In this document: positions 1 through 64,000 of the stretch, in pieces | How the letters are laid out: each line of letters begins with the position of its first letter | How positions within the stretch are numbered: position 1 is the first letter of the stretch | Origin: Pseudomonadota bacterium | GTDB lineage: Bacteria; UBA10199; 2-02-FULL-44-16; JBDRGF01 | Assembly (NCBI GenBank): GCA_043818055.1 | Contig: JBDRGF010000075.1 | Location: 1,733-65,732 of the forward strand | Reading direction: 5' to 3' | DNA: 64,000 bases | Made by a program: the position numbers and the translations under genes | The notes under the pieces: model-generated | The model's input: only the letters and a program-made list of their open reading frames with translations | Told to the model about the DNA's origin: nothing | The model's database searches: none

Positions 1-32
1 CTAAAAAAATAATTCAAACATTTCTTGATTAC

Positions 33-320
33 TTGCAGAGTAAAATTGCCGTTGAGAAGGTATATCTGTTTGGTTCTTTTGCCTCAGGACGAACGAAAGA
101 GTTTAGTGATATTGATCTTGCAATTATATCAAAAGATTTTAAAAAAATGGAGCCATTTGACCGACTTGTTTTTCTAGGAAAGATAGCGTGGCAGGCTGGC
201 ACACCGATTATTGAAGCTCTCGGTTATACGCCTGAGGAATTTAAATCAAATTCGCCTTTGGAATTTCCAAGCGAAATCAAAAAGACTGGCATTTCTCTTA
301 AAATCAAGCGCGTTGCCTGA
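33..320 (+). CDS. Nucleotidyltransferase-domain protein (MNT/antitoxin-like); TTG start, possibly 5'-partial at the window edge
   Basis: Motif VYLFGSFASGR...SDIDLAI is typical of minimal nucleotidyltransferases. The reading frame stays open to position 3, so the true start may lie upstream of the window. Confidence 0.6.
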   Translation: MQSKIAVEKVYLFGSFASGRTKEFSDIDLAIISKDFKKMEPFDRLVFLGKIAWQAGTPIIEALGYTPEEFKSNSPLEFPSEIKKTGISLKIKRVA

Positions 321-366
321 ATTCTCTTCACTTGATCTTGTTCCAAAACTGTTATAGCCACCTTAT

Positions 367-1512
367 ATGATTCCCAGAGAACAATATGAAAATCTTGAGA
401 AAGAGCTTTTAGCTCCTTACGCGCAGCTATCCTCAAAGAGCCTCGGAAGAGAGCATTCTGAGGATGAATGTCAATTCAGGCCATGTTTCTATCGCGATCT
501 GGGGCGCATCGTCCACTCCGCGGCCTTCAGGCGGCTCGAATATAAAACACAGGTCTTTGTAAATCACGAGGGGGATTATTATCGCACGCGGCTAACCCAC
601 ACGCTGGAGGCGAGCCAGATTTCAAGGGGATTAGCCCGAATTCTAAGGCTAAACGAAGATCTGGCGCAGACCATAGCTTTGGCCCACGATCTTGGCCACT
701 CGCCATTCGGCCATGCCGGCGAAGAGACATTAAATCAGCTCATGAAGAGTGATGGTGGGTTCGAACACAACATTCATAGTTTCAGGGTAGTTACGCACAT
801 CGAGGACAGGTATCCAAATATGAGGGGCTTGAATCTCTCCTACGAGGTGCTCGAGGGGATAGTCAAGCACACGACCGATTACGATAAACCACAAAAAGTC
901 GAAGGTTTTAAGGATGTCGGTTACCCAACGCTGGAAGCGCAGATCGTTAACTTTGCCGACGAGATAGCCTTCATGAACCACGATCTCGACGACGGTATAA
1001 AATGTGGCATGCTCTCGATGGAATCTTTAAAAGAGGTTCCACTCTGGAAAGAGGCGTTTGATTACGTTGAAAAAAATATGCCGACAACTTCAGATAAGAT
1101 AAAAAGGCTTCAGACGATCAGCTGGCTCATCAACGAACTCATCGACGATTTACAGCGCGAGACTAAAAGGCGCATAGAAAAAAATAACATCAGGTCACTA
1201 GCGGATGTAAGAAGCTGCGGCAAGGGTATCGTTTCACACAGCGCTGACATGCAAAAAAAGACGGATGAGATAAAATCATTTCTCTTTAAAAATATGTACA
1301 GGCATCCGAAGGTCGTGGAGATGGCAGAGAGGGCGAAGGAGAGGATCACATTTCTCTTTGAAGCCTATCTCAAAGACCCAAAGCTTATGCCTGATGAGTT
1401 GACGCGGCACATAGATGATGGCAACAAAAAGCGACTCGTGTGCGATTATATAGCGGGCATGACTGATCGCTTCGCTATTCAGGAATATCAAAAGTTGTTT
1501 GACCAGAAATAG
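367..1512 (+). CDS. dgt: dGTPase-like HD-domain deoxynucleoside triphosphate triphosphohydrolase
   Basis: HSAAFRRLEYKTQVF...RTRLTHTLEASQISRGLAR...ALAHDLGHSPFGHAGEE is the canonical Dgt/HD-domain signature. The C-terminus DYIAGMTDRFA matches the family. Confidence 0.85.
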   Translation: MIPREQYENLEKELLAPYAQLSSKSLGREHSEDECQFRPCFYRDLGRIVHSAAFRRLEYKTQVFVNHEGDYYRTRLTHTLEASQISRGLARILRLNEDLAQTIALAHDLGHSPFGHAGEETLNQLMKSDGGFEHNIHSFRVVTHIEDRYPNMRGLNLSYEVLEGIVKHTTDYDKPQKVEGFKDVGYPTLEAQIVNFADEIAFMNHDLDDGIKCGMLSMESLKEVPLWKEAFDYVEKNMPTTSDKIKRLQTISWLINELIDDLQRETKRRIEKNNIRSLADVRSCGKGIVSHSADMQKKTDEIKSFLFKNMYRHPKVVEMAERAKERITFLFEAYLKDPKLMPDELTRHIDDGNKKRLVCDYIAGMTDRFAIQEYQKLFDQK

Positions 1513-1560
1513 CGTGTTTGATAGGTCAGAAGATGACAACTATCTTGGGGGAGGCCTTTT

Positions 1561-2328
1561 GTGACTAAAAACTTTCATATCGGCATCATGGGTAATCTCT
1601 TTTCGGGGAAGACGACTCTCATGAACGCCCTATCTCAGGATCCTTACAAGTCAGATCTCGAAAAACTTCTCGGTTGTGCGACTATGCATACCTTCACTGA
1701 ACGTGTTGAAAAGGGGTCGCTCGCCGATGAATGTCTTGGGCTCTTCTACGAAAACCGGATCGCGAATATCTTCGCGACCGAGACCGCCTTTCTTCATATG
1801 CGCACAATGCAACAGCGCGAAATCCGTCACCTGATGACGCGTCATAATTCAGACGGCGTGTTGATCGTTGAGGACCGCCCGTTTTTGGATGGGCCCGAGG
1901 TCTTCGTAAAGAGGATGATCAAGTCGGGCGAGATGAAGCCGCCACACGCAAAGCTCTATAAGACTATCTTTTATCAAACGCTTTACAATGAGCGGATACG
2001 GCTGCCGGACTTAACTGTCTATCTGCGCTCGGAGCCGGAGTTGCTCGAAAATAGAAGGGCCGAGCGAGCTAAAAATGGCGATGGTTATGCAGGTACCATC
2101 ACGGCCGAATACCTCCACGAAATTCACGACAGCTACGAAGATATCGTCGCTAACTGGAAGAGGACGCTAGTGAGATATCAGGAGCATACTATCGTCCCGC
2201 CCGACGCTGATCTCATAGTCCTTCCGGCCGAGATCGACATGTACGAGCATCCCGATTATGTCCATGTCGCCGCTGGAACGATCAGGGAGAAGGTGAGAAA
2301 GATGATAGCTGCGAGGAGGAACGCATAG
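1561..2328 (+). CDS. Deoxynucleoside kinase family protein (GTG start)
   Basis: P-loop IGIMGNLFSGKTTLMNAL at the N-terminus. Length (255 aa) and DRxxxD/ERS-like motifs fit the dNK/dCK/dGK family. Confidence 0.7.
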   Translation: MTKNFHIGIMGNLFSGKTTLMNALSQDPYKSDLEKLLGCATMHTFTERVEKGSLADECLGLFYENRIANIFATETAFLHMRTMQQREIRHLMTRHNSDGVLIVEDRPFLDGPEVFVKRMIKSGEMKPPHAKLYKTIFYQTLYNERIRLPDLTVYLRSEPELLENRRAERAKNGDGYAGTITAEYLHEIHDSYEDIVANWKRTLVRYQEHTIVPPDADLIVLPAEIDMYEHPDYVHVAAGTIREKVRKMIAARRNA

Positions 2329-3269
2329 TGAATCAATCGCCGCAGATATTGGATGTCGTTGAGGATAAGACCATATTGAGGTATCAGATTCCTCATCGCC
2401 TCACCAGAGTTGTTCGTCGACTCATGAAATATTTTAAGACCAATTCGACGCTCGTCACCTGCATCGGAAACATCGGGGCGGGGAAGAGCTCGCTTGTGAA
2501 GGTGCTCGCATATAACACAGGCATGAATGCCCTCTTCGAACTCCCAGACGAAGGATTCGAAGATCATTTTGTGCACAACGAATCGCTCTCTCCTCTATTG
2601 GCAACCGCGAAGAATACCGCAAAGCGCACACTCGGACGATACTACGGGGCGATAAATTCGTTCATCGAATGTCAGAGTAAGGAAACCGATGATAATCATG
2701 CCTGGAAGATCGCAAAGGAGAATCTTGAAAATGCCGCGCTCGATATTCAACACGCCTATCTCGATTTAAGAAAGATGCAGCTGCAGACGGTAACGAGTTT
2801 AGAGCGATCCACATGCATAGATGGATCGTCGCTCGCAGACCGCTATGCCTTCTGTGAGGTTCTTCATAAAGATATGGATGTTCCATACCTCACCCAAGAG
2901 GGCGTGAGAGTTGTAGATGAAAGGCTGGAAAATGAATTCAAGTCGCTTGTCCAGCCGGGGCTTGTAATCTTTCTTCACGGCCCGACTGAATATCTCTTTC
3001 AGAATATCAGGGAGCGAGCGAGAAACGAAGAAAAGTCAGCCTCAGTTGTTTCGAATGAAGATATTCCGGAAGGTTTGTCGCGTCTGGTTAGATCGCTCAA
3101 CAACCGTTACGATAATTTTGTCGACACTGTTCGTGAGACGGGATGGTACACTGGGCCGGTATTGAAGGTCGATGTCTCAAAGATAGACTTCATCTCAAAC
3201 GTAAAACACCTGATCGCAGTATATGAAGGAATAGAAAAGCTGCTGATTCCGGAAGATTTTAAGATATAA
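2328..3269 (+). CDS. Deoxynucleoside kinase-like P-loop protein, paralog with N- and C-terminal extensions
   Basis: P-loop CIGNIGAGKSSLVKVLA with a dNK-like core. The start overlaps the upstream stop by 1 nt, consistent with translational coupling. Confidence 0.55.
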   Translation: MNQSPQILDVVEDKTILRYQIPHRLTRVVRRLMKYFKTNSTLVTCIGNIGAGKSSLVKVLAYNTGMNALFELPDEGFEDHFVHNESLSPLLATAKNTAKRTLGRYYGAINSFIECQSKETDDNHAWKIAKENLENAALDIQHAYLDLRKMQLQTVTSLERSTCIDGSSLADRYAFCEVLHKDMDVPYLTQEGVRVVDERLENEFKSLVQPGLVIFLHGPTEYLFQNIRERARNEEKSASVVSNEDIPEGLSRLVRSLNNRYDNFVDTVRETGWYTGPVLKVDVSKIDFISNVKHLIAVYEGIEKLLIPEDFKI

Positions 3270-3339
3270 AATAGGCTATCGATTATTGGTAATTATTTTT
3301 TATTAATTGGAAATTGAATATTGTTAATTGATTATTGCT

Positions 3340-3879
3340 TTACTCTGATTCTTCAAATGTTTCTTCTTTGATCTCATGCTTATCGAGGGCATGTAATATA
3401 TCCTTCTGAATAATTTCATATGTGGCATGCCTGATGGTTCCATCTTCCATCGCATGCTTGTAAATCTCATCGCCTCCGTTGCCTGCCATGTTGATGATCT
3501 CCTGCGGTTTTACATCTTCCACGTGTTCAGCGTGCAAATCTCTTCCGTCGCCGTTGGGATTTTTAAAATCTACCTTGAGGCCCTGCAAAATCAACATTCC
3601 TTTCAGGTTATGACTGATCTGTTCTCTGGTCGGTGTTGTTTGCATTCCATGATCGGAGAGGAAAAGGTGATGGATCTCACCCTTTATTTCAACGGAGCTG
3701 TGGTCGCTTATTTCCTTTGATGGCGCTGCGCTGATGATGATTTGATAATTTCCATATTTCGCATGCACATTGAATACATGCGTTGTTCCCGGTTGCATAT
3801 GGCTAAACGCCTCGATTTTTTTCTCGAGCTCATCCATAAATCTTCTTTTTCCGTTGTTATTGTTTGTTTCTTTTCTCAT
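3340..3879 (-). CDS. Hypothetical protein (179 aa), preceded by a sigma-54 promoter
   Basis: Clean ORF with no recognisable domain. A perfect -24/-12 element lies about 40 nt upstream on the minus strand. Confidence 0.5.
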   Translation of the reverse strand: MRKETNNNNGKRRFMDELEKKIEAFSHMQPGTTHVFNVHAKYGNYQIIISAAPSKEISDHSSVEIKGEIHHLFLSDHGMQTTPTREQISHNLKGMLILQGLKVDFKNPNGDGRDLHAEHVEDVKPQEIINMAGNGGDEIYKHAMEDGTIRHATYEIIQKDILHALDKHEIKEETFEESE

Positions 3880-3919
3880 CGTTTCCCCCTTCAGGATGGT
3901 CTTCTATGACTAAAAAAAA

Positions 3920-3934
3920 GCAAGTTTTGTGCCA
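3920..3934 (-). promoter_or_regulatory. Sigma-54 (RpoN) -24/-12 promoter TGGCAC-N5-TTGCT, minus strand, driving the 3340..3879 gene
   Basis: The reverse complement of 3920-3934 reads TGGCACAAAACTTGC(T), an exact match to the consensus TGGCAC-N5-TTGCW. It sits about 40 nt upstream of the start codon at 3879. Confidence 0.6.
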
Positions 3935-4269
3935 CATTTATTTTGACCCTATTTAGCGTCTAACTAGTTGAAATTGCGTATAGCGCCCTCTGCTTGAAGT
4001 GAGTAAGTGCCGTGTTTTTTGACATGTGAAGCACGATCTTTTGACGGCCGTGCCCATCATGAGATTTAGATAAGTTCGATGATCAGATGATTTAAGCGAT
4101 TTGGTGTTCTTTCGATCCGATGAGGAAGTTTATAGAAATTTTGCATAGGAAATTTTTAGCGTCAAAATATTGTTATGAAGTGTCAAATTCTTAGTCTCTC
4201 GCAGCACGTAGAAAAATAAACAATTCATAAAATTCAACTGGTTACAGAATCAAGACAAGGAAATCTGAG

Positions 4270-4285
4270 TGGCATGGAAAATGCT
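4270..4285 (+). promoter_or_regulatory. Weak sigma-54-like element TGGCAT-N5-ATGCT upstream of the 4329 gene
   Basis: tGGcat-ggaaa-atGCt keeps the GG/GC dinucleotides at the correct spacing but has mismatches. It lies about 45 nt upstream of the ATG. Confidence 0.25.
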
Positions 4286-4328
4286 ATATCCATTGTATAG
4301 TTAATTATCAATTTTTAGGGGGATTAAT

Positions 4329-6983
4329 ATGAAGAATAAAATCAGGGCATTGCTTGTGTTGTTATCCATTTTTGCATCGATGAGCCTGATAGAGATCGCT
4401 CATGCTCAGGTTGAAGCAGTCTCATTTATTTTTGAAAATCCTGAAGTCAGGTGGGTTAGAGAGGAATTATGTTTTAGTTGGAACGGTGATATCGTCAGGG
4501 AGAATGATCCAAATATTGAGACCATTTTTGGTATTGGTTACAAGGTGCTCAACGCATATGGAGAACAGATTTTGGTAGGGGAAGCACGGGAACGCGAACT
4601 TTGTTTTCCTCTGTTTGAGCAAAATCCAAGGACTGCACAGAGCGGTAGGTTTGTTCTGACTGTTGATTTCATCGGTGTGCATAGGGAAAAGGGAGAGAAT
4701 GTGGTTGTGGCGAAGGTCGAAAAGGTATTCAATGTTGACATTTCGCCACCCCCTCCATCTGAGATTGTCGAGCTACGTGCGAATCCGTTTGAACTCATCT
4801 GCACCAAAGTAATTGATGAAAATAGCGGATTTTGGAAGCCGATAATCAATCTATCAACGGTCTCTAAAAGGTCATTTTTTTCACAAGCTCAACTCTCATT
4901 CATCGAGGAACCATTCAAATGGGAGCTTACAGAGGATGGCAGATTTTTGAAGCTCAAATTGACAGGTGAAGATTTTCAAAAACTGCTTAACGAGGCCTCC
5001 ATCACCGAACTTGATTCGAGAATTTACCTAAATGTCGCGGCAATGGATTTTGCAAAGAATCCATCACAAACGGTAGCGATAGAGGTAAAAGAGGATGTGC
5101 TCATGGCGTTAGGGGTGATAACTCCTCCAGCCCCAGCGCCTGTAGCAGTAGTACAAACTACTCCAGCTCCAACACTTTCTCCAGCGCCAGCTCCTAAGCC
5201 TGTTGTTCCGACACAGACAACAACTTATACGCCACCGCCTGCGGTAACGCAGGTAACAAAGCCACCAGTGGTAGTGCAGCCGACTCAGGCCCCAACACCA
5301 CCCCCAGCCCCTGTCCCAACCCAGACGACGACATATACACCGCCGCCAGCTGTTCCTATAGTGACACCGGTTCCAGCGCCTACAAATGTGGTTCAACCAT
5401 CTCCAGCGCCTTCTGTTCCGCTTGTCGTTCAACAGCCAGCGCCGAGTGCACCTGTGGGAGTAGCAACTCAGACACCTGCAACTCAAAATACGGTTGTCGA
5501 AAGTGGAACTGGAGAAGAAACATCGAGTTCCGGCAAAGTAGGAATGTCTGTGCAAGTTCCCACTGCTCCGATTGAAGTGACACCTGTAAACCCAGAGGAT
5601 GGCAAGGTCTCAACTGCTGTTCCTTCTTCAAATTTAAACTTAGTTCAGACGGCTCCAACGGCAACATCCACGGTAGAAGTTAAACCACCAACAATGCAAG
5701 TAGAGCCAAAATCGGCACCTATTCCGGAACCTATTATTGTTGAAGCGCCACTAGCTGCCAACATCTTCACTCCTGATATTCCAGATTCCATGTTGGCAAA
5801 GAACATAATTGATGTACCACCTCCCACAATGGAAGAAATAGCGCCCTCAATTGGAACGATCAATCCTCCAACAGGAGTCATTGCCAAGCCAGCACCTTTG
5901 GAAGAGCCTCCTTCTCAAATGAGTGTTGTTAGTGTACCACCTCCGAAGACACCGGTAACTGTTGTCGAAAAGCCAGCCGAAGAGGCCGGCACATTTTCTA
6001 CGGGTATGGAGACCCCTGTTGTTCCTGCGCCAGCGCCGGAGGTTGGTAAGATGACAGCAGCAACATCTGTAGCCGAACCTGAACCAGTTGTTTCAGAGGT
6101 GGCTACATTTTCTCAGGCAACACTGGAACCAGTTGTTCCAGAGAAGACGCTGGAAGTTAGTGAAGTGACAACCGAAACCTCTGTAGAAGAACCAGCCCCA
6201 GTTGTTTCAGAGGCGGTCACATTTTCTCAGGCAACACCGGAACCAGTTATTCCAGAGAAGACGCTGGAAGTTAGTGAAGTGACAACCGAAACCTCTGTAG
6301 AAGAACCAGCCCCAGTTGTTTCAGAGATGGCCATATTTTCTCAGACAACGCCCGAACCGGTTGTTGCAGAGCCAGCGCCGGAGGTTGGAAAGATTACAAC
6401 GGCAACCTCTGTGGCTGAACCAGCACCAGTTGTTTCTCAAATGATAACAGAACAAACAGCCACATCTAATGTACCAGCTACTATACATGTAGTGACGGCA
6501 GAAACAAAAATTGTGCAGGTTGAACCTGAAGTAAAGATAGAGGAGGGCAAAGAGGATTTAGGATCGTTTGAACAGGGAATAGAGACTCCAAAATTTGAGG
6601 AACAGAAAGTAGAAGAAAAACCGGAGGAGACAAAATCGTTCACGCAGGGCATGCCACTTCCGACTACACCTCTTCCTCCTTCAGAGCCTGAAAAGCTGAC
6701 TCATACGGAAGTACCCCCATCTCAGGAAACCATTGCAAAAGCCGGTGAGTTGACACCGCCCAGTGATATGACAGTTGATGAACAAGCCCCTGAGGGCGGC
6801 ATATCGGAGTTTTTAGGAATGGGCGGAGGAGGAAAGTGTTCGCTCACCCCTAATGGCGAAGCCACGAATTCGATGGAGCTGATATTTTTAGCCTTTGGCA
6901 TGCTGATAATTATTGCAGCCAAATTTAAGCCGGTCGAAGTAATAATTAGAAAGTTGTCTGTACGAAAACTCCGAAGGAAGTAG
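4329..6983 (+). CDS. Secreted Pro/Thr/Val/Glu-rich surface protein (884 aa) with signal peptide, tandem 38-aa repeats and a C-terminal TM anchor with basic tail
   Basis: N-terminal signal peptide MKNKIRALLVLLSIFASMSLIEIAHA. About 220 aa are globular, followed by a long PAPAP/TQTTTYTPPPAV low-complexity stalk. The C-terminus is GGGGKCSLTPNG + hydrophobic helix + RKLSVRKLRRK. Confidence 0.8.
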   Translation: MKNKIRALLVLLSIFASMSLIEIAHAQVEAVSFIFENPEVRWVREELCFSWNGDIVRENDPNIETIFGIGYKVLNAYGEQILVGEARERELCFPLFEQNPRTAQSGRFVLTVDFIGVHREKGENVVVAKVEKVFNVDISPPPPSEIVELRANPFELICTKVIDENSGFWKPIINLSTVSKRSFFSQAQLSFIEEPFKWELTEDGRFLKLKLTGEDFQKLLNEASITELDSRIYLNVAAMDFAKNPSQTVAIEVKEDVLMALGVITPPAPAPVAVVQTTPAPTLSPAPAPKPVVPTQTTTYTPPPAVTQVTKPPVVVQPTQAPTPPPAPVPTQTTTYTPPPAVPIVTPVPAPTNVVQPSPAPSVPLVVQQPAPSAPVGVATQTPATQNTVVESGTGEETSSSGKVGMSVQVPTAPIEVTPVNPEDGKVSTAVPSSNLNLVQTAPTATSTVEVKPPTMQVEPKSAPIPEPIIVEAPLAANIFTPDIPDSMLAKNIIDVPPPTMEEIAPSIGTINPPTGVIAKPAPLEEPPSQMSVVSVPPPKTPVTVVEKPAEEAGTFSTGMETPVVPAPAPEVGKMTAATSVAEPEPVVSEVATFSQATLEPVVPEKTLEVSEVTTETSVEEPAPVVSEAVTFSQATPEPVIPEKTLEVSEVTTETSVEEPAPVVSEMAIFSQTTPEPVVAEPAPEVGKITTATSVAEPAPVVSQMITEQTATSNVPATIHVVTAETKIVQVEPEVKIEEGKEDLGSFEQGIETPKFEEQKVEEKPEETKSFTQGMPLPTTPLPPSEPEKLTHTEVPPSQETIAKAGELTPPSDMTVDEQAPEGGISEFLGMGGGGKCSLTPNGEATNSMELIFLAFGMLIIIAAKFKPVEVIIRKLSVRKLRRK
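6084..6425 (+). repeat. Three tandem copies of a 114-nt (38-aa) coding repeat inside the surface-protein gene
   Basis: ccagttgtttcagag...gaagaaccagcc units begin at 6084, 6198 and 6312 with period 114 nt and more than 90% nucleotide identity. Related flanking half-repeats sit at about 6031 and 6370. Confidence 0.85.
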
Positions 6984-7128
6984 CTTTAACTCGCATTTTT
7001 CACAACCTTGTAAAAATTTATCGGGTTAAACTTGATTTATTTCTACCCTACCTATCAGCCTAAACACCTACAGTCTATCCACCTAAATAATTATTATTAC
7101 ATAATTCCTTGCAAATTATCCCCAAGTA

Positions 7129-8349
7129 TTGAAAATACGGTTGGAATATGGAGGATTGATGGGGCTCATTTCGAGAATTTCAATAAGCGACATTTTAGAC
7201 ATCATAATTGTATCGACATTGATATATCTAGCGCTCAGCTGGTTCAAAAAGACTCGTGCGGCTTTTGTACTCATAGGGATATTTCTCGTAGGAGTTGTAT
7301 ATATAGCAGCAAGGCATTTCGGACTCTTTCTCACCACTTCAATATTACAGGGCTTTTTCGCCGTCTTGCTCGTCGCGCTTGTAGTAATTTTTCAGGAGGA
7401 GTTGAGGCACTTTTTTGAGAGGCTCGCAGTTTGGGGATTGAGGCGAAGGCAAAGATATATGGATATCTCACCACTCGTAGGCGAGATTGTGAGATCGGTG
7501 GCCGATTTTATAAGGGAGAGAACGGGAGCTCTTTTCGTCATCGTCGGAAGAGATCCTGTCGATCGCCATCTCGAGGGTGGATATGATCTCGATGGTATTC
7601 CAACAACCTCACTCTTCAAGAGCATCTTTGATCCTCACTCTGTCGGTCATGATGGGGCGGTTGTTATCGAAAACGAGCGAATTAAATGTTTCGCTGCCCA
7701 TCTTCCACTCTCAAAGAATCTACAGAAGATAGCCGACTATGGAACTCGTCATACGGCAGCTTTGGGTCTTTCTGAACGCTGTGACGCCTTGTGTATAGTC
7801 GTCTCCGAGGAGAGAGGGCGCGTGTCGATTGCAAGAGATGGCAATTTAAGAGAGGTTGGAGATCTGGAGAGGTTAGGGCCGATCGTCACAAGGTTTATGA
7901 AGGAAAAATTTCCTCAAGGGAAAGAGAGTATTTGGAAGAGAGTATTCGGAAAGAACTGGAAGGAGAAGATGATAGCTCTGGCTTTGGGTATCGTCCTGTG
8001 GCTTTTGTTTGCACAGCCATCCGAAGTCTTTGTGAAGGATTTCGAAGTCCCGATTGAATATATAAACCTACCTCATGATTATGTTCTCGATAAGGTCGAA
8101 CCGAAAAAATTACAGGTGACGTTATCTGGAGATGTGAGGGCGTTCGATATTTTTAACACTGATTCTCTCAAAGCTGTGCTGGATCTTTCAAAGATCAAGA
8201 TTGGAAAGCAGAACGTCAAGATCCGGGAAAATATGTTCGAGCTGCCAAGGCAGATCAAACTGAGAAGCGTCGATCCCAACGAGGTCGATATCAAAGCAAG
8301 CCTGAAACCTCCAATCGAACCGGAAAAAGAGAAGGAGACCGCAAAATAA
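7129..8349 (+). CDS. cdaA: Diadenylate cyclase CdaA (DAC domain) fused to a C-terminal YbbR/CdaR-like domain
   Basis: N-terminal TM helices, then the DAC motifs HDGAVVIENERI and YGTRHTAALGLSERCDALCIVVSEERGRVSIA (DGA / GTRHxAA). The roughly 150-aa C-terminal extension has YbbR-like beta-repeats. An alternative start exists at 7159. Confidence 0.8.
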   Translation: MKIRLEYGGLMGLISRISISDILDIIIVSTLIYLALSWFKKTRAAFVLIGIFLVGVVYIAARHFGLFLTTSILQGFFAVLLVALVVIFQEELRHFFERLAVWGLRRRQRYMDISPLVGEIVRSVADFIRERTGALFVIVGRDPVDRHLEGGYDLDGIPTTSLFKSIFDPHSVGHDGAVVIENERIKCFAAHLPLSKNLQKIADYGTRHTAALGLSERCDALCIVVSEERGRVSIARDGNLREVGDLERLGPIVTRFMKEKFPQGKESIWKRVFGKNWKEKMIALALGIVLWLLFAQPSEVFVKDFEVPIEYINLPHDYVLDKVEPKKLQVTLSGDVRAFDIFNTDSLKAVLDLSKIKIGKQNVKIRENMFELPRQIKLRSVDPNEVDIKASLKPPIEPEKEKETAK

Positions 8350-8361
8350 GAGTAAGGTGTT

Positions 8362-9129
8362 TTAGCTTTTAATGTTTTTTCTCAGAACTTCAAAGGCAGA
8401 CAACTTTCCATAACAGACCAAAACGCAGGAGTCAGGAATTTTTGTGCTTGCCGGAGGAAGCGACATAAGCCCTTTAGAATCTTCGAGAGATAAGACCATG
8501 ATCTTGCGTTCTCTCAGGCCCGATTCCATCAACGTCTTTCCCGCCAGTGGGGAAAATTCATCGACGGTCAATTTTACAATACCATAGTTATTTTTTTGAT
8601 TTAAGAGCTGTTCAAGATTTGTATATTGCAGATCGGTTACCTGTGTCAGTTTTCTCTTTGCCCATTTATTCAAACCGTTGTTGAACCTTGCGAACCTTGA
8701 AAGGAAATTTATCAGGGCTACGACTCCTATTACGGTCAATATGGTGAATCCTGAGCTTGAAAATTTTCCCCCACCCAGAGATACGATGAATGTGGCGAGA
8801 ACAGAAACGATACCTGCGTTTCCGAGTATGATGAGATAGGTGATGATCTTTCGTCTCTTGGGATGATGGAGGATCATCTCAGATTCCCTAGTCGTAAAGC
8901 CTGTGCTGGAAAATGCTGAAAGCGCCTGAAACCGAGCGACATCCTGAGGCAGCCCCGTGAGCTCGAGGGCGATTCCCCCGAGTTTTACGATCGTGTATGA
9001 AAGAATTATAAAGAGGCCTAATAGTATTAAACTCATATTTCGCAGTCTAACATGATTTTGTTTTGAAAACAATGTGGATTCCAAAATCCTGGATCGGAAT
9101 CCGGGATTTTGGACAAAATTTTTCATCAT
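8362..9129 (-). CDS. Potassium-channel-like membrane protein with a C-terminal TrkA-C (RCK_C) domain
   Basis: Two TM helices flank a pore-like segment SAFSSTGFTT. The C-terminal part resembles TrkA-C. The likely true start is the internal Met at 9036 (MSLILLGLF...), which leaves the upstream palindromic sites non-coding. Confidence 0.55.
   Translation of the reverse strand: MMKNFVQNPGFRSRILESTLFSKQNHVRLRNMSLILLGLFIILSYTIVKLGGIALELTGLPQDVARFQALSAFSSTGFTTRESEMILHHPKRRKIITYLIILGNAGIVSVLATFIVSLGGGKFSSSGFTILTVIGVVALINFLSRFARFNNGLNKWAKRKLTQVTDLQYTNLEQLLNQKNNYGIVKLTVDEFSPLAGKTLMESGLRERKIMVLSLEDSKGLMSLPPASTKIPDSCVLVCYGKLSAFEVLRKNIKS
9080..9113. promoter_or_regulatory. Pair of 14-bp palindromic sites (consensus TCCAGGATTTTGGA) 20 bp apart, about 80-110 bp upstream of the sigma-54 promoter; putative enhancer-binding-protein UAS
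   Basis: tccaaaatcctgga (9080-9093) and tccgggattttgga (9100-9113) are near reverse complements of each other. The same motif pair recurs at 19561-19594 upstream of the second sigma-54 promoter. Confidence 0.5.
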
Positions 9130-9190
9130 AAATATACTAGAAAAAAATCGACCTGTTTATATTTCAACAACTTAATTCCCAAAACAACTT

Positions 9191-9205
9191 TGGCACAATA
9201 ATTGC
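9191..9205 (+). promoter_or_regulatory. Sigma-54 promoter TGGCAC-AATAA-TTGCT about 60 nt upstream of precursor ORF A
   Basis: Exact match to the -24/-12 consensus TGGCAC-N5-TTGCW. It points into the precursor / radical-SAM operon. Confidence 0.7.
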
Positions 9206-9267
9206 TATAGAGATTTTCGAAGCTCGAGCAAAAACAAATTAACCAATAACAAAGAAAGGAGAGGAAA

Positions 9268-9360
9268 ATGGAAGCATTAAAAAAGGGCATTACCGAAATT
9301 GAAATCGTCACAGAAGGCTCTGAAGAAGAGATGCTTTGGGGAGTTGTTGGTGGTAAGTAA
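9268..9360 (+). CDS. Putative RiPP precursor peptide A (30 aa): MEALKKGITEIEIVTEGSEEEMLWGVVGGK
   Basis: Strong RBS AAAGGAGAGG 7 nt upstream. It is a tandem paralog of ORF B and lies immediately upstream of radical-SAM genes. Acidic leader-like region plus a Gly-rich C-terminus carrying Trp and Lys. Confidence 0.6.
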   Translation: MEALKKGITEIEIVTEGSEEEMLWGVVGGK

Positions 9361-9389
9361 ACCAAAAACAATTTAAAAAGGAGAGAAAA

Positions 9390-9488
9390 ATGGAAACGTT
9401 AAGAAAAGACATCAATGAAATTGAAGTTGTCACAGAAGGTTCCGAAGAGGAGATGCTTTGGGGCGTTGGCGGCAGCAAGAACAATTAA
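9390..9488 (+). CDS. Putative RiPP precursor peptide B (32 aa): METLRKDINEIEVVTEGSEEEMLWGVGGSKNN
   Basis: RBS AAAGGAGAGA. Shares 21 of 30 residues with peptide A, including the invariant EIE(I/V)VTEGSEEEMLWGV stretch. Confidence 0.6.
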   Translation: METLRKDINEIEVVTEGSEEEMLWGVGGSKNN

Positions 9489-9502
9489 TGAATTAATCGT
9501 GT

Positions 9503-10894
9503 ATGGGGGAGTCAAACTTGCGACTCCCCTCATACATCATATCTACTATGAAAAAACTACTATTAAATAAAAATGTTATTATCAGGGATGAAAGATCATT
9601 TTGGTTGATGTTTAATCCTAATAATGGAGCTACTGTTAAATTGAACAATGATATTGGTAGTCATATCAAAAAGACACTAGATAATGATGAAAAAAAATTA
9701 AACATACCAAACATCAGCGAAAGAACGATCGATGTTTTAAACAAGGAAGGATTTCTAATAAAAGATGGATGTAATAAAGAAGTCTCCCTGAACAATCGCG
9801 TTCAAATCGGTGAAAGATGCAATTGGGTGGTTGGCCCTCAGATAGAATTCAGTTCAAAAATCTCTCCCGTAGGGTTGCTTTGGGAGATAACAAACATGTG
9901 TAATCTGAATTGTGTTTATTGTTTGCCCAATGCAAAGGAAAAAAGAAAAAACAACAAAGAGTTATCAGCTAATGAATTGAACACCATAGTCGACAATATC
10001 ATAAGGGCAAAGGTTTGCAGGGTGACGATATCGGGCGGTGAGGCGTTGCTTAGAAAAGATGATATGTTTCAGATAGCCAGAAAATTAAAATCTGCAAACA
10101 TAATGGTGGGAGCTATTTCGAATGGATTGATCATTGACGAAAAGATGGCAGATGAGATTAAAGAATTGGGAATTCTCATGGGCGTTAGTTTGGATGCTCC
10201 GAAGGGAAATATCAATTGTATAACAAGGGGAAAAGGCGTTTTTGAAAAGGCTCTGACTGCTATTAGGTTGTTGAAAAAAAGAAAAATTCCATTTAATGTG
10301 ATATCTACAGTTACCAATATCAACTTCGACTACCTTCCAGAATTATTTCTGTTGCTCAGGTCTATAGGAGTTACCAATATCGGCCTTCAGGATTTAAAAC
10401 CATCAAATCCGGATGTGTACGAAAAATTTAAACTTACAAGAGAACAAGAGCTAAAAATAAATGACATGTACGCATATCTTAAATCAACTTATCCGGAGAT
10501 ATGCTTTAATGATAACGAATTGAGAATCTTTTCAGGATTGGTTGATAAAAATGGATGCGAAGACAAAACGATAATGAGGTGTTTGGCAGGCACAGTTACT
10601 GGATATATCAATAGCGAAGGTGACATGTTTCCATGCACAAGTTTAAAAAGCTTAAAAATGGGGAATGCTGTTGAGGATGAAATTACACAGATGTGGCAGC
10701 ATTCAGAAGCAATGAAAAAGCTAAAGAAAATGAAAAATCAAACTACAGATGTATTAAGTGGTTGTGATCAAAGCTGTCCCATCAAGAAAACTTGCGATGG
10801 GGGCTGCCGAGGAGAAGCCTTTTATTTAAATGGAGATTGGAGTTCCTTGCATCCTAGATGCTTGAAGATATTAAGATATGAAAATAAAATTTAA
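9503..10894 (+). CDS. Radical SAM enzyme with C-terminal SPASM-like Cys cluster (peptide-modifying maturase candidate)
   Basis: CNLNCVYCLP is the CX3CX2C radical-SAM motif. A C-terminal CDQSCPIKKTCDGGCRGE auxiliary-cluster motif is present. The roughly 100-aa N-terminal region ahead of the core could be a precursor-binding (RRE-like) domain. An alternative start exists at 9548. Confidence 0.75.
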   Translation: MGESNLRLPSYIISTMKKLLLNKNVIIRDERSFWLMFNPNNGATVKLNNDIGSHIKKTLDNDEKKLNIPNISERTIDVLNKEGFLIKDGCNKEVSLNNRVQIGERCNWVVGPQIEFSSKISPVGLLWEITNMCNLNCVYCLPNAKEKRKNNKELSANELNTIVDNIIRAKVCRVTISGGEALLRKDDMFQIARKLKSANIMVGAISNGLIIDEKMADEIKELGILMGVSLDAPKGNINCITRGKGVFEKALTAIRLLKKRKIPFNVISTVTNINFDYLPELFLLLRSIGVTNIGLQDLKPSNPDVYEKFKLTREQELKINDMYAYLKSTYPEICFNDNELRIFSGLVDKNGCEDKTIMRCLAGTVTGYINSEGDMFPCTSLKSLKMGNAVEDEITQMWQHSEAMKKLKKMKNQTTDVLSGCDQSCPIKKTCDGGCRGEAFYLNGDWSSLHPRCLKILRYENKI

Positions 10895-11909
10895 CACATT
10901 TGATTTTCTGATCACAAATGCATGCGACAAAAGATGCTCGATATGCTGCACCAATCCGCATGCCATGAATGAAATCCAGCATTTAAAATTCAATGATTTT
11001 TGTGGGGTTGTCGATTGTATCGAAAAATACTTAGAAGAAAAAAACGAAACAGGCAACTGGGGGATTTCGGGGGGAGAACCCTTTATGTATAGTGATCATG
11101 AGGTGGGAAAAAATTATACGCTGGTTGATATTGTGGAATATCTTAGCACAAAGAAATTTATAAATAGTGTTTCCATCAGAACGTCAGGCTTCGATATAAA
11201 TTCAAAACAAAAATTGATTTTTGATGCATTAGAGAAACTCAGAGCACGCAAATTTATCACTTTTACTACTAGCTACAATTTATTTCAAAAAGGAGACATC
11301 AACGAAAGATTGAAGTGGATTTTACCAATATGGCTGGAATCTCAAGATAATCTTGAGATTCAAGTTATATATAATAAATCCAATTATCAAAAGACCTTGG
11401 ATGGCTTAAATCAGTTGCTAAAGACGGCAAATTTACTTGTCGATAAATCACAGACCATAAAAATCTTGCAGGAAAGATTGCACAAGTCAAATTATTATAG
11501 CTGGTCTATCGATGGAAAGAGAGTGGATATCAAAACATACCCGGCGTATTCTCATGGGAAAATTGATGGTGAAGAGTTTTTTGAGTTCAAGACAGCAAAA
11601 TGCGTTTCACTATCAAAAGCGGATTCAAACGCTGTCTTAGTCGTTAATTTTGATGGAACGCTACATCATTGTTGTAATCCGTATTATAGTTTTAAAAGAC
11701 GGTTTTTTTCACCAAAGATAGAAGGTCTTTTAAGTGGAGGAATAGCATTGGAAGATATCGCCAATTTGTTTTCAGATGGTATGGAAAGGGTTCTGCTTGA
11801 GCCAAAAATAAAATATAATCTCCAGAGAGATTATTGCGATATGTGTTCAGTACTACTCTTTGGACCTGTAATTACAGCAGAAGGAAAGTTTTGTGAAAAA
11901 CCAAATTGA
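10878..11909 (+). CDS. Radical SAM domain protein (second maturase candidate)
   Basis: ITNACDKRCSICCT has CX3CX2C spacing. Downstream Cys pairs HHCCNPYY and CDMCS are present. It overlaps the upstream gene by 17 nt. Confidence 0.65.
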   Translation: MKIKFNTFDFLITNACDKRCSICCTNPHAMNEIQHLKFNDFCGVVDCIEKYLEEKNETGNWGISGGEPFMYSDHEVGKNYTLVDIVEYLSTKKFINSVSIRTSGFDINSKQKLIFDALEKLRARKFITFTTSYNLFQKGDINERLKWILPIWLESQDNLEIQVIYNKSNYQKTLDGLNQLLKTANLLVDKSQTIKILQERLHKSNYYSWSIDGKRVDIKTYPAYSHGKIDGEEFFEFKTAKCVSLSKADSNAVLVVNFDGTLHHCCNPYYSFKRRFFSPKIEGLLSGGIALEDIANLFSDGMERVLLEPKIKYNLQRDYCDMCSVLLFGPVITAEGKFCEKPN

Positions 11910-13314
11910 ACAATTGATCAGCTATTTTCCTGGCGATTATGTCGAAGCCGCGGTTCAGCATAAGATGGTAAACTCATTCTCTTTGCTAAATGGAAAAGGA
12001 GATGGAACTGATTTCAGCGGGACAAAAACTTCTGCGAGAGTGACTTTGTACAGGGGTGGACAAAGGCTTCACCTGCCGATCAGAGAAATAAATGGCAGAA
12101 TTTCATTTTCGGATTTAAAAGATAAGATTTTTAATTCTCATTTCGATAATAAATTTGATGTATATTATAATAAAAACGGTTTTCAAAGGCTCCAAAAGAA
12201 ATCTAAGAATATACTCCGAGATAAAGAGGCTTTTTACTTAACAAAATGCAAGTTGCCTTTCAATTCAATCAACAACAACACAAAAAGAGAGATATTTGCA
12301 GATAGATTGATAAAATGTGATAGGTGTAAGCCATCCTTTGTCGATCTGATAATTTTTTATCAGGATTCTATGACAGAAACCTGCTATTATAATTCCAACA
12401 ATTTCTATCATAACAGAGTGGATAGCATGATTGAATTCTCCGGTTTTCTTAAATATGAGAGAAAACTATATCCAATTTTTTCGCACAACGAAATGGCAGG
12501 ATTGGAAGTTTTGGTTGATTATGTTTTTGGGAATGGATTTGAAGAAAAGATCGAGATGATAAAAGTATTTAAGAATGCATGGGCTACAAAAATAAAGTCG
12601 GGAATCTATAATGTGATCTTGGACCCAACGCTTGGTGCGGGCTTAATTCACGAAGCATTTGGTCATACTTGTGAGGCGGACATCTCATTCAGTAAAAATG
12701 TTAAAGGTCGAAGGGAGTTATTTGCCAAATTTAGAAATGAAGACATCACTATTGCCGATGATCCAACAATTGCTGAAAAGGGGTTTGTCTATATTGATGA
12801 CGAAGGGGTTATGGCTAAAAAAAAATATCTTGTTGAAAAGGGAGTTCTTAAATCCTGCATGCATTCAATATTTACAGCTACAAACAATAATTCAGAAGTT
12901 ATGGGAAATGGCAGAACATCTGATGCGAGCCAAATTCCAATTCCAAGGATGACAAACACTTATATCGAGCCAAAAAATATCAGTCTGACAGAAATGTTCA
13001 GTTCCCTTGACAATGGATTGTATCTCAAAGGTAACATTGGAGGTGGTAAAACAAACGGAAGAAAGTTTTCTTTAAATGTTGAACAAGGATACATTGTAAA
13101 AAAGGGGAAAATAACAGGGAGCCCTATCTCAAATCTTGTCATAAAGGGAGATTGTTTTGCTACGATCAATAATATTGTCAAAATAGGAAATGATTTAACA
13201 TTTGTGAAAGGTTTTGGAGGATGTTCAAAAAAAGGACAAAACAATCTTCCAGTGTCGGGTGGGTCTCCTCATCTTATGGTAAAAAATGTTTTTGTAACGC
13301 ATGTTGAAAGTTGA
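11893..13314 (+). CDS. TldD/PmbA-family metallopeptidase (candidate leader peptidase)
   Basis: LIHEAFGHTCEAD is the HExxxH-type TldD/PmbA signature. The Gly-rich C-terminal beta-region fits the family. GTG start overlaps the upstream gene. Confidence 0.7.
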   Translation: MKNQIEQLISYFPGDYVEAAVQHKMVNSFSLLNGKGDGTDFSGTKTSARVTLYRGGQRLHLPIREINGRISFSDLKDKIFNSHFDNKFDVYYNKNGFQRLQKKSKNILRDKEAFYLTKCKLPFNSINNNTKREIFADRLIKCDRCKPSFVDLIIFYQDSMTETCYYNSNNFYHNRVDSMIEFSGFLKYERKLYPIFSHNEMAGLEVLVDYVFGNGFEEKIEMIKVFKNAWATKIKSGIYNVILDPTLGAGLIHEAFGHTCEADISFSKNVKGRRELFAKFRNEDITIADDPTIAEKGFVYIDDEGVMAKKKYLVEKGVLKSCMHSIFTATNNNSEVMGNGRTSDASQIPIPRMTNTYIEPKNISLTEMFSSLDNGLYLKGNIGGGKTNGRKFSLNVEQGYIVKKGKITGSPISNLVIKGDCFATINNIVKIGNDLTFVKGFGGCSKKGQNNLPVSGGSPHLMVKNVFVTHVES

Positions 13315-13319
13315 TGTAA

Positions 13320-15293
13320 ATGAATATGAAGATACTCTTAGTCAATCCATATTGGTCCATAGTTTCTAAATATACTCCTTATAGTTTATTGCAATTGGGG
13401 TCATATATCAATGCAAAGACAATTCATAAAGCAGAAGTGTTAGATCTCAACATTGAATTACATGATGATATGTACAATCCTCACATTCTTATTGAAAAGG
13501 CTTGTAATTTGGTTTTGCAAAAGGATTTTGACATATTAGGGATTTCGGTCACCACTATAGACCTTCCGTTTACAGTCAGCTTTACCAAAAAATTTAACAA
13601 ATTGTGCAATAAGCCAGTTGTTTTAGGAGGGATTCATGCAACTCTTGCCCCAGATGAGTTATTTTCACTTTGTCCAGTTGATTACATTGTTCGTGGAGAG
13701 GGAGAGATAACTATTTCCAACCTTCTGGATAATTTGGATATAATGAACAATAAAAATCTTAAGGACATTATGGGTCTTTCTTATCGTGATGGGAGTGCGA
13801 TAGTTCACAATAATAACAGAAAAGTAATTTCCGATCTTTCTATCCTGCCTCTAGTGGATTATCAACTCATAAAACCATTGAAACATTATTTTATCAACAA
13901 ACTTAAAAAAAGTTATATCATGTGCAGCAGGGGATGTGGATACAATTGCAAGTTTTGTTCAGGCAGTCGAATATGGATGAAACAGCGCAGATTTCCCATT
14001 GATAGAATATTGAATGAAATCAAATTTCTAAAAGATTCCGGATCCGAGTTCATTTCCATCCAGGATGATTGTTTGACTATGAAGCGCTCCTGGTTTTTGG
14101 AGTTGGCTGAAGGCATTGGAAAAATAGGCATTAATTGGGGATGTTTGAGCAGGCTCGACCGCATTGATGAAGATATGCTTGATACAATGAAATCAAGCAG
14201 GTGCAAAGAGGTCTATTATGGCATAGAGTCGGGTAGCCCAAGGGTAAGAAAATTTTTGGAAAAAGGACTGATGTTTTCAAATGAAATAATTATAAAAAAA
14301 GTCAAAGACACTTTGAAAAGGGGAATTAATCCAATTTGCTCTTTTATGACAGGCATACCGACTGAAACTGAAGAAGAGTTCAATGAAACGGTTAATCTGG
14401 CCGTTGAAATTAAAAGGTGTGGTGCAAAACCTCAACTCAACCTGCTCACTCCACTTACTGGGACTAGACTCAAAGAAGAATACAAAGACAAAATTATTAA
14501 ATATGACAAGTGGGAGAAAATAGGTTTTGCAGACATTTTTGCAAAGGATCAACATTGGCTATTCAACTATCTTCTGGATGAGTTGAAGGATTATCTTCCG
14601 GACTATTATTTGTTCAAAAATCAAATGCCGCTTAATAGATTTGTTTCAAAGTATATGAAAGCCAGAAAAGAGCTTTCCCTCGAGAGCAAAAGCAACAAGA
14701 TGTTTTTTCTAGATAGAACAGAAGATGAGATATTGGTGCTCAATGGTGAAAGGTTGCGTGTCGATAAAAGCAGTTTTATAGAATTAAAACTCGAATGCGG
14801 CATGCTTGATGAGTACAGAGCTCAGCGCAATAAGCTTTCTTCTAATATCATTTTTATTCAATTTAAATATTCATCCTTCAAGTGCAATATTATTCCTGAA
14901 ACAAAGGAATTTTTAACAGAAATCTTAAAAGAAATTAATTCTGGGTATCGTATAATTATATTAAATCCCCTGCCGCGTTGTTCACTGTCGGATGAAGCGA
15001 CGAAACTGTTACGTGAGATAACGCTCCCTCATAATTGTCTTTGGTGTTCAAATCTTTTTTATAAATGTTTGGATAAGATAAAAATGTGCTCAGCCATAGG
15101 GGATGATGTTGAGCTCAAGGTTCCATTTGAACACATAGATAGCAGGAATAGAATATATCGCTATTTTGTAAAAGAAACTTTGGATAAAAATATAATCAGT
15201 GATAAAAAGTGTAGTGAATGTTCAATGCAACGAGATTGCACTATGCTTTGCATAGGTAGAGGTGATCGACAAAACAATGAGAGTTTTGCATGA
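13320..15293 (+). CDS. B12-binding-domain radical SAM protein (class B-like) with a Cys-rich C-terminal extension
   Basis: The N-terminus MKILLVNPYW...VLGGIHATL resembles a B12-binding domain. YIMCSRGCGYNCKFCSG is the radical-SAM cluster. The roughly 190-aa C-terminus has several CxxC motifs. Confidence 0.7.
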   Translation: MNMKILLVNPYWSIVSKYTPYSLLQLGSYINAKTIHKAEVLDLNIELHDDMYNPHILIEKACNLVLQKDFDILGISVTTIDLPFTVSFTKKFNKLCNKPVVLGGIHATLAPDELFSLCPVDYIVRGEGEITISNLLDNLDIMNNKNLKDIMGLSYRDGSAIVHNNNRKVISDLSILPLVDYQLIKPLKHYFINKLKKSYIMCSRGCGYNCKFCSGSRIWMKQRRFPIDRILNEIKFLKDSGSEFISIQDDCLTMKRSWFLELAEGIGKIGINWGCLSRLDRIDEDMLDTMKSSRCKEVYYGIESGSPRVRKFLEKGLMFSNEIIIKKVKDTLKRGINPICSFMTGIPTETEEEFNETVNLAVEIKRCGAKPQLNLLTPLTGTRLKEEYKDKIIKYDKWEKIGFADIFAKDQHWLFNYLLDELKDYLPDYYLFKNQMPLNRFVSKYMKARKELSLESKSNKMFFLDRTEDEILVLNGERLRVDKSSFIELKLECGMLDEYRAQRNKLSSNIIFIQFKYSSFKCNIIPETKEFLTEILKEINSGYRIIILNPLPRCSLSDEATKLLREITLPHNCLWCSNLFYKCLDKIKMCSAIGDDVELKVPFEHIDSRNRIYRYFVKETLDKNIISDKKCSECSMQRDCTMLCIGRGDRQNNESFA

Positions 15294-18200
15294 AAAGGAT
15301 ATATACAGAAAGATTCTACATTCTTTCGGTTGCTGTCATCATCATTCTGGCGGGTATCTATTACTCCCTAAGAATCCCCATAGAGTTATATCCCAACGCC
15401 ACTCAGACGAAAATAACAGTCCAAACTCATTATAAAAGTCTATCTCCTTTCGCCTTTAAAGATCGTTATGGAGATTTGATAGAAAAAGAATTGAATGGAG
15501 AAGGCGAATTTGAAGAGGTAGATTGTAAATATCAATACGAATATGCAATTTGCAGGGGAAAGTTGCCGTTCGGTTCAGATGATCATGTAATTTTGGAAAG
15601 GGTAAAAAACAAGCTTGAACCAATTTTTTTGTCATTTCCCGCTGAATGGAAAGAGGCAGAGGTAAACTTTGGCGATTCCAACAAGGGAGTTCTTATAATA
15701 GCATTATACTCAAAAAATATACCTCTGAAAAAGGTCTATGATGAGATATCGCCATCGATCAATTCGTTCCTTTCGACTCATCCCGATGTCAGTGTCGGTG
15801 AAGTTTCAAATCTTTTTGAAAAAAAGATTTCAATAAGCATAAAACCAAATGTTGAAAATAAAATCACCAAAGAAATGATCTTTAATCAACTTAGTTCTTC
15901 AAACAATGATATTAAAACCATTGGAAACATTTCCATTGAAGGAAATATTCTTTCAATAGAAGCAAGTTCAAAATTGATAGAAAGCCTTGATGATCTCGAA
16001 AATTTCAAGCTTTTGACCAAACAAAATGAGATACTAAAGCTGAAAGATATCGCCGACGTAAAAATCATTCCAGTCGAACCTAATGAATTGTTTAAAGGAA
16101 ATAATCAAAATTCACTCATAGTGTGGGTTGCTCCTCAGGCAAAGGCTAACCTGGTTAATTTTAGCGATTCCATCGAATCCAAAGTCAAAGCAGAGATTAA
16201 ACGTTTCAACGGCGAAGTTACTGCTCAAACGCTTTTGAATCCGGCATCTTTTATCAGGAACGCGGTTAAAGACATTTTGTATTCATTGATTATCAGCGTG
16301 ATACTCTCTGGAATTGTCGTCTTCTTGTTTTTGGGATCCTTGAAATATTCCACAGTTATAAATCTAGTCATGCCCTTGTCGTTATTTGGCACTATTTTAT
16401 TCATGTATATCTTAGGTATAGAAGTGAACCTCATTTCAATGGGGGCAATGGCCATTGCAATAGGCATGGTTGTCGATGCATCTATAGTGGTAATAGAAAA
16501 TATTTTTAGGCACCTGCAAAATACGCATCCGAAGGATTATTCCGAGAAACTTGGAATCTATGTCAAAGCTGTATCAGAAGTTAAAGGTGCACTTTTTTCG
16601 TCAACGATAACGACCATATGTGTTTTCGTGCCACTGCACTATGCCTCTCCTCTTGTCAGCGCCATCTTGGGAGATGTTGCGACGGTGATGACGCTCAGTC
16701 TTTTTCTTTCCATGATAATGGCCATCTTTTTTGTTCCTTCAATCCTTTTGTGGATAAATCCAGATATCACGCAGATGGAAAATTTAAAGCACAAGTCCAA
16801 TTTTCTAAATAGATGTTTTACAAATATTCAAAAATACTACTCAGAGGCAGTTAAATGCTTTATCACAAATAAAGTCATCAATGTCCCGATTATAATAACA
16901 TTGTTAATCCTCTTTTTACTATCTTTATATTTGGCTGTTTACAAGATTGACCACGAACTTATAGCAACACCGACATCAGATATAATTGTTTTTCATAGGG
17001 GTAATTCAAAAGACGTTGACAGCATTGCTACGCAGGAAAAGGATTTTCACGATACTGAGCGGGAGGTGTTTAAGCTAACATCTGACTATGTTGATTTTAC
17101 GCTTACCGTCTTGCGCAAGGATTTAGCGATGATGTTGTTGCACATCAAAAATGAAAAATACAAAGAAACATTGAAACAACTTCTCATAAAAAAATATAAG
17201 AGCTCAGAAAAATATGAATTCAAGGTAGTCGATTGGGTTCCAACGCAATTTGAAATACCAGACCCACCACAGATGAAGGTGTTGATCGGCGGTGCAAGCC
17301 CAGCTGAAAGCAAATTGATTCAGGCTGAGGTGGAAAAATTCATTTTAGCAAACAGCAAAACGGTAAGGTCTTATTCCATTCCGACAAGCCTAACTTCGGA
17401 TGAGATAATCGTTGATATAGACGTTGAAAAACTGGGTTATCAAAACAGAATTCACGGAACATCTTATTCAAAAAAACAAATCCTTGATATCTTGAATTTT
17501 CACGCGAAAGAAAAATATTTAAGGCACATGAAGTTTGATGGAGCAAAAACAGCGGTATTTCTTGAATCGGACTATCCCAAATTAAAGAGAGAAAAGATTT
17601 CAAGCTTTAGCATACCGTTTGGGAACGGATCGCTAACGCTGGATAAAATCGCAGACATAAAATTAGTCAAATCAGATAGTGAGATTCACAGCTACAATGG
17701 TGGTATGCAATATGAAGTAGATGCCTTTTTTTCGGACAAGGGCTTCACATATTTCGATGAATTTTCAACAACATTAATTCATAAATTTGGTAAAGAGAAA
17801 ATATCAACACATTATCCTTATGGACTGATAAACGATACAATAAACAAACTCTTTTGGGCATTGGCTGTTTCCTGTTTGCTCGTATTCCTTGTGGTTTTTT
17901 TACAATACAGGAACATCTATTACACCTTAATAATATTGATGGCAATTCCTACTAGCGTGATTGGAGCTCTCATTTCATTATATATATTCAAATCAACTCT
18001 TGGCATGAACGCGCTTTTGGGTCTCATTTTGCTTTCAGGCATAAGTGTCAACAGCACAATCATCATCATAGATTTTTACGATAAAATAGGCTCTGACGAC
18101 ATCGCTGACGGAATTGTTCAAACGATGAACTTGAGATTAAAGCCAATTTGCATGACTGCCTTTACCACTGTCATAGCAATGGTACCCATCGCTGTAAAAT

Positions 18201-18343
18201 TATTCAGCGGTTCAGAGGCGCTGCAGCCGCTGGGAATAACGATAAGTTGCGGATTATTTGTTTCAACACTATTGATACTCTTTATCGTTCCCTGGCTACT
18301 CTATTGTTTGCCGAAGAAGAGAGTTGGGAAATCACAGTTATGA
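15290..18343 (+). CDS. RND-superfamily (AcrB/HAE-like) efflux transporter permease, 1017 aa
   Basis: The N-terminus SLRIPIELYPNATQTKITVQT matches the AcrB motif. Two 6-TM bundles are separated by large extracytoplasmic domains. Confidence 0.75.
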   Translation: MKRIYTERFYILSVAVIIILAGIYYSLRIPIELYPNATQTKITVQTHYKSLSPFAFKDRYGDLIEKELNGEGEFEEVDCKYQYEYAICRGKLPFGSDDHVILERVKNKLEPIFLSFPAEWKEAEVNFGDSNKGVLIIALYSKNIPLKKVYDEISPSINSFLSTHPDVSVGEVSNLFEKKISISIKPNVENKITKEMIFNQLSSSNNDIKTIGNISIEGNILSIEASSKLIESLDDLENFKLLTKQNEILKLKDIADVKIIPVEPNELFKGNNQNSLIVWVAPQAKANLVNFSDSIESKVKAEIKRFNGEVTAQTLLNPASFIRNAVKDILYSLIISVILSGIVVFLFLGSLKYSTVINLVMPLSLFGTILFMYILGIEVNLISMGAMAIAIGMVVDASIVVIENIFRHLQNTHPKDYSEKLGIYVKAVSEVKGALFSSTITTICVFVPLHYASPLVSAILGDVATVMTLSLFLSMIMAIFFVPSILLWINPDITQMENLKHKSNFLNRCFTNIQKYYSEAVKCFITNKVINVPIIITLLILFLLSLYLAVYKIDHELIATPTSDIIVFHRGNSKDVDSIATQEKDFHDTEREVFKLTSDYVDFTLTVLRKDLAMMLLHIKNEKYKETLKQLLIKKYKSSEKYEFKVVDWVPTQFEIPDPPQMKVLIGGASPAESKLIQAEVEKFILANSKTVRSYSIPTSLTSDEIIVDIDVEKLGYQNRIHGTSYSKKQILDILNFHAKEKYLRHMKFDGAKTAVFLESDYPKLKREKISSFSIPFGNGSLTLDKIADIKLVKSDSEIHSYNGGMQYEVDAFFSDKGFTYFDEFSTTLIHKFGKEKISTHYPYGLINDTINKLFWALAVSCLLVFLVVFLQYRNIYYTLIILMAIPTSVIGALISLYIFKSTLGMNALLGLILLSGISVNSTIIIIDFYDKIGSDDIADGIVQTMNLRLKPICMTAFTTVIAMVPIAVKLFSGSEALQPLGITISCGLFVSTLLILFIVPWLLYCLPKKRVGKSQL

Positions 18344-19578
18344 AAATGTTAGGCGCATTAAAATTGAACAGAAATTTTTGGCTGCTCATAACAGGCCAGT
18401 TCACATCGAATATCGGCAGCACAATTTCAGAGCTGGGAATATCTTGGCTCGTCCTCAAGGAGTACTCGATCACAGAGTTTACCATATTTTCCGGAATATG
18501 CTTGCTGCCAAGGGTTATTCTGACTCCTCTGTTAGCCCCCCTCTTTGAAAGGGTGAATAAGAAGTTGCTGATGATCTTGTCTGATATCGTAAAAGGCATC
18601 TGTTTGTTTACAATGTATCTGCTCTTTCTCACGAAGGGTCTCAGATACGAGTATATCGTTTCCTTGATGTTTGTTCACGGACTTGTCGGCGTTTTGTTCA
18701 GCATTGCGGTAGAACCTCTGTATTACGACATATTATCGTTGGACGAATATCCAAAGGGGACATCGCTCAGAGAATTATTTGGCCGCATGGCGCCTCTCAT
18801 CGGACCTTCAGCGACTGCCATAATAATGGCAATATCCGGAAACATCGGTCTTTTGCTTCTTATAGATTCAATTACTTTTTTTGTCTCAGCCCTTTGTATC
18901 GTTTTTATCCGCTTGCATATGAAAACAGACTTTGAAAAAACGCCCAAGACAACAGGGTTTAGTTCGTATGCTAAAAATCTGTTTCAGGGGTTGGCGTATG
19001 TCAGCAAAAACAAAAATCTGTTGATGCTCTTTACGTCGTTGATAGCGATTGGGTCTATGTTGGGGGTTTTGGCTTCAATAATGCCGATATACATACGGGA
19101 TCATCTCTCTTCGGGAGTTGTTGGGTTGAGTATTTTTCAGTTGATAGGTAATGCAGGCGCTATAATCGTAGCTATCGGATTGACGATTTGGCAGTACAAA
19201 AGCTCACATTCGAGTATATATTCCTTTGGCGTTGGCATCATTGGCATTGTCGTCATGGGGCTGGTCGTCACTTCAAATTTCTATGCAGCGACATTCATAT
19301 ACTTTTTGCTGCAGGTGACGATCACCATCGCAAGCTATGCGGCAAAAATCCTTTTACGGGAAAATATCGAAGATGACTACAAAACCAGGGCATATTCGTT
19401 GATGTCCATGGAGCAGCTGTTGCAACCGATAACCATCTCTCTGTCAGGGCTCGCAATAAAAGCAATCGGGATTGATAGCATCGTGATGATCATAGGTATT
19501 ACTATAATGATAATAGGGCTTGTTTTGTTGGTGATAAATTTTAAAACGAGTCTTGTTTTTTCCAGAATTTTGGACTGA
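18340..19578 (+). CDS. MFS transporter
   Basis: 12 predicted TM helices. Start chosen at ATG 18340 (MKMLGALKL...), overlapping the RND stop as ATGA. The longer track ORF starting at 18148 would overlap the RND gene. Confidence 0.65.
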   Translation: MKMLGALKLNRNFWLLITGQFTSNIGSTISELGISWLVLKEYSITEFTIFSGICLLPRVILTPLLAPLFERVNKKLLMILSDIVKGICLFTMYLLFLTKGLRYEYIVSLMFVHGLVGVLFSIAVEPLYYDILSLDEYPKGTSLRELFGRMAPLIGPSATAIIMAISGNIGLLLLIDSITFFVSALCIVFIRLHMKTDFEKTPKTTGFSSYAKNLFQGLAYVSKNKNLLMLFTSLIAIGSMLGVLASIMPIYIRDHLSSGVVGLSIFQLIGNAGAIIVAIGLTIWQYKSSHSSIYSFGVGIIGIVVMGLVVTSNFYAATFIYFLLQVTITIASYAAKILLRENIEDDYKTRAYSLMSMEQLLQPITISLSGLAIKAIGIDSIVMIIGITIMIIGLVLLVINFKTSLVFSRILD

Positions 19579-19594
19579 AATCCAGGATTCTGGA
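19561..19594. promoter_or_regulatory. Second pair of TCCAGGATTTTGGA-type palindromic sites, 20 bp apart, about 90-120 bp upstream of the second sigma-54 promoter
   Basis: tccagaattttgga (19561-19574) and tccaggattctgga (19581-19594) have the same consensus and the same spacing as the pair at 9080-9113. Confidence 0.5.
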
Positions 19595-19681
19595 CAGAAA
19601 ATTAGGATTTTATCCGGCTAAATTGACTGTGTAGTTGTGTAACCATATAAAATATAACGTTTTGTGTTTTTTCCTCCACTT

Positions 19682-19696
19682 TGGCACATGGATTGC
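19682..19696 (+). promoter_or_regulatory. Sigma-54 promoter TGGCAC-ATGGA-TTGCT upstream of the MFS / precursor C / methyltransferase operon
   Basis: Exact -24/-12 consensus. The flanks (cTTTGGCACa...aTTGCTATA) closely resemble the promoter at 9191. Confidence 0.7.
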
Positions 19697-19831
19697 TATA
19701 TATTTCAAAAAGTTAAGCAACAAGTTGTAATAGAGTGCGATAATGGTGGGGTAATATAAAGTTACGTAATGAAGTTTTTATATTCAAATTGAAATTGAAA
19801 TTTATTTTCTAATGAAACATGACTTACCGTA

Positions 19832-21076
19832 ATGATAATCAATGGTAAGAGGCATATGGTAAATAATAAAAACCTTTTACAGATATCCTACTTTATTAAT
19901 CAATTAGGTACTTATACAAGCTATCTTGCCATCATTGCAATAGCTCGGGAACACAATAATTCTATAAATTCTATTGCTATGGTATTGGGTGCTTCAGCGG
20001 CAGGGACAATGGTTGGGTGGCTTTTGACAATGAAATATCTTAAAAATGTGCACGCAAAACTTCTCCTTTCGTCATCGTTGATATTGTCAGGTTTGATGAT
20101 GGTATCAATTTTATGTCTGGTTAATTGGTGGCTAGTTGTTGCTGCTTTTTTTGTGTTAGGAATGTGTACCAATACCTACATGTCATCATTCTATACTTTA
20201 ATTCCCAGGATGATCAAAAAAACAGATGTGCCTAATATTAATCAGAACATTCAGATATTGTCTCAATTAGCCATAGTTATAGGTGCGATTTTGGGCGGCA
20301 TTTTGTTAGATCGGTTTGGGTTTAGGCTTCCGCTATTTGTTGATATTATTTCTTATTTATTAGTTGGGGTTGTTTATATGTGTCTTTCCCATAATAGATT
20401 TGTAATTTTATCAGCAGAGAAAGCGAATGATAATACGAAAGACCAAGAAGTGGTACGTCCAAAATGTCCATTTCAAAGGACATTGTTATTTTCTCCATTG
20501 GTGTTGGCTTTTCTGGTGGCTTTTGCTGCAGGTGCATATAATGTGATTGAAATTCCATTTTTCACCGATATTTTAGGGTTGCCCTATCGCTACATTGGAT
20601 TTTATTTTTCAATTTCGGTATTGGGAATTCCAGTTTTTCATGCTTTGGTACGTAAAAAGATGTTGCAAATGGAGTCGCTGCGATCCCTGTTTATCGGTAT
20701 TGCATTAGGTGGTTTGGTTTATTTAGTATGGGGTATGCAGAGCAGCTTATGGATAACTGGTCTTTTGTTAATTTTATTCAGCCTCTTTCAATTAGTTATA
20801 TTCACTTCAGTGAATAATTATCTACATGCCCATGTATTGGAAGATAATAAACTTCAAACGGTTTTTTCAACTTTGCAATTTGGGAGACGTGTGGCAGCTC
20901 TGCTGGGTAAATTAGCGATTCCCTTTATTGTAGGTTTTGCAGGAGAAAAATTTTCTTTTTCAGTGCTAGGTGTTATTATGATAATTGGATTGATTGTTGT
21001 TTTGATAACCAAAAGAGTGATAGAAGGAAGTATGAGTATTGTTGGAGATTTACAACAAAATGCCGCCGAATATTAA
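19832..21076 (+). CDS. MFS-type transporter (second)
   Basis: About 12 TM helices with typical MFS loop spacing. An alternative start exists at 19856. Confidence 0.6.
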   Translation: MIINGKRHMVNNKNLLQISYFINQLGTYTSYLAIIAIAREHNNSINSIAMVLGASAAGTMVGWLLTMKYLKNVHAKLLLSSSLILSGLMMVSILCLVNWWLVVAAFFVLGMCTNTYMSSFYTLIPRMIKKTDVPNINQNIQILSQLAIVIGAILGGILLDRFGFRLPLFVDIISYLLVGVVYMCLSHNRFVILSAEKANDNTKDQEVVRPKCPFQRTLLFSPLVLAFLVAFAAGAYNVIEIPFFTDILGLPYRYIGFYFSISVLGIPVFHALVRKKMLQMESLRSLFIGIALGGLVYLVWGMQSSLWITGLLLILFSLFQLVIFTSVNNYLHAHVLEDNKLQTVFSTLQFGRRVAALLGKLAIPFIVGFAGEKFSFSVLGVIMIIGLIVVLITKRVIEGSMSIVGDLQQNAAEY

Positions 21077-21095
21077 ATTAGAGAAAGGAGGAGGT

Positions 21096-21176
21096 ATGAA
21101 GCAAATGGATTTGCTTGGATTGGACAACATTGAAATTCAGCAAGAAGGATGTTGCCCTCAGGGAATTGACGGATAA
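21096..21176 (+). CDS. Putative RiPP precursor peptide C (26 aa): MKQMDLLGLDNIEIQQEGCCPQGIDG
   Basis: Strong RBS AAAGGAGGAGG 6 nt upstream. It shares the leader motif NIEIxxEG with peptides A and B. The CC-containing C-terminus sits directly upstream of the methyltransferase and the anSME-like radical SAM. Confidence 0.5.
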   Translation: MKQMDLLGLDNIEIQQEGCCPQGIDG

Positions 21177-21270
21177 TACATCAAGAATATTCATATTATT
21201 ATGAATCTATTATCCGGGGGATCTCATTGCTTTAGTCCCCCGGATAACATGATTCAAAAGGAGTGATGCG

Positions 21271-22281
21271 ATGAATCCTGTAAGTCAGATGAGAAGTTGG
21301 ATTAATTCTATGCACATTGCTAAGGCTGTTAATATTGGTGTTGAGGTGGGATTATTCGGTGTGATTGCTGAAATAAAATGTCCAACAACAGTTCAAGAAC
21401 TAGCCAGGCAAGCTTGCTGTGATCAGGGATATGTAGAATCCTGGATACATGTTATGCAAGCGGCAGGAATTATTGATGTTGATCAAAATGGTCATCTGTC
21501 GTTTGTTAGTGACTGGAAGGAAGCCCTTACAGATCGAGATAGTGATAAATATGTGCCGCCGATGATGGAATGTCATTTCGCTATTGCAGATACCTATCCG
21601 AGATTTGCAAAATTTTTTAGAAATGGAAATTGCATGCATTCAAATGAATTCAGTGAACCACTGCTGGTCGGTATTGCTGCGGATGCAGTGCGATTTGCAA
21701 ACTATTTTTTGCATGTAGCTGTGGATAAGATTCCAGATTTGAAGCTAAAACTGGAAGAAGGAATAGATGTTTTAGACGTGGGTTGTGGTGGCGGGCAATT
21801 TCTTTCAAAAATAGCAACACAATTTCCAAAGTCGCGCTATGTAGGTATCGACCCGTTAGATAAAGTTATTGATATGGCTAGGGAGGAGGCCAAACATTAT
21901 AAAGTAGAGAGTAGAGTAGATTTTATTGTCGGTTGCGGTTCCGAAATCAAAAAGGAATGTGCTGATTTAATAATTCTTAATGAAGTACCTCACGAAATGG
22001 ATGCTAAAGTAAGACAACCGGTGCTGGATGCTTGTTGTAAAGCATTGAAAAAGGATGGTCTTTTGTTTCTGGTTGATATTTTGGCCCCCGAAAATGCCGG
22101 GGATTATGTACGGCCTAATTTCTTATTATCATCACTAGTTCAGTTTTTTGAAAAACCATGGGGTTCAAAATTGTTGACATACTCAGAATTGAAAATCTTA
22201 ATTAGAAATGCAGGTTTTTCGGATTTGACACACTTGGTGTCAGCAGATGATGTAGTTGTCGCATATACAAAACCCATATAG
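21271..22281 (+). CDS. Class I SAM-dependent methyltransferase (O-methyltransferase-like, with N-terminal dimerisation/winged-helix-like region)
   Basis: IDVLDVGCGGGQF is the glycine-rich SAM-binding motif I. A downstream acidic motif LIILNEV is present. Confidence 0.75.
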   Translation: MNPVSQMRSWINSMHIAKAVNIGVEVGLFGVIAEIKCPTTVQELARQACCDQGYVESWIHVMQAAGIIDVDQNGHLSFVSDWKEALTDRDSDKYVPPMMECHFAIADTYPRFAKFFRNGNCMHSNEFSEPLLVGIAADAVRFANYFLHVAVDKIPDLKLKLEEGIDVLDVGCGGGQFLSKIATQFPKSRYVGIDPLDKVIDMAREEAKHYKVESRVDFIVGCGSEIKKECADLIILNEVPHEMDAKVRQPVLDACCKALKKDGLLFLVDILAPENAGDYVRPNFLLSSLVQFFEKPWGSKLLTYSELKILIRNAGFSDLTHLVSADDVVVAYTKPI

Positions 22282-22289
22282 ATATATTA

Positions 22290-23522
22290 ATGAAAAAAAA
22301 TTATCATAATATTTTAGTTGATGGAAAAAAAATTCGTTTTTATCCCGATGAAATGTTATTTTATAAAGGCAGTTCATTTCCGAAGGATGTGGATAAAGAT
22401 AGAAATGTGAGGCCATCCGTTTGTAAATCGGTAAAGATCGCAAACAGCAGGAAACTACAACTGGCGTTGACAATCACTAAGAGCTGCAACATGAAATGTA
22501 CATATTGCTATGATAAGAAAAATATGAATATTTCTTCTAATTCGAAAAATATGCATTTTAGTACACTATGCGATGCAGTGAATAAGTTTTGTAATAGCAG
22601 GATTGGTAATTACAATATACATTTCATAGGTGGAGAGCCGCTTTTATGTCTGGATTTAATCAAACAAACTGTAGATTATTGCAATAAGAAGGCTGCAATT
22701 GATAGCTCGGTATTTACATATAGTATTTCGACTAACGGTACAATAATTGACAAAGCCATAGCAAAGTATTTTTCCGAAAATAAAATTAAAATAAGATTAA
22801 CCTTTGATGGTGTAGAAGAATCTCAGAATGTCAATCGACCGATGCGCAATCGGGAGCAGAGCTTTTCTCATGTGGTACGATCGTTATCAAATCTAAGAAA
22901 TGCAAGTTGTGATTTTAGTGTTATATCTGTACTTCATCCCAATTTTCTTCATAAAATGCTTAAAGCTTTTGAAAATATAATTCAATACAATCCAAATGCG
23001 ATAAAATTTGTTCCTCTAATAAATATAGATGCGCTTGGATGTAAGTATGTCAGTGATCATAGTGTCATGTTTGCAGAATCTCTTCGGAATATCGCTAATC
23101 AATTGATCAGTAGAAAAGATGAAAAAACAATTATGAAAATTAAGAATATAAGCGTGTATTTGCCTTATATTCATAATCGTATAGCGAACATCAAGGGGTG
23201 TATTGCAGTTAATAAACAATCATATGCAGTGAATGTAGATGGTTCTGTGTATCCATGCTCAACCTTTGTTGGTATAGATACTCATCGTTTGGGGATGATA
23301 AATGATTATGAACTCAATCCTAATTCCATAAAATGTGAATCAATAACGACGAGATGTTTATCCTGCTGGGCACGAACATTATGTCCTGGAGTATGTGCTT
23401 ATACTGCCGATAATAATTCAGCATGCTCATCAGCAATGAATTGTGAGTTTATAAAAGGAGAGATTACTGTTGCTTTGGAAGTATATAGCAAGTTGTATCC
23501 TCATAAAATTAGAAGGGAGTGA
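22290..23522 (+). CDS. Radical SAM/SPASM protein of the anSME/thioether-forming maturase family
   Basis: LTITKSCNMKCTYCYD is the CX3CX2C motif. The C-terminal SPASM-like stretch is CESITTRCLSCWARTLCPGVCAY. Confidence 0.75.
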   Translation: MKKNYHNILVDGKKIRFYPDEMLFYKGSSFPKDVDKDRNVRPSVCKSVKIANSRKLQLALTITKSCNMKCTYCYDKKNMNISSNSKNMHFSTLCDAVNKFCNSRIGNYNIHFIGGEPLLCLDLIKQTVDYCNKKAAIDSSVFTYSISTNGTIIDKAIAKYFSENKIKIRLTFDGVEESQNVNRPMRNREQSFSHVVRSLSNLRNASCDFSVISVLHPNFLHKMLKAFENIIQYNPNAIKFVPLINIDALGCKYVSDHSVMFAESLRNIANQLISRKDEKTIMKIKNISVYLPYIHNRIANIKGCIAVNKQSYAVNVDGSVYPCSTFVGIDTHRLGMINDYELNPNSIKCESITTRCLSCWARTLCPGVCAYTADNNSACSSAMNCEFIKGEITVALEVYSKLYPHKIRRE

Positions 23523-23531
23523 CGAATTGCC

Positions 23532-24716
23532 ATGAATAACCTAATAAAAAAAGCATTTCAACTTTGCTGTTTTTTAATTATCATACTAATACCATTTTAT
23601 ATTCAAGCGGATCAAAATATTACAATAGCGCTGGTGAATAATTTTTCGGATTTTAGATCTCCATGTGGTGATCCTAAAGGAGAAAACTTTTTGAATGCTT
23701 TGAATTTAGCATTGGAAGATTTTTTAAAAGATCATAAAAAATATTCAGATCAAATAATACTTAGAAAATATGATTATGGTAATTCACCACTTAATACGGA
23801 ACGTATTACATTAGAAGCTGTTCGCTCCGATGCAGTAGCATTAATTGGATATCCATGCTCTAGTTTTGCTCTTCTTGCTGCTCCAATAGCTGAGGCGCAC
23901 AATGTTGCTATGATTACGCCATCGGCTACAATTGATTCATTAACCGAGAGTCGTGAATATGTATATCGCGCTTCATTTAGGGATGAAGATCAAGCTAAAG
24001 TTATGGCGGAATTTCTGGCAAATGATCTGGATAAGAAAAAGGCTGTAGTTATTGTTAATCAGAATTACCCATATTGCACTAATTTATCAGAGCAATTCCA
24101 GCATTATTTTAAAAAATATGGAGGAAAGATTGTAAAAGTGTTTAACACGCTTTCGAGCCAAAAAAGCTATAATAAAGAAGTAAATGAAATGAATCACTTA
24201 TCATATGATGTAGTTTTTATTCCTAATCATGAAATGGAGAGCGCTACTATGGTTAAAGAAATATATAATTTGAGTATGGAAACCACTGTTGCTGGTGGAG
24301 ACGGATGGGGGAATTTGTATGGGTATATTTTTCCTGCTATAGTTGGAAATAAAAAAATTGATGCGTATGCAATTGCTCATTGGAATCGTGATTCTGTTGA
24401 CACTAGTTCAAAAGAATTTCAGAAAAGGTATTATAATCGTTTTGGATTTTATCCAAACGATAATTCAGCATTAGCTTATGATGCTATGAGTCTGCTTTTA
24501 CATGCAATATCTAAGGCGAAAAAAATAAATAGGAAAGAAATCAACGCAGAGCTCAAATCAATCCGGTCTCATTTCGGTGTAACTGGGAGATTCTCTTATA
24601 ATCGAGGTAATGGAACGCCTTCAAAAAATGTTTATATAGTAAAATATCCTCAACCCAATTTGTCTCATGAAGGTGATCGTAGATTTGAGCATTACAAGAG
24701 TGTTATCGTAAAATAA
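23532..24716 (+). CDS. Periplasmic substrate-binding protein (type I PBP, Leu/Ile/Val-binding / ANF-receptor-like), secreted
   Basis: Has a signal peptide, and its architecture and length fit type I PBPs. It sits directly upstream of, and is translationally coupled to, the sensor kinase. Confidence 0.6.
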   Translation: MNNLIKKAFQLCCFLIIILIPFYIQADQNITIALVNNFSDFRSPCGDPKGENFLNALNLALEDFLKDHKKYSDQIILRKYDYGNSPLNTERITLEAVRSDAVALIGYPCSSFALLAAPIAEAHNVAMITPSATIDSLTESREYVYRASFRDEDQAKVMAEFLANDLDKKKAVVIVNQNYPYCTNLSEQFQHYFKKYGGKIVKVFNTLSSQKSYNKEVNEMNHLSYDVVFIPNHEMESATMVKEIYNLSMETTVAGGDGWGNLYGYIFPAIVGNKKIDAYAIAHWNRDSVDTSSKEFQKRYYNRFGFYPNDNSALAYDAMSLLLHAISKAKKINRKEINAELKSIRSHFGVTGRFSYNRGNGTPSKNVYIVKYPQPNLSHEGDRRFEHYKSVIVK

Positions 24717-24717
24717 T

Positions 24718-26499
24718 ATGCAGCTTAAATTGAGTCATAAAATAAACTTCTATTTTATTTTAATCATGCTTCTGGTGACGCTATGTTCTGTTGTATTTAT
24801 TTTTTACATGGCAAAAGTTGAACGCAGTAAGCAAATCGACATGGCGGTTTCTAAAATGAAAAATATAGCTGCTATTGAATCAGAAGATATTATTGCTCAA
24901 ATTCTTTTTCATTCATACTCGTCACTCGATCTAATAAGTAAAAAAATTCTAGAAGAAAACAAAAATATATTTGTTGATATTCGACTTAATGATTTTGTTA
25001 CAGGAAATGAATTGAAATATAAATATTGTATTCCTGATAATAATGGAGTGTGCTACAACAGGGATGATGATGTGCTTCAATTCGTATATTCCTTGAATTA
25101 TGGAGGTAAGGATTTAGGAAGCCTCATCATGGCACAACAGATGGGTTCTTTCACTATGCTGATTAAGCCATCAGTATCAGTAATTGTATTATTTGCATCC
25201 TTGGTAACAATAGCGATGCTCGGAATGTTTATGTTCTTTATCAGAAAAAATATCAGTCAGCCAATCAATATATGTATTCGATCATTTTCAGAAATTAAAT
25301 CTGGGAAGAGAAAAAATATTCCAAAAATGAATACTCGCGATATGAATATACTAGTTGAAAATATTAATTCACTTATGGAAGATTTAGGAATATTTCAAAA
25401 AATTGCTGAAAGAAATACACATTTAGCCGCCATAGGACAAATATCATCCCACGTCGCACACGATATGCGATCGCCGCTGTCTGTCATACAGGGATATCTG
25501 CGGGGAAATCAAAAAAACATGAAACTTCTCGAAGCAGCAAAGGGAAGCGCAAATAAACTGAATAACATGGCCGATGAACTATTGGATTATGCCAAGGCCT
25601 CGAAGATTGAGCCGGTTGCAACATCGTTAAAAAGCCTCGTTGAAACCACCGTCAGCAAAGAGGTTAAAAATATCGCCGATGAAAAGGGTGTAAAGCTTAT
25701 TTATGATGTGAGGGATGATGTTGTTGCTAAGATAGATCATTACCGAATGGAACGTGTCCTGACCAACCTCATCACGAACGCCGTTCAGGCGATTGATGCG
25801 GAATCAGGTGAGGTAAAAGTTTCTGTTAAATCAGACAACGAAAATCTCAAAATAACAGTTACAGATAATGGCAGGGGAATAAGCAAAGAAGATCAGAAAA
25901 AGATTTTCGATAGCTTTTTCACAAAGGGAAAGATGAGAGGGACAGGCCTTGGGCTCTCATATTGCAAAAACGTCATAGAGGCACATGGGGGCGCTATTGC
26001 AGTAGAGAGTGAAGTTGGAAGAGGAACAGAGTTTTCGATTAATATTCCATCTTGTATTACAACACCACATGCCACATGCTACATACCACATGCTGTCCCT
26101 AGCCATCAGACATCAGCGGTCAGCGGTCAGCCGACAAAAGGCGAGTTGGACTCGGATAACGACATCCTCGTCGTCGATGATGATGTGGGAATAATTTTAA
26201 TATGGTGTGGCCTGATAGAGAAGAAAACAGGAAAACCGCCCATAACCGCAAAGAGCCCTGAAGAGATGATGAAAGCCAAAATCGATTACAGCAGGGTATC
26301 AAAGGCGATTGTTGACTATCAATATGAGGGAAGTAAGCTCACCGGCCTCGATGTCGTACAATTTTTGAAAGAGAAGGGCGTGCAGGTGATCCACATGTGC
26401 ACGGGGATGTATCACGATGAAGAATTGCAATCGCAGGCGAGAAAGTTAGGCGTTGCTTCGATCATACCTAAGCCTATTAGCGCCGATACGAATATTTGA
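24718..26499 (+). CDS. Sensor histidine kinase (two TM helices, periplasmic loop, HisKA + HATPase_c) with a degenerate C-terminal receiver-like extension
   Basis: H-box SHVAHDMRSPLSVIQGY. N/G boxes ITNAVQAID, TDNGRGISKEDQKKIFDSFFT, GTGLGLSY. The C-terminus DILVVDDDVGI...IVDYQ resembles a receiver domain. Confidence 0.8.
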   Translation: MQLKLSHKINFYFILIMLLVTLCSVVFIFYMAKVERSKQIDMAVSKMKNIAAIESEDIIAQILFHSYSSLDLISKKILEENKNIFVDIRLNDFVTGNELKYKYCIPDNNGVCYNRDDDVLQFVYSLNYGGKDLGSLIMAQQMGSFTMLIKPSVSVIVLFASLVTIAMLGMFMFFIRKNISQPINICIRSFSEIKSGKRKNIPKMNTRDMNILVENINSLMEDLGIFQKIAERNTHLAAIGQISSHVAHDMRSPLSVIQGYLRGNQKNMKLLEAAKGSANKLNNMADELLDYAKASKIEPVATSLKSLVETTVSKEVKNIADEKGVKLIYDVRDDVVAKIDHYRMERVLTNLITNAVQAIDAESGEVKVSVKSDNENLKITVTDNGRGISKEDQKKIFDSFFTKGKMRGTGLGLSYCKNVIEAHGGAIAVESEVGRGTEFSINIPSCITTPHATCYIPHAVPSHQTSAVSGQPTKGELDSDNDILVVDDDVGIILIWCGLIEKKTGKPPITAKSPEEMMKAKIDYSRVSKAIVDYQYEGSKLTGLDVVQFLKEKGVQVIHMCTGMYHDEELQSQARKLGVASIIPKPISADTNI

Positions 26500-26522
26500 A
26501 TTCGCTGAGATGGGAGGCAAAG

Positions 26523-27929
26523 ATGAACAAAGATTATACGATACTCTGTGTTGACGATGATGAGAATTTTCTTGTTCAGCTGGAGAGTATATTTGCGGAT
26601 TACACAGTTTTCAAAGCGACATGCATGGATGATGCCCTGTCGATCATAGACCGGAACGATATCAATACAGTTCTATTGGACATCAGCCTCAACGGCGAGG
26701 ATGGTCTGGATGGGTTGAACCTGATTAAAAAAAGAAATTCGTTCATCGATGTCGTGATGGTGACAGGCCATAGGGACACCGAATATATAGTGAAGGCGAT
26801 TCAAAGCGGCGCGAGCGATTATGTGTTGAAGCCTGTGGATCAGGGAGCGTTGCTCGCGTGCGTGGAAAAATCGAAACAATCCAAAAAAGAAAAGGAAAAA
26901 TATAATGCTCTGCTCTGTGAGTTGAATTCAGCGGATATCGCTTCGAGGATTGTCGGCAGGAGCGCGGAGCTCTCAAAAATTCTGAATATAGCAAAGAAGG
27001 TGAAGGGACATCACAGGGCAAACATCCTGATCGAAGGAGAGAGCGGCACGGGAAAGGAACTCCTGGCGCGCTACATCCACAGGCTTGAGGAGAATACAAG
27101 GCGACCGTTCATTGCGATCAATTGTGCTGCTATTCCGGACAATCTTATAGAATCAGAATTGTTTGGCCACGAAAAAGGAGCTTTTACCGGTGCGATTGGC
27201 AAGAAGATAGGGAAATTCGTTCTTGCTGACAAAGGTGATATCTTCCTTGATGAAATCAGTTCACTAAAACCTGATCTGCAGGCAAAATTATTGCGCGTGT
27301 TTCAGGAAAAGGAATTTTGTCCCCTTGGCGGCAACGATCCAGTGAAATCGGATTTCAGGGTGATCGCCGCGACCAATGAAAATCTGGAGGAGCTGGTGAA
27401 TTCAGAAAAGTTCAGGCTCGATCTCTATCATCGCATGAAGATCGTCAATCTCTACATGCCTCCACTTCGCGACCGGAAGGATGATATAGAAGAGCTTGCT
27501 CAACATTTCCTCAGAAAATATTCAGATGGGAAAAGGGGTTTGAAAATTGCAGATAAAGCAATCGCAATATTAAAGGAATATTCCTGGCCCGGAAATGTGA
27601 GAGAACTGGAAAATATAATACACCGGGCAATCGTCCTCGCTGAGGGCTATATGCTTTCGGAGAAGGATTTTTCGCATTTGCTAACCCCTTCCTCAGCCTG
27701 CATCAATGAAGGGCAGTCCACGCCCTTTATACAATTGTTTTCGGAGATATCGCCCAAACTCTCCGGCAATGTGATGCCGCTTAAGGATTATGTCATGAAG
27801 GCCGAGACCGAATATTTAAAAGAGGTGCTCGATCTCAAGGCCGGCAACAAAGACGAGGCAGCTGTTTCTCTCAAGATGAGCCGTTCGAGTTTTTATTCAA
27901 AATTGAAACAATGCGGTTTTTTAACATGA
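26523..27929 (+). CDS. Sigma-54-dependent Fis-family response regulator (NtrC-like enhancer-binding protein)
   Basis: Receiver domain (CVDDDENF...LLDISL). AAA+ sigma-54 activation domain with Walker A GESGTGKE, the GAFTGA motif and ESELFGHEKGAFTGA. C-terminal HTH. RBS GGGAGG lies ahead of ATG 26523 (the track ORF begins at 26496). Confidence 0.85.
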   Translation: MNKDYTILCVDDDENFLVQLESIFADYTVFKATCMDDALSIIDRNDINTVLLDISLNGEDGLDGLNLIKKRNSFIDVVMVTGHRDTEYIVKAIQSGASDYVLKPVDQGALLACVEKSKQSKKEKEKYNALLCELNSADIASRIVGRSAELSKILNIAKKVKGHHRANILIEGESGTGKELLARYIHRLEENTRRPFIAINCAAIPDNLIESELFGHEKGAFTGAIGKKIGKFVLADKGDIFLDEISSLKPDLQAKLLRVFQEKEFCPLGGNDPVKSDFRVIAATNENLEELVNSEKFRLDLYHRMKIVNLYMPPLRDRKDDIEELAQHFLRKYSDGKRGLKIADKAIAILKEYSWPGNVRELENIIHRAIVLAEGYMLSEKDFSHLLTPSSACINEGQSTPFIQLFSEISPKLSGNVMPLKDYVMKAETEYLKEVLDLKAGNKDEAAVSLKMSRSSFYSKLKQCGFLT

Positions 27930-28027
27930 ATTGATTATCTTTTAGTTTATCGCCACTTTTCGTTGCATTCCCTTTTACAGTTAGCTAAATGGAATTGATC
28001 ACAATTTCAAAACATAGGAGGGCATCG

Positions 28028-28762
28028 ATGACTAACACCTTTGATCATCTCTTTCTGATGGGGCGGCCTGCTGCTGGAAAATCCGAATTCATAGATTTCA
28101 TGAAAAAAGTTACAGACGAGGAGAGGGCGAAGAAATTTCATATCGGCCATTTTACCGAGGTCGATGATTTCGTCTGGCTTTGGGAGAAGTTCATGGAGGA
28201 TCACCTCTGGGAGGAGGTCGGTTGTGAGAGGCTCTATTCATTCAATGAGGATGACAACCCGGGACTTAAGCCCGACAAGGGAAAGCTCTTCGATATGATG
28301 ATAGCCAAGATCGATCATATAGTTCGTGATAATTTTTTATCGAAGGCCGATTTTTATTCTCAAAATACCCTGATAATCGAGTTCGCGAGGGGGATGGAAA
28401 CGGGATATAAACATTCATTCGATCTTATCAAAAGTGATCTTTGGGATAAAGCCGCGATTTTGTATGTTGAGGTCGATGGTGCGGAATCATGGAAGAGGAA
28501 CGTCGCAAGGTACGAGGAGAAGCTCAAACATTCGATATTAGCCCATATGGTTCCGAAAAAGACCTTCGATGCCTTTTATTCGCATGATGACTGGCACGAT
28601 CTTACTGAGAATAAGAGGGAGGGTTATTTAAACCTGAAGGGAATTGAAGTCCCATTTGTTACGATGAACAACTGTCCGGAGTCGACAGATCCGGCTGTGT
28701 TAAGCCCCCGTTACGGTCAAGCGCTCGATAACCTCATGGAATTGAAGGAGAAACTAAAATAA
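28028..28762 (+). CDS. P-loop NTPase/kinase-like protein, paralog 1 of 3
   Basis: Walker A LMGRPAAGKSEF. Conserved C-terminus VPFVTMNN.PESTDP..L.PRYG. RBS AGGAGGG lies ahead of ATG 28028 (the track ORF begins at 27989). Confidence 0.6.
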   Translation: MTNTFDHLFLMGRPAAGKSEFIDFMKKVTDEERAKKFHIGHFTEVDDFVWLWEKFMEDHLWEEVGCERLYSFNEDDNPGLKPDKGKLFDMMIAKIDHIVRDNFLSKADFYSQNTLIIEFARGMETGYKHSFDLIKSDLWDKAAILYVEVDGAESWKRNVARYEEKLKHSILAHMVPKKTFDAFYSHDDWHDLTENKREGYLNLKGIEVPFVTMNNCPESTDPAVLSPRYGQALDNLMELKEKLK

Positions 28763-28785
28763 TCAGCTGAAGGGAGTCTTTCGGG

Positions 28786-29508
28786 ATGAAATATTTTAAA
28801 AATCTTTTTGTTTTAGGCCGTCCTGCCTGTGGAAAATCAGAATTTCTGGATTTTATGCGAAATAAGATCTCGGATGATGAGAGGCAGGATATCTATCACA
28901 TAGGAAAAATGAAGGTGATGGATGATTTCGTGTGGCTCTGGGAAAAATTCGAAGACGACGATATCTGGGAAAAGGTCACGGGGAAAAGATTTCATTCCAA
29001 CAGAGATGGACATCTATATAATGCGAGGAGCGCGATTCTATATAATTTTTTGACCGAGCGTTTGAGCGAAGAGGTAAAAAAGAATTTAAAAGATCAGGAG
29101 TTTTATAATTCAGGGACGTTGTTGATCGAATTCTCAAGGGGAGGAGAATGTTCTTATAAGGATGCCCTCAATCGCTTTGACCCCGAGGTGCTTAAAAGTT
29201 CTGCGATATTGTATATGGAGGTGGATGGGGCCGAGTCGTGGAGGAGAAATGAGGCGCGTTATCAGGAAAAGTTAAAACACTCGATTCTGGCCCACAAAGT
29301 TCCGAGAGAGACCTTCGATACATTTTATTCCTTTGATGACTGGGATGCGCTCACTGGAAAAAAACGCGATGGTGAGCTTGATCTTCAGGGGGTCAGAGTT
29401 CCATTTGTTACGATGAATAACACCCCCGAATCAACTGATCCAGGTGTTTTAGCGCCAAGATATGGCGATGCCCTGAACCGCCTGATGGATGTTTTCAACA
29501 AGAGATAA
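28786..29508 (+). CDS. P-loop NTPase/kinase-like protein, paralog 2 of 3
   Basis: Walker A LGRPACGKSEF. About 50% identical to paralogs 1 and 3 and collinear with them along its whole length. Confidence 0.6.
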   Translation: MKYFKNLFVLGRPACGKSEFLDFMRNKISDDERQDIYHIGKMKVMDDFVWLWEKFEDDDIWEKVTGKRFHSNRDGHLYNARSAILYNFLTERLSEEVKKNLKDQEFYNSGTLLIEFSRGGECSYKDALNRFDPEVLKSSAILYMEVDGAESWRRNEARYQEKLKHSILAHKVPRETFDTFYSFDDWDALTGKKRDGELDLQGVRVPFVTMNNTPESTDPGVLAPRYGDALNRLMDVFNKR

Positions 29509-29530
29509 TCAACGAAAGGAAATTTCAACC

Positions 29531-30259
29531 ATGAACCATTTTAAAAATCTCTTCGTTCTTGGAAAACCCGCCTGCGGCAAATCTGAATTGTTGGATTTTA
29601 TGACGAATAAGATCAGCTCAGAGGAGAGGTCTAAGATCTATCATATCGGAGAGATGAAAGTTATGGATGATTTTGTCTGGCTTTGGCAAAAATTTATCGA
29701 GGATAATCTCTGGGAGCGTTTGATCGGAAAGAGATTTCATTCAAAAAGGAGCGGAAATTTGCACATAGTCGATGACGCTTCTCTATATGATTTCATGATT
29801 GAAAAGCTGAATATTGAGGCGAAAAAACTTCTTAAGAATGATGGTTTTTATGACGAACACACCCTCTTGATAGAGTTTGCCCGTGGAGGAGAGAAGCCCT
29901 ATCTTCCTGCCATGAACCGATTCGATTCGGAAGTGCTGAAGTCATCTGTGATACTCTATGTAGATGTCTCCGCTGAGGAGTCGAGGCGAAGGAATGAAGC
30001 TCGTTATCAGGAGAAGCTTAAACACTCTGTGCTATCACATAAATGTCCCGATGAGGATATGGAGCGCTTTTATCAGTCAGATGACTGGGCCGCGATAACA
30101 GGAGGTAAGGTTGATGGCTTCTTGAAACTTAATGGTGTCGATGTTCCTTTTGTCACCATGAACAATGAACCTGAGAGTAAAGATCCTGTCATATTAGGCC
30201 CAAGATATAAAAAGGCATTGGATCTCCTCTATGAGCTTTATCAAAAAAATACCCTCTGA
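29531..30259 (+). CDS. P-loop NTPase/kinase-like protein, paralog 3 of 3
   Basis: Walker A LGKPACGKSEL, same family. RBS AAAGGA lies ahead of ATG 29531 (the track ORF begins at 29489). Confidence 0.6.
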   Translation: MNHFKNLFVLGKPACGKSELLDFMTNKISSEERSKIYHIGEMKVMDDFVWLWQKFIEDNLWERLIGKRFHSKRSGNLHIVDDASLYDFMIEKLNIEAKKLLKNDGFYDEHTLLIEFARGGEKPYLPAMNRFDSEVLKSSVILYVDVSAEESRRRNEARYQEKLKHSVLSHKCPDEDMERFYQSDDWAAITGGKVDGFLKLNGVDVPFVTMNNEPESKDPVILGPRYKKALDLLYELYQKNTL

Positions 30260-30468
30260 TTGCTATTTTTTTTCAAAATTCATTTATATCTCTTGCTTAA
30301 AGGATATTTTTTTCCTATAGAGTCACCAGTTGTGTTGGGGGAAAACACCACAACTATTCATAAAAATATAATAAAAATGTCCTTTAAACCTTTACATTTA
30401 GAGCGTTTCCTATTAATAATTTCTTCTTATAGAGCTATAAGAATTTATAACCTTACCCTGGAGGATCT

Positions 30469-31626
30469 ATGAGTTTAAAAGCCTATCTCAATAAAAAAGT
30501 TGCTGCCTGTGGCATAGCAGCGCTTTGCTTCGGCTATTTTGCCTCTTATGTTCCCTATTCGATGATGACCAAGATGGTAACCAAGGGTCTTTTCACAGGG
30601 ATGGACGGGACAGGTTATTCAGGCTTTGCGATTCAACCCATCGCAGTTTTGGGAAGCTTTGTTGCGATGTATTTGTTCATAACGCTGAAGGGCTGGTGGA
30701 AGTTTGCGACTCAGTGGAAAGTGGGAGGTATTTCGTTGCCGCGTCCGAGGTGGTTCACCTTTTTGTCAGGGCTTTGCACGGCAGGTATCATAGTTACAAC
30801 AACCTTATCTTATTCATTCAGCGGAATAAGCATAGTTTTCGCGATGCTTCTGATGCGTGGTGGCGTGTTGATCATAGCCCCCGTCGTAGATCTGTTTTCC
30901 AGGAGAAAGAGAAAAATCTATTGGCCGTCGCTCGTGGCATCCTTTCTCAGCGTCGGCGCTTTGCTCGTTGCCTTCTCTGGAAACGCAGGAACTGCTATGA
31001 CAACCGTTGCAGCGATCGACATCGCATGTTATTTGGGATGCTACTTTTTAAGGCTCACATTCATGAGCAACAAGGCCAAGTCGAACGACATCGCGGAGAA
31101 GAGAAGATTTTTCACCGAGGAGCAGATGGTGGCGAACCCTGTTTTGTTAGTAGCGCTTTTAATCGTTGGATTGATCGGCTCGACGATGAGTCCGGATTCT
31201 ATGCCGGGACTTATCTGGACTGGCTTTTCCAAAGTGCCTTTTGAAGGTTTCTTCTTCACGGTATTACTTATCGGCATATTCTCATACGGGACGGGTCTCT
31301 TTGGCAGTCTGATATTCCTCGATAAACGCGAACACACGTTCTGTGCCCCTGCAAATAGATGCTCAAGCATCGTTTCCGGAGTGATCGCCACATACCTTTT
31401 GGCCATCTTTTATGGTCAGAAATATCCCAGCACACTTCAGATCATAGGTGTTGCCCTGATCATCGGTGCTATTCTCTTCTTGATGTATCGAGCTGTGATG
31501 GAGAGGAGAAGAAAGGGTGCGGCATCGTGTATCACATGCACGCCAGATACACCTGAGATCACAGAAGAGAGCGAAGAGGAGACGACAGAGGGCGGAAAGT
31601 TGCTATGTGATCCTCTGAAGGCTTGA
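30469..31626 (+). CDS. Polytopic membrane protein (about 10 TM helices, transporter-like) with an acidic C-terminal tail
   Basis: The hydrophobicity pattern shows about 10 TM segments. The C-terminus is ITEESEEETTEGG. No confident family assignment. Confidence 0.5.
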   Translation: MSLKAYLNKKVAACGIAALCFGYFASYVPYSMMTKMVTKGLFTGMDGTGYSGFAIQPIAVLGSFVAMYLFITLKGWWKFATQWKVGGISLPRPRWFTFLSGLCTAGIIVTTTLSYSFSGISIVFAMLLMRGGVLIIAPVVDLFSRRKRKIYWPSLVASFLSVGALLVAFSGNAGTAMTTVAAIDIACYLGCYFLRLTFMSNKAKSNDIAEKRRFFTEEQMVANPVLLVALLIVGLIGSTMSPDSMPGLIWTGFSKVPFEGFFFTVLLIGIFSYGTGLFGSLIFLDKREHTFCAPANRCSSIVSGVIATYLLAIFYGQKYPSTLQIIGVALIIGAILFLMYRAVMERRRKGAASCITCTPDTPEITEESEEETTEGGKLLCDPLKA

Positions 31627-31650
31627 TAAGATTTTGATGATTTTTTATTG

Positions 31651-31683
31651 CGGCCGGTGTTATAAAGACACCGGCCGTTTTTT
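31651..31683 (+). terminator. Rho-independent terminator after the membrane-protein gene
   Basis: cggccggtgt-tataaag-acaccggccg forms a 10-bp GC-rich stem, followed immediately by TTTTTT. Confidence 0.8.
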
Positions 31684-31977
31684 ATGTGCGCCCGGTAGGG
31701 CTCATCGATTTGGTGAAAAGAAGCGTAAGGGAGTGTATGTAAAAGTTGGAGCGTTGACCTTTCTTGGTGGATGGGATGTCGATGATGATGTTAAAGGTTT
31801 TCGCGCCAGCCCATTGGTTGTTCCTCAATTTTATCTCGGATATCAGGCTATGATGGGCGATAGATCGTCATTTGCTGTTGAGGTAGGAGCAAAAACCCTT
31901 TCATTATATACCGATAAGAGTGATGGCTGGTTTGGTGTTGCAATCCCTGTGGGCAAGGTCTCGTTTAGCTATAGCTT

Positions 31978-32745
31978 CTAAAAATCAAAATCATCGAGAC
32001 TTGGAATCCCCTCATCTACGATAACCGGTTCTTCGCGCTTTGGAGTTGGTCTTGGGCGGGCGCGCCTTGGGGCAGGTTTTGAAAAGCCGTGTCTGTATAG
32101 TGGCAGATCGTCGCTGTTTCCTTCGACAACATTTATTCTATGGCCGCTTTGAGCTTCCCATTTTTTTAGTCCCTTTTCGAGCAACGGTTGATTGAGCGAC
32201 CAGAGAAGGTTGTGTTCCCCCTGAAGCTTTTGCTCTGAGAAGAGGCGATAGCTGATGGAGAAGGTCTGAAATCCGGTTTCGTCAGGGCCACCCCATATGA
32301 TGAAGCTCGCCGGCTCCTGAATCTGAATCCTGATCGGGTTGTCCGGATCAGATTCCGTTCGCAGAAAACCTACGATATTGAGATTGAGTCGAGACACCCA
32401 GAGTGGCTGTTTTAGCTTTTTCAAAACAAGCATGAACTCGTCGAGGAATGTCATCTGGTTGAGGTTGTCGCGTGTGATCTGTTCGGAGGCATTATATGCG
32501 GTGACCTCGAGGTTATCCGGCACGACAAGGCCAAACATAGCGCGCAGGAAATTGAATACCTGCTCAAAGAACCAGACATTCGATTCATCCTTGGACATTC
32601 TTGTGAAATCGACACCGGAATCAAATCCCCATGTGCCGACTATATGGCCCTTTTTTTTCGCCTGCTCCAGATAGTCATCAAGTCCGGTCGGAACCCTGAT
32701 CCGGGATCGTGATGAAGGCTTTGGTCTTGGTCGTCTTCTGATCAT
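31978..32745 (-). CDS. Hypothetical protein (255 aa) with Arg/Pro-rich termini
   Basis: Clean ORF with no recognised domains. Start and stop are well placed relative to neighbouring genes. Confidence 0.45.
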   Translation of the reverse strand: MIRRRPRPKPSSRSRIRVPTGLDDYLEQAKKKGHIVGTWGFDSGVDFTRMSKDESNVWFFEQVFNFLRAMFGLVVPDNLEVTAYNASEQITRDNLNQMTFLDEFMLVLKKLKQPLWVSRLNLNIVGFLRTESDPDNPIRIQIQEPASFIIWGGPDETGFQTFSISYRLFSEQKLQGEHNLLWSLNQPLLEKGLKKWEAQSGHRINVVEGNSDDLPLYRHGFSKPAPRRARPRPTPKREEPVIVDEGIPSLDDFDF

Positions 32746-32803
32746 AATCGGTGCTCAGTATATAGTAAGTGACGTGTGGTGAAAAGGGTAAAAAGGGCTA
32801 AAA

Positions 32804-32877
32804 GCGCATGTGGCATGTAGCATGTGGGCAAAAGCTTGTTTAATGAGCATTTTCCACATACTACATGCCACATGCGC
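32804..32877. repeat. Near-perfect 24-bp inverted repeat (GCGCATGTGGCATGTAGCATGTGG) with a 26-nt spacer; hairpin/terminator or operator between two minus-strand genes
   Basis: The arms at 32804-32827 and 32854-32877 are reverse complements with 1 mismatch. On the minus strand it is followed by a T-rich run. The half-motif GCGCATGTAGCATG recurs at 50271. Confidence 0.7.
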
Positions 32878-32886
32878 TTTTTGCTT

Positions 32887-33363
32887 CTACAATTCCAAAT
32901 CCTCTTCCCGTTTTTTGATTCTTGAGATGAATTGGGATGTCTCTTTGATCTGGCTTAGCTCGTCCACGAGATTGGGTTCCGAGAATATTGAGGATATCTG
33001 TGATAAGAATTTAAGATGCTCAGCAAAGGCCTTCTCATTCGCAGGTGAAAAGAAGAGACAAAATATTTTTGCCTTAGAATTGCCAGACTCCGATCGATCG
33101 CTTATTCCATTTGGCGCAACTCCGATGATCAAACTTAAATCTTTTACAAGATCGCTTCTTGCATGAGGGAGGGCAAGGCCGTTGGGTAAAAAAGTTGAGG
33201 CCAGCGACTCCCTGCTCCTGAGCTCATCGAAAAGCGCTTTTGGGTTTGTGATGTGATATGTACTCGCGAATTTATTTACCAGCTCCTGCAAAACTCCATC
33301 TTTTGTTGTGGAGATCATTGGTAGAATTATCGCATCAGGTTTTAGCCTTTCTGTGAAGTTCAT
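32887..33363 (-). CDS. ptsN: PTS EIIA type-2 domain protein (PtsN/EIIA-Ntr-like nitrogen regulatory protein)
   Basis: The stretch around the phospho-histidine reads LPNGLALPHARSD. Size (158 aa) and motifs fit EIIA-Ntr. Confidence 0.65.
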   Translation of the reverse strand: MNFTERLKPDAIILPMISTTKDGVLQELVNKFASTYHITNPKALFDELRSRESLASTFLPNGLALPHARSDLVKDLSLIIGVAPNGISDRSESGNSKAKIFCLFFSPANEKAFAEHLKFLSQISSIFSEPNLVDELSQIKETSQFISRIKKREEDLEL

Positions 33364-33398
33364 AGTCTGATGCGCGTATCACGCTTTCGCCTTCATTG

Positions 33399-34316
33399 TC
33401 AACTTGACGCTTCCGATTCGCGTATTGGATTTGTTTGCACAGTTATAGTTGGATTAATTTTGTGCTCAATAGTCAGTTTTGCGAAAGAGGCAGAAATTAT
33501 GAGAAGCGAGATGCCTATCCACATTATCACAGGTACAGACTCTTTCAGAATCAGAACAGAGAGGAGAGCTGCTATAGGGGCTTTGAGATTGGAGATGAGG
33601 CCGGGATAAAGAGCTCCCAGTTTATTGACGCTTCTGTTCCAGAACCAAAATCCTATACCTGTGGCGACTACACTCAAGTATATAAGTATCGCAAAGCGTT
33701 CAGTTGAAATCCTATTCGGTGCGCCGACGACCAGAATACTTGCTATCATGCTCATAATGCCGGCAACGATTTGTGCTGAGCCTGTGACGAATATATTGCT
33801 CGAATTCATTCTCGATCTCAAAATCACATTTGCGAAGGCGAACGATGTGTTGCTTATTATGATGCAGATAAATCCGATGATCTGATTATATTTATCCGCT
33901 GAGTGCGATGCCGATTTATCATAGAGGACTACAGCGCCTAACGTTGCAAAGATAAATGGAATTAAAATTTTTAACAGAGGCATCTTTCTTTTGAATATTG
34001 AATCGAGTATCAGAACGATCACTGGCGTTGTGAGTGTAAGGGCCGCCACTTTTGATGCTGGGAGATATTTGATGGAGGTGAGATAGAAGAAATAGACCAG
34101 AAAAAATTCGAATATGGCGAGGAAGATAATCAACCTGACAGATTCAATCTTTAATTTTCTCTTTTCCCCTTTGAACAAGAAAAATAAAAAGAGGGCCAGC
34201 CCCCCCAATAAAAATCTAAAGGTTGTGATCCATAACGGATCAAGCTCTGCTACTAAAAAACGAGCGAGCGGAAAGGAGAGACCCCAACATAATGTGACAA
34301 GCCATATTTCTATCAT
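33399..34316 (-). CDS. EamA/DMT-family transporter
   Basis: 10 TM helices arranged as two repeated EamA-like halves. Confidence 0.65.
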   Translation of the reverse strand: MIEIWLVTLCWGLSFPLARFLVAELDPLWITTFRFLLGGLALFLFFLFKGEKRKLKIESVRLIIFLAIFEFFLVYFFYLTSIKYLPASKVAALTLTTPVIVLILDSIFKRKMPLLKILIPFIFATLGAVVLYDKSASHSADKYNQIIGFICIIISNTSFAFANVILRSRMNSSNIFVTGSAQIVAGIMSMIASILVVGAPNRISTERFAILIYLSVVATGIGFWFWNRSVNKLGALYPGLISNLKAPIAALLSVLILKESVPVIMWIGISLLIISASFAKLTIEHKINPTITVQTNPIRESEASS

Positions 34317-34323
34317 AAATTTA

Positions 34324-35283
34324 TTAACTCTCCGACCTCAGATATTTTATCATTCGCGACTTGGCAATTGAAAAGATCAGTGGCATTTCGGTCAAAATAA
34401 CGCCGCTCATTATGAAGCAGGCTCCAATGAAAGCGAGCTTTGTCATGATCTCGCCTCCCCACCACCATCCGAAGAGGGCTCCAAAGACTGCTTCCATTCC
34501 GAAGATGATGCCAGCCCTCGTAGGACTGATCATCCTCTGAGCAGTAGTTTGAATGAGGAAGGCAAGAGATGTGGCGAATATCCCGGTGATTATTATTGTA
34601 ATAACCGCGATTTTAGAGAGATGAAGGCTGGGAACTCCCTTGATGAAACTTAGGATGCCAAACATCAGCGCAGCGAAGAATAGCTGAAACATCACGATCG
34701 GTACGATATCATGACGATGCGCCATCCGCTTGGTGAGGATGATGTGCCATGAGAAAGCGAATGCGCAGATAAGTGTTATGTAGTCTCCTACGTTGATGCC
34801 CTGTACGCCATGATAGGTCAAAAGATAGAGACCAAAAAATGAGATCATCACTCCGATAATAGCTGGTCTGGTTATCTCTTCTCTCCCTTTTTTTGAGAGG
34901 GCTGAGAGCAGAGGAATAAGGATGATATAGAGTCCTGTTATGAATGCGGAGTTTCCAGCTGTTGTATATTTCAATCCTTCAGTCTGGGCGAGATATCCTA
35001 TTGAGAGATAGATGCTTAAATTTAATGATGCTGTGATCTCGGATTTTTTTGCCTTAAGAATTCGTTTTCTGAAGATGATGGCCAGAAACAAAAAGGCGAC
35101 TAAAAATCTCAAAAAGAGAAAATAATAAGCGTCAATCTCGGTGATCGTCCACTTCACGAGAGTGAAGGATGCCCCCCAAATAATCGTGTCGGCGACGAGC
35201 CCGATCATAGCCAAAGCCTGAATTTTGGGAGAGTAGGTTTTCATGCTGTGTGGGGTAATAGTAATAAATCGCAGGGCTGGCAA
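34324..35283 (-). CDS. EamA/DMT-family transporter (tandem paralog)
   Basis: 10 TM helices with the same duplicated 5-TM architecture. Confidence 0.65.
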   Translation of the reverse strand: MPALRFITITPHSMKTYSPKIQALAMIGLVADTIIWGASFTLVKWTITEIDAYYFLFLRFLVAFLFLAIIFRKRILKAKKSEITASLNLSIYLSIGYLAQTEGLKYTTAGNSAFITGLYIILIPLLSALSKKGREEITRPAIIGVMISFFGLYLLTYHGVQGINVGDYITLICAFAFSWHIILTKRMAHRHDIVPIVMFQLFFAALMFGILSFIKGVPSLHLSKIAVITIIITGIFATSLAFLIQTTAQRMISPTRAGIIFGMEAVFGALFGWWWGGEIMTKLAFIGACFIMSGVILTEMPLIFSIAKSRMIKYLRSES

Positions 35284-35284
35284 G

Positions 35285-37330
35285 CTAGAATATCGCTACA
35301 TCCCTCCAGATGAATTTATTTCCCAGAGACTCCTGTCGAAAGGTGAGCGTTCCATTTGGATCAGTTGTTGTCTCGGATATTTGTTCACCTATTTTTACCT
35401 TATATTTTTTCTCCTTCGAAAGTCCGCCGATCTGGAAGCTTAAGCTATCCATATTTCTTATCTTAAATGATAGCCCCTCTTCCCCTTTGGTCCAGTTTTC
35501 AATCTTGCCGTTGGCCTTTATGAGAAAAGGGGTCTTTGGATAATTTGGAGTCAGGTGGATCTCAGAGATGGTGCCATTGTCTAGATGCACATATGTCACT
35601 CCCTGAAGGCTATTGAAACCTATCACCCCTTTTGATTTTTCCAAATCTATATTACCTGTATAGTTGTCGAATCTGATGGTCCTCAAATCGCCGTTATCTG
35701 AAACCGCCCACGCGGTTTTTGAAATCTTGCTAAATTTGGTCGACAAAAAACCCTTCAGGACATGGAGATATTCAGAGAGGAAGGCCGGGTTCATCTCCTG
35801 GGTGAGTGCCCAGTCATAGGCCTTTATTATTGCATTAAGGGAGGGTTCGCGTTCCGCGTTATATATATGATAATAGACATCGATCGCACGCAGGCGAATA
35901 GGAGATCCTGTATTTTTAAATGTTTCAATTATATATTTGTATCCCCAGTAAGGTCCGCTCCACATATTGGTATAAACATTTTCGTTGCTATTGATGGCGT
36001 AGTTTTGCAGCAGGCCGTTCACATGACGAAAGAGCGGGGCGACATAGGTGTAGCTTGGGTATTCGTTGTCGAATCTCGTATCGCCACCGTTGACATTCAT
36101 TATGTTATGATCATTCACATATTTTAAAGCCTCATAGTCAGGCAGACAATCACCCGTCCAGAAGAACATATCGACCTTTTTTCCTTTCGGAACGATGTTT
36201 TTGTTTAAATATTCGATCGATTTTCCGATCTCGAATTCAGGAGAGTACGTATAGCCGGGGACCTTGATGCCGATGAGACGATCTTTTTTCTCCCATATGA
36301 ACGGGTGAGCCCAGCCGTGACTTGCGGGTTGAATATTTGGCAGCTCAAATGTCCTTTTCATTATTCCTACGATCGAGTCTCTTTCCCTCTTGCTGACCGT
36401 AGTCAAAATATCTCCAACAACAAATGATGCCGAAACCGGAAGGTTATATTTGTTCAAAACCCTATCATACATGACCTGTCCGCAATTCTTTTTTTTGTCT
36501 ATCAGGCTCATGCTTCTTACACCATCACCATCAATATGGCTGTAGAACATGCGCGTGCCATTTAGTGTTGTAACATCCGGCTTGGGAAAATCGGCGTCAA
36601 AGACAGCTGCAAAATATTTAAAAGGATTGATCAACCAACGTGTCTGGTAGTTTATTGAATTATAATATACGGCATACGATGAAAGAATATATCCGCCGAC
36701 AGAGCTTTTAAAAACTGCGTCACAAACAGTTCCGGTGTCCTTTCTCTTGAGTTTTAGATATACCTTTGCCAGTTTGTCGGTTGTTTGAAGGTTAGAGAAT
36801 GAATTCAAATCCTTTCCAAGCTTTCTTTCAAACTCGGTGATATCAGGATCTTTGTATTCTACATCGATCAGAATTGAGCTGGTTGTCGCGCCTCTAGGTT
36901 CATATTTTACTTTGAAAGCTTTGAAAAAATTATCCCAGATACTCTTTTTTGTTGGAATCATATTCTCATTATAATCGAAGCCGAACTGATCTATTATCAT
37001 CACTTTTTTGCCGTTATTCAGCTGTCGGGTAAGCCATTTGGCATAGTTCGGAGCATTGCTAAGCACATTGTCAGTAAACCAGCTGACGATTCCTACGTAT
37101 TTTTGCATCTCCTCGTCAGAGGGGAGCCTCTTTGAAATATCGACGTAATCGACCGTAAAGCCGAGATGATTGAGCGGCATCTCGACCCTTTTTGCAATCA
37201 TGTTTTCGTAGATCTCTTTAATTTCGTTACCGTCGATTACAGCAAGAATGTTTCGATTCACAGCCTGAGCAAATGAGCTTGAGGAAATAAGAATGGCAAC
37301 AGTAAAAATAAAATATTTTAAGTTCTTCAT
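35285..37330 (-). CDS. Secreted PelA-like polysaccharide deacetylase (CE4-like) domain protein, paralog of 48143..50215
   Basis: Signal peptide MKNLKYFIFTVAILISSSSFAQA. CE4-like motifs FYSHIDGDG (TFDDG-like) and PASHGWAHP (H-x-W-x-H-P) lie about 70 aa apart. About 55% identical to the second copy. Start taken at the internal Met ahead of the signal peptide. Confidence 0.45.
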   Translation of the reverse strand: MKNLKYFIFTVAILISSSSFAQAVNRNILAVIDGNEIKEIYENMIAKRVEMPLNHLGFTVDYVDISKRLPSDEEMQKYVGIVSWFTDNVLSNAPNYAKWLTRQLNNGKKVMIIDQFGFDYNENMIPTKKSIWDNFFKAFKVKYEPRGATTSSILIDVEYKDPDITEFERKLGKDLNSFSNLQTTDKLAKVYLKLKRKDTGTVCDAVFKSSVGGYILSSYAVYYNSINYQTRWLINPFKYFAAVFDADFPKPDVTTLNGTRMFYSHIDGDGVRSMSLIDKKKNCGQVMYDRVLNKYNLPVSASFVVGDILTTVSKRERDSIVGIMKRTFELPNIQPASHGWAHPFIWEKKDRLIGIKVPGYTYSPEFEIGKSIEYLNKNIVPKGKKVDMFFWTGDCLPDYEALKYVNDHNIMNVNGGDTRFDNEYPSYTYVAPLFRHVNGLLQNYAINSNENVYTNMWSGPYWGYKYIIETFKNTGSPIRLRAIDVYYHIYNAEREPSLNAIIKAYDWALTQEMNPAFLSEYLHVLKGFLSTKFSKISKTAWAVSDNGDLRTIRFDNYTGNIDLEKSKGVIGFNSLQGVTYVHLDNGTISEIHLTPNYPKTPFLIKANGKIENWTKGEEGLSFKIRNMDSLSFQIGGLSKEKKYKVKIGEQISETTTDPNGTLTFRQESLGNKFIWRDVAIF

Positions 37331-37331
37331 A

Positions 37332-38741
37332 TTATGCCTCCGCCGTATCGACGTGCACGATGATCCTTTGGCTGACAAATGTATAAAAGAGAAGGTGCTT
37401 GAGTCTGTAGTTGAAAAGGATAAAGCCGGTCAGCAGTGCCAGAAAGCAGCTACCCAGATATCCATATCCATAGTAGCTATAACCTAGCTCGATAGATAAT
37501 CTGGAAAGGACTATATTGGTGATTGCGAAAATCGCTGACATGATGAGGGCGTCGAGTCTGAAATCGAAATAAAGCATCATGAGGAGCAAAGGTAAAAGCA
37601 GCGACTGGAGAAATGTCGCGAGTATGACCACCTGAAATATGGCAAGCCCCATCGCCGACATCCCCACGCGTTCGTATATGCTGTTCGAAAAAACGATTCC
37701 TATGAGGGTTATAGTGCCCTGAAAGACCAACATCCTCCCCAAACTTAAGTAGAGATCCTTGAGTATGTTCTTTCTTCTCTCATCCAGTGAGACATATGGA
37801 TGCTTGTTCAGGATTGAGAGAAAATATTTTTTGTAATGTATGTAGAAGCTCGTCTCAACTCTTATCGTCACCATAGCCAGAGAGGGTACGATGAAGAGGT
37901 ATGCAAGAAAGACTGGGACATCATATGATGGGGAGGCATAGAGGAAGCCATGAACGTAGTCTCTGGTTTCAGGAGAGAACCAAAAAACGAATTTATCTCC
38001 CCACACACCGATGTTGTAAAATGTGGCTATGAAAGCCAGGGCCGTATATTTTCTGAAATACTGAAAAAAATAGAATTCGATACGCTTTCTAAAATCGAAT
38101 TCGGTGAAGACCTGAACGACGAGGAGGATGACCAGTGTCACCTGCCCGACGGTGAAACCGGATAACAGTCCCAACAGTCCGAAGTATTTTCCAAGAAAGA
38201 ATCCGGCGAAGATGGAGAGTATTGATCCTACCATGAATGAATGTACGATTCTTATATATTCCTTCGCGCCAGAGAGGAGGATCATGGCGATCCAGCTGAT
38301 GCCGATAGTTATGAATAAGACGATAGCAGTGATTTCGATGCCAAAGCCTAAGTCCAGAAATAGTGATCCTGTCACGCCTACGATAGCATGGAGGAGTATG
38401 GACATGCAAAGAAGGCCGACGAAAGCCGGGATGAGCGCTTTGAAATCTTTTACGAATATTCTATCCGCGATATATCTCGTTAAGACCATCTGCGAGAAAG
38501 ATGAGAGTATCAGTGAAAAGCCGTATATATAAACGACTAACGTTCTAAAGACTGTAACATCGTAAGGGTCCATTTTTCCATAGGAGAGGATTGTGAGGAT
38601 GAGGATCGAAAAGATTGTGAATAGCACCGGTCCGGCAGAGACGACGGCGGAGTAGGCATACCCTTCCAACAAATTCAGGTATGAATTTCTTGATAGAATT
38701 TTTTCCAGTCTAAATCCAATTCCAGCCATAAAAAACTCCAA
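37332..38741 (-). CDS. PelG-like polytopic membrane protein (about 12 TM, PST/MATE-like polysaccharide exporter)
   Basis: 469 aa with 12 predicted TM helices. Sits next to a GT4 glycosyltransferase, as in pel operons. Confidence 0.45.
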   Translation of the reverse strand: MEFFMAGIGFRLEKILSRNSYLNLLEGYAYSAVVSAGPVLFTIFSILILTILSYGKMDPYDVTVFRTLVVYIYGFSLILSSFSQMVLTRYIADRIFVKDFKALIPAFVGLLCMSILLHAIVGVTGSLFLDLGFGIEITAIVLFITIGISWIAMILLSGAKEYIRIVHSFMVGSILSIFAGFFLGKYFGLLGLLSGFTVGQVTLVILLVVQVFTEFDFRKRIEFYFFQYFRKYTALAFIATFYNIGVWGDKFVFWFSPETRDYVHGFLYASPSYDVPVFLAYLFIVPSLAMVTIRVETSFYIHYKKYFLSILNKHPYVSLDERRKNILKDLYLSLGRMLVFQGTITLIGIVFSNSIYERVGMSAMGLAIFQVVILATFLQSLLLPLLLMMLYFDFRLDALIMSAIFAITNIVLSRLSIELGYSYYGYGYLGSCFLALLTGFILFNYRLKHLLFYTFVSQRIIVHVDTAEA

Positions 38742-38752
38742 AAAAACAGTAG

Positions 38753-38779
38753 TAGGGGTGGTTCGCGAACCATCCTACC
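38753..38779. repeat. GTAGGGG...CCTAC palindromic intergenic element (variant copy)
   Basis: gtaggggtggttcgcgaaccatcctac; the G/A difference between arms still permits G-U pairing. Confidence 0.6.
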
Positions 38780-38781
38780 TT

Positions 38782-40251
38782 TTATATATAATGTTCATAC
38801 AAATTCCGATATGAGAGTATCATATCCTCTTCATTGTAATATTTCTCAATTCTCTTTATTCCAGCCTGAGACATTTTCTCATATAACTCATCGTCATTTA
38901 ATAGTTTCATAATAGATACCGCGGTCTCTTCGGGAGAATAGAACTTGCAAACTATTCCGCTCGGACCGATATCTCTGTCCTCATCATTTTTTCCCTCTAG
39001 AAGCTCTCTGCATGATCCGACATCGGTTGCGACGACAGGTATTCCGCAGGCGTTTGCTTCCAGAATAACGAGGGGTTGAGCCTCGCTGATGCTGGTCAAT
39101 ATGATGAGATCTATCATAGGATAATACTTTTTCACATCGACATGTCCTGTGAAAACGATATTGTCATTGAGCTTCATCATTCTTATCAGAACGCTGCATT
39201 CCTGATAGTAATCCGACTCCTCCTCCTGAGGCCCGATCAAAAAGATCTTAAGATCGGGTACCTGTTGAACGATGATCTTACACGCCTTGATGAGAGTTTT
39301 GACATCCTTGATCGGAACAATTCGTCCAATGTAGGCGATGCTCTTTCTCTGTCCGCCCTTTTTTCTCTGCATCACGATCTCTTTGAAATCGTTTAAATTT
39401 ACACCGTTTGGTATGATATCAATCTTTTTTGCGTCTGCGCCATCCAGGATTTCGGATTCTTTATTTCCTGAATAGAGAGTGGTTATGGTGTCAGCATATG
39501 AATAAGCAAGTTTACTCATCGTGTTGAAATATTTGATCCACCACTCTTTGAAGAAGCTGAGCTCCGGTGTCGCCTTTATGAATTCGCTTTCCACTTCGTA
39601 GAGCCAGCTTGCCTGTGCGATTTCGATTCTGCGCTCTTTCGTATATATTCCGTGCTCGGTGATGATCATGTTGCTGTTGAATTTGATCTTGGCAAGGGAT
39701 GCCAGAACTCCTGCGTAACCGGTGGATATGGTATGATAGACCGGGGCAGGAGGGATGTTGGCTTTGAGCACCTGCATGATAGGTAAAAAGGTGAAACGAT
39801 AATTCCAGAAAAAGTCGAGAAAGCTTATATTAGTACGCGTCTTATCATATGATGCCCTGACGGTATTCCAGAAATCCCTTGAGCTGAATGCATATGAAAG
39901 ATCCAATTGATATCGTTGCTTCATGAGTCTTAAGAGAAACATCTCCATCTTATCTTTCGGAACCTCATCGATACCCTTATAGAAGAGATCGAAGAATTCA
40001 AAGAGATCTTTGATCTTTGTCGGAAAGAGTTTCGGTTTGAATTCGAAATCGTGAAGATAGACATTGATGATACTTTGCACATTGTTGGGAAGCTCATAAC
40101 GCTCGATCCTCGTGTCCTTTGGCTTCGGCATGATGGAAAGGATCGAAAATTTAATCTCAGGCATGCCTTTTATGATGTTGTGCACCCAGGCGGAGACTCC
40201 TCCTCTTACATATGGATAGGTGCCCTCAAGCACCAGGCAGACATCACTCAT
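38782..40251 (-). CDS. Glycosyltransferase family 4 (PelF-like)
   Basis: The C-terminal GT-B domain has the EX7E-like motif region ...ISEAQPLVILEANACGIPVVATDVGSCRELLEG. Confidence 0.75.
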   Translation of the reverse strand: MSDVCLVLEGTYPYVRGGVSAWVHNIIKGMPEIKFSILSIMPKPKDTRIERYELPNNVQSIINVYLHDFEFKPKLFPTKIKDLFEFFDLFYKGIDEVPKDKMEMFLLRLMKQRYQLDLSYAFSSRDFWNTVRASYDKTRTNISFLDFFWNYRFTFLPIMQVLKANIPPAPVYHTISTGYAGVLASLAKIKFNSNMIITEHGIYTKERRIEIAQASWLYEVESEFIKATPELSFFKEWWIKYFNTMSKLAYSYADTITTLYSGNKESEILDGADAKKIDIIPNGVNLNDFKEIVMQRKKGGQRKSIAYIGRIVPIKDVKTLIKACKIIVQQVPDLKIFLIGPQEEESDYYQECSVLIRMMKLNDNIVFTGHVDVKKYYPMIDLIILTSISEAQPLVILEANACGIPVVATDVGSCRELLEGKNDEDRDIGPSGIVCKFYSPEETAVSIMKLLNDDELYEKMSQAGIKRIEKYYNEEDMILSYRNLYEHYI

Positions 40252-42134
40252 ATAATCCCCTCTTTTAGGAAGGTCTGGACGATCGTTTTTGCAATCGTAC
40301 CGGATTCTTTGAATTTATCTCTTTCTGCAATCTTTATCAAATATGGAAGCGCGCGTGGATCCCTGTGCGTCGTAATAATTTTCAATAAAATGTTTCGCAT
40401 TTCATCATCATCGACAGCGAGCATTTCAATTAATTCCTCAAGCAGAGATTGAATCAGTTTTTCATCATTGAGGTCATACAGTTTTTTCAAAAAGAGCCTC
40501 TTCCATTTTACATCGGGCATTGTTTTGAAAAATTGCCTGGCTATTCTTTGTTTGGAAAAAAATATAGTTGTCATCTGGTCGCACACGGAGTTGATAGTCG
40601 GTTCATCATTTTCCAGACTCAATTTTGTGAATATAGCCTCAGAGAGCAATCTGTAAAATTGCAGTTTCATGACTATGGGTGTAAAGTTCAGAAGCAGAGG
40701 ATATTTTTTACTATCATCGTTTTTTATATATATGAACAGAAGTTCGCTGTGATGTGTTATCAGGCTCGTGAGGGCAAGCCTTATAGCATCCCCTTCATAG
40801 TGTGAAAGCTGTTTTTGATGTGAGCTTAATAAAAACTCAAATGTTGATATCGATGGTGAAAACTCCAATAATGCCAAAGCAAGATATCGGACGTTGTTGT
40901 TATGTTCTCTTTCGAGCGTCATTTTCACGCTTTCCAGTATCTGATCCGGTGATAGAGAGAGCCCGCTTCGGCGAATTAGAAATTTAATGATGATTTGTTT
41001 TTGCATAGGAAGTATCTGTTGTGACATGACGCTTAAAATCTTCTCCTTATCTTCGAGTCTCCATGTTCTGCAAAGAGCCCAAGTAGCATTATATGAGGTG
41101 AGAGGATCCTTCTGGATAAATTTCATCAGCATATCGATATTTGAATGTTCTGCGAGATATCCGATAGAGTAAATGAAGGATTGTAGCAGGATCTGGTTGC
41201 TGGTCTGCATGAGGCCTTCCTTCAGAAACTGTTTATGTTTTTCATCATCAGTTCCGAATTTACCGATCCTGAAAATTATTTCTGATTTCAGTTTTATATC
41301 GCTGATATTTCTAAGTTTGTAGAGGATCTGAGGTTTTATCAACCCCTGTACCCTGTCGAGTGTGCGTGTCGCGGTGAGTCTTGCCCTTTGATCTTTATCA
41401 TACACTATTATTTTGATCAGTGGGAGGACGATTTTCCTGGTTGGTATCCTTCCGACGAATTCAATCAGAGAGTTTCTTGTTTTGGGATCCTTTTCGGTCT
41501 TTATCGCCTTGAGAAGATGTCTTGCGCTCCATGGCGATTTTCGCATAGCAAGGGCAAAAGCAGCTTCGGTTCGCACATCCTTATCCTTGTGATGAAGGAG
41601 TTTTAAAAATGTTCTCCAGGAGACATTGGTGGTCCACTTTGAAAGTGTTTTTATGGAATTGATGAGGAGCTTTTTGTTTGTAGATTTTAGAGTATGTTTT
41701 ACAATTCCTGCCGCCATCGGATCATTAATGCTTCCTAAGGCTTCAATGATATACGTGCTTGAAATGATATCTTCCGGATCCAGTATGTCTAAGAGGTAAG
41801 GTGTTGCAAGTCGTTCCTGCAGCATACCCAACAGGTAAATAGACGTAAGCTTTATTTCAGAATCTATTGAGTTGAGTTGGCTGATAAAATAGTTTGTTTT
41901 AAAAATTTTATCTCCGAAGTGGATACTCCTTCTGATCTCATGCCTCAACTCTCTGTCGCCGTTGAGATAGAATAAAAATATTTTGGAAATACTCTCTTCG
42001 TCGTTTGTATCATTCAGGTGTTGTATCTGGTAGATCTTGTCGTTGAGTGTAAAGTTTACCATCTCCCTTTCGAAGGTCTCAAGAGGGGCTCTCAATATCT
42101 CATTTCCTAAAATAATATTTTGTGAATAGCTCAT
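40248..42134 (-). CDS. HEAT/PBS-lyase-like repeat protein (628 aa)
   Basis: Repeated 30-40 aa alpha-helical pairs, for example RTEAAFALAMRKSPWSARHLLKAIK. Confidence 0.5.
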   Translation of the reverse strand: MSYSQNIILGNEILRAPLETFEREMVNFTLNDKIYQIQHLNDTNDEESISKIFLFYLNGDRELRHEIRRSIHFGDKIFKTNYFISQLNSIDSEIKLTSIYLLGMLQERLATPYLLDILDPEDIISSTYIIEALGSINDPMAAGIVKHTLKSTNKKLLINSIKTLSKWTTNVSWRTFLKLLHHKDKDVRTEAAFALAMRKSPWSARHLLKAIKTEKDPKTRNSLIEFVGRIPTRKIVLPLIKIIVYDKDQRARLTATRTLDRVQGLIKPQILYKLRNISDIKLKSEIIFRIGKFGTDDEKHKQFLKEGLMQTSNQILLQSFIYSIGYLAEHSNIDMLMKFIQKDPLTSYNATWALCRTWRLEDKEKILSVMSQQILPMQKQIIIKFLIRRSGLSLSPDQILESVKMTLEREHNNNVRYLALALLEFSPSISTFEFLLSSHQKQLSHYEGDAIRLALTSLITHHSELLFIYIKNDDSKKYPLLLNFTPIVMKLQFYRLLSEAIFTKLSLENDEPTINSVCDQMTTIFFSKQRIARQFFKTMPDVKWKRLFLKKLYDLNDEKLIQSLLEELIEMLAVDDDEMRNILLKIITTHRDPRALPYLIKIAERDKFKESGTIAKTIVQTFLKEGII

Positions 42135-42137
42135 TTT

Positions 42138-43229
42138 CTATGCCCAGAAATTTACTACTTCATATTTTTTAAAATCTTCAATTTTGGAAAGATCCACTTT
42201 TTTTAACATCGACACAAATGCATCGTAATCCTTCAGCGCAAATAGAGTTTCCATAATCAGTTGTTGATAAGCCGGATTGTCGCCGTCTGTATCAAGACAT
42301 TCCTTGATATCATTTTTTGCTTTTTCATAATCTCCGATCTCATAATATATGTGGGCCTTTAAATATGTGTATTTTACATCTTGACTGAGCGTGCTCAGTA
42401 TCCTCAACGCCTCATTATAATAATAGTATTTTGAGATATCATCCAACAATCCGCTCTCGGCGTAAGTTACATAAAACTGGGCGAGATCAAACCCCAAAAA
42501 CTTGTCATTCGGATTCAGATCATGCTTGAAAACCTTATCCTTGATCTTTATTGCAAATTCATCTTCCAGCCTTCCCAATATGCCGGCAGCGAAGAGGCGC
42601 ACCTCGATATCTTCATCCAGAAGGGCTATTCTCAATGTGCTTATGGCTTTTTGTGTGTGGATGCTTCCCAGAAGTTTTACCGCGCTCTTTTTTAGATCCT
42701 GCTGCTCCCCCCTGAAGATGTCTATAAAAGGTTCGATGTCGAGCCTGTCGAGTATTTCGAGTTGTTTAAGTCTTTTATTTTTTTCCTTAAATACATTTGG
42801 ATCCTGAACGGTGATCTCGTCGCTGATGATGGGGGGAGGCCTTCTCTTTTGAACGAGCTGGATGAGATAGATGAAGAGAAACATGATGATTCCATATAGT
42901 GGCAGTGTAATGCATAGGAAGAAGGCGTAGACCCACCACACGTTGTTCCTGTATTTGCGTTTCAATTCATCACGGGCAGTTATCAAAAAGAAACCGAAGG
43001 CGCAAAGTATTGCATTGAGAGTGTGGAATATTAAAAAGAAGAAAAAACTGACATATTCAATGCCGAATATTTTTAGTGCTACAGGAATATTGCAGAGGAC
43101 GGCTAGTATTATCGCTATTATTCCGATGACGATTTCAATGCGTTTCTGGGTCTTCCTCCATCGGGGAGCGTTTTTGATATATATTCTTTCGAACCAGTTC
43201 ATTTTGTACCGTTTTTCCCATAAAGCCAA
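42138..43229 (-). CDS. Membrane-anchored TPR-repeat protein (PelE-like)
   Basis: N-terminal TM helices, then TPR-like helices (AHIYYEIGDYEKAKNDIKECL). Confidence 0.45.
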   Translation of the reverse strand: MALWEKRYKMNWFERIYIKNAPRWRKTQKRIEIVIGIIAIILAVLCNIPVALKIFGIEYVSFFFFLIFHTLNAILCAFGFFLITARDELKRKYRNNVWWVYAFFLCITLPLYGIIMFLFIYLIQLVQKRRPPPIISDEITVQDPNVFKEKNKRLKQLEILDRLDIEPFIDIFRGEQQDLKKSAVKLLGSIHTQKAISTLRIALLDEDIEVRLFAAGILGRLEDEFAIKIKDKVFKHDLNPNDKFLGFDLAQFYVTYAESGLLDDISKYYYYNEALRILSTLSQDVKYTYLKAHIYYEIGDYEKAKNDIKECLDTDGDNPAYQQLIMETLFALKDYDAFVSMLKKVDLSKIEDFKKYEVVNFWA

Positions 43230-43236
43230 TCGCTAG

Positions 43237-43264
43237 AAAGGGCGGTTCGCGAACCGCCCCTACA
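43237..43264. repeat. GGGCGGTTCGCGAACCGCCC perfect 20-bp palindrome with a CTAC flank (REP-like intergenic element)
   Basis: An identical palindrome occurs at 60025-60044 with a GTAG flank. Confidence 0.7.
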
Positions 43265-43269
43265 TTAGT

Positions 43270-44670
43270 TTATAATCCCACCTCTTTCAACATGTCCTGC
43301 GTCGATTTAATCCTGTTGGGATTATAATCCGAAACTACAATCGTATCTTCGAGCTTTTCATCGGTAAGCGCTCTCTTAAATTCGTATTCATTTATCTTTT
43401 TAGTTATTTTTTCCTTAAGCCCCTGAGCCTGCGGTCCGGGGGTCGTAGCTAAAAGCAGAACCAGAGGGACTTCATCCTTTGGCGTTCTCGCAAGAACGTC
43501 GAAGGATCTCAAATTCGTTTTAATAAGGGAGACGATCGATTTGATGACTGCTTCATGTTCTTCCCCTTTGAGCTCATTCATCTTCGTCCACTTGAACGCC
43601 ATGATGGAGAGCGGCAGCATGTAGTTGATCGAACGGGTGAACTCTTCATCCAGACGGGTTAGGAAGAAATGATATTTATATACATCATATAGCTCATCCT
43701 TGATCTGTTTCTCCTTCATCTTCATAAATGTGAAGGCGTTGTTGAGTGAAGATGCTGCGAGTTCGCATGTGATTCTTGCCGCCTGAATCGTAGAGTCGGT
43801 CATTTTAAGAAGCGGAATCTTCTCAATGCTCGCTACGCCGTAAACTTTGTTCTCGATGCCGAGCACCGGTATGGCCAGGACGGAATCACCCAGAAAGGTC
43901 GATTGGTTTACGTCATATGTCTCTTTGTTTAAAACGAAATCCTTGATGTTGAGAGTCTTCTTTGTTTCAGCAGAGAGGCCTATCAATCCCTGTCCTACTT
44001 CAAAGGATGTCGGTCGCCTGTAGTAATCCTTCCATCCCTTGGAATGTTTTAGGTACAAAAGGTTTCCCTCGAGTGCGTAGAATGAACTCTCTTCGGCAGA
44101 GAGATAATTGGAAAAACCGTCCAGAATCCCCTTGTAGATATCGTCGGGATTGAATGACTTCAGTTTTTTGCTTATCTCGTTTAGTATCGTGATCGTGTCG
44201 TGGGTTGTGGCAACATTGACAGTGAGATCTTTATGCGCCTCTTTGACGATTTCATTTTCTCTTGTCAAATTGTCGTTCTGATTTTCCAGCTCCTCAACGC
44301 GCGTTGTGAGATAATCCTCTCTGAGGATGTAGACGGTCTTGATCTCACCTATGAGAAATCCAACCTGAAGGAACAAAAATGGATGGATGAGTACCCACGG
44401 GTTGTCATAGAGGATGTCCGTGCCATTGAATAAGAACTGATAGGATAAGAAGACGATCGATGTGGATATGCTGGCAAAGAGCCCCCCATTTCTTCCGTAT
44501 CGGCCGGCGATTCCCAAGACTATTATCCAGTATGGGCTTGGATTGAGTCCTTCAAATGCAGGTCTGTCAGGCATGAAGGCAAGATTGATTCCGATCAATA
44601 TCATCAGCCCCAGAACTGTCTCAATGATATAAAGCTTAGTGCGTTTTATTCTGATTATTCGATCATACAT
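43270..44670 (-). CDS. PelD-like protein: N-terminal TM helices + GAF domain + degenerate GGDEF-like domain (putative c-di-GMP receptor)
   Basis: 4 TM helices at the N-terminus. The central GAF-like fold is ...GQGLIGLSAETKKTLNIKDF...AIPVLGIENKVYGVASIE. The C-terminal part is GGDEF-shaped but lacks the catalytic motif. Confidence 0.5.
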   Translation of the reverse strand: MYDRIIRIKRTKLYIIETVLGLMILIGINLAFMPDRPAFEGLNPSPYWIIVLGIAGRYGRNGGLFASISTSIVFLSYQFLFNGTDILYDNPWVLIHPFLFLQVGFLIGEIKTVYILREDYLTTRVEELENQNDNLTRENEIVKEAHKDLTVNVATTHDTITILNEISKKLKSFNPDDIYKGILDGFSNYLSAEESSFYALEGNLLYLKHSKGWKDYYRRPTSFEVGQGLIGLSAETKKTLNIKDFVLNKETYDVNQSTFLGDSVLAIPVLGIENKVYGVASIEKIPLLKMTDSTIQAARITCELAASSLNNAFTFMKMKEKQIKDELYDVYKYHFFLTRLDEEFTRSINYMLPLSIMAFKWTKMNELKGEEHEAVIKSIVSLIKTNLRSFDVLARTPKDEVPLVLLLATTPGPQAQGLKEKITKKINEYEFKRALTDEKLEDTIVVSDYNPNRIKSTQDMLKEVGL

Positions 44671-44672
44671 AT

Positions 44673-45050
44673 CTACTCAGTCAATATTTCACGCACCTTT
44701 TCAAGGAGTCGGTGCGGTTCAAATGGCTTTGACATGACAAAGGCCTTCATATTTTTACAAAAATCTGTTTCATCCTTGGTCAGCTGTCTGCTGCTTAGGA
44801 TCATCACCGGTAATTTTTGAAGTGAGGCTTCCCGTCTCAATTTTTCAAGCAGTGCGAATCCATCGAGTTTGGGCATCATGAGGTCGAGGATCAAAAGGGA
44901 GTAATCTGTCTTTTTAAGTTCTTCGATTGCTAAGGTAGAATCATCGAGGCGCACTACTTCGAAGCCGCCGTTGGATAGGACAAATTCGACGATATATATG
45001 ATATCGATTTCGTCGTCGACATGAAGGATCTTCTTTGATTGTTCAGCCAT
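44673..45050 (-). CDS. Single-domain response regulator receiver (CheY-like)
   Basis: ILHVDDE...LLILDLMMPKLDG...SKP gives the conserved D/D/K receiver residues. Confidence 0.8.
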   Translation of the reverse strand: MAEQSKKILHVDDEIDIIYIVEFVLSNGGFEVVRLDDSTLAIEELKKTDYSLLILDLMMPKLDGFALLEKLRREASLQKLPVMILSSRQLTKDETDFCKNMKAFVMSKPFEPHRLLEKVREILTE

Positions 45051-45084
45051 AGTTTAACCTCTAAAACAGTTGCTTGTTAATAAT

Positions 45085-45145
45085 GTAGGGGCACACCCAC
45101 GTGTTTGCCCGTCTTTTTCGGGCGGACACATGGGTCCGCCCCTAC
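45085..45145. repeat. Long GTAGGGGC...GCCCCTAC hairpin element between the receiver gene and the PelB-like gene
   Basis: About 27-nt arms in imperfect inverted orientation around a tctttttc loop. It has the same termini as the other family members. Confidence 0.6.
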
Positions 45146-45159
45146 AACCATCAACATTT

Positions 45160-48081
45160 TTAATAAAACCTATACAACACCCCAAGGTTGAAATACTGAA
45201 ATCTTCCGGTCTCATCGGTCAGGCTCTCACTCGAATATGTATAATCTCCGAAGATTTCAAGCCTTTCGCTCAATTTTAACCTATTTGAGATATTAAAACC
45301 ATATAAATCTAAACCGCTCAACGTCAGATTTCTTTTCCTATCCTCTCCGACAAAGCCCCCGACATAAGTGCTGATCCACTTATTCCATTCATGGTAGATT
45401 TCTGTCGTGATGTCATGTTGTTCTGTTTCTTCTATCAACGGTATTATCGACAGATAATTGTTTTTGATATGCAGTTTGCCATATGTGAATTCATAGCCAA
45501 GTCTGATTTCCGGGCGTTTAAGGATGATGAACCTCAAAGATGCATTGATATTATCATCCCTGCCGAAGTCGTTTCCTATATTCTGAGGTGTCTTGCTGCT
45601 GTTCACCCAGTACCAGTTGCTCCTGTAACTGGCATTCAGGATGGCCCTCTCATAAAATATTTTTTCATAGAAGAGCCCGGCGGTTGCCATTTTGCCGTCG
45701 TAATAGAGTGCGTCAACCGGGTCTTCCAGGATTTTGTTGTAGCTGTAATCCAACTGGAGCAGCCCGAATTTTCTGTCTTTCCACTCAAAGAAGAGATTTC
45801 CTGCAGGGTAATATTTTTTATCGACCATCTGGTTAGAAATTCCAGCCCCCAGCGTGATCGAATGATATGGTTTGAATTTTATCATGGCGTCTACGACATT
45901 CGTCAAAGTCCAGAATCTCTTGTTGATCAGCGGCAGATCTGCGCCATCTCTTCTTATTGTGTAGCCAGCTTCAAACGTCCATTGGCAGTTGAATGGATGT
46001 ACATATCTTGCATATGGGCCGGAAAAGTTCTGGCTTCCGCTTATGCTTCCATCCGCTCCGGCTGTGATATAAGGCTTAAATTCCTTGTCTAGTTCACCCA
46101 AAATCTCCTTTACGGTCTCATCTCCCGGATAGAGCTCTTTGAATTTGGTGAACATAGGATACGCCCGGCACCAGTCTCCGAGCTCGTAAAGAATTGATGC
46201 ATATGTGATCTGTAGCCTGCTGTCGTTTGGAAACCTCTCAAGCAGAGGTTCAAGCTCCTGCCTGGCCTTCTTGTATTCCTGTTTTGTGATGTAGATTCTT
46301 GCTATGTTGTTGATGAGGACGACGTCGTAAGGAAATCTTTTCCTGTAATCTGAAGCAAGATCATGTGCCTCACTGAGTCTTTTGGTGTCGATGAGGGTTT
46401 CGATGTATTGGTTAGCGATATCTATATTGTCAGGGTGTGCCTTTATGAGTTTCCCAAACAATTCATCGGATAGCTCCTTCTGACCGAGCAAGGCGTAAAT
46501 TCTGGCCTTGTGGGTAGCAAAGGTGAAGTCATCATCTCTTGTCGCACCTTTTTCGATCTCCTCTCTGTACATCAGGTCGAGAGCGGTTTTTAATTCTCCC
46601 TCTGATTTTTTCTTCTCGTTCATGGAGATGTAATACTCGCCCAATCTGTAATGAGGATAGTAATCGAGAGGATTTTTGGCCGAGTATTCATTATACGCTT
46701 TTATAGCAGCTAAAGGATTATTCTGATAGAGGTAGATATCTCCCATATATCGATAGATCGAGGGATTGTCGTACTGCCTGTCGATCAGCATCTGAAAGAC
46801 CTTGTTGGCCTTTTCCATCTGTCCAGCCCATACATATCTCTCTCCCAGATCTAAATACATCGCAGGGTCGTTCGTGCTCTTCGCACATTTTTCAATGACC
46901 GCTATGGCCGCGTCGGTATTCCCCTCCATGTCATAAAGGGCAGCGAGATCTATCGCAAACTCTTTATTTTTAGGCATCATCTCTGTCAGCGTTGTCAGCA
47001 CACCCTTTGCGACGTCATATTTTTTCAGTTCCAACAATATATAGACCAGTTCATCCTTATCTTCGAATGTAGCCGGGTTTGCGTAGAACTCCTTCAGATA
47101 GATGGGGAGCAGCTTTTCCTTCACGTCGTTCCATTTATATAGCTCGGAGAGCATCTTGAGGTAATAAGGATCTTCGATTTTTGATTTTGCAAGGAGATCT
47201 TCGATATAGCCCATAGCCCTTTTTTGTTGTTCCGTGCCGACATACCATTCTATGAGGTTCTTTTTCAGCTCCAGGTTACCTGGCTCCCTCTTTATCCATT
47301 TTTTGAACCACTTGTCGGCATCATCATATTCCTTTGCCATCGTCTTGTATTCGATCATCCTCTCCCATTCCTTCGTATCTTTCGGATTCTTGTTGATGTT
47401 TTTTTCGAGGATTTTCTCAAGCGATTTTCCTCTGCCACTGATTTTGGCGAGGCTCATATATTTTTCAAGCGCCTCTATATTTTCGCTGTCGGCCTGCAAC
47501 ACCTTTTCGATCAGTGCGATTGTCGTATTCAGGTCTCCTGATTTTTCGTATAGAATGAGCAGCTCATTGTCGATAGTTTTGATCTCTTCAGGTTTATATC
47601 TCTTCTGTCTTTGAAGAACATCTATTGCGCTTTTGTATTTCTGATCCATGAGGAAGAAGCCATAGAGGTCGTTCAATATCTGTTTTCCATCCTCATCGTC
47701 GAAAGAGATGCCGCTCTTTGTGCGATAGTCATACCAGCCTTCATAAGCTTTTTTGGTCTTGTCCGGCTGTTCTGTCCATGTGTAGAATCGCACTACCTCT
47801 TTGAAATTTTCATCAGAGGGTTTTAGCGTTAACAATTTTTCAAAATATCTTCCCGCCTCTTCGGTCTCCCCGATATTTTCAAGGCTTTTAGCAAGCATGT
47901 TGATTGCGCGATAATTGTCAGGCTCCTCTGTAAGTATCGTTTTGAATTTCTCTATCGCCTCATGAACCTTGGCGCTCTTGTAGAGCATCCATCCCTCTCT
48001 CATCTTCGATGGATGTAAAATCACACCTACGATCAGAATCAGGAGGACAAAGAGTGCTATGTACCACGATTTAAGACTCAT
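45160..48081 (-). CDS. PelB-like TPR-repeat protein with a C-terminal outer-membrane beta-barrel-like domain
   Basis: N-terminal signal/TM, then about 650 aa of TPR repeats. The C-terminal 300 aa has alternating hydrophobic beta-strands and ends in ...LGVLYRFY (terminal aromatic). Confidence 0.55.
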   Translation of the reverse strand: MSLKSWYIALFVLLILIVGVILHPSKMREGWMLYKSAKVHEAIEKFKTILTEEPDNYRAINMLAKSLENIGETEEAGRYFEKLLTLKPSDENFKEVVRFYTWTEQPDKTKKAYEGWYDYRTKSGISFDDEDGKQILNDLYGFFLMDQKYKSAIDVLQRQKRYKPEEIKTIDNELLILYEKSGDLNTTIALIEKVLQADSENIEALEKYMSLAKISGRGKSLEKILEKNINKNPKDTKEWERMIEYKTMAKEYDDADKWFKKWIKREPGNLELKKNLIEWYVGTEQQKRAMGYIEDLLAKSKIEDPYYLKMLSELYKWNDVKEKLLPIYLKEFYANPATFEDKDELVYILLELKKYDVAKGVLTTLTEMMPKNKEFAIDLAALYDMEGNTDAAIAVIEKCAKSTNDPAMYLDLGERYVWAGQMEKANKVFQMLIDRQYDNPSIYRYMGDIYLYQNNPLAAIKAYNEYSAKNPLDYYPHYRLGEYYISMNEKKKSEGELKTALDLMYREEIEKGATRDDDFTFATHKARIYALLGQKELSDELFGKLIKAHPDNIDIANQYIETLIDTKRLSEAHDLASDYRKRFPYDVVLINNIARIYITKQEYKKARQELEPLLERFPNDSRLQITYASILYELGDWCRAYPMFTKFKELYPGDETVKEILGELDKEFKPYITAGADGSISGSQNFSGPYARYVHPFNCQWTFEAGYTIRRDGADLPLINKRFWTLTNVVDAMIKFKPYHSITLGAGISNQMVDKKYYPAGNLFFEWKDRKFGLLQLDYSYNKILEDPVDALYYDGKMATAGLFYEKIFYERAILNASYRSNWYWVNSSKTPQNIGNDFGRDDNINASLRFIILKRPEIRLGYEFTYGKLHIKNNYLSIIPLIEETEQHDITTEIYHEWNKWISTYVGGFVGEDRKRNLTLSGLDLYGFNISNRLKLSERLEIFGDYTYSSESLTDETGRFQYFNLGVLYRFY

Positions 48082-48088
48082 AATAAAT

Positions 48089-48139
48089 GTAGCCGCGGGC
48101 TTTAGCCCGCGTCTTGCGCAGGCTGAAGCCTGCGGCTAC
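48089..48139. repeat. GTAGCCGC...GCGGCTAC double-hairpin palindromic element between the PelB-like and PelA-like genes
   Basis: Inner hairpins gcgggc-ttta-gcccgc and gcaggc-tgaa-gcctgc are enclosed by the gtagccgc/gcggctac outer stem. Confidence 0.6.
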
Positions 48140-48142
48140 TTT

Positions 48143-57245: not shown

Positions 57246-60018
57246 GAAGATCAAAAAAAGTTCTCAAAATGCCGGAAAAAAAGGCAAAATTTCCAGGAAG
57301 GCGCGTAAGGGGCTTTCCTCTCTCAATGATGATATAAATAATACAAAGGCTAAAAATCTTTATGGTAAAGCTGCCGAAAACGCGCTCGCCAAAAGAGAAA
57401 AACGTCTGGGGGATTTTTCTCTTTGGAATCGCGAAGAGCTGGTTCACGAGCTCGAGGTCCATCAGATAGAGCTCGAGATGCAAAATGATGAGTTGAAGAG
57501 GGCTCAAACCGAGATTGAAAACTCCCGCGTCGAGTATGCCGATCTCTACGACTTTGCACCTGTGACCTACTTCACGCTCGATAAAAACGGCCTGATACTT
57601 AAAATTAATCTGACGGGCGCCTCCCTTCTGGGGAGGGAGAGATCGCATCTTATCAACAAGCCCTTCTCGCTCTTCATCGCAGAGGAGAGCAAGTCGCTCT
57701 TTTATTCCCACCTGAGAAGGGTATTTAAAACGAAGGATGTCGAATCAAATGAAGTGATTATTAAAACAAAGAGCGGGGTTGAGTTAAAGGTCATTTCAAA
57801 GAGCCTCTTTTTGGAAGGCAAGGCGAACGGTCAACAATGTATCACAGTTGCCGTTGACATATCGAACACGAAGAGGCTCGAGCGGGAGCTGCTGTCGTCC
57901 TTTGAAAACTGGAGAAAGACCTTCGACTCGGATAAAGACCTGATCATGCTTCTCGATAAGGATTTTACGATACAGAAGGTGAATATCTCTGTTATGGATT
58001 TTCTCGGAAAAAAAGAAGAGGAGCTGATCGGGAAAAAATGTTTTCAGTTGATGCACGGTATGAATACCTCTCCCGATTTTTGTCCATTTAATAGAGTTAA
58101 AAAATCCAAAAGACGTGAGATGGCAGATGCCTTTATTGAAGAAAGGGGTCTCTGGATAAGGGTTACGGTCGATCCGATTCTCGACAATAAGGGGGATTTC
58201 ACCGGGGCAGTTCACATTGTGGAGGATATCACTGAAGAGAAAAAAACACATGATGATCTTAGAGAGAATGAAAAAAGATTTCGTATGCTCTTTGAGAATA
58301 TGACCAGCGCCGTGGCGATCTATGAAGCGGTCGATGGAGGAGAGGATTTTATCTTCAAAGAATTCAACATGAGTGCTGAGAGGACTGAAAAGATCAAAAG
58401 GGAGGAGCTCTTAGGAAAGAGAGTCAAAAAGGTCTTTCCGGGGGTCGAAACCTTTGGCATATTCGATGTCTTTAAAAGGGTTTGGAAGACAGGAAAACCC
58501 GAACATTTTCCGGTTAACCTATACAAAGATAAGAGGATTCAGGGCTGGCGGGATAACCATATCTATAAACTGCCATCAGGCGAGGTTGTCGCGATCTATG
58601 ACGATGTCACTGAAAAAATGCAGGCCGCTCAAGGCGTAGAATTCGAACACAAACAGCTCCTCTCCATCTTCGATTCCATTCAGGAGGTGATCTATGTCAC
58701 GGATCCAAAGACGTATGAAGTCATATACGTGAATAAGTATTGGAGGGATGTTTTGGGAAAGGATCCCATCGGGAAAAAATGTTACGAGGCGTTTCAGGGA
58801 TACAAACATCCATGCGGATTTTGCACAAACAAGATCATCACAAAGCTCAAGGGAAAGCCATACACATGGGAGTATTATAATCCAATGGTGGGTCGGGATT
58901 ACATGATCGTCGACAGGATCATAAAGTGGCCTGATGGCAGGGATGTGCGGTTTGAATTCGCACTTGATATCACGGATAGAAAAAAGGCGGAGAGCGAACT
59001 TAGATTGGCAAAATTCTCAATCGATCGCGCATCCGACTCCGTCTTCTGGGCTGATTCTAACGCAAATATCGTCAATGTGAATGATGCGGCCTGCCGCTCC
59101 CTTGGATACTCCAAAAAAGAGCTGCTTAAGATGAAGGTCCATGACTTTGACCCCGATTTTACAAGGCAGAGATGGCCATCTCACTGGGAGGATCTAAAAA
59201 AGCGCAAATCCCTTATAATCGAAACACGCCATAGGAGAAAGGACGGGACGATATTCCCTGTCGAGATGCTTCTTAATTACTTCGATTACGGAGGCAAGGA
59301 GATGAATTTCGCATTTGCGAGAGATATCTCCGAGAGGAAGAGGATAGATGAGATGAAGGACAATCTGGTGCGCAACGTGACTCACGAGTTCAAGACTCCG
59401 GTTGCGATGATGCAGATGGCGCTTGAGATATCGCAATTAGGTTTTGAAAATAAGGATCTCAAGGAGATTTACCGGGGACAGAAGATCGCCATGAAGAATG
59501 TCGAAAGGCTCCGCCGCGACATGGATCATATACTCGAGATGTTTAAACTGGAGATCGACCCGCGTTCAAAAAAGAAGAAGAGTTGTCATTTAAAGGGAAT
59601 TGTAAAAGATATTGCGAAAAGTTTGAAACAGATGTGTGTTAATAATCACGTATCGATAGCAGTCGAGATTTCAGAGCGTGCAAATAAGGTGCCGATGAGG
59701 GAGAGCGATGCCCGGACTATGCTCAGCAATCTCATTGAGAATGCGGTGAAATTTACGAATAATGGAAAGGTATCTGTTTCCAGTGGCATAAAGGGGAATA
59801 AGCTGGTATTAAAGGTCAAGGATACAGGCTGCGGTATTATAAAAGAAAACAGGAAGAGGGTTTTTGAGAAGTTTGAACAACGACATGCCTCGATTCCCGG
59901 AACGGGTTTGGGACTCTTTATAGTAAAAGAGATCGCTGAAAGCTATAATGGCAAAATAAAGCTGGATTCAAAGGGAAGAGGAAAGGGCGTGACATTCACT
60001 GTCGAATTGCCGATATAA
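57232..60018 (+). CDS. Multi-PAS sensor histidine kinase (about 4 PAS domains + HisKA + HATPase_c)
   Basis: Repeated PAS cores. H-box THEFKTPVAMMQMALE. N/G boxes IENAVKFT, KDTGCGI, GTGLGLFIVKEIAE. Start chosen at ATG 57232 after GGGGGAAAAGG (track ORF 57205). Confidence 0.8.
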   Translation: MKRGKKIKKSSQNAGKKGKISRKARKGLSSLNDDINNTKAKNLYGKAAENALAKREKRLGDFSLWNREELVHELEVHQIELEMQNDELKRAQTEIENSRVEYADLYDFAPVTYFTLDKNGLILKINLTGASLLGRERSHLINKPFSLFIAEESKSLFYSHLRRVFKTKDVESNEVIIKTKSGVELKVISKSLFLEGKANGQQCITVAVDISNTKRLERELLSSFENWRKTFDSDKDLIMLLDKDFTIQKVNISVMDFLGKKEEELIGKKCFQLMHGMNTSPDFCPFNRVKKSKRREMADAFIEERGLWIRVTVDPILDNKGDFTGAVHIVEDITEEKKTHDDLRENEKRFRMLFENMTSAVAIYEAVDGGEDFIFKEFNMSAERTEKIKREELLGKRVKKVFPGVETFGIFDVFKRVWKTGKPEHFPVNLYKDKRIQGWRDNHIYKLPSGEVVAIYDDVTEKMQAAQGVEFEHKQLLSIFDSIQEVIYVTDPKTYEVIYVNKYWRDVLGKDPIGKKCYEAFQGYKHPCGFCTNKIITKLKGKPYTWEYYNPMVGRDYMIVDRIIKWPDGRDVRFEFALDITDRKKAESELRLAKFSIDRASDSVFWADSNANIVNVNDAACRSLGYSKKELLKMKVHDFDPDFTRQRWPSHWEDLKKRKSLIIETRHRRKDGTIFPVEMLLNYFDYGGKEMNFAFARDISERKRIDEMKDNLVRNVTHEFKTPVAMMQMALEISQLGFENKDLKEIYRGQKIAMKNVERLRRDMDHILEMFKLEIDPRSKKKKSCHLKGIVKDIAKSLKQMCVNNHVSIAVEISERANKVPMRESDARTMLSNLIENAVKFTNNGKVSVSSGIKGNKLVLKVKDTGCGIIKENRKRVFEKFEQRHASIPGTGLGLFIVKEIAESYNGKIKLDSKGRGKGVTFTVELPI

Positions 60019-60020
60019 AA

Positions 60021-60044
60021 GTAGGGGCGGTTCGCGAACCGCCC
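60021..60044. repeat. GTAG + GGGCGGTTCGCGAACCGCCC palindrome (second exact copy) downstream of the PAS histidine kinase
   Basis: Identical 20-bp core to the copy at 43241-43260. Confidence 0.7.
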
Positions 60045-60069
60045 AATCTATTAGTAATAGGAGGCTTTT

Positions 60070-60432
60070 ATGAAAAAGATTTTAATCGTAGAAGATGACA
60101 AGGATATGCAGGAGGTCTATCGCAGCTTTTTTGAGGATGAGAAGGAAAAATACGAGATCGCTGTTATGGATGATGCTACGGATGCCCTGACAGTCCTCAA
60201 GGATGGTGGCTATGATCTGGTCGTTCTGGACATAATAATGGAGCCGATGACTGGGGACAGCTTCTTCGTCTATGCTAAGGATGATATCAAGACCATGAAC
60301 ATACCGATAATAATAGTGAGCGTCTTGAGCCAGGATATCATGACGAATCTCAACCACATCGGCAAATTCGAATATCTACAAAAGCCGATTTCGAAGGAAC
60401 AGCTGATAAACAAAATTGAGGATTTGATATAA
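60070..60432 (+). CDS. Single-domain response regulator receiver
   Basis: ILIVEDD...LVVLDIIMEPMTG...QKP. Confidence 0.8.
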   Translation: MKKILIVEDDKDMQEVYRSFFEDEKEKYEIAVMDDATDALTVLKDGGYDLVVLDIIMEPMTGDSFFVYAKDDIKTMNIPIIIVSVLSQDIMTNLNHIGKFEYLQKPISKEQLINKIEDLI

Positions 60433-60435
60433 GGG

Positions 60436-60604
60436 AACCTCTAAAAACTTATGAGAACCGCAGATTGTCATTCTGAGCGAAGCGAAGGATCCTAAGTTTT
60501 TGAAATTACAAGATTCTTCGCTACGCTCAGAATGACAGAACATACAAAATCCTAATTGCGACACAGTCTCTTCGCTCAGGATGACAGAGGAGATTTTTAG
60601 AGGT
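60436..60604. mobile_element. MITE-like nested palindromic element (11-bp outer IR around 22-bp inner IRs, TGTCATTCTGAGCGAAGCGAAG-type, three arm copies)
   Basis: Outer inverted repeat aacctctaaaaa / tttttagaggt. Inner arms at 60466-60488, 60514-60538 (inverted) and 60567-60587. Non-coding, lying between the receiver and the histidine-kinase gene. Confidence 0.5.
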
Positions 60605-60639
60605 GCCCATAAGAAGTCAGTATTTCTGAGAATGTTGCT

Positions 60640-62322
60640 ATGCCAAAGAAAATAAAGAAAAAGATCAAAAAAGTTGTGGCAAAGACAAAGCTCCCCATGA
60701 GCATCAGGAAGAGGGTTGCCACACCTTCAAAAAGCCCTCGAGAGCTGTTGATCCTCTATGATCTTTCAAATGCGATTTTTTCAACCACCGACGAAGATAA
60801 GCTGATGGATGTGACGATGGAATCCCTTAAGAGGATGGTCGATTACGATCTCTCCGGCACAATATTGCTAAAAGATGGCAGCGCCTCTGTAGTCTTAAAA
60901 ACCCTTCATAATGAGTGTTGTAAGTTTCTGGATGATATAAAGGAGAGGTTGATAAGTCGGGCATCTGAATTGACGGGGGAAAATGTAGGTGAAAAGAATA
61001 TTGTTGTTCGTAAAGAGAGTTTTGATCTCGGGAAAAAGGTAAAAAGGGTTAAGGAAATAAAAGAGAAGGGACTTATATCGATTTTCAGAGTTCCGTTTAT
61101 CGTTCTGGGAAATGCTATCGGCGTTCTCATTGTGGCCAGCTGTAAGAAGAAGGCATTCACCAATGAAGAGATCAGGTTTATGTACATAGTTGTGAATCAG
61201 GTTTCGCAGGCGATTGAAAGGCTGAGGATAATGCTGGCGAACGAGCAATCTAAGATGCTCTCGATGGTCGAGTCTATGACTGAGGGTGTTATTTTTACCG
61301 ATAGTTCAAGGGAGATTATCGTCATAAACCCAGCTGCCAGCATGATGTTGGGATTGGCCCGGATGAAGAGCATTTCGCTCAGGGATATAGAGAAAAAATT
61401 TTATGAAATAGATATGGATGATATCGTGATCAGGAGAATGAAATTTGAAAGCGAGGAAGAAGGGGATATCTCAAGACAGGTCACATTTAAAGATTTGGCG
61501 CTTCAGATCTTTCAGGAAGCGGTTTGTGATAGAGAGGGGAAAAAGATCGGCTTTGTAACATTTCTCAAGGATATCACAGAGCAAAAGAAGCTCGAACGAC
61601 TAAAAGATGAGTTCATCTCTTCGGTATCGCATGAGCTGCGCACCCCTCTGACCACCATAAAGAACGTCGTATCTAACGCGCTGGCAGGAATCACCGGGGA
61701 AATATCTGAAAGCCTAAAGACGTATCTTCATATGGCAAACTCCGAGATCGACAGATTAACGCGAATCATAAACGACCTTTTGGATATTTCGAAGATAGAA
61801 TCCGGAAAATTTGAGTTAAGAAGGGATTTCGTGGATATCAGCAAACTTCTCGATTGTGTGGTCAAGGTCTTTGCCGATTTTGCCCTCAAGAAGGGGGTTG
61901 AATTAAAAAAGTCATATGTCGGCGTAAAAAAGCTCCCCATTTATATAGATCCCGACAGAATTACACAGGTTGTTTTCAATCTTGTCGATAACGCGATTAA
62001 ATTTACGCCGACCGGCGGATCGGTCTCGATCAATATTGAAGATCTTAAAAATGAGATCGAGGTGCGTGTGAGCGATACCGGTATGGGAATTTCACCCGAG
62101 GGAGCAAATATTGTTTTTGAAAAGTTCAGGCAGGTGGGAAGGATCGAAGGGAGTGGCATAAAGGGAACAGGCTTGGGGCTGGCTATAGCAAGGGAGCTCA
62201 TCGAGATGCACGGCGGTAAGATTTGGCTCTCTAGCGAGTTGGGGAAAGGGTCGGTCTTTGGATTCAGGCTCCCTAAGATCAGCTCAAAAGAGGTTGCGAA
62301 GATTAAAGCTGAAAAGAGCTGA
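60640..62322 (+). CDS. Sensor histidine kinase with GAF and PAS domains (cytoplasmic)
   Basis: H-box SHELRTPLTTI. N/G boxes VDNAIKFT, SDTGMGI, GTGLGLAIARELIE. Upstream GAF-like and PAS-like regions. Confidence 0.8.
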   Translation: MPKKIKKKIKKVVAKTKLPMSIRKRVATPSKSPRELLILYDLSNAIFSTTDEDKLMDVTMESLKRMVDYDLSGTILLKDGSASVVLKTLHNECCKFLDDIKERLISRASELTGENVGEKNIVVRKESFDLGKKVKRVKEIKEKGLISIFRVPFIVLGNAIGVLIVASCKKKAFTNEEIRFMYIVVNQVSQAIERLRIMLANEQSKMLSMVESMTEGVIFTDSSREIIVINPAASMMLGLARMKSISLRDIEKKFYEIDMDDIVIRRMKFESEEEGDISRQVTFKDLALQIFQEAVCDREGKKIGFVTFLKDITEQKKLERLKDEFISSVSHELRTPLTTIKNVVSNALAGITGEISESLKTYLHMANSEIDRLTRIINDLLDISKIESGKFELRRDFVDISKLLDCVVKVFADFALKKGVELKKSYVGVKKLPIYIDPDRITQVVFNLVDNAIKFTPTGGSVSINIEDLKNEIEVRVSDTGMGISPEGANIVFEKFRQVGRIEGSGIKGTGLGLAIARELIEMHGGKIWLSSELGKGSVFGFRLPKISSKEVAKIKAEKS

Positions 62323-62417
62323 TGCTCTATAAAACTTGAGGTGCTTTTTTCTAAAGATGTGTTATGATTTTAGATTGGAAGGTTGATAAGACAAAATTAT
62401 TTTAAAAGGAATTTACT

Positions 62418-62798
62418 ATGGCGGAAAAAAAGAAGAAAAAAATTCTGGTGATCGATGATGAGAACAGCTTTGTATCGACAATGAAAATCGCGCTCGAATT
62501 TCAGGGGTATGAGATTCTGACAGCCGTGAATGGTCAGGAGGGTATCGAGGTAGTGAGGGAAGAGAAGCCCGACATCGTGCTCCTCGATATCATGATGGCG
62601 AAGATCGACGGCTTTCAGGTCTGCAGGATATTAAAATTTGACAAACGCTATCAGGAAATCCCTATCATAATGGTCACGGCAAAGGGCCAGGAGAAGGACA
62701 AGACGATCGGCCACCAGGTAGGTGCTGACGCCTACATCACCAAACCATTTGAGATGCCCGCTCTGCTTGAGAAAATAAAATCTTTGTTGAAGGAGTAA
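62418..62798 (+). CDS. Single-domain response regulator receiver
   Basis: ILVIDDE...IVLLDIMMAKIDG...TKP. Confidence 0.8.
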   Translation: MAEKKKKKILVIDDENSFVSTMKIALEFQGYEILTAVNGQEGIEVVREEKPDIVLLDIMMAKIDGFQVCRILKFDKRYQEIPIIMVTAKGQEKDKTIGHQVGADAYITKPFEMPALLEKIKSLLKE

Positions 62799-62822
62799 GT
62801 GTCAGAATCTTCGGAGATCGTT

Positions 62823-63497
62823 ATGAATAAGGAAGTCCTCTCGCCAGCGCAAGCGGCAGCAAAGATAAAGGAAAACGATGTTTTGATGATAGGCGGATTT
62901 CTCACCGTCGGAGAACCTACAAAGATCATAGAGGCGCTTGTCAAATTGGGAACGAAGGGGCTTACCATCATCGGCAACGATTCAGGTTACGATCTCCCCC
63001 TGCCCGATGGCTCTAGGCGTGTGGAAGGGATCGGCAAGCTCACAAAGAACGATCAGGTCAGAAAGATCATCGCCTCATACATCGGTGCCAACGTAAAAAA
63101 TCAGGAAAAGATGGCAACATCGGAGATCGAGACAGATCTCACGCCGCAAGGCACGCTCGCGGAACAGATTCGTGCAGCAGGGGTAGGGTTGGGCGGTGTG
63201 CTCACGCCAACAGGGGTTGGCACATTGAGGGCGAAGGGTAGAAAAATTCTCACGATCGACGGTAAAAAATATCTGTTGGAAAAACCTCTTCATGCAGATG
63301 TAGCGCTCATCAGGGCAAAGAGGGCAGACCGCTCCGGCAACCTCGTCTATCACGGTACTGCACAAAATTTTAATCCGCTGATGGCGATGGCGGCTAAACT
63401 CGTGATCGCCGAGGTGGATGAGATTATAGATGTAGGCGAGATTCATCCGGGCGATGTTGTAACGCCGGGGATTTTTGTAGATTATTTGGTGATGTAG
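62823..63497 (+). CDS. 3-oxoacid/acetate CoA-transferase subunit A
   Basis: MIGGFLTVGEP...SGNLVYHGTAQNFNPLMAMAA is the subunit A (AtoD/ScoA) signature. Start at ATG 62823 after GGAGATCG (track ORF 62799, GTG). Confidence 0.8.
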   Translation: MNKEVLSPAQAAAKIKENDVLMIGGFLTVGEPTKIIEALVKLGTKGLTIIGNDSGYDLPLPDGSRRVEGIGKLTKNDQVRKIIASYIGANVKNQEKMATSEIETDLTPQGTLAEQIRAAGVGLGGVLTPTGVGTLRAKGRKILTIDGKKYLLEKPLHADVALIRAKRADRSGNLVYHGTAQNFNPLMAMAAKLVIAEVDEIIDVGEIHPGDVVTPGIFVDYLVM

Positions 63498-63593
63498 AGG
63501 AGTTAACTGTCCAAGTGCTTGAGTGTGTAAGTGTCTAAGTAAAAACTAAAAGACTTTGCCGAAACTTAAGCACTTACGCACTATCATTAATTT

Positions 63594-64000
63594 ATGGATA
63601 AAAAAGAGATTCGAACAATCATCGCAAAGAGGATCGCCCGAGAGCTCAAAGAGGGTGATGTCGTGAATTTGGGCATCGGCATGCCGACCCTCGTGGCCAA
63701 CTTTGTCCCGAGGGATGTTCATATCATACTTCATTCCGAAAACGGGATCTTGAGGATGGGACCCACACCTCCGAAAGGGGGCGAAGACCTTGAACTGACA
63801 AATGCGGGAAATGCCCCTGTCACCATATTACCCGGCGGCATGTTCTTCGATTCGGCTTTCAGTTTTGGCATCATACGCGGCGGGCATCTCGATGTTACTG
63901 TCTTGGGCGGGCTCCAAGTCGATTCACATGGCAACCTCGCCAACTGGATGATCCCGGGCAAGAAGGTCCCGGGCATGGGTGGCGGAATGGATCTGGCGTT
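63594..64000 (+). CDS. 3-oxoacid/acetate CoA-transferase subunit B (3'-partial, runs off the window)
   Basis: [37 protein letters not shown]...SENGIL is the subunit B (AtoA/ScoB) N-terminal signature including the ENG motif. The frame is open to the window end. Confidence 0.75.

Follow-up and report, generated by a model that had tools for sequence, protein, structure and literature searches.

Three tandem P-loop kinase paralogs and a DMT-fold transporter: a candidate transport-coupled salvage module beside a RiPP-like locus

The window analysed here, a stretch of 64,000 nucleotides from contig JBDRGF010000075.1, contains three tandem genes, K1, K2 and K3, which belong to an uncharacterised family of predicted ATP-dependent P-loop kinases. 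Together with the DMT-fold transporter encoded downstream, they probably form a conserved module in which transport-coupled kinases would act on a nucleoside- or nucleotide-like substrate, a reading to which we give a probability of about one half. In this reading, neither the RiPP-like island nor the sigma-54 regulator is connected with the module; both would lie upstream by chance here.

Identification of three kinase paralogs

K1 (28028..28762), K2 (28786..29508) and K3 (29531..30259) are all located on the forward strand and encode proteins of 244, 240 and 242 aa, respectively. These lengths correspond to the starts backed by a ribosome binding site (AGGAGG-N6-ATG 28028 for K1, GAAGGGAG-N9-ATG 28786 for K2 and AAAGGAAA-N9-ATG 29531 for K3), and lengths of 257 and 256 aa are obtained from in-frame ATGs located further upstream. 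A previous sequence-only reading had described three collinear genes over this span, about 50% identical to each other and directly downstream of a sigma-54 regulator. The open reading frames are indeed there, and pairwise BLASTP gave identities of 53%, 48% and 64% for the (K1, K2), (K1, K3) and (K2, K3) couples, with E-values of 1e-90, 2e-78 and 4e-114, respectively. The upstream gene (26496-27929) encodes a sigma-54 enhancer-binding response regulator (Sigma54_activat, E 4e-63), whose stop lies 98 nt ahead of K1. The motifs that had been pointed out were also recovered in the three proteins: the Walker A sequences are GRPAAGKSEF, GRPACGKSEF and GKPACGKSEL in K1, K2 and K3, respectively, and each protein carries the C-terminal block VPFVTMNN(C/T/E)PES(T/K)DP. 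Searching the window with an HMM of the family matched K1 (383 bits), K2 and K3 only. At NCBI, K1 (ABIE74_06260) and K3 (ABIE74_06270) are labelled hypothetical.

Assignment to the P-loop kinase fold

No match at or above the cut-off was found for K1-K3 in Pfam and NCBIfam, and none reached the threshold in PADLOC and PHROGs. Searching the PDB sequences with a single sequence (phmmer) or with a 36-sequence profile returned nothing below an E-value of 0.3 and yielded only chance-level GTPase matches. The Zeta_toxin model (PF06414) gave 16.7 bits for K1 against a cut-off of 22.3, and the AAA_33 model (PF13671) 14.3 bits for K3 against a cut-off of 27, while K2 matched neither of them. The dNK model (PF01712) matched none of the three proteins in the Pfam scan and PPK2 gave only a weak match in the HMM scan. 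No membership in the housekeeping adenylate, gluconate, shikimate or APS kinases could be detected at the sequence level in Pfam or NCBIfam or through a PDB relative. This agrees with the sequence-only reading, which had left the family unassigned. The literature searched contained no relevant description of a system of this kind.

The structure of K2 was modelled with AF2 (pLDDT 94, pTM 0.91). Foldseek searches with this model retrieved solely P-loop folds of the nucleoside/nucleotide-kinase type, with TM-scores of 0.41-0.55 and a probability of 1.00. The best matches in the PDB and in a viral library were APS kinase, dCK, UMP-CMP kinase, adenylate kinase, PSTK, dephospho-CoA kinase and dNK; Pnkp1 and polynucleotide kinases were also found, and the viral library again gave the generic kinase fold and nothing further. 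The three-layer alpha/beta core of the model can be superimposed on known P-loop kinases, at the superfamily level only. The earlier description of the proteins as P-loop kinase-like is thus supported by their motifs, by the quality of the model and by its Foldseek matches, and in the light of this model K1-K3 are members of the P-loop kinase superfamily with a predicted NMP-kinase/dNK-like fold, a membership that holds at the superfamily level.

Residue conservation was counted over 131 domains of the family. In all 131 of them we found G11, G16, K17, S18 and E19 of the Walker A motif, D46, D47 and F48 of a DDF motif located past strand 2, as well as E115, G119, E150, N155, R158 and H170. Seven further positions (R118, R153, R154, D185, N212, E215 and R225) show a conservation of 96% or more across the domains. 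The conservation of the lid arginines R153, R154 and R158 and of D46/D47 is consistent with the predicted ATP-dependent phosphoryl transfer. K2 and K3 retain the full set of conserved residues and K1 differs only by a lysine replacing R153. Because these residues are kept, none of K1-K3 looks like a dead enzyme on the basis of its sequence. For the same reason, and R153K being a conservative change, we rejected the possibility that one paralog is a pseudokinase or a regulatory subunit.

Kinase arrays and domain fusions in related genomes

For the family we count 775 close homologues, and 611 clusters at 50% identity. Its members in Acidobacteriota, delta-like lineages and Bipolaricaulota share 44-64% identity. 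Phages lack the family and plasmids are practically devoid of it. A sister subfamily of about 3,900 proteins is 25% identical to the K family (E 1e-13) and shares its motifs.

Arrays of 2-3 copies are the norm across the family loci, and position-specific clades appear in a neighbour-joining tree of the paralogs. K1, of the position-1 or alpha type, is slightly closer to the position-1 (56%) than to the position-2 (52%) proteins of related arrays. K2, of the position-2 or beta type, is closest to the position-2 proteins (59%), and K3 clusters with K2 inside the position-2 clade. K3 is a later duplicate of the beta type, probably specific to its lineage. Natural fusions were also detected, in which 2 or 3 family domains are found in one protein (P0241, P0242 and P0243). 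In Bipolaricaulota and 'Thermotogae', the family domain is fused to an N-terminal kinase domain resembling thymidylate kinase and dNK (hhalign 89.6%, E 2e-6); with the dNK model, this N-terminal domain in Bipolaricaulota remained below threshold (19.5 vs 27 bits).

Transporters associated with the kinase arrays

In the window, K3 is followed by an AT-rich spacer of 209 nt (30260..30468) with a sigma-70-like promoter match at 30391-30420 (TTTACA-18-AATAAT), and then by a forward-strand gene (30469..31626) encoding a 385-aa transporter, conserved as the partner of the kinases, with about ten transmembrane helices. The unit is closed by an intrinsic-terminator-like hairpin (31650..31678, forward strand) with a 12-bp stem, 8 GC and a T-run. 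Scanning the whole window with Rfam gave no match, and hence no recognisable riboswitch in the spacer. In co-directional loci of other genomes, the last kinase gene directly adjoins the transporter gene or overlaps with it.

The transporter has 921 homologues at roughly 60-80% identity, some of which are called 'DMT-like permease' by JGI. It matched no Pfam family, including the EamA, TPT and NST models, and a homologue matched DUF7103 weakly. Its AF2 model (pLDDT 81.6) shows about 10 long helices, and this ten-helix fold can be superimposed on solved DMT transporters. The best Foldseek matches were human SLC35B1 with ADP (TM 0.55/0.69), Vrg4, the triose-phosphate/phosphate translocator (TPT) and the CMP-sialic acid transporter (CST); the probability was 1.00 for these four as well as for YddG and LicB. 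Judging from its modelled fold, the 385-aa protein is a member of the DMT superfamily.

We then compared about 85 loci related to K1-K3, clustering their neighbours under strict criteria as a guard against spurious antisense ORFs in high-GC loci. The recurrent pattern was that of 2-3 kinase paralogs, or a one-protein fusion, beside a transporter whose type is exchanged between lineages: DMT, OPA-like MFS or generic MFS. A DMT gene adjoins the kinase array in 18 of the 32 delta-like loci; in many delta-like loci it is convergent with the array instead of being co-transcribed. In Acidobacteriota, 17 of 22 loci have an OPA-like MFS beside the kinases (best NCBIfam matches PgtP, GlpT and UhpC); likewise in 17 of the 22, the gene after the MFS belongs to the adenosine-deaminase family. 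One delta-like locus, L014 with its three kinases, also has an OPA-like MFS, while in Chloroflexota ZRK35 the partner is a generic MFS resembling the drug:H+ antiporter type. The fused forms of Bipolaricaulota have no adjoining transporter and neighbour an M19 dipeptidase, a Kbl-like enzyme and rpoD, with rpoB nearby.

In 9-10 delta-like loci the array has two further neighbours, a PhnD-like binding protein and a Metallophos phosphoesterase; the former exceeds the TIGR01098 cut-off and the latter is secreted. Among four contexts sampled for the sister subfamily, two gave no information; in the two other genomes, the kinase gene comes immediately after those of a PhnD-type ABC importer and a 5'-nucleotidase (Metallophos+5_nucleotid_C), and SurE or a pair of PfkB and Indigoidine_A genes (pseudouridine kinase/glycosidase type) lies nearby. 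NuoF-like, GltD-like and CitF genes were seen repeatedly, but solely beside the arrays of closely related delta-like MAGs, and were set aside as lineage synteny rather than functional partners. Searching the window with tblastn detected no PhnD-like, Metallophos, CitF, Fe-S oxidoreductase, OPA-MFS or ADA gene.

Functional interpretation

We interpret K1-K3 as probable salvage kinases because their predicted catalytic residues are intact on a nucleoside/nucleotide-kinase fold, and because their partner is a transporter in several lineages although its type is swapped. The substrate would be nucleoside- or nucleotide-like since adenosine-deaminase-family, 5'-nucleotidase, SurE and pseudouridine genes are found as neighbours and since the fused domain resembles thymidylate kinase and dNK. 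Transport of a nucleotide-type compound is suggested by the DMT model, which is closest to the SLC35 nucleotide/nucleotide-sugar exchangers and to the triose-phosphate translocator. According to this scheme, the transporter would import or exchange a nucleoside- or nucleotide-like, probably anionic metabolite, which the kinases would phosphorylate with ATP, leading to its trapping or salvage. That the paralogs work together is suggested by the arrays of 2-3 copies, the position-specific clades and the natural fusions; they could act as an alpha plus beta hetero-oligomer, or else carry out successive or parallel reactions that differ in specificity, K3 providing an additional beta-type copy proper to its lineage. 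Several observations weigh against the salvage reading. The similarity of the kinases to known enzymes is at the superfamily level (TM about 0.5), and that of the transporter to SLC35B1 at the fold level, with 12% identity; moreover, the DMT genes can be convergent, Bipolaricaulota lack the transporter and the MFS of Chloroflexota is not OPA-like. Finally, scavenging of phosphorus from another organophosphate would explain the PhnD-like and Metallophos neighbours just as well.

The sequence-only reading had proposed three roles for the kinases next to the RiPP-like locus, a probable antimicrobial-peptide cluster located upstream at 9.2-26 kb: tailoring of the peptide, self-immunity or nucleotide metabolism. 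The last one best fits the comparative evidence. That the kinases serve the radical-SAM/SPASM peptide cluster under sigma-54 control has, in our view, hardly any chance of being correct. Proximity is what speaks for it: given the 98-nt gap, in which no terminator is predicted, K1-K3 may be co-transcribed with the upstream regulator in the window. However, among the roughly 85 loci the RiPP-type genes of the window (SPASM and other radical-SAM, TldD, RND, MFS, methyltransferase and PBP) are never found near the family, the matches to window genes being limited to a generic B12-rSAM (2 loci, 31% identity), an enhancer-binding protein (EBP, 2 loci) and a histidine kinase (HK, 2 loci). Perfect sigma-54 promoter matches occur at 3919(-), 9191(+) and 19682(+), the last two preceding RiPP operons, whereas no -24/-12 promoter (TGGCAC-N5-TTGCW) was detected ahead of K1 in 27930-28027, even with up to 2 mismatches. 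With no such promoter ahead of K1 and a strong terminator past the DMT gene, the kinase-DMT unit appears separate from sigma-54 control. The RiPP island is also distinct in composition (GC 0.31-0.37 vs 0.42-0.48), and the RiPP kinases known to us have a protein-kinase fold rather than a P-loop one. Thus the tailoring or self-immunity proposal was not borne out; of the two observations named beforehand as contrary to it, conserved synteny away from RiPP genes was found and a confident housekeeping kinase assignment was not. Because the conserved neighbours elsewhere are transporters and RiPP genes do not recur, we consider that K1-K3 fall outside the RiPP cluster and that a tailoring role is unlikely.

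Scavenging of phosphorus is a possible but rather doubtful alternative, in which the kinases would act on an imported non-nucleotide phospho-compound or alcohol (phosphoglycerate-like, glycerophospho- or phosphonate-related) within a phosphorus-acquisition module. The PhnD-family and secreted Metallophos proteins fit this idea, as do the resemblance of the acidobacterial MFS to organophosphate:phosphate antiporters and the high rank of the triose-phosphate/phosphate translocator in the fold search with the DMT model. A hydroxyl acceptor is further suggested by the invariant DD after strand 2, such acidic residues being associated with hydroxyl acceptors in APS, shikimate and gluconate kinases, as deduced from P-loop kinase mechanisms. 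The nucleoside-related neighbours and the fused domain listed above nevertheless point to nucleosides or nucleotides, and none of the window neighbours of K1-K3 is a phosphorus-starvation gene. We regard as improbable that the kinases inactivate a toxic small molecule (for example an antibiotic or a nucleoside analogue) which the DMT or MFS protein would export. P-loop antibiotic kinases exist, for instance chloramphenicol phosphotransferase, exporters are numerous in both transporter families, the Chloroflexota MFS resembles the drug-antiporter type, and the sub-threshold Zeta_toxin and AAA_33 matches and the peptide cluster next to the window copy could be taken in the same sense. Yet the identity kept across phyla and the Bipolaricaulota copies near rpoD/rpoB resemble core metabolism rather than accessory resistance, a resistance function would sit poorly with the absence from phages and near absence from plasmids, and no RiPP or antibiotic genes occur at the other loci. 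A kinase or NTPase acting on macromolecules or in regulation (RNA/DNA 5'-kinase, polyphosphate-linked or protein kinase), with the paralogs as a scaffold and the transporter as an incidental neighbour, appears more improbable still. It could account for the Pnkp1, PSTK and polynucleotide kinase matches, the weak PPK2 match and the Bipolaricaulota copies devoid of transporter neighbour, but small-molecule kinases match at least as well as those of the Pnkp1/PSTK type, no nucleic-acid-binding or repair partner was seen at the family loci, and a transporter of one of three different families adjoins the kinases in all three lineage groups with separate kinase genes.

If the salvage reading is correct, between several hundred and a few thousand proteins now labelled hypothetical, mostly from poorly known and largely uncultured phyla, would gain a working hypothesis and an assay. 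The module would include a kinase requiring two or three paralogous subunits or domains and a transporter corresponding, in bacteria, to the SLC35 nucleotide exchangers of eukaryotes, and would bear on the nucleotide or phosphorus supply of the lineages carrying it. A bolder and rather speculative extension is that of a previously unrecognised bacterial nucleotide-scavenging system, in which an SLC35-like DMT exchanger, with an orphan PhnD-like partner in some lineages, would import nucleotides derived from a host, a prey or the environment, to be converted by a dedicated kinase from a new family, assembled as an alpha/beta(/beta') hetero-oligomer. Largely uncultured lineages (delta-like MAGs, Vicinamibacterales and Bipolaricaulota) would then acquire nucleotides or energy by a route other than the NTT/Tlc transporters found in obligate intracellular bacteria. 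For the annotation of the window, K1-K3 would move outside the boundaries of the RiPP cluster.

Relation to known systems

The dNK family, in which human dCK and dGK are found, shares the P-loop kinase fold with the K family, and dCK gave the best TM-scores (0.50-0.55). The ExxR(G) motif of the K family recalls the 'ERS' of dNK, and both have an arginine-rich lid. Lactobacillus dAK/dGK and dAK/dCK are tandem-encoded and heterodimeric, and the K paralogs are likewise tandem-encoded and plausibly pair; in addition, the fused N-terminal domain of Bipolaricaulota weakly matches both dNK and thymidylate kinase. However, K1-K3 do not match the Pfam dNK model and are only 13-16% identical to dCK. The K family also has an extra beta-hairpin (residues 71-80), C-terminal strands and invariant motifs of its own (DDFxWLW, HxxP, DDW and NNEPES), its arrays reach three copies, and triple fusions occur as well.

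APS, adenylate and UMP-CMP kinases gave the best Foldseek E-values (5e-5 to 1e-4). They have in common with the K family the Walker A motif and an arginine lid, together with, for APS kinase, an acidic residue after strand 2. They differ by TM-scores of 0.41-0.46, by identities of 10-14% with no HMM-level membership, and by the K proteins being longer by about 50 residues.

At the level of the module, the association of a secondary transporter gene with a small-molecule kinase of the P-loop type, by which the compound taken up would be trapped, recalls PnuC-NadR, where nicotinamide riboside is taken up and then phosphorylated. The transporter of the K module is however a DMT or MFS protein instead of PnuC, and several kinase paralogs are present. 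Finally, the window transporter shares the ten-helix DMT fold of the SLC35/NST-TPT proteins (the SLC35B1 ATP/ADP exchanger, Vrg4, the CMP-sialic acid transporter and the plastid triose-phosphate translocator), with TM-scores of up to 0.69 on the target. It differs from them by identities of 11-13% and by the lack of a Pfam EamA/TPT/NST match; it is bacterial and, in related loci, often paired with a PhnD-like binding protein.

Identification of the kinase family

Three collinear genes on the + strand, K1 (28028-28762), K2 (28786-29508) and K3 (29531-30259), occupy positions 28028-30259, and their ATG starts at 28028, 28786 and 29531 are each preceded by a plausible ribosome-binding site. They encode P-loop kinase paralogs of 244, 240 and 242 aa, respectively. 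K1-K3 all carry the VPFVTMNNxPES(T/K)DP block as well as the Walker A motif, and pairwise BLASTP identities were 53% (E 1e-90), 48% (E 2e-78) and 64% (E 4e-114). The sequence-only reading had described three tandem paralogs with these motifs directly downstream of a sigma-54 regulator. Reading frames, motifs and the 48-64% identities agree with this description, as does the placement, the gene of the sigma-54 enhancer-binding response regulator (EBP, 26496-27929) ending at 27929 and K1 starting at 28028. The NCBI locus tags ABIE74_06260 to ABIE74_06275 correspond to K1-K3 and the downstream gene of a 385-aa membrane protein (DMT gene, 30469-31626, +); those retrieved are annotated as hypothetical.

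The family had been left unassigned from sequence alone, and classification against the Pfam and NCBIfam models assigned none either, with nothing at cut-off. The top sub-threshold matches among K1-K3 were Zeta_toxin (16.7 bits, cut-off 22.3), AAA_33 (14.3 bits, cut-off 27) and PPK2 (13 bits). PADLOC and PHROGs scans were empty save for a chance-level VakA match of K3 (E 0.004), and searches of PDB sequences, whether run with one protein or with a profile of 36 sequences, gave chance-level matches only. Although no database model covers it, its homologues show the family to be real. In a set of 5.8 billion proteins, 775 homologues were recovered, none with a Pfam domain and all named 'hypothetical', and an exhaustive profile search at E < 1e-3 yielded 611 clusters at 50% identity. 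Among GTDB species representatives 165 relatives were found. The GTDB loci returned all come from MAGs, distributed over delta-like lineages (MAGs labelled Deltaproteobacteria, Pseudomonadota, Myxococcales or Bdellovibrio), Acidobacteriota (Vicinamibacterales), Bipolaricaulota or 'Thermotogae', and Chloroflexia. One cultured carrier was found, a Chloroflexota strain with its copy on a 180-kb replicon, and the phage search detected no phage carrying the family.

Profile searching also retrieved sister-subfamily proteins about 325 aa long (P0319, E 1e-24; K2 against P0490, 25% identity, E 1e-13), which have all the kinase-family motifs plus a helical insertion of about 85 residues. The sister subfamily comprises about 3,900 proteins, mostly from Elusimicrobia, with 987 member sequences in one cluster; none of those returned had a Pfam domain or any name other than 'hypothetical'.

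Fold and conserved residues

The AlphaFold2 model of K2, built from the 36-sequence alignment, had a pLDDT of 94 and a pTM of 0.91. Foldseek comparison with the PDB and viral models matched it exclusively to nucleoside/nucleotide-type P-loop kinases, including APS kinase, deoxycytidine kinase, UMP-CMP kinase, adenylate kinase, PSTK, dephospho-CoA kinase and thymidylate kinase, at TM-scores of 0.4-0.57 and identities of 10-16%. The fold class is thus settled, while a close structural relative is lacking from both sets.

Residue conservation was calculated over 131 family domains from all loci (K2 numbering). Invariant or nearly so are the P-loop (G11 to K17-S18-E19), D46-D47-F48 at the end of strand 2, E115-x-x-R118-G119, E150-S151, an arginine-rich lid (R153-R154-N155-x-x-R158), H170, D185-W186, N212-E-P-E215 and R225-Y226. 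In P-loop kinases such as the APS, shikimate and deoxynucleoside kinases, activation of the hydroxyl acceptor is usually the task of an acidic residue following strand 2. The conserved arginines, being many, would suit an anionic substrate. The conserved residues are complete in K2 and K3, and the sole change in K1 is a lysine at R153. A degenerate subunit among the three was thereby ruled out.

Paralog arrays and natural fusions

Scanning 84 loci with the family HMM, we found 35 with a single copy, 42 with two and 7 with three; in the delta-like and Acidobacteriota groups, tandem arrays of two or three are usual. A phylogeny of the paralogs, which the sequence-only reading had proposed, was obtained as a neighbour-joining tree without support values. 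Position-1 proteins tend to group in it and position-2 proteins fall into separate clades; K1 joins the position-1 proteins of Acidobacteriota and of several delta-like loci, and the delta-like position-2 clade contains both K2 and K3. Average identity to position-1 proteins was 56% for K1 and 48-52% for K2 and K3; to position-2 proteins it was 52% for K1 and 59-61% for K2 and K3. From the clades and identities, the array in the window would be an old pair of a position-1 (alpha) and a position-2 (beta) kinase plus a younger duplicate of beta.

Natural fusions comprise three family domains in P0241 (752 aa) and two each in P0242 (503 aa) and P0243 (421 aa). The first domain is the most divergent in these proteins, with KNQPAP in place of the NNEPES block, and P0242 has GKSP where the family has GKSE. 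In Bipolaricaulota and 'Thermotogae' the gene product reaches about 435 aa, its N-terminal 195 aa forming a second compact P-loop kinase domain (EGLPAxGKSE). Profile-profile comparison related this domain to the family (89.6% probability, E 2e-6), and it gave weak thymidylate-kinase, dNK and adenylate-kinase matches. Both kinds of fusion lend support to a joint action of the paralogs.

Partner transporters and gene neighbourhoods

The DMT gene product has 921 high-identity homologues, some named 'DMT-like permease' (JGI), and no Pfam model matches it. Its structural model has some ten long helices (pLDDT 81.6) and resembles DMT-fold transporters: human SLC35B1 with bound ADP or AMP-PNP ranked first in Foldseek, followed by Vrg4 (GDP-mannose), the triose-phosphate/phosphate translocator, PfCRT and the CMP-sialic acid transporter, with YddG and LicB lower. 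Since identities to these are just 11-13% and Pfam is silent, the protein is placed among the DMT transporters at fold level only.

K3 and the DMT gene are separated by an AT-rich spacer of 209 nt (30260-30468) with a sigma-70-like promoter match and no Rfam match. Imperfect inverted repeats were seen there (30236-30255/30301-30320 and 30194-30211/30283-30300). Downstream of the DMT gene there is a strong terminator-like hairpin (31650-31678). In other co-directional loci the kinase and transporter genes abut or overlap, unlike in the window. A 255-aa ORF (31978-32745, -), Pro/Arg-rich at both ends and without Pfam match, converges on the DMT gene; it is not conserved beside kinases in other loci.

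Stricter neighbour clustering, gene maps and gene-called contigs gave a consistent picture. A homologue of the DMT protein adjoins the kinase array, co-directional or convergent, in 18 of 32 delta-like loci (window included). Among these lineages, 9-10 loci have a PhnD-family binding protein and 9 have a Metallophos enzyme bearing a signal peptide. Locus L085 has the single-strand order binding protein, kinase, kinase, membrane protein. The PhnD-family protein directly adjoins the DMT-like gene in L085 (8248-11861), L003, L007, L015, L019, L036, L040 and L089, and no ABC permease or ATPase was found near the pair in any of them. Such adjacency may indicate a binding-protein-dependent DMT transporter; to our knowledge none has been described.

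In Acidobacteriota an MFS transporter follows the kinase array in 17 of 22 loci, itself followed by an adenosine-deaminase-family gene (17/22); its top NCBIfam matches, all below cut-off, were the organophosphate:phosphate antiporters PgtP, GlpT and UhpC. The delta-like locus L014 pairs three kinases with an MFS of this type, and Chloroflexota ZRK35 has a single kinase copy with a generic MFS transporter gene 15 nt downstream. The Bipolaricaulota kinases neighbour an M19 dipeptidase, a Kbl-like enzyme, rpoD and rpoB. No PhnD-like, Metallophos, CitF, Fe-S oxidoreductase, OPA-MFS or ADA homologue was found in the window.

Two of four sampled sister-subfamily contexts (L091 1561-7975; L093 1734-7975) place the gene directly behind a same-strand operon for an ABC importer (PhnD-like binding protein, ATPase and two permeases) and a 5'-nucleotidase with Metallophos+5_nucleotid_C domains. 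One of the two has SurE upstream; the other has, downstream, a PfkB kinase and an Indigoidine_A protein, which we take to be a pseudouridine kinase/glycosidase pair. The remaining two contexts were uninformative.

The adjacent RiPP-like island

The RiPP-like island (9503-27929) consists of two sigma-54-driven units. One comprises rSAM-SPASM, rSAM, TldD/PmbA peptidase, B12-rSAM, RND pump and MFS genes, the other MFS, methyltransferase, rSAM-SPASM, Peripla_BP_6 binding protein, hybrid histidine kinase and EBP genes. A perfect sigma-54 promoter match (TGGCACAATAATTGCT, 9191-9206, +) precedes two small ORFs and the SPASM radical-SAM gene. These paralogous ORFs, MEALKKGITEIEIVTEGSEEEMLWGVVGGK (9268-9360) and METLRKDINEIEVVTEGSEEEMLWGVGGSKNN (9390-9488), directly ahead of the radical-SAM/SPASM gene at 9503, likely encode RiPP precursor peptides. 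Further perfect matches lie ahead of the MFS-to-EBP operon (19682-19697, +) and upstream of a 179-aa ORF at 3340-3879 (-) (3919-3934, -). The 98 nt before K1 contain no sigma-54 promoter, even at two mismatches, and EBP probably regulates the island promoters rather than the kinase genes.

GC content lies at 0.31-0.37 between 10 and 25 kb and at 0.42-0.48 beyond about 25.6 kb. It climbs from about 0.31 to about 0.46 at 24700-26200, within the histidine-kinase gene (24718-26499), whose sensor half is island-like and whose catalytic half, with EBP, is core-like; this could mark a recombination junction or just GC-richer conserved domains. Elsewhere in the window we observed an 884-aa ORF without Pfam match (4329-6983) and a CdaA-type diadenylate cyclase fusing DAC, CdaA_N and YbbR domains in one ORF (7129-8349), adjoined by a TrkA_C-domain protein (8362-9129, -).

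The window's radical-SAM/SPASM, TldD, RND, MFS, methyltransferase and PBP genes are absent from all other kinase loci. The sole island matches elsewhere are a generic B12 radical-SAM protein (31% identity, 2 loci), EBP (2) and the histidine kinase (2).

Proposed function

Our preferred view is that the kinases belong to a module with the transporter, and that this module simply borders the RiPP-like island in the window. Uptake of a nucleoside- or nucleotide-like metabolite and its phosphorylation are favoured jointly by several findings: lineages differ in the transporter type (DMT, OPA-like MFS, other MFS) but keep the kinases; adenosine-deaminase, 5'-nucleotidase, SurE and pseudouridine genes lie nearby; the fused domain is thymidylate-kinase/dNK-like; the fold matches are nucleoside/nucleotide kinases; and the DMT protein has an SLC35-like look. 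The paralogy, motifs, fold class, neighbourhood counts and fusions are observed, as is the lack of a sigma-54 promoter and of RiPP co-occurrence; the activity, substrate, transport direction and oligomeric state we infer. In this scheme the transporter would import a nucleoside- or nucleotide-like metabolite, the kinases would phosphorylate it with ATP, and the two or three paralogs would form a hetero-oligomer or catalyse successive or parallel steps. We give this scheme of uptake and phosphorylation by jointly or stepwise acting paralogs about even odds (roughly 0.5).

Its main rival, a role in non-nucleotide organophosphate use or phosphorus scavenging, seems rather unlikely to us; detoxification coupled to efflux ranks after it as a less probable reading, and macromolecular or regulatory roles are more doubtful again. 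The tailoring or self-immunity suggested by the sequence-only reading from the adjoining RiPP locus comes last and is very improbable, because the island genes hardly recur at the other kinase loci and no sigma-54 promoter precedes K1.

The novelty is at the family level, within a well-known superfamily; the architecture, with several paralogs or their fusion, is unusual, and so is the transporter partner. The family is a good target for function discovery rather than a conceptual surprise.
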